Assembly (NCBI RefSeq): GCF_001652585.1
Contig: NZ_LWLG01000011.1
Span: 37,111-69,110 of the forward strand
Source of the DNA: Thermosulfurimonas dismutans
GTDB taxonomy: Bacteria; Desulfobacterota; Thermodesulfobacteria; Thermodesulfobacteriales; Thermodesulfobacteriaceae
Length of the DNA stretch: 32,000 bases
Direction: 5' to 3'
The notes under the pieces: model-generated
What the model saw: only the letters and a program-made list of their open reading frames with translations
Database searches by the model: none
What the model was told of the DNA's origin: nothing
In this document: in pieces, positions 1-32,000 of the stretch
Position numbering within the stretch: the first letter of the stretch is position 1
How the letters are laid out: every line of letters starts with the position of its first letter
Position numbers and translations under genes: made by a program

Positions 1-133
1 TTCCTTCTCAAGGGCCTGGAGCCGAGACCTTAACCTCTCCGGGTCAAAGGCACCTCCTTAGGTCCGAAAGCTTATTTTCAAGCCTTTCAAGTTCGGCTTT
101 GATTTCAGCTGGCTGAAGAGCTACTTCTTTCAT
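1..133 (-). CDS. prfB: Peptide chain release factor 2, N-terminal part (cut by the window edge), with programmed +1 frameshift
   Basis: Too short for the ORF track. ATG at 133-131 follows AAGGAGGAGG. Frame 0 reads MKEVALQPAEIKAELERLENKLSDLRRCL then TGA (46-44). A +1 shift at CTT-TGA-C continues DPERLRSRLQALEKE to base 1. This is the typical RF2 N-terminus and recoding layout. Confidence 0.85.
43..58 (-). other. prfB +1 ribosomal frameshift cassette (internal SD, 3-nt spacer, CUU UGA C)
   Basis: The minus strand reads AGGAGG TGC CTT TGA C. E. coli prfB has AGGGGG TAT CTT TGA C, with the same spacing and slippery/stop context. Confidence 0.85.
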
Positions 134-144
134 AACCTCCTCCT

Positions 145-1470
145 TTAGGCCTTCGCGATCATGGCCCGCATGAGATCGGCCGCGTTTTCCGAGCGTCCGG
201 AAATTTCACCTATGTATTCCAGTAGCTGGAGTAAAAAATAAACTCTTGAAAAATCGGTATCAAGGGCAAAGACCTCCCTTTTGATCTCGGTCGAGAAAAG
301 ATCGTTTTCGTGTTCGCGACGTCGTATTTCGCGCACGATTTCCTTGGCATCCTGTCTGGAAGCCTCATCCCCCCTCTCGATGTACAAACGAGATTTCTCA
401 ATAAGAGGCCCCAAAAACTCCGCAGTCTTCACATTTTCTTCAAGAAGTTTCAAAATCTTGGAGGACAGAACCTCCGGGACGGCAACTTGCTTAAAGGTTA
501 GCCATTTCAGGATGTCTTCCGCAGCATCCGCTACAGCATCCTGCTCTTTAAGATACAGAAACAATTCGAACTTATCCACCGGCGTAATAATGCCATAGGG
601 TAAATGTCCTCTTATGTTTTGTTTTAAGCGATCGGCTTCCCTCTCGATATCAATGATGTCCCGAGAAATCTCCTCCAAACGCTCTTTATCTCCCTTAAAG
701 TAGGCCTCCAAAGCCAGGGGCAAACGCTCCGTGCACTCAATCACCAGCCTGGCATGCCTTTCAAGAAGATCAAACAGATAGGGCTTCTCTTTCTCTTCCG
801 TTTTCTCAGGAAGGACCTTCTCATGTTTCACCACTTTCCCTTCTACGATGTAAACAATTTCTTCCGCGATATTGGTGGCCAGATCCGCCACCCTCTCAAG
901 ATTCTGAGCCACTACAATATACTCCACCCCGATCCTGGTGGTCTGAGGATTCTTCTCCATGCAATCCACGATTTTCTCGATCACCAACTTTTTGTAACGA
1001 TCCACCTCATCATCCCAGGACTTTATCTCCCGAGCCTTTTGGGCATCTCGGCCCACAAAGGCATTGATGACTTCTTCGAGCATCCGCAGGGCCTTACGGG
1101 CCATCTCTGAAAGATCAACGGGACAGGTAAAGACGTGCGGTAAGGCTAAAAGACGCGGCACCCTCTCCGCAATATTTACTGCCTGATCTCCCAACCTCTC
1201 CAGATCTCGGATCATATCCAGAGTAGAAACCACGAAACGAAGATCACTAGCCACCGGATGTTTAAGAGCAATGGTTTCCAGACAAAGCCTGTCAATGGCA
1301 ACATCCAGGGCGTCCACCCGCATATCCTGAGCGATGACCTTTTCGGCCAACTCCGGGTCCCGCTTCTCAAAGGCCGTAACCGCCGATCGCACCATCTCCA
1401 CCACCAGACGGCACATCTCAAGGAGATGGTTGCGAATATCCTGTAAATTTTTTTCTAAAAGGACACTCAT
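145..1470 (-). CDS. PhoU (two PhoU repeats) fused to a DUF47/TIGR00153 (PhoU-like, Pit-accessory type) domain
   Basis: The N-terminal ~215 aa carry both PhoU repeats, with acidic motifs DMRVDALD and DDEVDRY. A VLPEKTEEKEKP linker follows, then a DUF47-like half (IEREADRLK..., ITPVDKFELFLYLKEQDAVADAAEDI). I trimmed the start to ATG 1470-1468 (MSVLLEKNL), which follows AAGGGGAG. The 20 codons the track adds upstream have no RBS. Confidence 0.8.
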   Translation of the reverse strand: MSVLLEKNLQDIRNHLLEMCRLVVEMVRSAVTAFEKRDPELAEKVIAQDMRVDALDVAIDRLCLETIALKHPVASDLRFVVSTLDMIRDLERLGDQAVNIAERVPRLLALPHVFTCPVDLSEMARKALRMLEEVINAFVGRDAQKAREIKSWDDEVDRYKKLVIEKIVDCMEKNPQTTRIGVEYIVVAQNLERVADLATNIAEEIVYIVEGKVVKHEKVLPEKTEEKEKPYLFDLLERHARLVIECTERLPLALEAYFKGDKERLEEISRDIIDIEREADRLKQNIRGHLPYGIITPVDKFELFLYLKEQDAVADAAEDILKWLTFKQVAVPEVLSSKILKLLEENVKTAEFLGPLIEKSRLYIERGDEASRQDAKEIVREIRRREHENDLFSTEIKREVFALDTDFSRVYFLLQLLEYIGEISGRSENAADLMRAMIAKA

Positions 1471-1618
1471 CGAAACGCTCCCCTTACCCGGCCTTATGAA
1501 AAAGTTACCTGAATTTGATCCCCGGGACAAGGTTTGAGCTTGTTCTTGTTAAAGAATATAAAAAGAAGGGCTTATTGAACCGAAAGAATATGCCCCAAAA
1601 ACTATAAAAAGCCTTATT

Positions 1619-2395
1619 TCACGACTTACGCCCGTAACCTTCCAAGTCCAGTGATACCTTTTTAAAGCCCAGTAGTTTCAAGGATTTGACCCAAATTTCT
1701 CTATTATAAAAAGCCCTCTCAAGGGCCCCTTCCGGGACCTCTACCCGGGCTTCTCCTCTGAGATATCTCACTCTCAAAGGTTGCACTTTCAATAAGTCTT
1801 TCAACTTCCTTTCGGCCTCATAGACCATTTTCAAGGCCTCCTCGGTCACGGGTTCTCCAGGAGGAAAACGGGTAGCCAAACACGGCGAGGACGTTTTTTC
1901 AGCCTGGGGAAGTCCCAGTTTTCTAGCCAGTTTCCGCACCTCGGTCTTGTTAAGCCCTCCCGCAAGAAGAGGGCTTTCTACGCCCAGTTCCTTCAAAGCC
2001 CTTAAGCCCGGCCTATCTTCAAAAAGATCGTCCAGTTGGGTCCCGTCCCAAACGGCTTCAGCTCCCCAGGCCCTGGCCACTTCGTAAAATTTCTCAAAAA
2101 GGGCCTTTTTGCAGTGATAACAGCGATCAGGAGGATTTTCCCGAAAGGCCGGGAGACTGAGGGGCTCAAATTTTACTTCATAATGTTCAACTCCAAGATG
2201 GCCTGCCGTCCTCCTTGCTAGCTCGCTTTCCTCTGGGGGGAAGATCGGCCCCGTGGCGGTAATAGCGAGGACGGAGTCCCTTCCCAAAGTCCGGATGGCC
2301 AAAGCTAGGAGAACGGCACTGTCCACCCCTCCGGACAGGGCCACCGCCACTCGACGGTGGCCCTCAAAGACTTTCTTTAAGCTCTCCGGAATCAC
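1619..2395 (-). CDS. PP-loop ATP pyrophosphatase of the LarE / TIGR00268 type (candidate sulfur transferase)
   Basis: SGGVDS PP-loop at residues 21-26. The SPCLATRF motif matches the LarE catalytic-Cys region (C172). CYHC lies at residues 92-95. The GTG start overlaps the upstream TAG (TAGTG). Confidence 0.75.
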   Translation of the reverse strand: MIPESLKKVFEGHRRVAVALSGGVDSAVLLALAIRTLGRDSVLAITATGPIFPPEESELARRTAGHLGVEHYEVKFEPLSLPAFRENPPDRCYHCKKALFEKFYEVARAWGAEAVWDGTQLDDLFEDRPGLRALKELGVESPLLAGGLNKTEVRKLARKLGLPQAEKTSSPCLATRFPPGEPVTEEALKMVYEAERKLKDLLKVQPLRVRYLRGEARVEVPEGALERAFYNREIWVKSLKLLGFKKVSLDLEGYGRKS

Positions 2396-3591
2396 TAGCC
2401 TGAAGATCTAAAAGGGAAGAGATCAGCCCCTGGTATGGGGGCCACCGGTTCAGTAAGGAGCATCTCGCCTTTCTTGATCCAATCTTTTAGGATCTCGGCA
2501 ATTTCCTTGGCCCGAACATAACTCGAAATGGGAACCGTGGGCACTTCCTTATCCAGGACCTTGATCTTTCCGCTCTTGAGCTCGGCGTAGCTTACGATTC
2601 CATAGTTCCGCTTGATGCCGTTGGGGTAGTCGTAAGCATAGTCCACTACCTGGGTAAAAAGATCCTCATCACCCAGACCGGCATACATGGCCACTTCTTC
2701 GTTCAGAATGGGGATAGGAATACCTAGCCCCACGGCCAAGGAACAACCATAACCCAGGTGACTAGTGCCCACGATCCAGCGCGGATCCATCTCCTTAAGG
2801 TTCCCGATTACCATCAAGGTAGCCCCCGGAGTAAGGGGAGCCCCTTTCTCCGTGCGTTTAACCTTCATGTTGTGCTGTGTCCCGGCCCAGATCACATACC
2901 CTTTGGCCCCACCTAAGAAAATCCTAGTACCGATCCCGATGGTCTTGAGATAAGGGTCTTTCAGAAGGGGGGAGAGTTGACCGGCAGTGGCATAATTGGC
3001 GTTGGCCGCCTTGGGACGCAAAATCCCCATATAGGTATAAATGGTTTTATCAGAAAGGTTAATGGCGCAGTTATAGTTCTGATAGGCATTGCGGGGATTG
3101 CAGAGCACGGCGTAGGGGAGATCCTTGAGGGTGATCTCAGCTTCATATTCTTTGCGTGGATAACAGTGAGTGCCGTAAGCCACGGCCTTCAGATAAACCT
3201 TCTTGCCGGCCACCAGATCATGAATTACGTGTCCCCCACCGTAACGGAACTCGCCCGGGAAAACTTTATTTAGGGGATCGTCCTCCACAGGCTCCGTAGC
3301 CCCGAGGTAAATGTCTACGGCCGCAAGCCCGGCGTAGGCCGGAACCCCGTTAAGCCACACCCGGTAGGCCTTAATAGTGGGTACAGTGTGCCCAAAGTTG
3401 ATGAAGGCCCCGGAGGAACACATGGGCGAAAAGGTCCCAGTGGTGACCACATCCACCTCGCGAGCGGCCTCCTCTGGCCCTACTTCCTTCACGATTTTTA
3501 CCATTTCCTCCGCGGTCACCACCACCGCTTCCCCTCGCCGAATCTTCTCGTTGATCTCGTCAATGGTTTTCCGTACCTTGAACTCCCCCAT
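2395..3591 (-). CDS. COG1900 / DUF39 family protein (homocysteine biosynthesis, sulfur-incorporation type as in methanogens)
   Basis: 398 aa with the characteristic DUF39 sequence (VVTTGTFSPMCSSGAFINFGH, RVWLNGVPAYAGLAAVDIYLGAT, GGGHVIHDLVAGK, TRIFLGGAKGYVIWAGTQH). ATG is preceded by GAGGAGG at 7 nt. Confidence 0.75.
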   Translation of the reverse strand: MGEFKVRKTIDEINEKIRRGEAVVVTAEEMVKIVKEVGPEEAAREVDVVTTGTFSPMCSSGAFINFGHTVPTIKAYRVWLNGVPAYAGLAAVDIYLGATEPVEDDPLNKVFPGEFRYGGGHVIHDLVAGKKVYLKAVAYGTHCYPRKEYEAEITLKDLPYAVLCNPRNAYQNYNCAINLSDKTIYTYMGILRPKAANANYATAGQLSPLLKDPYLKTIGIGTRIFLGGAKGYVIWAGTQHNMKVKRTEKGAPLTPGATLMVIGNLKEMDPRWIVGTSHLGYGCSLAVGLGIPIPILNEEVAMYAGLGDEDLFTQVVDYAYDYPNGIKRNYGIVSYAELKSGKIKVLDKEVPTVPISSYVRAKEIAEILKDWIKKGEMLLTEPVAPIPGADLFPFRSSG

Positions 3592-3613
3592 AAGACGCCT
3601 CCTCTAAAGATAT

Positions 3614-4210
3614 TCAGTCCACCACCGATATGACCCGGTGGCCAGCCACCTCCAGGGCCGAAGCCAAAGGTTCCAATGGCATGCGTTCAAGGCGGATAAA
3701 GTAGATCTTCTCGCCACTCGGTTCCACATCCATGCCAATAGAGATCACCTTTCCTCCGTGGGCGCGGACGATCTCAAGGACCCCATCAAGGCCTTCCGGC
3801 TCTCGAGGAATAACGTCAAGCCGACTGCTCGAACGCAAAAGTCCCATAAGTTCAATAAAGGCCTCCAGGATATCCGTAATAGTGATGATCCCCACCAAGC
3901 GATCGCCTTCCACCACCGGGAGACCGCCGATTTTGTGCCGATAAATGATCCGGGCCGCCGCATCAATGGTGGTATCCGGGGAAACCGTGATGGGATTAAG
4001 GATCATGATCTCCCTAAGAGGTTTCCCTAACTCCTCTGGCCGGGCATACTGGCGAATAGTACTTTCGGTAACCAACCCCACCAATCGCCCATCTTCCACC
4101 ACCGGAAGGTGTCTTATGGAATGGAGTTTCATGAGCTGCACCGCCTTCTCCAAGGAGTCCTCTGGAGAGACCGTAACCACCTTTTTTATCATCCAGTGCC
4201 TAACCTTCAA
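3614..4210 (-). CDS. CBS-pair protein with C-terminal ACT-like domain (AcuB-like regulatory subunit)
   Basis: Two CBS motifs (VVTVSPEDSLEKAVQLM...HLPVVEDGRLVGLVT and ITVSPDTTIDAAARII...GGLPVVEGDRLVGIITITD), then a small beta-alpha domain. TTG start with AAGGGGG 8 nt upstream. Confidence 0.75.
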   Translation of the reverse strand: MKVRHWMIKKVVTVSPEDSLEKAVQLMKLHSIRHLPVVEDGRLVGLVTESTIRQYARPEELGKPLREIMILNPITVSPDTTIDAAARIIYRHKIGGLPVVEGDRLVGIITITDILEAFIELMGLLRSSSRLDVIPREPEGLDGVLEIVRAHGGKVISIGMDVEPSGEKIYFIRLERMPLEPLASALEVAGHRVISVVD

Positions 4211-4275
4211 AAATAGGCCCCCTTATTCCTTATTTCCCCTCAATCTATTCTGATTGTAGTCTTTTCGCAAGAAGG

Positions 4276-4986
4276 CTAAAAAGCCCTAAGAAGGGCCGCC
4301 AGAGCCGAAAGGAAGAGAAACAGATGTATAACACGATGATAAGAAACCTCGCCTATCCGACGATAAAGTCCTTGGCCTAAGGCCATCCCGAAAAGAACAG
4401 CCGGAAGATAGAGCAGATAGGCCTTCAAAGTGGAATCCCCCAATCGCCCGTAAAGTCCATGGGCCAGAATCATAAAACCCACCATGACCATGAATACCCC
4501 CTGAAGAGCACTCTTGAGCTCGTCCTTTCCCACTCGCAGTAGATTGACATAAATCACCACCGGTGGCCCAGGGGTGTTGAGCATCCCGCCCAGAAAACCG
4601 GCCATAAACCCGAAAACCGGGCCCCAAAGTGGTGAAAGCTGTATCTTCCTGAATCTAGGGAAACATTCCCAGAGACAATATCCTGAGACCGTAAAGAAAA
4701 GGACAAACCGCAGGATCTTCTCCGGAAAAAGGCTAAGGGCCTCGGCTCCCAGAAAGATCCCCGGAATAGCTCCCAGGAGAAGCCCCAATACAGGTTTCAG
4801 TCTAAAGCTTCTCCTCATAAGCCAAAATAAAATAAGGTTCATGGTGAATCCCCAAAGAGCGATCACCGGAACAATTTCGGAAAGGGGACGAATTAGGGAG
4901 AGTAAAGGGACAGCCAATAGAGCAAAAGCAAAACCTGCAAGCCCGTGAACAAAAGCCGAAAAAAAGAGAATCAGGGCCTCAAGCAT
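4276..4986 (-). CDS. TSUP (TauE/SafE, DUF81) family anion permease
   Basis: 236 aa and polytopic, with the two-repeat Gly-rich TM pattern (GLAGFAFALLAVPLL, GFLGGMLNTPGPPVVIY). Its ATG overlaps the hisS stop (TAATG). Confidence 0.75.
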   Translation of the reverse strand: MLEALILFFSAFVHGLAGFAFALLAVPLLSLIRPLSEIVPVIALWGFTMNLILFWLMRRSFRLKPVLGLLLGAIPGIFLGAEALSLFPEKILRFVLFFTVSGYCLWECFPRFRKIQLSPLWGPVFGFMAGFLGGMLNTPGPPVVIYVNLLRVGKDELKSALQGVFMVMVGFMILAHGLYGRLGDSTLKAYLLYLPAVLFGMALGQGLYRRIGEVSYHRVIHLFLFLSALAALLRAF

Positions 4987-6248
4987 TAGAATCGCAGATC
5001 TATCAAAATACGATTGACAAGATCGGTAAGATTTTCAAAAGGAAGAGGCTCCTGAGTCCTGGTCTCAAGATCCTTAAGAAGGGCTTCTTTTTTCTGGAGT
5101 TCATCCTCGCCAAGGATCAAGACCTTTCTTGCGGAAAGACGATCGGCCTGCCGCAGGAGGGCTTTGAGACGGCGCCCCTCGTAGTCGGCCTCTACCCGGA
5201 TACCCCTAGCTCGCAGACTCCGGGCAAGTCTGAGAGTCACCCGAGCAGCCTCTTCTCCAAGAGGGGCGATAAAAAGCTCAGGCGGACTTTCGAGTTCCGC
5301 AGGAAGCTCAGAAACCAGAAGCCACCTCTCTATACCGATGGCAAAACCCACCGCCGGAGTATCCGGTCCTCCAAGGGCGGAAACTAATCCATCGTAGCGC
5401 CCACCGGCAGCTACCGTATCCTGAGCCCCGAGTCCTGGGGCTTTGATTTCAAAGATGGTCCGCGTGTAGTAATCCAGGCCCCGGACCAGCCTAGGATTTA
5501 CTTGGTAGCTCACTTCGGCCTCGGAAAGGTAGGCTTTAAAAGCTTCGTAGTGGGCACGACAGTCTTCACAGAGAAAATTGGTAAGCTCGGGGGCCTCCCG
5601 ATACTCAGCCTGGCAGACTTCGTTTTTACAGTCCAAAGCCCGCAAAGGATTGCGTTCGGCCCGTCTCTGACAATCCTCACAAAGACGCTCTTTACGAGCA
5701 AGGAGAAACTCTCTCAGTTCTTCCCGAAAAGGCACTCGACAATCTGGACAGCCCAATGAGTTTATTTCAAGCCTTAAATTCCGGGCTCCACCGGCTTCAA
5801 GGATATCCAAGGCCATCACTACCAGTTCGGCATCCGTACCCGGAGATTGGGCGCCAAAGACTTCCACATCAATCTGGTGAAACTGACGCAGTCGGCCTTT
5901 CTGGGGACGTTCATGTCGGAACATGGGACCAATGGTAAAGAGTTTAATAGGCTTGGGACGGTTGTGTAAACCATGTTCAATAAAAGCTCTCACTATGCCC
6001 GCAGTGGCTTCCGGCCGCAGGGTCAACCTTTCCTGATTACGATCCACAAAGGTGTACATCTCCTTTTCCACAATATCAGTGGCCTCGCCAATACTGCGGG
6101 CAAACAGTTCAGTCTTTTCCAAAATAGGAACCCGGATTTCCCGAAATCCATAGCGGACAAGAATCTCTCGGGCTTGGGCCTCAAGCCAGCTCCAGGCCGG
6201 AGTTTCTTCCGGCAAAATGTCCTTAAATCCTCGTACAGACTTAATCAT
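4986..6248 (-). CDS. hisS: Histidine--tRNA ligase
   Basis: Class II motifs VRGFKDILPEE, LRPEATAGIVRAF and FRHERPQKGRLRQFHQ, plus a C-terminal anticodon-binding domain. I prefer ATG 6248 (MIKSVRG). The track starts at GTG 6254. No SD is present, and the start overlaps the DUF190 stop. Confidence 0.9.
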   Translation of the reverse strand: MIKSVRGFKDILPEETPAWSWLEAQAREILVRYGFREIRVPILEKTELFARSIGEATDIVEKEMYTFVDRNQERLTLRPEATAGIVRAFIEHGLHNRPKPIKLFTIGPMFRHERPQKGRLRQFHQIDVEVFGAQSPGTDAELVVMALDILEAGGARNLRLEINSLGCPDCRVPFREELREFLLARKERLCEDCQRRAERNPLRALDCKNEVCQAEYREAPELTNFLCEDCRAHYEAFKAYLSEAEVSYQVNPRLVRGLDYYTRTIFEIKAPGLGAQDTVAAGGRYDGLVSALGGPDTPAVGFAIGIERWLLVSELPAELESPPELFIAPLGEEAARVTLRLARSLRARGIRVEADYEGRRLKALLRQADRLSARKVLILGEDELQKKEALLKDLETRTQEPLPFENLTDLVNRILIDLRF

Positions 6249-6582
6249 TTTCACAGGGAGGATTCTTATGACAGATGGTATAAAGCTCGGTTACGGTAAT
6301 CATACCCCGGGTAAGGATTCTCTCAAGCTCGGGAAGAATGTCCTCCACCTTCTCTAGGGTCTCAACAACCTCTATTTTCAGAGGCAAATTCTCCGAAGCC
6401 CTAAGGAGGCTTGCAGAGTGGACTTTTTTATCCGGCCCGTAACCATAAACCCCTTTAAATAGGGTAAGTCCGTGAATATCTCTTTCTCGAAGAAAGTCCA
6501 AAATGACCTTATAAAGGGGCTTTTTCCCCAGTTTTTCATCTTCGTCCACATAAATGGAAAGCAACACACATTTTTCTTTCAT
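6241..6582 (-). CDS. DUF190 (PII-like) protein, the common partner of CrcB
   Basis: 113 aa (LLSIYVDEDEKLGKKPLYKVILDFLRERDIHGLTLFKGVYGYG). It overlaps the crcB stop by ATGA. Confidence 0.65.
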   Translation of the reverse strand: MKEKCVLLSIYVDEDEKLGKKPLYKVILDFLRERDIHGLTLFKGVYGYGPDKKVHSASLLRASENLPLKIEVVETLEKVEDILPELERILTRGMITVTELYTICHKNPPCEND

Positions 6583-6953
6583 CTAATCAACACCTGAGCC
6601 AAAAGTTCTCCCAATCTTACCCCTATTATACCCAAAATAAAGCTACCCAAAGCGTTAAGAGCGGTAAGGAGCCATTCTCCACTCTTCAAAAGTTCATTGG
6701 TCTCGTAGGCGAAAGTAGAAAAAGTGGTAAAGGAGCCCAGAAAACCCACGGCCAGAAAGAATCTTACCGCCGGGCTTACATAAAGCGTTCCGGTAGCAAG
6801 ACTCATGAGAAAACCCAAGGCAAACGACCCTAGGAGATTCACCGCCAGAGTACCTAAAGGAAAGTCCACCCCAAAACGGAGAAACCAACCACTTACCAGA
6901 TAGCGACAGACGGCCCCGAGGCATCCCCCGAGGCCTATGTAAATCAACTTCAA
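6579..6953 (-). CDS. crcB: Fluoride ion channel CrcB/FluC
   Basis: 124 aa with 4 TM segments and the motifs GGCLGAVCRY, GTLAVNLLGSF and GFLGSFTTFSTF. TTG start preceded by GGGAGGG. Confidence 0.9.
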   Translation of the reverse strand: MKLIYIGLGGCLGAVCRYLVSGWFLRFGVDFPLGTLAVNLLGSFALGFLMSLATGTLYVSPAVRFFLAVGFLGSFTTFSTFAYETNELLKSGEWLLTALNALGSFILGIIGVRLGELLAQVLIR

Positions 6954-6982
6954 TCTATCCCTCCCTACCGCTGTCCGGCTTA

Positions 6983-7009
6983 TTTATACCACTTTTAAGT
7001 TTTTGTAAA
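6983..7009 (-). promoter_or_regulatory. Candidate crcB-operon promoter (TTTACA, then extended -10 TGGTATAAA)
   Basis: The minus strand reads TTTACA-N15-TATAAA with TG at the extended -10 position, about 30 nt upstream of the TTG start. Confidence 0.35.
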
Positions 7010-7030
7010 TTTTTACTTTTCTTTACAAAA
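7001..7030. repeat. Inverted repeat TTTTGTAAA-N12-TTTACAAAA
   Basis: Perfect 9-bp arms (7001-7009 and 7022-7030) in the crcB/cytochrome divergent intergenic region. The left arm covers the putative crcB -35. Confidence 0.6.
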
Positions 7031-7105
7031 TTATGAAATATTCCTAAATAACTATCAAAAGGAAGTTTCTTAACAATATTTCAAGACCTTGGGCCCAAAA
7101 AAGAT

Positions 7106-7134
7106 TTGGTATTTTATATAAATGAGTTTATAAC
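7106..7134 (+). promoter_or_regulatory. Candidate sigma70-type promoter of the cytochrome gene
   Basis: TTGGTA-N17-TATAAC, about 40 nt upstream of the ATG. RBS GGGAGA lies 6 nt before the ATG. Confidence 0.35.
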
Positions 7135-7172
7135 TTAATATTGAAGTCAAATCTACGCTAGGGAGAGCGACC

Positions 7173-8660
7173 ATGAAATTAAAAAGCTTTTGGGTTTGGA
7201 GCCTGGCCCTTTTTCTGCTCGCCGGAAAGGCTTGGGCGAATTCTTCGATAAGCGAGGATACCCAAACCTGTCTGGAATGTCACGAGGCTCTTACACCAGG
7301 TATTGTAGCAGACTGGAGGGAAAGCCTGCATGCCCAGATCACTCCCGAGGAGGCCCTGAAAAAAGCCCCTCTTGCAAGACGAATCAGCACCTCTCAGGTC
7401 CCCGAAGACAAGAAAGGTGTAGTGGTAGGATGTGCCGAGTGTCATACCCTCAATCCTGACTCTCACCAGGACACTTTCGAACACAACGGTTTCAGGATTC
7501 ATGTGGTGGTAACTCCCAAGGATTGCGAGACTTGCCATCCCAAGGAGGTAAAGGAATACGAGCACAATCTCATGTCCAAGGCCTATCGCAACCTCAAGAA
7601 TAACCCCGTCTATCACGGGCTCGTCGAGACCTCTTTAGGGCCGCAGAAGCTAGAGAAAGGTAGGCTAGTCTATCTCCCTTCTCATCCCCTTACGCAGGCC
7701 GACGCCTGTTTTTCCTGTCACGGGACCAAGGTGGAAGTCAAAGGGTTAACCTCGCGAGACACCCCCATGGGAGAGATGGAATTCCCGGTGCTTTCGGGAT
7801 GGCCCAACCAGGGAACGGGCAGGATCAACCCCGACGGTTCGGAGGGGGCCTGCACCTCTTGTCATCCCCGACACTCTTTCTCTATAGAAATTGCTCGAAA
7901 ACCCTACACCTGTGCGCAGTGTCACAAAGGCCCGGATGTGCCAGCCTATAAAGTCTACGTAGTGAGCAAACACGGGAACATTTTCCAATCTCAAGGAAAA
8001 CAATGGAATTTTAAAGCCGTACCTTGGAAGGTAGGCGAGGATTTCAAGGCCCCCACTTGTGCTACCTGTCACGTAAGCCTCCTGGTGGACAAGGACGGAG
8101 CTGTAATAGTGGAGAGGACTCACCAGATGAACGATAGGAACGCCTGGCGGCTTTTTGGTCTCATCTATGCCCATCCCCACCCCAAGGAATCTGACACTAC
8201 TATCATAAAGAACAAAGCGGGACTATCTCTTCCCACCGAACTTACCGGAGAGCCTGTAACAGAATTCCTCATCGACAAAAAAGAGATGAAACGTCGCCAG
8301 ACCCGTATGAAGAGGGTGTGCTCCGCCTGCCACGCCACCACCTGGGTGGAAGGTTTCTTTACCCGGCTTCACAAAACCATCGAGATCACCAACCAGCAGA
8401 CCCTAGCCGCCACTCAGATCGTGCTAATGGCCTGGAAAGAGGGCCTGGCACAGGGACTTCCCTCGAGCATCTTTGATGAGGCCATCGAGAAAATGTGGGT
8501 GGAACAATGGCTCTTTTACGCCAACTCCGTGCGTTTTGCTTCGGCCATGAGCGGGGCTGACTACGGGGTCTTTGCTAACGGCCGTTGGTTTTTGAACAAA
8601 AACCTTCAAGCCATGAAGGATTGGGTAGAGTTCAAACGCCGGACCAAGAAAAAGGATTAA
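7173..8660 (+). CDS. Periplasmic octaheme c-type cytochrome, hydroxylamine oxidoreductase (HAO) family
   Basis: Signal peptide ending AWA|N. Eight CxxCH motifs (CLECH, CAECH, CETCH, CFSCH, CTSCH, CAQCH, CATCH, CSACH). Motif order and flanks resemble my recollection of Nitrosomonas HAO (not verified against a database), e.g. CTSCHPRHSFSIEIARKPYTCAQCH...SKHG and APTCATCH. Confidence 0.8.
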   Translation: MKLKSFWVWSLALFLLAGKAWANSSISEDTQTCLECHEALTPGIVADWRESLHAQITPEEALKKAPLARRISTSQVPEDKKGVVVGCAECHTLNPDSHQDTFEHNGFRIHVVVTPKDCETCHPKEVKEYEHNLMSKAYRNLKNNPVYHGLVETSLGPQKLEKGRLVYLPSHPLTQADACFSCHGTKVEVKGLTSRDTPMGEMEFPVLSGWPNQGTGRINPDGSEGACTSCHPRHSFSIEIARKPYTCAQCHKGPDVPAYKVYVVSKHGNIFQSQGKQWNFKAVPWKVGEDFKAPTCATCHVSLLVDKDGAVIVERTHQMNDRNAWRLFGLIYAHPHPKESDTTIIKNKAGLSLPTELTGEPVTEFLIDKKEMKRRQTRMKRVCSACHATTWVEGFFTRLHKTIEITNQQTLAATQIVLMAWKEGLAQGLPSSIFDEAIEKMWVEQWLFYANSVRFASAMSGADYGVFANGRWFLNKNLQAMKDWVEFKRRTKKKD

Positions 8661-8679
8661 CCTGCGAGGCTAAAAGAGA

Positions 8680-8707
8680 CCCCCGGAGCTGGTATTAGCT
8701 CCGGGGG
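8680..8707 (-). terminator. Intrinsic terminator hairpin between convergent genes
   Basis: Perfect 11-bp GC-rich stem CCCCCGGAGCT / AGCTCCGGGGG with a 6-nt loop. On the minus strand it is followed by TCTCTTTTAG. On the plus strand no U-tract follows. Confidence 0.7.
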
Positions 8708-8713
8708 AAATCT

Positions 8714-10423
8714 CTAAAGTTCCACTCCCCAGCGTCTAAGGAAGTTGAGTCCGCCCGGAGGGACATAAGTATTCTTATACCCCGCAGCCATAAGCCACCG
8801 CTGAGCCTCATAAGCTCGTCGGGAAGAATTACAGATAAGAATTATGTCTTTATCCCGCGGAATCTTATCCAAATTGGCCCGCACCTTATCGTATTCCACA
8901 TGGATCCAGCGTCCCGGATACTTCTTGACCAGAGGTTCGGCTTCCTTGGGATGACGCGTATCCACGAAAACCGTATTAGGATCTCCTTCGCGGAGCCTAC
9001 GTAGGACCTCCTCCCAATCGATCTGCACCAGAAGACCGGTCAGAATGTTCTCCGCAGTGTGTGCTACGTCATGGATGGGATCGAGTGCGGAGTTGAAGGG
9101 CGGAGCATAGGCCAGCTCGAGCCCTATAAGGTCTTCCACCGTGGGTCTATGGGGTAAAATAGAAGATATAGCGTGTATACGGGCCAGCGTCCCGTCAGTC
9201 TTGGGCCCCACAGCCTGAAAGCCGAGCACTCGTCTGGTTACGCGGTCCACCACCAGTTCCACGAAGATAAAATCGGCCTCGGGATAGTAATGGGCCCGCT
9301 CGGTCTGGTTGTTGAGGGCGTAGATGGCGTCGAAACCCTCGGCCCGGGCCACTGAAAGCGAGATGCCGCAGGCCCCGATGGCCAGATCGAAACATTTCAT
9401 GATGAAGGCCCCTACAGTGCCCGGAAACTTGGTGGGTCGGCCAGCAAGGTTGTCTCCGATCACCCGTCCCTCGCGGTTGGCTAGAGACCCCAGAGGCATG
9501 ACCACTCTTTTCCCCAGCACTAGGTGGGGGATTTCTACACAATCGCCCCCGGCGTAGATGGCCGGATCTGAGGTCTGTAGCCGATCGTTCACCACAATCC
9601 CGCGGGTAAGCGGCGAAACTAAAAGTCCTGCCTTCTGGGCCAATTCGGTATTGGGCCTCACCCCGGTGGCAAATAGCACCAGATCGGCAGGATAGATACC
9701 GTTTTCCTCCACCACCTCCGTAACCTTACCGTCTTTTCCACGGATTTCCTTTATCCGGGCGTTAAGTACTACCTTTACGCCCTTTTCCCGGAGGTGATGT
9801 TCCACCATGCGGGCCAAAGGTGGATCCACCAGACGAGGAAGCACCTGATCAAAATACTCAAGCACCGTTGTCTCAACTCCCCATAGATCGGAGAAGGCCT
9901 CGGCCATCTCAAGCCCTATGGGCCCGGCTCCGATTACCACCACCCGTTCCACCTCTCCCCGGGCCAGCCTGCTTTTGATCTCTATGGCCTTGTGCAGATT
10001 GGAGATAGCAAAAACCCCGTCAAGATCTCTTCCCGGAATGGGCGGCATAAATGGGGTAGAGCCCGTAGCCAGTACCAAGTTGTCGTAAGGAATCTCGTCT
10101 TGTTTACCGGAATCGAGGCATTTTACCTTAACCACCTTTCGTTCCCGATCGATATCGGTGGCCTGGGTCTTGGTCAGCACGTTCAGGCCCTTGGCATTGC
10201 GAAAATAGTGCTCGTCCCTCAACATGTGAAAGGAGGTCTCTCGCAGTTGGTTCTCATCCGGGATATCGCCGGAGACATAGTAGGGTATTCCACATCCCCC
10301 GTAAGAAATGAGATCGTCCTTATCAATAAGAGTTATCTCGGCCTCGGGCATAAGCCTTTTGGCCCGACTAGCGGCCTTAGGACCGCAAGCCACCGCCCCG
10401 ATCACCACGATTCTTTTACCCAT
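8714..10423 (-). CDS. FAD/NAD(P)H pyridine nucleotide-disulfide oxidoreductase of the CoA-disulfide reductase class, fused to a C-terminal rhodanese domain (persulfide/polysulfide reductase type)
   Basis: GxGxxG (VVIGAVACGP), the redox Cys in SYGGCGIPYY (Cys44 from the trimmed start), a second dinucleotide fold (VVVIGAGPIGLE), and a C-terminal rhodanese domain with active-site loop CNSSRRA. The start is trimmed to ATG 10423 (MGKRIVVIG), which follows GGGGGG. Confidence 0.8.
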   Translation of the reverse strand: MGKRIVVIGAVACGPKAASRAKRLMPEAEITLIDKDDLISYGGCGIPYYVSGDIPDENQLRETSFHMLRDEHYFRNAKGLNVLTKTQATDIDRERKVVKVKCLDSGKQDEIPYDNLVLATGSTPFMPPIPGRDLDGVFAISNLHKAIEIKSRLARGEVERVVVIGAGPIGLEMAEAFSDLWGVETTVLEYFDQVLPRLVDPPLARMVEHHLREKGVKVVLNARIKEIRGKDGKVTEVVEENGIYPADLVLFATGVRPNTELAQKAGLLVSPLTRGIVVNDRLQTSDPAIYAGGDCVEIPHLVLGKRVVMPLGSLANREGRVIGDNLAGRPTKFPGTVGAFIMKCFDLAIGACGISLSVARAEGFDAIYALNNQTERAHYYPEADFIFVELVVDRVTRRVLGFQAVGPKTDGTLARIHAISSILPHRPTVEDLIGLELAYAPPFNSALDPIHDVAHTAENILTGLLVQIDWEEVLRRLREGDPNTVFVDTRHPKEAEPLVKKYPGRWIHVEYDKVRANLDKIPRDKDIILICNSSRRAYEAQRWLMAAGYKNTYVPPGGLNFLRRWGVEL

Positions 10424-10498
10424 GTTCCCCCCCTTTGCGGGATTTACTTCCTTCTTATCACTTTCTTCAGGACCTCGCAAATTCTCAAAAAATTTTTT

Positions 10499-10527
10499 AT
10501 TAAATCATACCTACCTATATTTCCCAA
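10499..10527 (-). promoter_or_regulatory. Candidate promoter of the CoADR-rhodanese gene
   Basis: The minus strand reads TTGGGA-N17-TTTAAT, roughly 70 nt upstream of the ATG. Confidence 0.3.
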
Positions 10528-10574
10528 AATCCATATTTTTCCTTAACTTACCACGATTTGAGATAGCAATCCCT

Positions 10575-10628
10575 GAACCCCACTTAATCGTTTCGTTCCC
10601 CAGATTCCCACTTAAACGGAAATCTGGG
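10575..10628 (+). repeat. Two copies (A, B) of a 16-nt motif GAWYCCCWCTTAAWCG; copy B sits in a hairpin
   Basis: A is 10575-10590 GAACCCCACTTAATCG. B is 10603-10618 GATTCCCACTTAAACG. The stem CCCAGATT (10599-10606) pairs with AATCTGGG (10621-10628). GATAGCAA flanks both sides (10562-10569 and 10628-10635). Confidence 0.7.
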
Positions 10629-10636
10629 ATAGCAAC

Positions 10637-10665
10637 TTAAACTAGTCGCTAACACCTTTTATAAT
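10637..10665 (+). promoter_or_regulatory. Candidate trpD-ktrBA promoter
   Basis: TTAAAC-N17-TATAAT. The -10 lies about 37 nt upstream of the ATG, and RBS GGGAGG follows. Confidence 0.4.
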
Positions 10666-10701
10666 ACTATTCACACTTCGAAGAGCGGGAGGTAAGGACT
10701 T

Positions 10702-11742
10702 ATGGAAGACCTCAAGCCCTATCTAGCCAAGCTGGTCGAGGGGAAGGAGCTTACGGAGGAAGAGGCTGCAGAGGTCATTGGGCTCATCATGGACGGCCGG
10801 GCCACTCCGGCCCAGATCGGAGCCCTGCTTTGTGCTCTGCGCATAAGGGGAGAAACCTGGCAGGAGGTAGCTGGAGCGGCCCGAGCTATGCGAAAACGCA
10901 TGGTAAAGGTGCCTCACGGTCTTCCTGAGGATCAGCCCCTGGTGGATACCTGTGGAACCGGAGGGGACGCCAAGGGTACCTTCAACGTCTCTACGGCAGC
11001 GGCCTTTGTAGTGGCGGCTGCGGGCATTCCGGTGGCCAAACACGGAAACCGTTCCGTCACCAGCCGCTCGGGAAGCGCAGACGTGCTCGAGGCCTTGGGT
11101 ATCCCGCTCGAACTCCCGCCGGAATTTGCGGCCAGGGCCCTTTCCGAGGTAGGCTTTACTTTTCTCTTTGCCCCAGCCTATCACCCAGCGGTAAAGGCCG
11201 TCATGGGACCAAGACGCGAACTGGGATTCCGGACTCTCTTTAACCTTTTGGGCCCTCTCTGCAATCCCGCCCTGGCAAACACCCAAGTACTCGGGGTCTT
11301 TGACTTCCGGCTCACGGAGAAGATGGCCTACGCCCTGGATGCCCTGAGGGTGAGACGGGCGCTCGTGGTCTTCGGAGAGGGAGGCTATGACGAGTTCACC
11401 GTGACCGGCTGGACCAAGGTCTCTGAACTCCGAGACGAACGGATCACCACCTACTATGTTACCCCGGAGGAGGTAGGGCTTGAGCGCTGCGAGGACCCCG
11501 AGGAGCTTAAGGGCGGAGATGCAGAGGAAAACGCCCGGATCCTAAAAAACATACTCTCCGGAAAGGATACGGGGCCCCGGCGGGACATGGTGTTACTGAA
11601 CGCTGGAGCGGCCCTCTACGCCGCGGAAAAGACCTTGGATCTAAAAGGGGGGGTGAAGCTTGCCCGTGAGATCCTTGAATCCGGAAAGGCCTACGAAAAG
11701 CTCCAGGAAGTACAAAACTTCTTTAAGACCCTGAAAACCTGA
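10702..11742 (+). CDS. trpD: Anthranilate phosphoribosyltransferase
   Basis: Motifs CGTGGDAKGTFNVST and KHGNRSVTSRSGSADVLEALG, at the typical 346-aa length. Confidence 0.85.
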   Translation: MEDLKPYLAKLVEGKELTEEEAAEVIGLIMDGRATPAQIGALLCALRIRGETWQEVAGAARAMRKRMVKVPHGLPEDQPLVDTCGTGGDAKGTFNVSTAAAFVVAAAGIPVAKHGNRSVTSRSGSADVLEALGIPLELPPEFAARALSEVGFTFLFAPAYHPAVKAVMGPRRELGFRTLFNLLGPLCNPALANTQVLGVFDFRLTEKMAYALDALRVRRALVVFGEGGYDEFTVTGWTKVSELRDERITTYYVTPEEVGLERCEDPEELKGGDAEENARILKNILSGKDTGPRRDMVLLNAGAALYAAEKTLDLKGGVKLAREILESGKAYEKLQEVQNFFKTLKT

Positions 11743-13094
11743 TGTTTACCGTCCGGCCCCCTATACGCTCGACCTTCTATCTGGTTTTCTCTTTCGCGAT
11801 CGCCTCCCTTTTAGGAAGCCTCCTACTGGTTCTCCCTGGGATGCATCGGGGGCATCTCTCCTTTCTCGACGCCCTTTTCACCTCCACCTCGGCCGTCTGC
11901 GTGACTGGTCTCACAGTGGTAGATACCGCCGATACCTTCACCCTTCCGGGCAAAATCGTCCTGCTTGCGCTCATCCAGGTGGGTGGACTCGGGATCATGA
12001 CCTTCTCCACCCTGTTTTTTCTCCTTTTTGGAAGGGCTGTTCCCATCGAGGAAAGTCTGGCCCTCAAGGAAAGTTTTACGCCTTATCAAGGAGTAAGATT
12101 AAAACCTCTGCTCCTGACCATCATTTCCTATACTTTGATTATAGAAGCCGTGGTAACCATTTTATTATTTCTAGGCTTCATGCCGCTTTTTGCTCCTTCT
12201 TCAGCCCTGTTTCACGCCGCCTTTCACGCGGTCTCGGCCTTCTGTAACGCCGGCTTCTCAGATCTTCCGGACGGCCTTCTCGCTTATAGGAGGAACTACT
12301 ACCTTCCGGGAGTTATCATGCTGGCCGTCCTAGCCGGGAATACGGGGTTCCCCATCATCTTTGAGACCGTAAACCGCATACGCTCCCGTCGCCCCCGGAG
12401 CTGGTCCCTGCACCTAAAACTCACGCTCTCGATACACCTGGTCCTGATACTAATGGGAGGCTTCTTCTTTTTTTGGTTTGAACGCGCCGGGGCCTTCCAA
12501 AACCTCCCCTTACCTTCTAAGCTGATGAACGCGCTCTTCCTTAGTGTCAGTGCCCGAACGGCCGGCTTCAACCTCATAGATCTAACCGCTTTCAGTGAAG
12601 CCTCTCTATATCTTTTAATTTCTCTCATGTTTGTGGGGGCTTGTCCCGGTTCCACTGGTGGTGGTGTCAAGACCACCACTCTGGGGGTCCTTCTGGCCTC
12701 GGTCGTGAGTCGTTTAAGGGGCCTCTCCCGAACCATGGCCTTCAAACGCACCATCCCGGAAGAGCTCCTCCATAAAGCCCTTACCCTGGTAACTCTTTAC
12801 GCCCTCGTCATTTTTGCCGCTCAGTTTTTGCTGGTCTCTTCTCTACCCCACCGCCCCTTTTCGGACCTGGGCTCTGATTTCCTGGCCAGGCTCTTCGAGG
12901 TCACCTCGGCCCTAGGGACGGTGGGACTTTCAATCGGTTTAACCCCAGAACTTTCCAACTTTGAAAAACTTGTGATCATAGGCACCATGTTCATTGGACG
13001 GGTGGGGGTCTTATCCCTAGCCATACTTCTTACGGGCCTTTCCGCTGGCCACAAAGAGTTTTATTATCCTAAAGAGGAGGTCCTTCTGGGTTAA
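11742..13094 (+). CDS. ktrB: K+ transporter membrane subunit, TrkH/KtrB family
   Basis: Polytopic 450-aa protein with pore-loop motifs TSAVCVTGL, IQVGGLGIMTF and CPGSTGGGVKTTT. Its ATG overlaps the trpD stop (TGATG). Confidence 0.85.
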   Translation: MFTVRPPIRSTFYLVFSFAIASLLGSLLLVLPGMHRGHLSFLDALFTSTSAVCVTGLTVVDTADTFTLPGKIVLLALIQVGGLGIMTFSTLFFLLFGRAVPIEESLALKESFTPYQGVRLKPLLLTIISYTLIIEAVVTILLFLGFMPLFAPSSALFHAAFHAVSAFCNAGFSDLPDGLLAYRRNYYLPGVIMLAVLAGNTGFPIIFETVNRIRSRRPRSWSLHLKLTLSIHLVLILMGGFFFFWFERAGAFQNLPLPSKLMNALFLSVSARTAGFNLIDLTAFSEASLYLLISLMFVGACPGSTGGGVKTTTLGVLLASVVSRLRGLSRTMAFKRTIPEELLHKALTLVTLYALVIFAAQFLLVSSLPHRPFSDLGSDFLARLFEVTSALGTVGLSIGLTPELSNFEKLVIIGTMFIGRVGVLSLAILLTGLSAGHKEFYYPKEEVLLG

Positions 13095-13747
13095 TGACCA
13101 AGAAGCGTTTCGGTATCATCGGGTTGGGACGATTCGGGAGTTATCTAGCCCGCACCCTGGCCGAGCAGGGGCAGGAGGTCATCTGCATCGATCGATCTGA
13201 AAAAGCGGTTGAGGAAATAAGCCCGCTTGTGGCGCAGGCCGTGGTGGCCGACGCCACCAAAAAGGAAACCCTAGAACACCTGGGATTTCATAGAATAGAC
13301 ACCGCCATCGTGGCCATCGGGGCCCTGGCTCAGAGCGTGCTGGTAACTCTGTTTCTCAAGGAACTGGAGACCCCTTACATCATCGCCAAGGCCCTCAACG
13401 AAGAGGGGGCGAAGATCCTTTCCCTTATCGGGGCCGATCGGGTCATCATCCCTGAGAAAGACTCGGCGGTGAGACTGGCCCGTTCCTTGGTGATGCCCAA
13501 CCTCCTAGACTTTCTTCCTCTTCTTCCCGACTTCTATATCGCCGAGGTTTACCCTCCGGCAGACTTTGTCGGGAAAACCCTCAAGGAACTTGACCTTCGG
13601 AAGAGGTATCGGGTCTATGTAATAGGCATCAAGAGGGCTTTTTCAGATAAGATTCAACTACTCCCCCCGGCCGACTATGTAATAGAAAAAGACGACCTTC
13701 TTTACCTCGTAGGGCACAAAAAGGATCTCGCTCCCTTCACCAGCTAG
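13094..13747 (+). CDS. ktrA: K+ transporter NAD-binding regulatory subunit, TrkA/KtrA family
   Basis: RCK_N Rossmann motif IIGLGRFG plus a C-terminal RCK_C domain. 217 aa. Its ATG overlaps the ktrB stop (TAATG). Confidence 0.85.
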   Translation: MTKKRFGIIGLGRFGSYLARTLAEQGQEVICIDRSEKAVEEISPLVAQAVVADATKKETLEHLGFHRIDTAIVAIGALAQSVLVTLFLKELETPYIIAKALNEEGAKILSLIGADRVIIPEKDSAVRLARSLVMPNLLDFLPLLPDFYIAEVYPPADFVGKTLKELDLRKRYRVYVIGIKRAFSDKIQLLPPADYVIEKDDLLYLVGHKKDLAPFTS

Positions 13748-13779
13748 AAGCCACCGCCTGAGGCCTCAGGCGGTGGCTT
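13748..13779. terminator. Perfect 32-nt GC-rich palindrome between convergent operons (probable bidirectional terminator)
   Basis: AAGCCACCGCCTGAGG|CCTCAGGCGGTGGCTT starts 1 nt after the ktrA stop. No real U-tract on either side. Confidence 0.55.
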
Positions 13780-13821
13780 AGCCTGTCAACAGAGTGAATG
13801 TACGCAGGTCCTCAACTAATC

Positions 13822-14247
13822 TTAATGGCCTCCTACGCCCGGCAAGATAATAGGCTTCATAATGGCAAAGACAAACTCAGCTATCATGATCAAGAAGAAG
13901 ATAATATAAGCCTTCTGTCCGCCGGCTCGCGCAAGGGCTGCCACCAAAGCCAACAAAGGAGCCAAAGCCAGTATACAAATACCGAGCATGCTCAGGCAGT
14001 CCATCCCTTTAAGATTAGAAAGGAACCAAGCATATCCATGGATTTCTATCCCTTTGACCTCCTTCCAAAATTCGCTTACCGGGAGGTTCCAATTGGCAAT
14101 GGCCTGCTTCATGTCCACAAAACCTGAAAGCCCAACTAGATAAAGCAGACCGAAGATCACCATGACCGCTAGACCAATATAAGTAGTTATTTCCATGGCT
14201 CTTGCGAAGCTAATATTTAAGGGATCAATATAGACCTGCTTTTCCAT
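13822..14247 (-). CDS. Small integral membrane protein (possibly the DUF1634-type partner of TSUP permeases)
   Basis: 141 aa with 3-4 predicted TM helices, a strong RBS (AAAGGAGGG), and a position 24 nt downstream of the TSUP gene. The family assignment is from memory only. Confidence 0.55.
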   Translation of the reverse strand: MEKQVYIDPLNISFARAMEITTYIGLAVMVIFGLLYLVGLSGFVDMKQAIANWNLPVSEFWKEVKGIEIHGYAWFLSNLKGMDCLSMLGICILALAPLLALVAALARAGGQKAYIIFFLIMIAEFVFAIMKPIILPGVGGH

Positions 14248-14271
14248 CGTTTCCCTCCTTTTTAGGAATTT

Positions 14272-15243
14272 TTAAATCACGTGGAGGCCCTTGAGGCCCT
14301 TGATAATGTTAAGAACCGCCGCCAATAGCATAATAGCCATCACAAGATATTTTACAAAGACCGGTTTGGCCTTCACCGCAAGCTTGGCTCCGATCCGCGC
14401 TCCGATGGAAATACCTATCACCGAAGGCACCACGATCATGGGAAGCACTGCCCCTTTGGCGATGTAAATCCAGGCCGCCGCCGCGTCGTTGACCCCAATG
14501 ATAACCATACTCGTAGAGGTCGCTACCTTGATGGGGGCCCCCATAAGGAGGTTCAGGACAGGCACATTGGCCCAACCAGCTCCCAAACCGAACATTCCAG
14601 CGATGAAACCCACTAAGGCGAAAAAGATAATACCTACCGGAAGACGAGTAATCTTGTACTCCACCACCTTGTTTAAGGTGGGCTCAAACCAGCTCCCCGT
14701 AAGCCCCAAAGCTGAGGAAAGTCCGTCCTGCTCCTTGACCTCCGGGAACTCCACCCTCTTAGAAGTGAGCATCACGACGAAAATAACGAAAAGCACCAGC
14801 CCCAAAGCAATAGTGATGTAGTATTTCCCAGAAGGAAAGGCGTTGGTGATCCAAAGGCCTACGATACCACCAATAATAGAAGTCACCATCGAAACACAAA
14901 CCACTGGAGCCATGACTTTGATGTTGGCCAATCCCTTGCGAATGAGCTGAGGAGACGAGGAAAGAGCGCTGGTTAAAGCCATAATCAGACCGGCTCCCCG
15001 AATAAAATCAACGCTAAAAGGGAAAAAAGCCGTCGAAAGAGGTACAAATAGCACTCCACCCCCTACGCCTGACATAGGAGCAATTAGACCAATAATAAAA
15101 GTAAATCCAAAAAGAATAAGAGGCCAGGCCCACCAGGGAAGACCCCCGCCTTTAGCGGCTGCCTCCGAGGCCAAAGCCTCCCCTCCCAGTCCAAAAACCA
15201 AAACCAGGAAACCCAAAAACAGCCATAACCATTTAACCCTCAT
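14272..15243 (-). CDS. TSUP (TauE/SafE, DUF81) family permease with N-terminal signal-like extension
   Basis: 323 aa with motifs MSGVGGGVLFVP and GMFGLGAGWANVPVLNLL. RBS AAGGAGGGAGG. Confidence 0.75.
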   Translation of the reverse strand: MRVKWLWLFLGFLVLVFGLGGEALASEAAAKGGGLPWWAWPLILFGFTFIIGLIAPMSGVGGGVLFVPLSTAFFPFSVDFIRGAGLIMALTSALSSSPQLIRKGLANIKVMAPVVCVSMVTSIIGGIVGLWITNAFPSGKYYITIALGLVLFVIFVVMLTSKRVEFPEVKEQDGLSSALGLTGSWFEPTLNKVVEYKITRLPVGIIFFALVGFIAGMFGLGAGWANVPVLNLLMGAPIKVATSTSMVIIGVNDAAAAWIYIAKGAVLPMIVVPSVIGISIGARIGAKLAVKAKPVFVKYLVMAIMLLAAVLNIIKGLKGLHVI

Positions 15244-15306
15244 AACACCTCCCTCCTTAGCCTAGATTTGAAACTTTTCTACACCTCTTCCCTTTTTTTG
15301 CAACCC

Positions 15307-16245
15307 TCAACTCCGGTTAACTACTACCAGGGTGGGAGAAGTCAAACGATGGAGGACCCTCTCAAACACACTCCCCATAAGGAGCTCCTTTATATGACCT
15401 ATCCCCCGACGCCCCAAAAAGACTAGATCGTATTGTCCGGATTCCGCTTCTTCAATAATCTCTTCCGCCGGACTACCCAAGGCCAGCTTTTTGGTAATCG
15501 TACTTTGGATTCCGGCCTCCCTAAGAAACTTCTCCGCTGCAACCAAAATGGCATCGCTTTCTTCAGGGGTCCCCTTTTCCAACACCGGCAAGAAATCCAC
15601 TACATGGAAAAGAACTATCTCTTTAGCCTGCCATAAAAGAGCTACCCCCGCAGCTTCCTCAAGGGCTTTCCAGGCATAAGAAGATCCGTCTAAACAGACC
15701 AAGATGCGAGGGGGACCACAGTGACCGCTTTCGGCAAAAAGTCTACCAACCACATAAGTAGAATGCTCACCCGGACGATGAATTAAGGCCTGCGTACAGC
15801 TTCCCAGAACAATTTCAGAAATGTGCGAGCGCGCTCTACGGGCTATGATTTCTGCACCGCAGGCCTTTTCATAGGCAAAACGGGCTATCTCTGCGGGCGG
15901 ATCGCCACTCAAAACCACCTCTTCCACTGGGAGGTTGGGGAGCTCTTTTTTCAACTTCTCAGACGCCTCTGCCAAGAAGGGCTCGGCCTCTTTCTTAAGA
16001 TACTCTTGATACAACTCCTTAAGGAGCTTGCTATCTTTGACCAAGCTCTCAAGCCGCAGATCTCGGCGGGAGGCTTTCTTGAGGGCATCCGAGGAAACTA
16101 CGTGCAGAAGATAGACCTTCTTCACAATCCCTTCCGGAAGTCCTTTGAGCATACAGACCACAAAGTTCAGAAGGGCTTCGTAAGAACCGTCCTTACCCAA
16201 AGGAACCAAAATTTTTTCCAGATGGGGCAAAAACCTCTGAGGCAT
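15307..16245 (-). CDS. Tandem universal stress protein (two UspA domains)
   Basis: Domain 2 has the ATP-binding motif G-x2-G-x9-GS (GRRGIGHIKELLMGS). Domain 1 has a degenerate version (ARRARSHISEIVLGS). The RBS overlaps the upstream stop. Confidence 0.8.
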   Translation of the reverse strand: MPQRFLPHLEKILVPLGKDGSYEALLNFVVCMLKGLPEGIVKKVYLLHVVSSDALKKASRRDLRLESLVKDSKLLKELYQEYLKKEAEPFLAEASEKLKKELPNLPVEEVVLSGDPPAEIARFAYEKACGAEIIARRARSHISEIVLGSCTQALIHRPGEHSTYVVGRLFAESGHCGPPRILVCLDGSSYAWKALEEAAGVALLWQAKEIVLFHVVDFLPVLEKGTPEESDAILVAAEKFLREAGIQSTITKKLALGSPAEEIIEEAESGQYDLVFLGRRGIGHIKELLMGSVFERVLHRLTSPTLVVVNRS

Positions 16246-16255
16246 AGTCGGCCTC

Positions 16256-17986
16256 CTAGTAAAAAATTAGTAGCCAGACATTGGCTATGGCCACGCTTAT
16301 GATCATATAGATGAAACCGACCTTCATGTACTGGAAAAATTTGATCTTATGCCCGGCGGCCTCTGCAATTCCTAAAGTAACCACGTTGGCGCTGGCCCCA
16401 ATCATGGTGCCGTTGCCGCCAAAACAGGCCCCTAAGGCCAGGGCCCACCAAAGAACATTGCTTTCGGCCCCGGGAATCACCCGAGAAAGATAGGCCGTGA
16501 TAGGCAGCATGGTGGCCGTAAAAGGAATGTTGTCGACAAAGGCACTCATGATGGCCGCCACCCATAGAATAAGACAGATGGCCACCGTAAGGGAGCCTTG
16601 CGAAAGCTTGTAAACACCATCCGCGATGATGGCGAGCAGGCCGGTTTCTTCCACCGAGCCCACCAGCACAAAAAGGAACATGAAAAAGAGGAGCGTTGTC
16701 CATTCAATATCTTTTTCTACCACCTCTAGGAGATCCACTTTTTTGGTCACCAAGGCATAGGTAAAGAGGAGAGAAGCCCCGAAAAGGGCCGCTACGGAGA
16801 CTTCCATATGAAAGATACCGTGAGTTACGAAGAAAAAGATGACTATCAACATGATTATAAGCCCCACCGTAAGAAGCGTGCCATCCGTTATACGGTATTC
16901 CTCACGAAGTTTGGCGATAAAGGCCTCCACATCGTCCACTTTAGCTTTGGCATAGTCCCGGCCATATACGATCTTGGAGAAGAAAAAGAGGACCACCATC
17001 GAAAGGACTACCACCGGGGTAAGATTCTTTACGAAATCCATGAAGGTAAGCCCTGTATAAGAACCAATCATGATGTTCGGGGGATCTCCGATAAGGGTGG
17101 CCGTACCGCCCACGTTGGAAGCCAGGATCTCCGGGATGAGGAGGACCAGCGGCGAAATCCCCAGAGAAAGGGCTATTTCTATGGTCACCGGTGTCAAAAG
17201 GAGCATGGTAGTCACATTATCCAGAAAAGCCGAAGCCACCGCCGTAAAAGAGCACAGAATTACACAGAGGAGGAAAACGTTACCTCGGGCCAGCTGGTAG
17301 CTCTTGTAGGCACACCACTGGAAGATCCCCGTTCGCTTGAGAACCCCTATGATGATCATCATACCCATGAGGAGGAAAATGACGTTCATGTCTATGGCCG
17401 CGATGGCCCGCTCGTAAGAAATGATTCGGAAGGCCGGATCCCAAACTCCTAGGGTATAGGTTACGATGAGCATGATGGCGGCCCCAAGGAGGGCGGCCAC
17501 TGTCCGATGCAAAAGCTCGAAGCTTATGAGAATGTAGGCCAGCACAAAAATTATAGTTGAGATCCAGAAAGCCGGCCCCAGATGCCGCTCAAGGATCACG
17601 TTTTTGACCACAAATACATCTTGCCCATGAAAGGCCAGCTCCGAAGGCTCGATGTGCAAAATCACAGGTTTAAAACTGCTCTTAAAGATCTCCAGTTCCA
17701 GCTTCCCCTCACGCAGGGCCCTCTCTGGGACTTCGGCCACCACCTGAAAGGAACCGTCCTTTTCAGTCTCGATGGCTTCAATCTCTTGGTGTCCGTGGGC
17801 TCCTTTACGAAAGGCTAGAGGCTTCCCATCAAGCAAAATCTTGATCTCGGCCTCGCTTACCGGTTCCTTATGAGAATCGAGCACTCGACCGGAAATATGG
17901 AGATAAAGCTTATCCGTGGACGCAAAAGAATTCAGGACTCCTAGCCATAGAAAGGAAACCACAAACAGGAGCCACCATCTCTTCAT
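16256..17986 (-). CDS. ArsB/NhaD (ion-transporter superfamily, YbiR/SLC13-like) permease with an N-terminal secreted beta-rich domain
   Basis: Signal peptide, then a ~130-aa extracytoplasmic domain (YLHISGRVLDSHKEPVSEAEIKILLDG, carboxypeptidase-regulatory-like). Next comes a polytopic domain with GGTATLIGDPPN and GTMIGASANV hairpin motifs. RBS GAGGAG. Confidence 0.7.
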   Translation of the reverse strand: MKRWWLLFVVSFLWLGVLNSFASTDKLYLHISGRVLDSHKEPVSEAEIKILLDGKPLAFRKGAHGHQEIEAIETEKDGSFQVVAEVPERALREGKLELEIFKSSFKPVILHIEPSELAFHGQDVFVVKNVILERHLGPAFWISTIIFVLAYILISFELLHRTVAALLGAAIMLIVTYTLGVWDPAFRIISYERAIAAIDMNVIFLLMGMMIIIGVLKRTGIFQWCAYKSYQLARGNVFLLCVILCSFTAVASAFLDNVTTMLLLTPVTIEIALSLGISPLVLLIPEILASNVGGTATLIGDPPNIMIGSYTGLTFMDFVKNLTPVVVLSMVVLFFFSKIVYGRDYAKAKVDDVEAFIAKLREEYRITDGTLLTVGLIIMLIVIFFFVTHGIFHMEVSVAALFGASLLFTYALVTKKVDLLEVVEKDIEWTTLLFFMFLFVLVGSVEETGLLAIIADGVYKLSQGSLTVAICLILWVAAIMSAFVDNIPFTATMLPITAYLSRVIPGAESNVLWWALALGACFGGNGTMIGASANVVTLGIAEAAGHKIKFFQYMKVGFIYMIISVAIANVWLLIFY

Positions 17987-18067
17987 GGCGCATCTCCTCT
18001 GTTATTTTAGATTTTAAGATCTTCCTTGGCTTTACTAAATTTTTTTTCTCCTGTAAATCCCTTGAGT

Positions 18068-18394
18068 ATGAAAAGAAAAAATTTCCTCTCGGAAAAAGAT
18101 TTGCGGCTTTTTTTGAAACGCTTTTTAAAAGAGAAATTAAAAGGCCTCCCCCCGGATTTCAAAATCGAAATAAGAGTGTTTTCTCATCAGCCCCCCCGAA
18201 CGGCCTTGAAGATCCCGGCTCATTCTGAAAAGAATCTCCTTAGAGCCCATCAAGTGGACCTTTTGATCCGTGAGCTTTCCGAAGCGGGCATCACGGTAGA
18301 GGTTTTTTATCTTGACGACGAACCCGAGGCCTCAGAGAGCTTATCCTTCAACCCCTCGGAAAAACCTAACCAGGGCAAGGCCCAATTTCCGTAA
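18068..18394 (+). CDS. Hypothetical small basic protein (no recognisable family)
   Basis: The ORF is open from TTG 18026. The first ATG is at 18068 (MKRKNFLSEKDL...). No convincing RBS and no motifs. Confidence 0.3.
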   Translation: MKRKNFLSEKDLRLFLKRFLKEKLKGLPPDFKIEIRVFSHQPPRTALKIPAHSEKNLLRAHQVDLLIRELSEAGITVEVFYLDDEPEASESLSFNPSEKPNQGKAQFP

Positions 18395-18424
18395 AAAAGG
18401 GGGGGTTGTCTTTATAGAAAAATT

Positions 18425-19054
18425 TCATCTCCGGCGGCTGCGAATGACGTCCTCGTAAGCCCATTTCCTGAGAATTTCTTCCATTTCCTTCTCGGTAAGC
18501 TGCGGTCGATCGTAAAGGCCGGCGGTCTCCCGCTGGCGAAAGGCCTCGTAGAGGATAATCCCGGTGGCTACCGAAACGTTTAGGCTCCGCACCATGCCCA
18601 TCATGGGGATCTTTATCCGATGGGTAGCCAAGGGGAGGAGGTCCGGCGAGACCCCTTCCACCTCGTTGCCCACTACAATGATTGTGGGATGGGTGTAGTC
18701 CACCTCCCGGAAGTCTAGGGTTCCGGCTCCCAGCCAGGTCACCACCACCTGAAAACCTTGATCCCGAAACTCCTGAAGCTTTTCTACCGGAGATTCTACC
18801 TTCTCCAAACAAACCCAGCGGTGGGCCCCAAGAGTCACAGCCTCGTTTATAGGGGCCGGACGGTCTTCTTCATAACCATAAAAGACCTGAAAAATCCCCA
18901 CGGCTTCCGCGGTGCGGATGAGAGCCGAAAAGTTGTGTTCGTTCTTGACCCGATCCATAAAGAGCACAAGATCTTTTTGCCTGCGGACAAGAACCTCCCG
19001 CATACGGATCAGTCTTCTTGGGAGCACTAGATACTCTTTTTCAGGCTCTTTCAA
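18425..19054 (-). CDS. trmH: SpoU/TrmH-family RNA 2'-O-methyltransferase (tRNA Gm18 type)
   Basis: SPOUT motifs NEHNFSALIRTAEAVGI, IIVVGNEVEGVS and IPMMGMVRSLNVSVATGIILYE. The track uses a TTG start that overlaps the crp-like stop. The exact start is uncertain. Confidence 0.8.
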   Translation of the reverse strand: MKEPEKEYLVLPRRLIRMREVLVRRQKDLVLFMDRVKNEHNFSALIRTAEAVGIFQVFYGYEEDRPAPINEAVTLGAHRWVCLEKVESPVEKLQEFRDQGFQVVVTWLGAGTLDFREVDYTHPTIIVVGNEVEGVSPDLLPLATHRIKIPMMGMVRSLNVSVATGIILYEAFRQRETAGLYDRPQLTEKEMEEILRKWAYEDVIRSRRR

Positions 19055-19709
19055 GGCGACGGAGCCCCTCTTCGTCCAGTATTCGAATCTGTTTTCCGGA
19101 AACCTCGATCAACCCTTCTTCAGAGAGACGATTTAAAACCCGGGATAAAGTCTCCGGGACCGTCCCCAAAAGGGCCGCCAGTTCCCCTTTGGGGATCTCA
19201 AGCTCAAACTCCGGACTGCCTTTGGTTTCCCGTAAATAAAGGAGGTAGCCCGCAAGCCTCTCCGGGACTTCTTTAAGGGAGAGGGCCTCGACCATCCCGG
19301 CAAGCTTTCTGAGTCTCAAGGCCTGAAGAGCAAGCATGTTGAGGGCTAATTCGGGCCTTTTCCGCACAAGTTCAAGGAAGGCCTTACGCGGAAAAAGTAA
19401 AACCGCCGCCGGGGTCAAAGCCTCGGCCCAAGCCGGATAGCGGGATCCGGAAAAAAGGGCCGCCTCGGCAAAGGCCTCCCCAGGGCCAAAGACATGAAGG
19501 ATTTGTTGTCTTCCACGGGAAGAGAGCCGATAAATTTTTATTCGCCCTTTAATGACCACATAAAAGCCGGTGGCTTCCTCGCCTTGAGCGAAAAGGATTT
19601 CGCCCTTTTCAAGTTTTTTAAGGCGTGAAATCTCTCTTAAGCGTTGAAGGTCTTCTTCCGGAAGACCCTCAAAAATTGGGATCTTCTTTAAGACTTCTAG
19701 TATCTCCAT
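19041..19709 (-). CDS. Crp/Fnr-family transcriptional regulator (cNMP-binding fold plus C-terminal HTH)
   Basis: The N-terminal beta-roll (FAQGEEATGFYVVIKGRIKIYR...GPGEAFAEAALF) is followed by the HTH ELAALLGTVPETLSRVLNRL. There is no FNR-type N-terminal Cys cluster. Confidence 0.85.
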   Translation of the reverse strand: MEILEVLKKIPIFEGLPEEDLQRLREISRLKKLEKGEILFAQGEEATGFYVVIKGRIKIYRLSSRGRQQILHVFGPGEAFAEAALFSGSRYPAWAEALTPAAVLLFPRKAFLELVRKRPELALNMLALQALRLRKLAGMVEALSLKEVPERLAGYLLYLRETKGSPEFELEIPKGELAALLGTVPETLSRVLNRLSEEGLIEVSGKQIRILDEEGLRRLERA

Positions 19710-19719
19710 AGGCGATTAG

Positions 19720-19748
19720 ATTATAGCCCCGGCTCTCCCCCTTGACAA
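19720..19748 (-). promoter_or_regulatory. Candidate promoter of the Crp/Fnr gene, giving a near-leaderless mRNA
   Basis: The minus strand reads TTGTCA-N17-TATAAT. Only 10 nt separate the -10 from the ATG, and no SD is present. Confidence 0.5.
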
Positions 19749-19770
19749 AGAGAAAAAGCCTGGAAAGATT
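19742..19770 (+). promoter_or_regulatory. Candidate promoter of the tRNA-queDE unit
   Basis: TTGACA-N17-AAGATT, 14 nt upstream of the tRNA 5' end. The -35 hexamer overlaps the -35 of the divergent promoter. The -10 is weak. Confidence 0.35.
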
Positions 19771-19783
19771 TAGGGAAGAGTGT

Positions 19784-19860
19784 GGCGGCGTAGCTCAACT
19801 GGTTAGAGCATGCGGCTCATATCCGCAAGGTTCGGGGTTCGAGTCCCTGCGCCGCCACCA
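19784..19860 (+). tRNA. tRNA with CAT anticodon (elongator Met, or Ile2 if lysidinylated), CCA encoded
   Basis: Hand-folded cloverleaf: acceptor GGCGGCG/CGCCGCC, D arm GCTC/GAGC, anticodon stem TGCGG/CCGCA with loop CTCATAT, T arm CGGGG-TTCGAGT-CCCTG. It has a G1-C72 pair and no GGG/CCC anticodon stem, so it is not an initiator. Confidence 0.9.
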
Positions 19861-19882
19861 AAAAATAAGAATTGAAATCGTA

Positions 19883-19957
19883 GGCGGCGTAGCCAAGTGG
19901 TAAGGCGACGGCCTGCAAAGCCGTGAATCCGGGGTTCGAATCCCCGCGCCGCCTCCA
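19883..19957 (+). tRNA. tRNA-Cys (GCA), CCA encoded
   Basis: Acceptor GGCGGCG/CGCCGCC, anticodon stem ACGGC/GCCGT with loop CTGCAAA, T arm CGGGG-TTCGAAT-CCCCG. Discriminator U73 is the expected Cys identity element. Confidence 0.9.
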
Positions 19958-19967
19958 CTAATAATCC

Positions 19968-20339
19968 ATGTTTGAGCTTACTGTCCGCGACGAGTTTTCA
20001 GCTGCGCATCAGTTACGGGGCTACGAAGGAGCCTGCGAGAATCTCCACGGCCACAACTGGAAAGTGGAAGTGGCCGTTCGTGGTTCGCAACTTAACGAAA
20101 TCGGTATTCTTATAGATTTCAAAGAGCTCAAAAAGGCCTTAAAAGAGATCCTTTCAGAACTTGACCACTGTCATCTCAACGAACACCCTGCGTTTAGAGA
20201 CCTCAATCCTTCCTCAGAAAACCTGGCCCGGTTTATCTTTGAACGCCTTGAAGAGAAACTTGCGGGAAAACCGGTGGAGGTCTTCCGGGTTACGGTCTGC
20301 GAGACGGAAAGGTCCTGTGCCTCTTATTTCAGGGGATAA
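19968..20339 (+). CDS. queD: 6-carboxy-5,6,7,8-tetrahydropterin synthase
   Basis: 123 aa with FSAAHQL...CENLHGHNW (Zn/His motif) and DHCHLNE. Confidence 0.85.
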   Translation: MFELTVRDEFSAAHQLRGYEGACENLHGHNWKVEVAVRGSQLNEIGILIDFKELKKALKEILSELDHCHLNEHPAFRDLNPSSENLARFIFERLEEKLAGKPVEVFRVTVCETERSCASYFRG

Positions 20340-20973
20340 AATTCGCCTAAAAATCAGTGAACTTTTTGTCAGTCTTCAAGGGGAGGGTCCAGCCGCGGGC
20401 TATCCGGCCTTCTTCGTAAGGCTTTCAGGTTGCAATCTATCCTGCTGCTGGTGTGATACCCCTCATGCCCGTCAACCTGAAACCGGCCAGGAGATGGAAA
20501 TGCCTAAAATTATCAACCGTTTCCGCAAGAGCGGGGTCTCCCAGGTCCTTATAACCGGAGGCGAGCCCTTGCTTCAGGAAGGAGTCTATGCGCTCATGGA
20601 GGAGCTTCTTGCCCTCGGAGCCCAGGTCTTCCTTGAGACCAACGGCAGCCTATCCTTGAAGCGCGTACCTTCTGAAGTTACCAAAGTCATGGACCTCAAA
20701 CCTCCTTCTTCTGGCATGAGTAAATACATGCTTTATGAAAACCTGCGCTACCTTAGCCACAGGGATCAGATCAAGTTCGTGATTGCGGACGAAGAGGATT
20801 ACCGCTGGGCAAAAGAAAAAGTACTGGGGCTTGGGCTAAACTACTTTACCGAAGTATCCTTCTCACCGGCCTGGGGCCTCATGTCTCCAGAGAAACTGGC
20901 GAAAATGATCCTGAGAGACCGGCTTCCGGTGCGACTCCAGCTACAGCTTCACAAGATTCTGAAGCTTCCTTAA
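20317..20973 (+). CDS. queE: 7-carboxy-7-deazaguanine synthase (radical SAM)
   Basis: ISELFVSLQGEGP and the cluster motif CNLSCCWCDT, plus GGEPLLQ. The track ORF (from 20161) begins inside queD. The nearest canonical start is GTG 20317. ATT 20341 behind AGGGGA is an alternative. Confidence 0.8.
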   Translation: MPLISGDKIRLKISELFVSLQGEGPAAGYPAFFVRLSGCNLSCCWCDTPHARQPETGQEMEMPKIINRFRKSGVSQVLITGGEPLLQEGVYALMEELLALGAQVFLETNGSLSLKRVPSEVTKVMDLKPPSSGMSKYMLYENLRYLSHRDQIKFVIADEEDYRWAKEKVLGLGLNYFTEVSFSPAWGLMSPEKLAKMILRDRLPVRLQLQLHKILKLP

Positions 20974-22565
20974 CGCCGCTCCAAGAATTTCCGCACCGAA
21001 ACCACCAGTAAAAACACCGTAAGGGCAAGCAACCCCAGAGCCAGGACCGAGAGAAGGAGATGCCCCGAGCCCAGGTTCTTGCGAAAGAGGATAGCCAGGG
21101 CTGTGAGGGTTACCGCCAGCATGAAAATGGCCGGAAGGCTCACGAAGGCAAATGGCCTTCCGGTGGCCATCAACCAGACTGTAAGGGAAAGAAGCGCCAG
21201 CGCTGCAAGGAGCTGATTGGCCGAGCCCATAAGGGGCCAGATCTTTTGCCAGGCCCCGGAGAAGGCTAAAGCCGCCGAAAGACCCACTACCACCAGCGTA
21301 AAGACCACCCGGCTCCGAGAGGTAGAAACGTGTTCCCCCTCGCGGGCGAAAAGTTCCTCAAGCATGAAACGGGAAACCCGGGTGGCGGTGTCCAAAGAAG
21401 TGAGCGCAAAGGCTGAGACCGCAAGAGCGGCAAAGGCCTTACCCTTCTCAACGGGTATGCCCAGAGACGCAAAAAACCCAGCCACTCCGGTGGCAAAGGT
21501 AGTGATAGGGCCTTGGGTCTTCAGCAAGCCTTTATAATCCGCAAGGCTCAAACCCACCACGGCACACAGAGAAATCACCCCCAAGAGACCTTCCAGGAGC
21601 ATAGCTCCGTAGCCCACATAGCGGGCCTGGGACTCACGGGCCACCTGCCGAGCGGTAGTGCCCGAGCCCACCAGAGAATGGAAACCCGAAATGGCCCCGC
21701 AGGAAGTGATCACAAAAAGCAGGGGGAAGAAAGGCCCGATCTCATTAGTGAAACCGGTAAAGGCCGGAAGTCTTACCTCCGGAGCTCCGATCAACAAACC
21801 CAAAAAGGCCCCGAAGAGAAGGGCATATAGGAGAAAGGCGTTGAGATAGTCCCGGGGCTGAAGTAATAGCCAGATGGGCAGAACCGAGGCCAAAAAGACA
21901 TAAATAAAAAGAAGAAGGCGCCAGTAAATCTCTGGCAACCTTAGGGGAAATTTGAAACCCAGAAAGATGGAAGCCGCAAGCCCGCAGAGCCCGAACACCG
22001 TAATCAGGGGGAGAGGCAACCCCACCCGGTAATAAAGTATCCCGAAGACCAGGGCCAAAACCAGGAAAAGAACGGAAGCCGTGGCTACCGGGGGAGAGGC
22101 TACAAAGGTCTTGGCTACGATGACATCAAAGGCCGCCACCACCAAAATAAGAGTAGCGGTGGCGAAAAGAAGAAAGAGTTTCTGGGCTTGAGGGCCGAGG
22201 TATTGTCTTAAAATTTCTCCGATAGAGCGTCCGTCGTGACGTAGGGAAGCCATGATGGAGCCCATGTCATGCACGCCTCCTGCAAAGACCGCTCCCAGTA
22301 CCAGCCAGAGGAAGACACCTAGCCAGCCATAGGAAGCCGCGAGAATCGGCCCCACAATAGGCCCCGCCCCGGCAATAGAAGCAAAATGGTGACCAAAGAG
22401 GATGGGGGTGGAGGTGGGCATGAAATCCAGCCCGTCCCGGAAACGCTCCGCAGGAGTCCTGCGACGATCGTCAACTTCAAACCAACGGGAAACCAAGGAG
22501 GAGTAAATAAAAAAACCCGCTCCCAGAATAGCCAAGGCCACAATAATCAAGATCCGAGAAGACAT
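20970..22565 (-). CDS. cstA: Carbon starvation protein A family transporter (peptide/pyruvate uptake type)
   Basis: 531 aa and polytopic, with FGHHFASIAGAGPIVGPILAA and GGVHDMGS motifs. Confidence 0.85.
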   Translation of the reverse strand: MSSRILIIVALAILGAGFFIYSSLVSRWFEVDDRRRTPAERFRDGLDFMPTSTPILFGHHFASIAGAGPIVGPILAASYGWLGVFLWLVLGAVFAGGVHDMGSIMASLRHDGRSIGEILRQYLGPQAQKLFLLFATATLILVVAAFDVIVAKTFVASPPVATASVLFLVLALVFGILYYRVGLPLPLITVFGLCGLAASIFLGFKFPLRLPEIYWRLLLFIYVFLASVLPIWLLLQPRDYLNAFLLYALLFGAFLGLLIGAPEVRLPAFTGFTNEIGPFFPLLFVITSCGAISGFHSLVGSGTTARQVARESQARYVGYGAMLLEGLLGVISLCAVVGLSLADYKGLLKTQGPITTFATGVAGFFASLGIPVEKGKAFAALAVSAFALTSLDTATRVSRFMLEELFAREGEHVSTSRSRVVFTLVVVGLSAALAFSGAWQKIWPLMGSANQLLAALALLSLTVWLMATGRPFAFVSLPAIFMLAVTLTALAILFRKNLGSGHLLLSVLALGLLALTVFLLVVSVRKFLERR

Positions 22566-22571
22566 ATTTAC

Positions 22572-22600
22572 ATTGAAAAGCCGTTGTCTAATTTCGTCAA
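22572..22600 (-). promoter_or_regulatory. Candidate cstA promoter positioned for a leaderless mRNA
   Basis: The minus strand reads TTGACG-N17-TTCAAT-GTAAAT-ATG. Six nt separate the -10 from the ATG, and there is no SD. Confidence 0.45.
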
Positions 22601-22612
22601 GCGGTTTGCCAT

Positions 22613-22793
22613 GATTCCCTCTTAATCGTTTCGTTAGCTTGTGCTCCCCGAAATCCCCTGCCGTGCCTTCAAGTTCAGCCTATACGTTTTCCGATTTTTC
22701 TTTCACCCGCCGGCTGAAACCCGCTATTTATCTCAATTCCAAACATATCAACGGCTTTAGGTTCCCAGATCTCCACTTGAGCGGGACTTTGGG
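22613..22793 (+). repeat. Copies C and D of the 16-nt motif seen at 10575-10628
   Basis: C is 22613-22628 GATTCCCTCTTAATCG, followed by TTTCGTT as in copy A. D is 22768-22783 GATCTCCACTTGAGCG, preceded by CCCA and enclosed by the stem CCCAGA (22764-22769) / TTTGGG (22788-22793), as in copy B. Confidence 0.65.
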
Positions 22794-22850
22794 TTTCTCT
22801 AAAGTTGCGTTTTTTCATAAAAATCCCATCTGTTATCCAAATTAACAAAC

Positions 22851-22878
22851 TTGACTTTTTTAAAAAATAAAATATAAA
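22851..22878 (+). promoter_or_regulatory. Candidate promoter of the histidine kinase gene
   Basis: TTGACT-N16-TATAAA in an AT-rich tract, 40 nt upstream of the ATG. Confidence 0.45.
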
Positions 22879-22918
22879 AATTTGTTCGAATTTTTTCATA
22901 TATATTTAAAAAGACTAT

Positions 22919-24409
22919 ATGGGCGTACAAATCAAAATTGGAAATCAGGCCTCCGTTTGGGATTTCGAGGTTGAACCCCTCTTGATAATTGATCCCAACT
23001 TTAACGTTCTCTTCCTAAACCAAAAGGCCAGGGAAAAATACCGTTATACAGGTTCCCTTCCCGTTCGCTGTTTCCAATTGACCCATAATCTGGATCATCC
23101 CTGTTTTGAAGAAGGGGAAAAATGTCCTCTCAAAGAAGTCCTTGAAAAGAGACAAGGCCTTACCTGTGTGCATAAATATTCAAGACCAGGTGAAAAAATC
23201 TTATACGAAAAAATATTAGCTTCACCGGTTTACGATCTCTCGGGCAAGCTGGGAGGCATAGTTGAAATTATCGTGGATATCACCCCCTATGTAGAGGAAG
23301 AAATCCGAGTTCGTGAGGAACTTGAACGCAGGGAAAAAGAACTGGAATCTCTGTTAGAGGTCCTTGAAGCCTCCAAAGTGGGGATATTCATCCTTGACTC
23401 CAGCTTTAAAATAGTCTGGCTTAATCAGGCCATTGAAAAGTTTTTCGGAATCAAAAGAGAAGAAGTTATTGGCAAAGACAAAAAGGAATTAATCCAGCAA
23501 AAAATAAAGTTTATTTACGAAAAACCGGAAGAATTTGCCGAAAAAGTCCTTAAAACTTATAAAGAAAACACTTATATTGAAAATTTCGAATGCCATGTAC
23601 TCCCCGGAGAAGGACGAAAGGAACGCTGGCTTGAACACTTCAGTCAACCTATAGAATCCGGCCTTTATGCCGGGGGCCGGGTGGAATACTATATTGACGT
23701 TACTCATAGGAAAAGACTGGAAAAAGAATTCCTGCAGGCCCAGAGGTTTGAACCCATCGCACAGATGATTGCTGGGATCGCTCACGATTTCAATAACCTC
23801 CTCATGACCATTCAGGGATTTGCCGAGCTCTCCCTTATTAAATTAGATAAGGATCACCCTGTATCGAAAAATATGCAACATATTATCTCTAGTTGCGAAC
23901 GAGGGGCTAAGATCATTGACAAGCTTCTCACCTTTATGAGAAAGAAACCCATCGAAATAAAAGAGATCAATTTAACCTCCCTTGTCAAAGGGATAATACC
24001 CCTTATCAAGATAACGATGGGGCCCCACATAAAAACTCGAATCGAGCTCCCAGAAAAACCTCTTGTCATCCGGGGAAATGAGAGCGAAATTGAACAGGTC
24101 CTCCTCAATCTCGTAATGAATGCCCGAGACGCTATGCCCGAGGGAGGGGATCTCTGGATAAGACTTAAATCTGATGGCCAATACGCCTTCATTGAAGTGG
24201 AGGACTCCGGAGTGGGTATTCCTTCAGACATCCTGCCCAAGATTTTCGAACCTTTCTTTACTACTAAAGGCGATCTGGGCTCAGGGTTAGGACTTTCCGT
24301 AGTTTACGGGGTGGTAAAGAGCCTGGGAGGTGATATTGAGGTCCAATCTCAGCCCGGAAAAGGTACCCTTTTCAGGATCTCTTTTCCACTGGCTGCCGAA
24401 CTCAATTAA
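22919..24409 (+). CDS. Cytoplasmic sensor histidine kinase: Cys/His-rich PAS-like domain, PAS, HisKA, HATPase_c
   Basis: H-box IAHDFNNLLMTIQGF, N-box LLNLVMNARDA, G-boxes EDSGVGIP and GSGLGLSVV. No TM segments. The N-terminal module carries C51-x10-C62-x6-C69-x13-C83. Confidence 0.85.
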   Translation: MGVQIKIGNQASVWDFEVEPLLIIDPNFNVLFLNQKAREKYRYTGSLPVRCFQLTHNLDHPCFEEGEKCPLKEVLEKRQGLTCVHKYSRPGEKILYEKILASPVYDLSGKLGGIVEIIVDITPYVEEEIRVREELERREKELESLLEVLEASKVGIFILDSSFKIVWLNQAIEKFFGIKREEVIGKDKKELIQQKIKFIYEKPEEFAEKVLKTYKENTYIENFECHVLPGEGRKERWLEHFSQPIESGLYAGGRVEYYIDVTHRKRLEKEFLQAQRFEPIAQMIAGIAHDFNNLLMTIQGFAELSLIKLDKDHPVSKNMQHIISSCERGAKIIDKLLTFMRKKPIEIKEINLTSLVKGIIPLIKITMGPHIKTRIELPEKPLVIRGNESEIEQVLLNLVMNARDAMPEGGDLWIRLKSDGQYAFIEVEDSGVGIPSDILPKIFEPFFTTKGDLGSGLGLSVVYGVVKSLGGDIEVQSQPGKGTLFRISFPLAAELN

Positions 24410-25077
24410 GCTCTCAAGGCTGCCTTCTTTCGAATAAAATCCACGACTTCTTCAGGATTGTCTAAGACGGTAAATAGACTAAGGTCAGCTTCGGAAACTT
24501 TGCCACCCGCAAGCACCGTGTCTTTGAGCCACGAAATTAGGCCCTTCCAGTAATCCCGCCCCACCAGAATTATCGGAACCGGTCTAACTTTCCGAGTCTG
24601 AACCAGAGTAAGAATCTCAAAGAGCTCGTCAAAAGTCCCGTAGCCTCCGGGAAGAAACACGAAACCTACCGCATACTTGGCCATCATGACCTTACGCACG
24701 AAGAAGTAGCGGAACTCAAGCCGAATATTGGCATAGGGATTGGGCTCCTGTTCCAAAGGCAGGCGAATGTTTATTCCCACAGAATAACCACCTTCTTCTG
24801 CCGCCCCTTTGTTAGCAGCTTCCATCACTCCAGGCCCTCCCCCGGTAATTACCGAAAAACCAGCCCGCACCAATTCCCGTCCAATGGCCTCGGCCTTGGC
24901 GTAACAGGGATCTCCAGGTCTCACCCGAGTAGAACCGAAAATGGTGACCGCAGGATAAACTTTTGGGAGCTCTTCAAAGCCCTCCACAAACTCGGCCATG
25001 ATCTTAAAAAGGCGCCAGGACTCCCGGGCCGCAAGGCCGTTCAAAACATACTGTTTCTCTTCAAGCTCTCTTTTCAT
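24406..25077 (-). CDS. LOG family / TIGR00730 Rossmann-fold nucleotide-binding protein (annotated lysine-decarboxylase-like)
   Basis: VTIFGSTR, ITGGGPGVMEAANKGA and PGGYGTFDELFE motifs. I prefer ATG 25077. The track uses TTG 25086. Confidence 0.8.
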   Translation of the reverse strand: MKRELEEKQYVLNGLAARESWRLFKIMAEFVEGFEELPKVYPAVTIFGSTRVRPGDPCYAKAEAIGRELVRAGFSVITGGGPGVMEAANKGAAEEGGYSVGINIRLPLEQEPNPYANIRLEFRYFFVRKVMMAKYAVGFVFLPGGYGTFDELFEILTLVQTRKVRPVPIILVGRDYWKGLISWLKDTVLAGGKVSEADLSLFTVLDNPEEVVDFIRKKAALRA

Positions 25078-25813
25078 AACTTTCAAGGGCCTTCAGGACT
25101 TTTAGGGCTTTTATATCTTGGTCAAGGACCTTTTTCAAGAAGGCCTCTACAAGGGTAGCCATCTCCCGAATTTCATCTTCCGGGATCCTGAGACGGGAAA
25201 GGCTATCAGGAGACAGTCTGAAGAGAGCCGAAAGTACGGCTCTGGTGCGGGGAGAAATAACACGATCTCCTTCGCGGGCGCAATGTTCACACCTTAAACC
25301 TCCACCGGCAAAAGAAAAATAGGCCGAAGACGCAAGTTCCTTTCCGCAAGTTACACAGCCTCGAAATTCTGGAGACCAGCCAAGGAGCCTCAGCAGCTGG
25401 AGTTCGAAATAGGGTTTCAAGATGGGAGGAGGAGACCTTTTTTCAAGAAACTTTAGATTTTCAAGTAAAAGAGGAAAGATCTCCCGGCCCTCGGCCGGAG
25501 GAGAGGAACGTTCGCAGAGTTCAATGAAATAGGATGCCAAAGTAAAACGACGAGGATCTGTCCGGAAATTTTCCGGAGCAAACAGAAGATCAGCAGCCTC
25601 GAGGAAAGGCGTTAGCCCTGAACGTCCTTTCCTGAGGTGAATTCGCAAAAGATGTCCGGGCTCAAGTTTGTTTACGAAACGTCGGCGACTTCGCCGGGCA
25701 CCCTTGGCTACAGCGGAAAGTCTTCCTCTTTCACGAGAAAGAAAGCTTACCAACAGATCGCTTTCAGAAATCTCCTTTACCGAAAGGACTAGAGCCACCG
25801 ACAAGGAGCGCAA
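25061..25813 (-). CDS. recO: DNA repair protein RecO
   Basis: N-terminal OB fold (VLSVKEISESDLLVSFLSRERGRLSAVAKGARRS) and the zinc motif CVTCGK...CEHC. TTG start; GTG five codons downstream is an alternative. Confidence 0.8.
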   Translation of the reverse strand: MRSLSVALVLSVKEISESDLLVSFLSRERGRLSAVAKGARRSRRRFVNKLEPGHLLRIHLRKGRSGLTPFLEAADLLFAPENFRTDPRRFTLASYFIELCERSSPPAEGREIFPLLLENLKFLEKRSPPPILKPYFELQLLRLLGWSPEFRGCVTCGKELASSAYFSFAGGGLRCEHCAREGDRVISPRTRAVLSALFRLSPDSLSRLRIPEDEIREMATLVEAFLKKVLDQDIKALKVLKALESYEKRA

Positions 25814-25817
25814 GGCC

Positions 25818-26189
25818 TTAAGACCTGAAAAGAAATAAATAGGCCATTATAAATAACAAAACTATTAAAATTAGAACACTCCAAAATAAAGAAAATGACT
25901 TCTGCGAAATCAAAACTTCTTTCTCGAAGACCTCGTTTTTTTTAGGTCTTTCGATAGAATCATACCGCAAAAGCACTTCTTTAGGGTCAAGCCCCACAGC
26001 TTCGGCATAAGATCGAAGATAACCCCTTACATAAATTTCCGCCGGAAGGCTATCCCAATCCTCGTTCTCAAGGGCCTCAAGGAAGACTTTGTTAATCTTG
26101 GTCTCTTGAGCTACTTCTTCGAGAGATAACCCTCTCATTTCTCTGGCTTCCCGCAAATATTGACCTAAAAGTTTTGTAGTTTCGCTCAT
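25818..26189 (-). CDS. RodZ-like HTH (XRE-type) membrane-anchored protein, short form
   Basis: HTH LGQYLREAREMRGLSLEEVAQETKINKVFLEALE...YVRGYLRSYA, then one C-terminal TM helix. The ATG shares its A with the upstream TGA (TGATG). Confidence 0.65.
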   Translation of the reverse strand: MSETTKLLGQYLREAREMRGLSLEEVAQETKINKVFLEALENEDWDSLPAEIYVRGYLRSYAEAVGLDPKEVLLRYDSIERPKKNEVFEKEVLISQKSFSLFWSVLILIVLLFIMAYLFLFRS

Positions 26190-27109
26190 CAAATAAAAAC
26201 CTTAATAAAGGCTCTTTCTTTTAAGTCTTTTATCCATTTTTGGAAGTATTCGTCAAGTTCTTTTTGAAATAAAGTTTGATAAATTTCTTCCTTTACCTTC
26301 TCGAAAGGCATAGTGGCCTTCTCCTTTATTTCAAGGACTTTAAAGATCTGCCAGTTTTGTCCTACGCGAATAGGGGGGCTAATCGCCCCAGGCTTCATTT
26401 TGGCAATGATCTTTCTAACCTCAGGAGTGAGTTCTTCCAACTTAAAACTCCCAAGGCCCTCTCCACTTCCCGGGACATCGGAGTATTTACGGGCCACAGC
26501 CGGAAAATTGGCCCCTCCTTTGAGCTCTGCAGCGGCCTTTTTAATCTTCTCTTCGGAGCTGGTAATAATGGCCGCAAGTACATACACTCGGTTCTTTTCC
26601 GAAAGATAGTGCTCTCGATAGTAACGCCTAAGATCCTCATCCGTGATCACAATTCTAGCCCGCACACTTCCCTGGACGAGTTTCATTTTTTTAAGCTGTT
26701 CTCTTATTTTTTCGCGATAATCTTTGAGGGTTAACCCTTGAGCGGAAAGAAATTCTTGTAAGCGTTCCTCCCCACCTAGCTGGGCCTTAATATCGTTTAT
26801 GAAGGCGTCTACCTCCTCGTCAGTAACTCTTATGTTGTACTTTTTAACCTCCTGAGCAATAAGTTTCTCTTCAATCAGACGCTCAAGGACATCCTTGCGA
26901 ATCTTTCGTATGATCCTCTGTTCCTCAATAGGGTCCGTAACTCCACGAAGATATTTTTGAAAAAAAGGCAGGCAAGCCTCATCCAGCTCCGAAAGAGTAA
27001 TGACTTCGTCATTCACCACCGCCACCACCCGGTCAATGATTTTTGCTCTAAGAGGAAAAGCCAAAATCAAAAAAAGAAAAATCATTAAAAAAATTCTTTT
27101 GAAAAACAT
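26189..27109 (-). CDS. SurA-like periplasmic chaperone / parvulin-type peptidyl-prolyl isomerase
   Basis: Signal peptide, a SurA_N-like domain (IDRVVAVVNDEVITLSELD) and one PpiC/parvulin domain. I prefer ATG 27109, which follows GGGAGGTGA. The track uses GTG 27115. Confidence 0.75.
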   Translation of the reverse strand: MFFKRIFLMIFLFLILAFPLRAKIIDRVVAVVNDEVITLSELDEACLPFFQKYLRGVTDPIEEQRIIRKIRKDVLERLIEEKLIAQEVKKYNIRVTDEEVDAFINDIKAQLGGEERLQEFLSAQGLTLKDYREKIREQLKKMKLVQGSVRARIVITDEDLRRYYREHYLSEKNRVYVLAAIITSSEEKIKKAAAELKGGANFPAVARKYSDVPGSGEGLGSFKLEELTPEVRKIIAKMKPGAISPPIRVGQNWQIFKVLEIKEKATMPFEKVKEEIYQTLFQKELDEYFQKWIKDLKERAFIKVFI

Positions 27110-27133
27110 CGTCACCTCCCAAGATAAAATAGT

Positions 27134-30100
27134 TCAAAATCTTGTTTTTTGCAAAATTTCAGCTATCTTAGTGGCCTCAGAAAGTAAAGGATCTTCTACC
27201 CTTATACGCAGTCTGTTCTCTCTCACAAGTCTCACAAAGCGGTAACTTTCCGAGAGCTCTCGGATACCCTTTTTGTAGCGCTCCACCTCATCCCCTAAAT
27301 GGAACACTAACTCTTTTCCTCGGGCCTCGAGCTTTAGTACTCTTAGTTTTCGGAGGAGAATCTTTAGGCGGGTAAGCTTAATAAGGTTTTCCCCTTCTGG
27401 AGGTAGTTCTCCGAAGCGGTCAATCAGGGAAGTCCGGAAGGCCTCGAGTTCTTCTTCATCTCTAACTAGGGAGAGCTCACGATAAAGGTGAAGCCGCTGC
27501 TCCACATCTGGGACATAGGCCTCTGGAAAGTAGGCCGGAAGACCGAGGTTGACTTCCGGCTCCGGGGCCTCTTCAATTCTCTCCCCTTTCATTTCCCGAA
27601 CGGCTTTCTCCAAGATTTCCAGATAAAGGTCATATCCCACGGCCGCAATGTGACCGGATTGGGAAACTCCCAGGAGATTTCCTGCGCCCCGAATCTTGAG
27701 GTCGCTCAGGGCCAGCCGGAAACCCGAACCCAGGTCTGTGAACTGCATGAGGGCCTTGAGGCGCTTTCGGGCCTCCTCGGTGAGCCCCGAAAGGGAGGGC
27801 ACCAACAGATAGGCATAGGCCTGGACCTTCCCTCTCCCTACTCTACCTCGGAGCTGATAGATCTCTGAAAGCCCGAAGCGATCCGCCCGAGCAATGATAA
27901 TGGTATTGGCCGAGGGAATATCAAGCCCGCTCTCGATAATAGTGGTACAGACCAGAACATCTATCTCCCGGCGTACAAAACGGGTCATGATCTCTTCAAG
28001 TTCTTTAGGCGGCATCTGGCCATGGGCCAACGCCACTCTGGCCTCTGGCACCAGACGTTTCACCCAATTGGCCAGGGCATGCAACCCCTTCACTCGGGGA
28101 TAGACGAAAAAGACCTGCCCTCCACGGGATAGCTCACGGCGGATAGCCTCCTCCACCACCTCGGGCTCCATCTTAGCGAGTACCGTTTTCACCGGCAGAC
28201 GTCCCGGCGGCGGGGTCTCGATCACCGAAAGATCTCGGACTCCAAGAAGGGAAAGTTGAAGAGTTCGAGGAATAGGCGTGGCCGAAAGGGCCAGCACATC
28301 CACGGTCTTCTTAAGTTCCTTGAGACGTTCCTTCTGTTTGACCCCGAACCGGTGTTCCTCATCGATGATGAGAAGTCCGAGATCCTTGAACCGGACATCG
28401 GTAGATAACAGGCGATGGGTGCCTATCACGACCTGAACCTCTCCGGAAGCCAGCTTCTTGAGAACCTCTTTTTGTTCCGCCGGAGGCCTAAGGCGGGAGA
28501 GCACCGCGACCTTCACACCGAAGGGTGCTAACCTTTCGGAAAAGGTACGATAATGTTGCTCAGCCAATACGGTGGTAGGTACCAAGACGGCCACCTGTTT
28601 GCCGTCCCGCACCGCAAGCATGGTAGCCCGGAGGGCCACCTCGGTCTTGCCATAGCCTACGTCTCCGGCGAGCAAGCGATCCATAGGCCGAGGGCTCTGC
28701 ATGTCGGCAAGTACTTCCTCGATAGCAGCCTCTTGATCCGGGGTCTCCTCATAAGGAAAGGCGGCCTCGAATTCACGGAAGGTGAGATCGGGAGGGGAGA
28801 AGGCATGGCCTCGGGCTACCTTACGGGCGGCGTAAAGGGCCACGAGTTCTTGGGCGATCTCCTGGACGGCCTTCTTGACTTTTTCCTTGCGGGCCAGGAA
28901 AGACCGCCCACCCAGACGATCGAGTTTCGGAGGCCTTTCATCCACTCCCACATACCGGTGAATCTCTCCCAGACGATCCACCGGGAGGTAGAGTTTGTCC
29001 CCCCCGGCGTACTCTACCAAGAGAAACTCCCCCGGTACGTCTCCAACCTCCAGCTTCACCAGCCCACGGTAGAGACCGATCCCGTGTTCACGGTGAACCA
29101 CATAGTCTCCGGGCTTAAGGTCCTCAAATCTAAGACCCGTCCTTTCTCTCAGACGGCGTTTTACGACCGGTGGTTTCTTTTTTCCAAAAAGCTCCCGTTC
29201 GGATACGAAAACCAGGGTAAGATCCGGAGCAAAAAATCCTTCCGGAAGCTCTCCCACTATCACTTCTGCCGGCACTCGGAAATTGGGTTCCGGGAAGGGA
29301 GCTTCCTTTATGGGAAGCTCTTCACAGAGGCCCTCTCGCACGAAAATCTCAACCAGACGTTCAGCGGAAGGCCGACTACCAAGAGCCACCACCAGATGCT
29401 CCCCGCTTGCCAGAATACGCTTCAAGAGCGAAAGCCCACGTTCAAGCCCTGATTTTCCAGAATCCACCGGTTCAAAGGCCTCAAGCCCCTTAAAATTGGC
29501 TTTGATATCTGTTCCAGAGACAGGTAGTTCCCTCACCAGAACCTTGAAAGGCCACTTCAGAGTCTGATGTTCTAGAAGTTCCGGCGAAAGAAAGGCCTCT
29601 TCAGGTTCAAGAAGAAGACGACCGCGCAGGCGTCTGCCCCCGGAAAGAACTCTCCCCCACCAAAATCCGGCTTCGTCCTGAATCTTCTCAGGCTCATAAA
29701 GTATCAGCAGACTTTTCTCCGGGAGATAATCAAAAAGGGTCTCGGTTCGTTCAAAAAGGATAGGAAGCCAGAACTCCTCGGGTTCAAGGAACCGTCTTAA
29801 AGAAATTTGTTCCCTCAGGGTCTCCACTCTCTCGGCGGGGATCTTAAACTTCTCAGCTCGTAGAAGGAGCCTTTCATAGAGGACTTCAGCCTCACCAACA
29901 AAAAAGACCTCCCTTACCGGAAACAGATAGGCCTCCTCCAACTTCCCTTCCGTAAGTTGGTTTTCGGGAGAGAACGTTTTGATCTTCTCCAGGGTATCTC
30001 CGAAGAAGTCGAACCTTAGGGGTTTTTCGTAGCCTGGAGGCCAGACATCGAGCACCGCTCCCTTGACCGCAAACTCCCCCACTCGCTGCACCACCCCTAC

Positions 30101-30562
30101 CCGCTCATAGCCCAAGGCTACGAGCTTATCCAAGAGCCCTTCTCGAGGAAAATCTTCTCCAGGGATAAGATATTCATAGACCTTTCGCAGGAGCTCCCGG
30201 GGGGGCAATCTCCTTAAAAGCCCCTTTACCGAGGTGGCGATAAGGACCGGTCTTTCCAAAAGCAGATCATAAAGGATCTCGATTCTTCCGGCTCCTTCCT
30301 CAGGATCAGGCAAAACTTCCGCAAAGGGAGGATGCTCCGGAGAGGGAAAGAACTTTACGGATTCCGAGGAGAAAAAGGAGAAGGCGGCCACGAACTCACG
30401 GGCCGAGGGATCGTCGGGAAAAATCAAAAGAATGGGTTTGGGAAGCGAAAATCTAGAGAGAAAGAAGGCTAAACTTGAAGTTTTAAAACCACTTACAGAG
30501 AAAAGACCATGCTTCTTGTCAAGAAAGGCCTCAAAGGCCTTAAAATTTCGCGGTAGATCCAC
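27134..30562 (-). CDS. mfd: Transcription-repair coupling factor
   Basis: 1142 aa with the CarD/RNAP-interaction region ([12 protein letters not shown]), helicase motifs [18 protein letters not shown] and LSATPIPRT, and the TRG motif region. GTG start. Confidence 0.92.
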
Positions 30563-30574
30563 GCGGACATCAAA

Positions 30575-30847
30575 CTAGGCCGCTACCTGGGCCATCTCCA
30601 CGGGATAAACACTTACTACCTTGTGGCCACCCCGGGATTCGTACTTCACAACCCCATCAATCTTGGCGAAAAGGGTGAAGTCACGCCCCATACCCACGTT
30701 GAACCCCGGGCGGATTTTGGTGCCCCGCTGACGCACTAAGATATTTCCAGCCTTAACCAACTGGCCGTCGTAACGCTTTACCCCCAGGCGCTTACTGTGA
30801 CTATCTCGACCGTTTCTTGAGGCCCCGCCGGATTTTTTATGGGCCAT
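30575..30847 (-). CDS. rpmA: 50S ribosomal protein L27
   Basis: [24 protein letters not shown]... RBS TAAGGAGGTGA. No Firmicute-type N-terminal propeptide. Confidence 0.95.
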
Positions 30848-30859
30848 GATTTCACCTCC

Positions 30860-31177
30860 TTACTGCACTACGATTTCGTCAATTCGCAGAACGGTATAAT
30901 ACTGCCGATGCCCCTTCTTTCTTTTATAATTTTTACGCCGTTTTTTCTTGAAGACAATGATCTTCTTGCTACGCCCCTGCTCAAGAATGGTGGCCTTTAC
31001 CTTGGCTCCGGAAACCACCGGAGTTCCTACCTGAGGTTCACCTTCACCGGCTACCAGTAAAACCTCCGGAATCTCAACGGTTTCTCCCGGTTCTCCGGGC
31101 AGTTTTTCCACTCTTATAGTATCTCCAGGCGCCACCTTGTACTGTTTGCCACCGGTTTTTATGACCGCAAACACCAC
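30860..31177 (-). CDS. rplU: 50S ribosomal protein L21
   Basis: (M)[18 protein letters not shown]... There are tandem GTG codons at the start. The second (31174) has better spacing from AAGGAGG. Confidence 0.93.
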
Positions 31178-31204
31178 TACCCCTCCTTCTCGGAAATCCC
31201 CCGC

Positions 31205-31233
31205 ATTTTTATGTCTCTTTTAAGGTTTGTCAA
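31205..31233 (-). promoter_or_regulatory. Candidate rplU-rpmA promoter
   Basis: The minus strand reads TTGACA-N16-TAAAAA(T), about 30 nt upstream of the start codon. Confidence 0.5.
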
Positions 31234-31302
31234 GAGGCGCATGAAAGTCAGACCTCTTTAACATATTTTATAATTAAAAATGCTATGTTAGCCTATTTTT
31301 AT

Positions 31303-32000
31303 ATGAAAAAATGGTTTTTCGACTTGACATTAAAGAAAAAACTCCTGATTTTGCAAACATTGGCCCTTATTCCCTGGTTTTTTGGGCTGACTTATCTGGC
31401 TTATCAGACCTGGCCTCAGGTAAAGATCCTAGGCAAAGAAATCCAGGGCGCCCGCCATCTTCCTTATTATGTTACCCTTATGGACACCCTCCAACGCCAT
31501 CGGGGCTTATCCTATACTTATTTCCTTTCAAAAAGTCCCGAGGAAAAAGCCCGGTTTCGTCCTGCCCTCCTTGAACTTGAAAAGAAATTTTTCAAAACTA
31601 TCTCCAAGATTGAAGAAAAGTTGGAGGAAGATCAGCAGGCATTTAAATATCTTGAGGAAATAAAAAACAGATTTTCAAACCTTCAAATAGCTAAATTTCA
31701 GGGGACAGCCGATGAAAATTTTTGGGACCACAGTCGGCTAATTTTGATTCTTTTCAATATTATGGAGGCCGAAGGACATCAATACGCCCTCTTCTCAGAC
31801 CCCGACCTTTATGTGCGCACTCTAACGGAAGTAGCCCTGATTGAGCTTCCCAAGCTTACCGAAATCCTGGGGCGGATAAGAGGACTTGGAAGCGGTTACC
31901 TTGCCCGTAAAAACTTATCCCTTTCCGAGAAGAAAAACCTCCTCAAACTTTATGTTTCAGCCCACAGTTATGCCGGAACGCTACAATGGACTATTAAAAA
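31303..32000 (+). CDS. Membrane-anchored sensor protein, N-terminal part with a NIT-like (nitrate/nitrite-sensing type) periplasmic domain; cut by the window end
   Basis: This frame is open from ATG 31303 to the window end and is not listed in the track. It reads MKKWFFDLTLKKKLLILQTLALIPWFFGLTYLAY (TM helix), then LMDTLQRHRGLSYTYFL... and a second ...LGRIRGLGSGYLARKNLS repeat, resembling the two NIT half-motifs. Confidence 0.6.
   Translation, partial: MKKWFFDLTLKKKLLILQTLALIPWFFGLTYLAYQTWPQVKILGKEIQGARHLPYYVTLMDTLQRHRGLSYTYFLSKSPEEKARFRPALLELEKKFFKTISKIEEKLEEDQQAFKYLEEIKNRFSNLQIAKFQGTADENFWDHSRLILILFNIMEAEGHQYALFSDPDLYVRTLTEVALIELPKLTEILGRIRGLGSGYLARKNLSLSEKKNLLKLYVSAHSYAGTLQWTIK

Follow-up and report, generated by a model that had tools for sequence, protein, structure and literature searches.

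Why should the gene of a LarE-like PP-loop ATPase overlap that of a homocysteine enzyme in the sulfur-disproportionating bacterium Thermosulfurimonas dismutans? The question arises from a 32,000-nucleotide stretch of contig NZ_LWLG01000011.1 (positions 37,111 to 69,110), hereafter the window. A first reading of it, made from the letters alone (the sequence-only reading), proposed that LarE supplies or activates sulfur for the DUF39 protein, in place of the NIL-ferredoxin found in other homocysteine pathways. The genes concerned, in window coordinates, are the following.

4276-4986, minus strand: TauE/SafE (TSUP) permease gene (PF01925, 83.3 bits)
3614-4210, minus strand: gene of a protein with a CBS pair and an ACT-type domain, 198 aa (PF00571)
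2395-3591, minus strand: DUF39/HcyBio gene, 398 aa (PF01837)
1619-2395, minus strand: LarE gene, 258 aa (TIGR00268), with a GTG start

The CBS gene ends with TGA and is followed, after 22 nt that include AGAGGAGG, by the ATG of DUF39. The DUF39 stop codon TAG and the GTG start of LarE then have one base in common, in the string TAGTG. These genes belong to a co-directional array of eight, crcB-DUF190-hisS-tauE-CBS-DUF39-larE-phoU, in which, according to the ORF coordinates, plainly unrelated genes overlap as well, by 4, 14 and 1 nt. The stop/start overlap on which a claim of translational coupling was based is therefore present, but the argument drawn from it is weakened, since unrelated genes of the same array overlap too. 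A promoter and terminator scan of positions 1-7300 gave nothing above shuffled expectation and does not define the operon. The only Rfam matches in the window are two tRNAs, with no riboswitch for SAM, fluoride or any other ligand. Pfam and profile searches of the 32 kb found no gene encoding a NIL-ferredoxin, LarA, LarB or LarC, and no candidate for COG2122 emerged from the Pfam matches of the window, the search being a general one. The TauE/SafE permease gene is tied to CBS-DUF39-LarE only within the genus Thermosulfurimonas: T. marina has the order hisS-tauE-CBS-HcyBio-larE-phoU, identical to that of T. dismutans, and in other lineages with the module the upstream genes differ from tauE.

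The DUF39 protein matches the PF01837 (HcyBio) profile over its full length (522.5 bits, positions 1-349 of 349) and has hundreds of counterparts in Desulfobacterota at 65-95% identity, several of which NCBI names 'homocysteine biosynthesis protein'. The ORF ends after this domain, with no CBS fusion of the MJ0100 type. Four cysteines, Cys58, Cys143, Cys175 and Cys283, show no variation across 20 aligned relatives; Cys58, within a PMCSSG motif, and Cys143 lie near the reported Cys54 and Cys131 of MA1821, as judged by position number. The coenzyme M synthase MMP16/ComF (COG1900d) was considered and rejected: the TIGR03287 score of 134 bits falls well short of the cut-off, 363.95, the match covers only profile positions 1-274 of 391, and the lack of a Fer4 match means that the inserted ferredoxin domain is missing. 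The accepted chemistry of DUF39 enzymes brings together an aldehyde, sulfide and two electrons, and ATP-dependent carboxylate activation is not needed. [quoted passage not shown] In Desulfovibrio vulgaris Miyazaki, homocysteine synthesis needs DUF39, NIL-ferredoxin and COG2122 (DvMF_1464/0262/0044), encoded by scattered genes (PMC5764234), and the archaeal L-ASST has a SAM-binding CBS domain fused on (PMC12068725, PMC4045070). Homocysteine/methionine auxotrophy on loss has been demonstrated for the Desulfovibrio and Methanosarcina homologues only (PMC5764234, PMC4045070).

The protein encoded downstream passes the TIGR00268 equivalog (269.5 bits; cut-off 150), matches LarE of Lactiplantibacillus plantarum (LpLarE, PDB 5udq) with an E-value of 1e-38, and is 100% identical to an NCBI protein of T. 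dismutans that bears the name LarE. Its identification as NadE, QueC, MnmA or asparagine synthase was discarded, as the matches to these families were short, confined to the N-terminal PP-loop and below the cut-offs. The PP-loop SGGVDS occupies residues 21-26, SGGxDS being invariant in 54 aligned LarEs. Cys92-x-x-Cys95 and Cys172 form the CxxC...C [4Fe-4S] motif, the third cysteine lying one residue off Lp Cys176, as described for TmLarE. Lp S180/R181/E200/R212/R214 correspond to T/R/E/R/R. PMC9283937 ascribes the binding of ATP, of the [4Fe-4S] cluster and of the P2CMN phosphate to residues of these motifs and positions. Nine DUF39-linked LarEs that were tested score 227-353 bits against the TIGR00268 cut-off of 150. 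Across the DUF39-linked LarE clades (32 proteins, 22 of them read directly from loci beside DUF39), SGGxDS, CxxC, the third Cys, T/S180, R181, E200 and R212 are kept in all 32 and R214 in 31, while the Lp Glu223 equivalent is variable in Desulfobulbia-type LarEs. These conserved residues mark the window protein as a genuine, predicted [4Fe-4S]-type LarE, a PP-loop ATP-dependent sulfur insertase.

The first protein of the module contains two CBS stretches (PF00571, 119.8 bits). Its C-terminal half gives no match to the Pfam ACT model; residues 1-196 nonetheless align with AcuB-type CBS+ACT structures (PDB 5awe, E 4e-29; GsAcuB 9s4w, E 1e-25), the match to the MJ0100 CBS pair being weaker (3kpb, E 5e-13). 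Two CBS motifs followed by an ACT-type domain in ~200 aa fit the architecture of AcuB proteins, adaptors of Bateman+ACT type that act as sensors of adenine nucleotides or Ap4A and as inhibitors of a partner enzyme (PMC13121692, PMC13039410). The gene immediately upstream of DUF39 encodes a homologue in 13 of the species genomes scanned (see below), in T. marina and at loci L088/L089. The Pfam search found no GNAT, HDAC or Acs gene in the window, and hence no link to acuA, acuC or acsA. By analogy, the CBS-ACT protein is probably a ligand-sensing, detachable regulatory partner of the homocysteine enzyme. It could also serve the classical target system of AcuB and not DUF39, because at L007/L009, the only loci with Acs beside the homologue, an acetyl-CoA synthetase gene stands between the AcuB-like gene and DUF39. 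As a description of the locus, the sequence-only reading was accurate: three co-oriented genes with their 22-nt gap and TAGTG overlap, the CBS, DUF39 and LarE family calls, a CBS pair encoded separately with an added ACT-like domain, a TSUP permease upstream and no NIL-ferredoxin in view.

That reading had also made conservation of the DUF39-LarE adjacency in relatives a test set in advance, and the adjacency is conserved. In a tblastn search over 80 species genomes of Desulfobacterota, 23 of the 77 assessable loci have LarE as the next gene downstream of DUF39, on the same strand; they represent about six lineages, whose flanking genes differ. At one further locus LarE is 3 kb off, beyond a MoxR-type module that has been inserted. 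The same arrangement is found in T. marina, L088 and L089, and a three-gene module is inserted between DUF39 and LarE in L006 and L089. On the DUF39 tree, the paired loci fill whole clades: the Thermosulfurimonas group, L007/L009, L076, the L010/14/19/29/53 group, and a Desulfobulbia-type clade with 13 of 13 assessable loci paired (the 14th, L027, is short of downstream sequence). One singleton, L068, carries the pair inside an otherwise LarE-less clade. The pair is missing, with no visible replacement, in Thermodesulfobacterium, Caldimicrobium, Thermodesulfatator and a large Desulfobacteraceae clade, and neither LarE nor CBS-ACT stands beside DUF39 at 44 of 82 loci (the 80 scanned, T. marina and the window). 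All 23 loci with LarE directly after DUF39 are devoid of NIL-ferredoxin in flanks of up to 8 kb per side. The pairing is not due to chance. No paper containing both 'DUF39' and 'LarE' turned up in the literature searched, in agreement with the earlier statement that this partnership was undescribed.

Relatives with larger clusters, Syntrophia-like ones among them, clarify what surrounds the pair. Locus L176 reads LarC-x-x-TilS-Rrf2-CysK-HcyBio-NIL/Fd-MnmA-LarE-ThiI-like-Thi4 (NIL/Fd being the NIL-ferredoxin), and L156 and L101 resemble it. The order is Rrf2-DUF39-NIL/Fd-LarE-IscS-IscU-MnmA at L117, Rrf2-HcyBio-HMA-ThiF-PALP-LarE at L171 and DUF39-NIL/Fd-LarE at L098. NIL-ferredoxin and LarE thus share a cluster in five relatives (L098, L101, L117, L156 and L176), which indicates coexistence, not substitution, and speaks against the proposal that LarE replaces NIL-ferredoxin. 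Among 80 metagenomic LarE loci, a collection scanned with a close 8-sequence alignment as a broad 16-sequence one was too diverse, MnmA is nearby in about 12 and a ThiI-like gene in about 9. Other lar genes also occur: in L076 a LarB gene (NF033503, 245.6 bits with a cut-off of 175) precedes CBS-DUF39-LarE by 340 nt, and L156 and L176 have LarC at a distance of 4-6 kb on the upstream side. With LarB or LarC near in relatives and the nickel-pincer residues kept, the suggestion that LarE supplies or activates sulfur for DUF39 is left unsupported. The missing NIL-ferredoxin beside DUF39 is itself normal, since the D. vulgaris genes are scattered and, in the same-class Thermodesulfatator MAG L005, the NIL-ferredoxin gene has unrelated neighbours and is 4.5 kb away from CBS-DUF39.

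The module is probably a reduced sulfur-insertion gene cluster whose enzymes serve separate pathways, and not a new pathway. The DUF39 enzyme would perform the reductive sulfuration of aspartate semialdehyde, NIL-ferredoxin and COG2122 being expected elsewhere in the genome. LarE, to judge from its conserved residues, would adenylate the carboxylates of pyridinium-3,5-biscarboxylate mononucleotide and turn these groups into thiocarboxylates destined for the nickel-pincer cofactor. The ancestral cluster may have been larger and headed by Rrf2, with CysK, DUF39, NIL-ferredoxin, MnmA, LarE, a ThiI-like gene and Thi4 or IscS/IscU, and would have co-expressed enzymes using one sulfide/persulfide and Fe-S supply; the DUF39-LarE core would be its sole remnant in most lineages. 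Descent from such a co-expressing cluster could explain why DUF39 and LarE are kept together, often overlapping. The genes would be co-transcribed, and the sulfur supply that they share would be why selection kept them together. For the AcuB-like CBS+ACT protein the most likely ligand is an adenosyl compound (SAM, MTA or adenine nucleotides); by analogy, the protein would regulate DUF39 in trans, doing the job of the archaeal fused CBS pair. Extrapolating from the relatives, the DUF39 and LarE pathways would be independent of each other in T. dismutans.

Could the adjacency have no functional meaning at all? Neutral inheritance of unrelated housekeeping genes, ancestral neighbours that are seldom separated, is an unlikely explanation. 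The pattern of mostly whole DUF39-tree clades is what vertical inheritance predicts; the losses without replacement, the tolerated three-gene insertion and the overlaps between unrelated genes in the window fit it as well. It is unusual, however, for a neutral pair to survive while LarE falls to 33-46% identity and every flank changes, and the recurrence of the pair within thematically coherent sulfur clusters and the isolated position of L068 also argue against neutrality. The opposite view, in which LarE is a dedicated DUF39 partner in a variant homocysteine pathway, replacing NIL-ferredoxin and/or COG2122 through [4Fe-4S(+S)] sulfur delivery or carboxylate adenylation, is improbable. In its favour are an adjacency, often with stop/start overlap, kept in about six lineages while other neighbours change, the 23 paired loci without NIL-ferredoxin in their flanks, and the silence of the literature searched on the pair. 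The accepted DUF39 chemistry does not require ATP-dependent carboxylate activation, however, the P2CMN-phosphate-binding residues of LarE are retained, and five relatives cluster both genes. In D. vulgaris, moreover, NIL-ferredoxin is required and its gene stands apart from DUF39 (PMC5764234), and a Thermodesulfatator relative possesses such a gene.

A further possibility is that the DUF39 enzyme uses the pyridinium thiocarboxylate/nickel-pincer cofactor made by LarE, for instance to donate hydride to a thioaldehyde intermediate, the adjacency then marking a cofactor user. The reaction does require a two-electron reduction, and the LarB-CBS-DUF39-LarE order of L076 is suggestive. There is precedent in the AKR NphT and an ornithine cyclodeaminase, found to be pincer-dependent by lar adjacency, and larBCE occurs without larA in hundreds of genomes (PMC13524815). 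Against this stand the 44 loci with neither LarE nor CBS-ACT beside DUF39, a poor AlphaFold model that gave no fold matches, and the D. vulgaris genetics, which yielded NIL-ferredoxin and COG2122, not lar genes (PMC5764234). Furthermore, MnmA, ThiI-like, CysK and Thi4 of the clusters are not known users of the pincer cofactor, so that a sulfur theme fits them better; cofactor use by DUF39 is extremely unlikely. The DUF39-LarE junction is nevertheless more conserved than loose co-regulation usually gives and has outlasted all other cluster members, which leaves room for a direct link. That it marks direct dependence of either kind, LarE loading sulfur onto DUF39 or DUF39 using the LarE-made cofactor, is very improbable.

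On the favoured reading of a reduced sulfur-insertion cluster, the separately encoded AcuB-type CBS+ACT protein, as a likely trans-acting regulator of a bacterial DUF39 enzyme, is a lead. The Rrf2-headed clusters apparently place CysK, DUF39, NIL-ferredoxin, MnmA, LarE, ThiI-like and Thi4 under common control, which would point to a shared sulfide/persulfide supply in anaerobes. If, as expected, DUF39 does not depend on LarE, the locus neatly illustrates how shared sulfur chemistry can group genes at operon level, and cautions that adjacency need not mean partnership. Should it depend on LarE, nickel-pincer or thiocarboxylate chemistry would be tied to methionine biosynthesis; COG1900 proteins would join the clients of the lar machinery other than LarA, and this could help explain larBCE without larA in many anaerobes.

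Compared with the L-ASST systems (MA1821/MA1822/MA1715 of Methanosarcina acetivorans; Dde_3007; DvMF_1464/0262/0044), the window protein shares the full-length PF01837 domain and a conserved PMCSSG cysteine near the position of the essential Cys54, and has the stand-alone, ~390-aa bacterial form of Desulfovibrio. NIL-ferredoxin adjoins DUF39 in the Syntrophia-like relatives and lies 4.5 kb off in the Thermodesulfatator MAG, whereas the window has no such gene and no COG2122 candidate recognised among its Pfam matches. Instead of being fused to DUF39, the CBS pair is encoded upstream by a gene of its own, together with an additional ACT-type domain, and a LarE gene overlaps the 3' end of DUF39. 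The [4Fe-4S] LarE of Thermotoga maritima and that of L. plantarum (PDB 5udq; PDB 8cnz) have in common with the window protein the SGGxDS PP-loop, the S/T180, R212 and R214 residues for the substrate phosphate and the TIGR00268 match; the CxxC...C motif, shifted by one residue relative to Lp Cys176, is that of TmLarE. In contrast to these, the window LarE lies outside a larABCE operon, after a homocysteine-synthesis gene, with no larB or larC within the 32 kb. Rrf2 (IscR/CymR-type)-iscS-iscU-mnmA operons provide another comparison: DUF39 and LarE are embedded in such an Rrf2-headed cluster in L117, L101, L156 and L176, whereas Rrf2, IscS/IscU, MnmA and NIL-ferredoxin were lost from the T. dismutans neighbourhood or never there.

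AcuB of Bacillus and Geobacillus, which senses AMP/Ap4A and inhibits the deacetylase AcuC, resembles the window CBS-ACT protein over its full length and in its two-part architecture; unlike AcuB, the latter has no acuA, acuC or acsA in the window, and its conserved neighbour is DUF39. MJ0100 of Methanocaldococcus jannaschii, in which DUF39 is fused to a SAM/MTA-binding CBS pair (PDB 3kpb-3kpd), shares with the T. dismutans locus the combination of a Bateman module and DUF39. In the window this module is a separate polypeptide, encoded upstream instead of being C-terminal, and is much closer to AcuB-type CBS+ACT proteins (E 4e-29).

Three minus-strand genes make up the module of Thermosulfurimonas dismutans, behind a permease gene:

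4276-4986, upstream of the CBS gene: TauE/TSUP permease (profile match)
3614-4210, minus strand: CBS-pair and ACT-type protein, 198 aa (PF00571 in two stretches, 119.8 bits)
2395-3591, minus strand: DUF39 protein, 398 aa (PF01837 HcyBio, 522.5 bits over the whole profile)
1619-2395, minus strand: PP-loop protein (LarE), 258 aa (TIGR00268 equivalog, 269.5 bits against a cut-off of 150)

ORF calls and a reading of the sequence confirm the three ORFs at 1619-4210, with a 22-nt gap between the CBS and DUF39 genes, AGAGGAGG preceding the DUF39 start, and a TAGTG overlap in which the DUF39 stop and the larE GTG start have one base in common. The CBS, DUF39 and LarE-like PP-loop families proposed by the sequence-only reading are upheld by the three profiles, and the TSUP permease gene that it noticed upstream is present. 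The module belongs to a row of eight co-directional genes (crcB-DUF190-hisS-tauE-CBS-DUF39-larE-phoU). The overlap, taken earlier as coupling, is genuine; it carries little weight as evidence of partnership in T. dismutans, because overlaps of 1-14 nt also join unrelated genes of this array. Consensus promoter and terminator scans, and an Rfam search of the window, returned nothing informative on the module.

Ahead of hisS, the genes for the crcB fluoride channel and for DUF190 (P-II-like) overlap (6241-6953, minus strand); no fluoride riboswitch reaches the Rfam gathering threshold there. At 145-1530 (minus strand) is encoded a 461-aa fusion of a full PhoU (TIGR02135, 207 bits) and a PhoU_div/DUF47 domain (TIGR00153), and in T. 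marina a 440-aa product with the same domains comes after LarE. Divergent from the crcB array, 7173-8660 (plus strand) encodes a multihaem c-type cytochrome of 495 aa that matches the Multi-haem_cyto, c554 and c7 families. At 8714-10480 (minus strand), a pyridine-nucleotide disulfide oxidoreductase of 588 aa carries a rhodanese domain at its C-terminus; in this architecture it is similar to CoA-disulfide/persulfide reductases, and a part in sulfur disproportionation is plausible. The stretch 14272-17986 (minus strand) encodes another permease of the TauE/TSUP family (323 aa) next to a tandem-Usp protein and a transporter of the CitMHS/ArsB type; at least two TSUP genes thus occur in this genome in a span of 12 kb.

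The DUF39 protein is the stand-alone bacterial form. Hundreds of proteins from Desulfobacterota, several of which bear the label 'homocysteine biosynthesis protein', are 65-95% identical to it, and that of T. marina is 91% identical. Its four cysteines are invariant in 20 relatives; one of these sits in PMCSSG, close to the position of Cys54, which is essential in the Methanosarcina enzyme (PMC12068725). An assignment as MMP16/ComF fails the model (134 bits against 363.95), and the predicted structure is of too poor a quality for use.

The PP-loop protein matches the NCBI-named LarE of T. dismutans at 100% identity; among solved structures, L. plantarum LarE (E 1e-38) and 8cnz are its best relatives. 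It harbors SGGVDS, Cys92-x-x-Cys95 and Cys172. In Thermotoga maritima LarE, the same CxxC...C motif binds a [4Fe-4S] cluster and the third cysteine is shifted by one residue relative to the sacrificial Cys176 (PMC9283937); the window protein displays the same motif and shift. Nine LarEs linked to DUF39, drawn from different clades, exceed the TIGR00268 cut-off without exception (227-353 bits). Among 32 proteins of DUF39-linked clades, 22 of which were read directly at loci adjoining DUF39, the PP-loop, the three cluster cysteines, T/S180, R181, E200 and R212 are kept throughout, and R214 in 31.

Conservation was assessed with one genome per species; of 586 confirmed matches the best 80 were used, which limits the pairing frequencies to close relatives. 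All 80 loci (numbered with L) belong to Desulfobacterota (NCBI name Thermodesulfobacteriota), their DUF39 being 65-82% identical to that of the window. The adjacency, whose conservation in relatives had been set beforehand as decisive for the proposal, is indeed conserved: tblastn and ORF analysis place a LarE homologue (33-46% identity) directly downstream of DUF39, on the same strand, at 23 of 77 assessable loci. At one further locus LarE is 3 kb away, beyond a MoxR/transglutaminase insertion. At 13 scanned loci DUF39 is directly preceded by the CBS-ACT gene. On a neighbour-joining DUF39 tree the LarE-linked loci are whole clades (the Thermosulfurimonas group; L007/L009; L076; L010/14/19/29/53; all 13 assessable Desulfobulbia-type loci) and one singleton, L068. 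Their flanks vary by group, hisS-tauE ... phoU in Thermosulfurimonas and pheA ... HU in the Desulfobulbia-type loci, while other lineages hold a LarE-less DUF39 amid housekeeping genes (CBS-DUF39-secG-dxr-rseP or M23 peptidase-DUF39-thpR-recA-alaS). Since whole clades are linked, flanks differ and other lineages are without LarE, the pairing is genuine and ancient in the phylum and has been lost time and again.

In two Thermodesulfobacteria-group genomes, a three-gene insertion (MoxR AAA+, a 264-aa protein and a TgpA transglutaminase) sits precisely between DUF39 and LarE (L006, 9218-12440; L089, 4406-7975).

In a Syntrophia-like branch, DUF39 and LarE lie inside larger Rrf2-headed clusters that also hold canonical NIL-ferredoxin. 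Gene orders around the pair in relatives include:

L176 (NCBI MAG GCA_040960625.1), 4043-15669: LarC-x-x-TilS-Rrf2-CysK-HcyBio-NIL/Fd-MnmA-LarE-ThiI-like-Thi4
L156 and L101: order similar to L176
L117: Rrf2-DUF39-NIL/Fd-LarE-IscS-IscU-MnmA
L098: DUF39-NIL/Fd-LarE
L171: Rrf2-HcyBio-HMA-ThiF-PALP-LarE

The L176 cluster has LarC and TilS just upstream of Rrf2, and its ThiI-like gene encodes a ThiI-like/NFACT-R_2 protein. By gene content, the Rrf2-headed clusters are collections of enzymes whose sulfur goes in each case to a different product: cysteine, homocysteine, s2U, thiazole, pincer thiocarboxylates and, probably, s4U (ThiI-like gene). The earlier suggestion that LarE takes the place of NIL-ferredoxin as the DUF39 partner is not supported: both coexist in L098, L101, L117, L156 and L176, so LarE is not a replacement. 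The lack of NIL-ferredoxin beside DUF39 is unremarkable, because the three required homocysteine-synthesis genes are scattered in D. vulgaris Miyazaki (PMC5764234) and, in a Thermodesulfatator MAG (L005), NIL-ferredoxin lies 4.5 kb from CBS-DUF39, amid unrelated genes. At L034, a second, divergent DUF39 copy (16487-17157, locus edge; 52% identity over the part seen) adjoins a NIL-ferredoxin gene and the primary copy has no partner nearby; some genomes thus carry two DUF39 systems.

Other lar genes stand near the pair as well. L076 reads LarB-CBS-DUF39-LarE, its LarB scoring 245.6 bits on NF033503 (cut-off 175), and LarC is found 4-6 kb upstream in L156 and L176. For more distant metagenomic LarEs (37-49% identity), LarB is the neighbour at 18/80 loci and LarC at 15/80. 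L083 has the canonical LarE-LarB-LarC order. Together, the LarE family signature, these lar genes and the coexistence with NIL-ferredoxin argue that the DUF39-adjacent larE encodes an ordinary LarE rather than a new DUF39 partner; the same observations make the dedicated DUF39-LarE partnership improbable, although it was rightly called undescribed, no paper in the literature searched containing both 'DUF39' and 'LarE'. That DUF39 might be a client of the LarE-made cofactor draws on non-LarA pincer enzymes recently discovered by adjacency to lar genes (PMC13524815, which does not mention PF01837), but Desulfovibrio genetics (PMC5764234) and the many DUF39 genes that have no lar gene in their vicinity speak against this, and it is very improbable. 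Neutral inherited synteny is unlikely, if the least so of these alternatives.

The reading favoured here, with fair rather than firm confidence, is that the module represents the reduced core of a sulfur-insertion cluster. DUF39 would make homocysteine with partners encoded elsewhere in the genome, LarE would make the thiocarboxylates of the pincer cofactor, and reliance on one and the same reduced-sulfur and Fe-S supply would keep the two co-expressed. Gene identities and synteny are direct observations; the co-transcription of the module, the shared-supply rationale and the target of the regulator are what we infer. Each of the module genes adds a new member to an established family. No description was found in the literature searched of the split AcuB-type regulator, the conserved DUF39-LarE pairing or the multi-enzyme sulfur clusters, nor of the L176-type Rrf2-headed arrangement of sulfur-inserting enzymes from different pathways.

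The CBS pair, recognized early as a separate gene with an ACT-like domain, bears this description out: over its full length the protein aligns with Bateman+ACT proteins of the AcuB type (5awe, E 4e-29; 9s4w, E 1e-25), and more weakly with the CBS pair of MJ0100 (E 5e-13). In L007 (5316-9978), and with the same layout in L009, a 681-aa acetyl-CoA synthetase (Acs) gene lies between the AcuB-like CBS-ACT gene and DUF39-LarE. As the known role of AcuB is the control of Acs acetylation, the CBS-ACT protein may serve more than one client. Recent work shows that the adaptor AcuB, sensing adenine nucleotides or Ap4A, inhibits a partner enzyme (PMC13121692, PMC13039410); by analogy, DUF39 is a candidate target of the CBS-ACT regulator. 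Whereas archaeal DUF39 enzymes have a fused CBS regulatory domain (PMC12068725, PMC4045070), T. dismutans encodes the AcuB-like CBS-ACT protein on a separate gene, and this protein is probably a detachable version of that domain.
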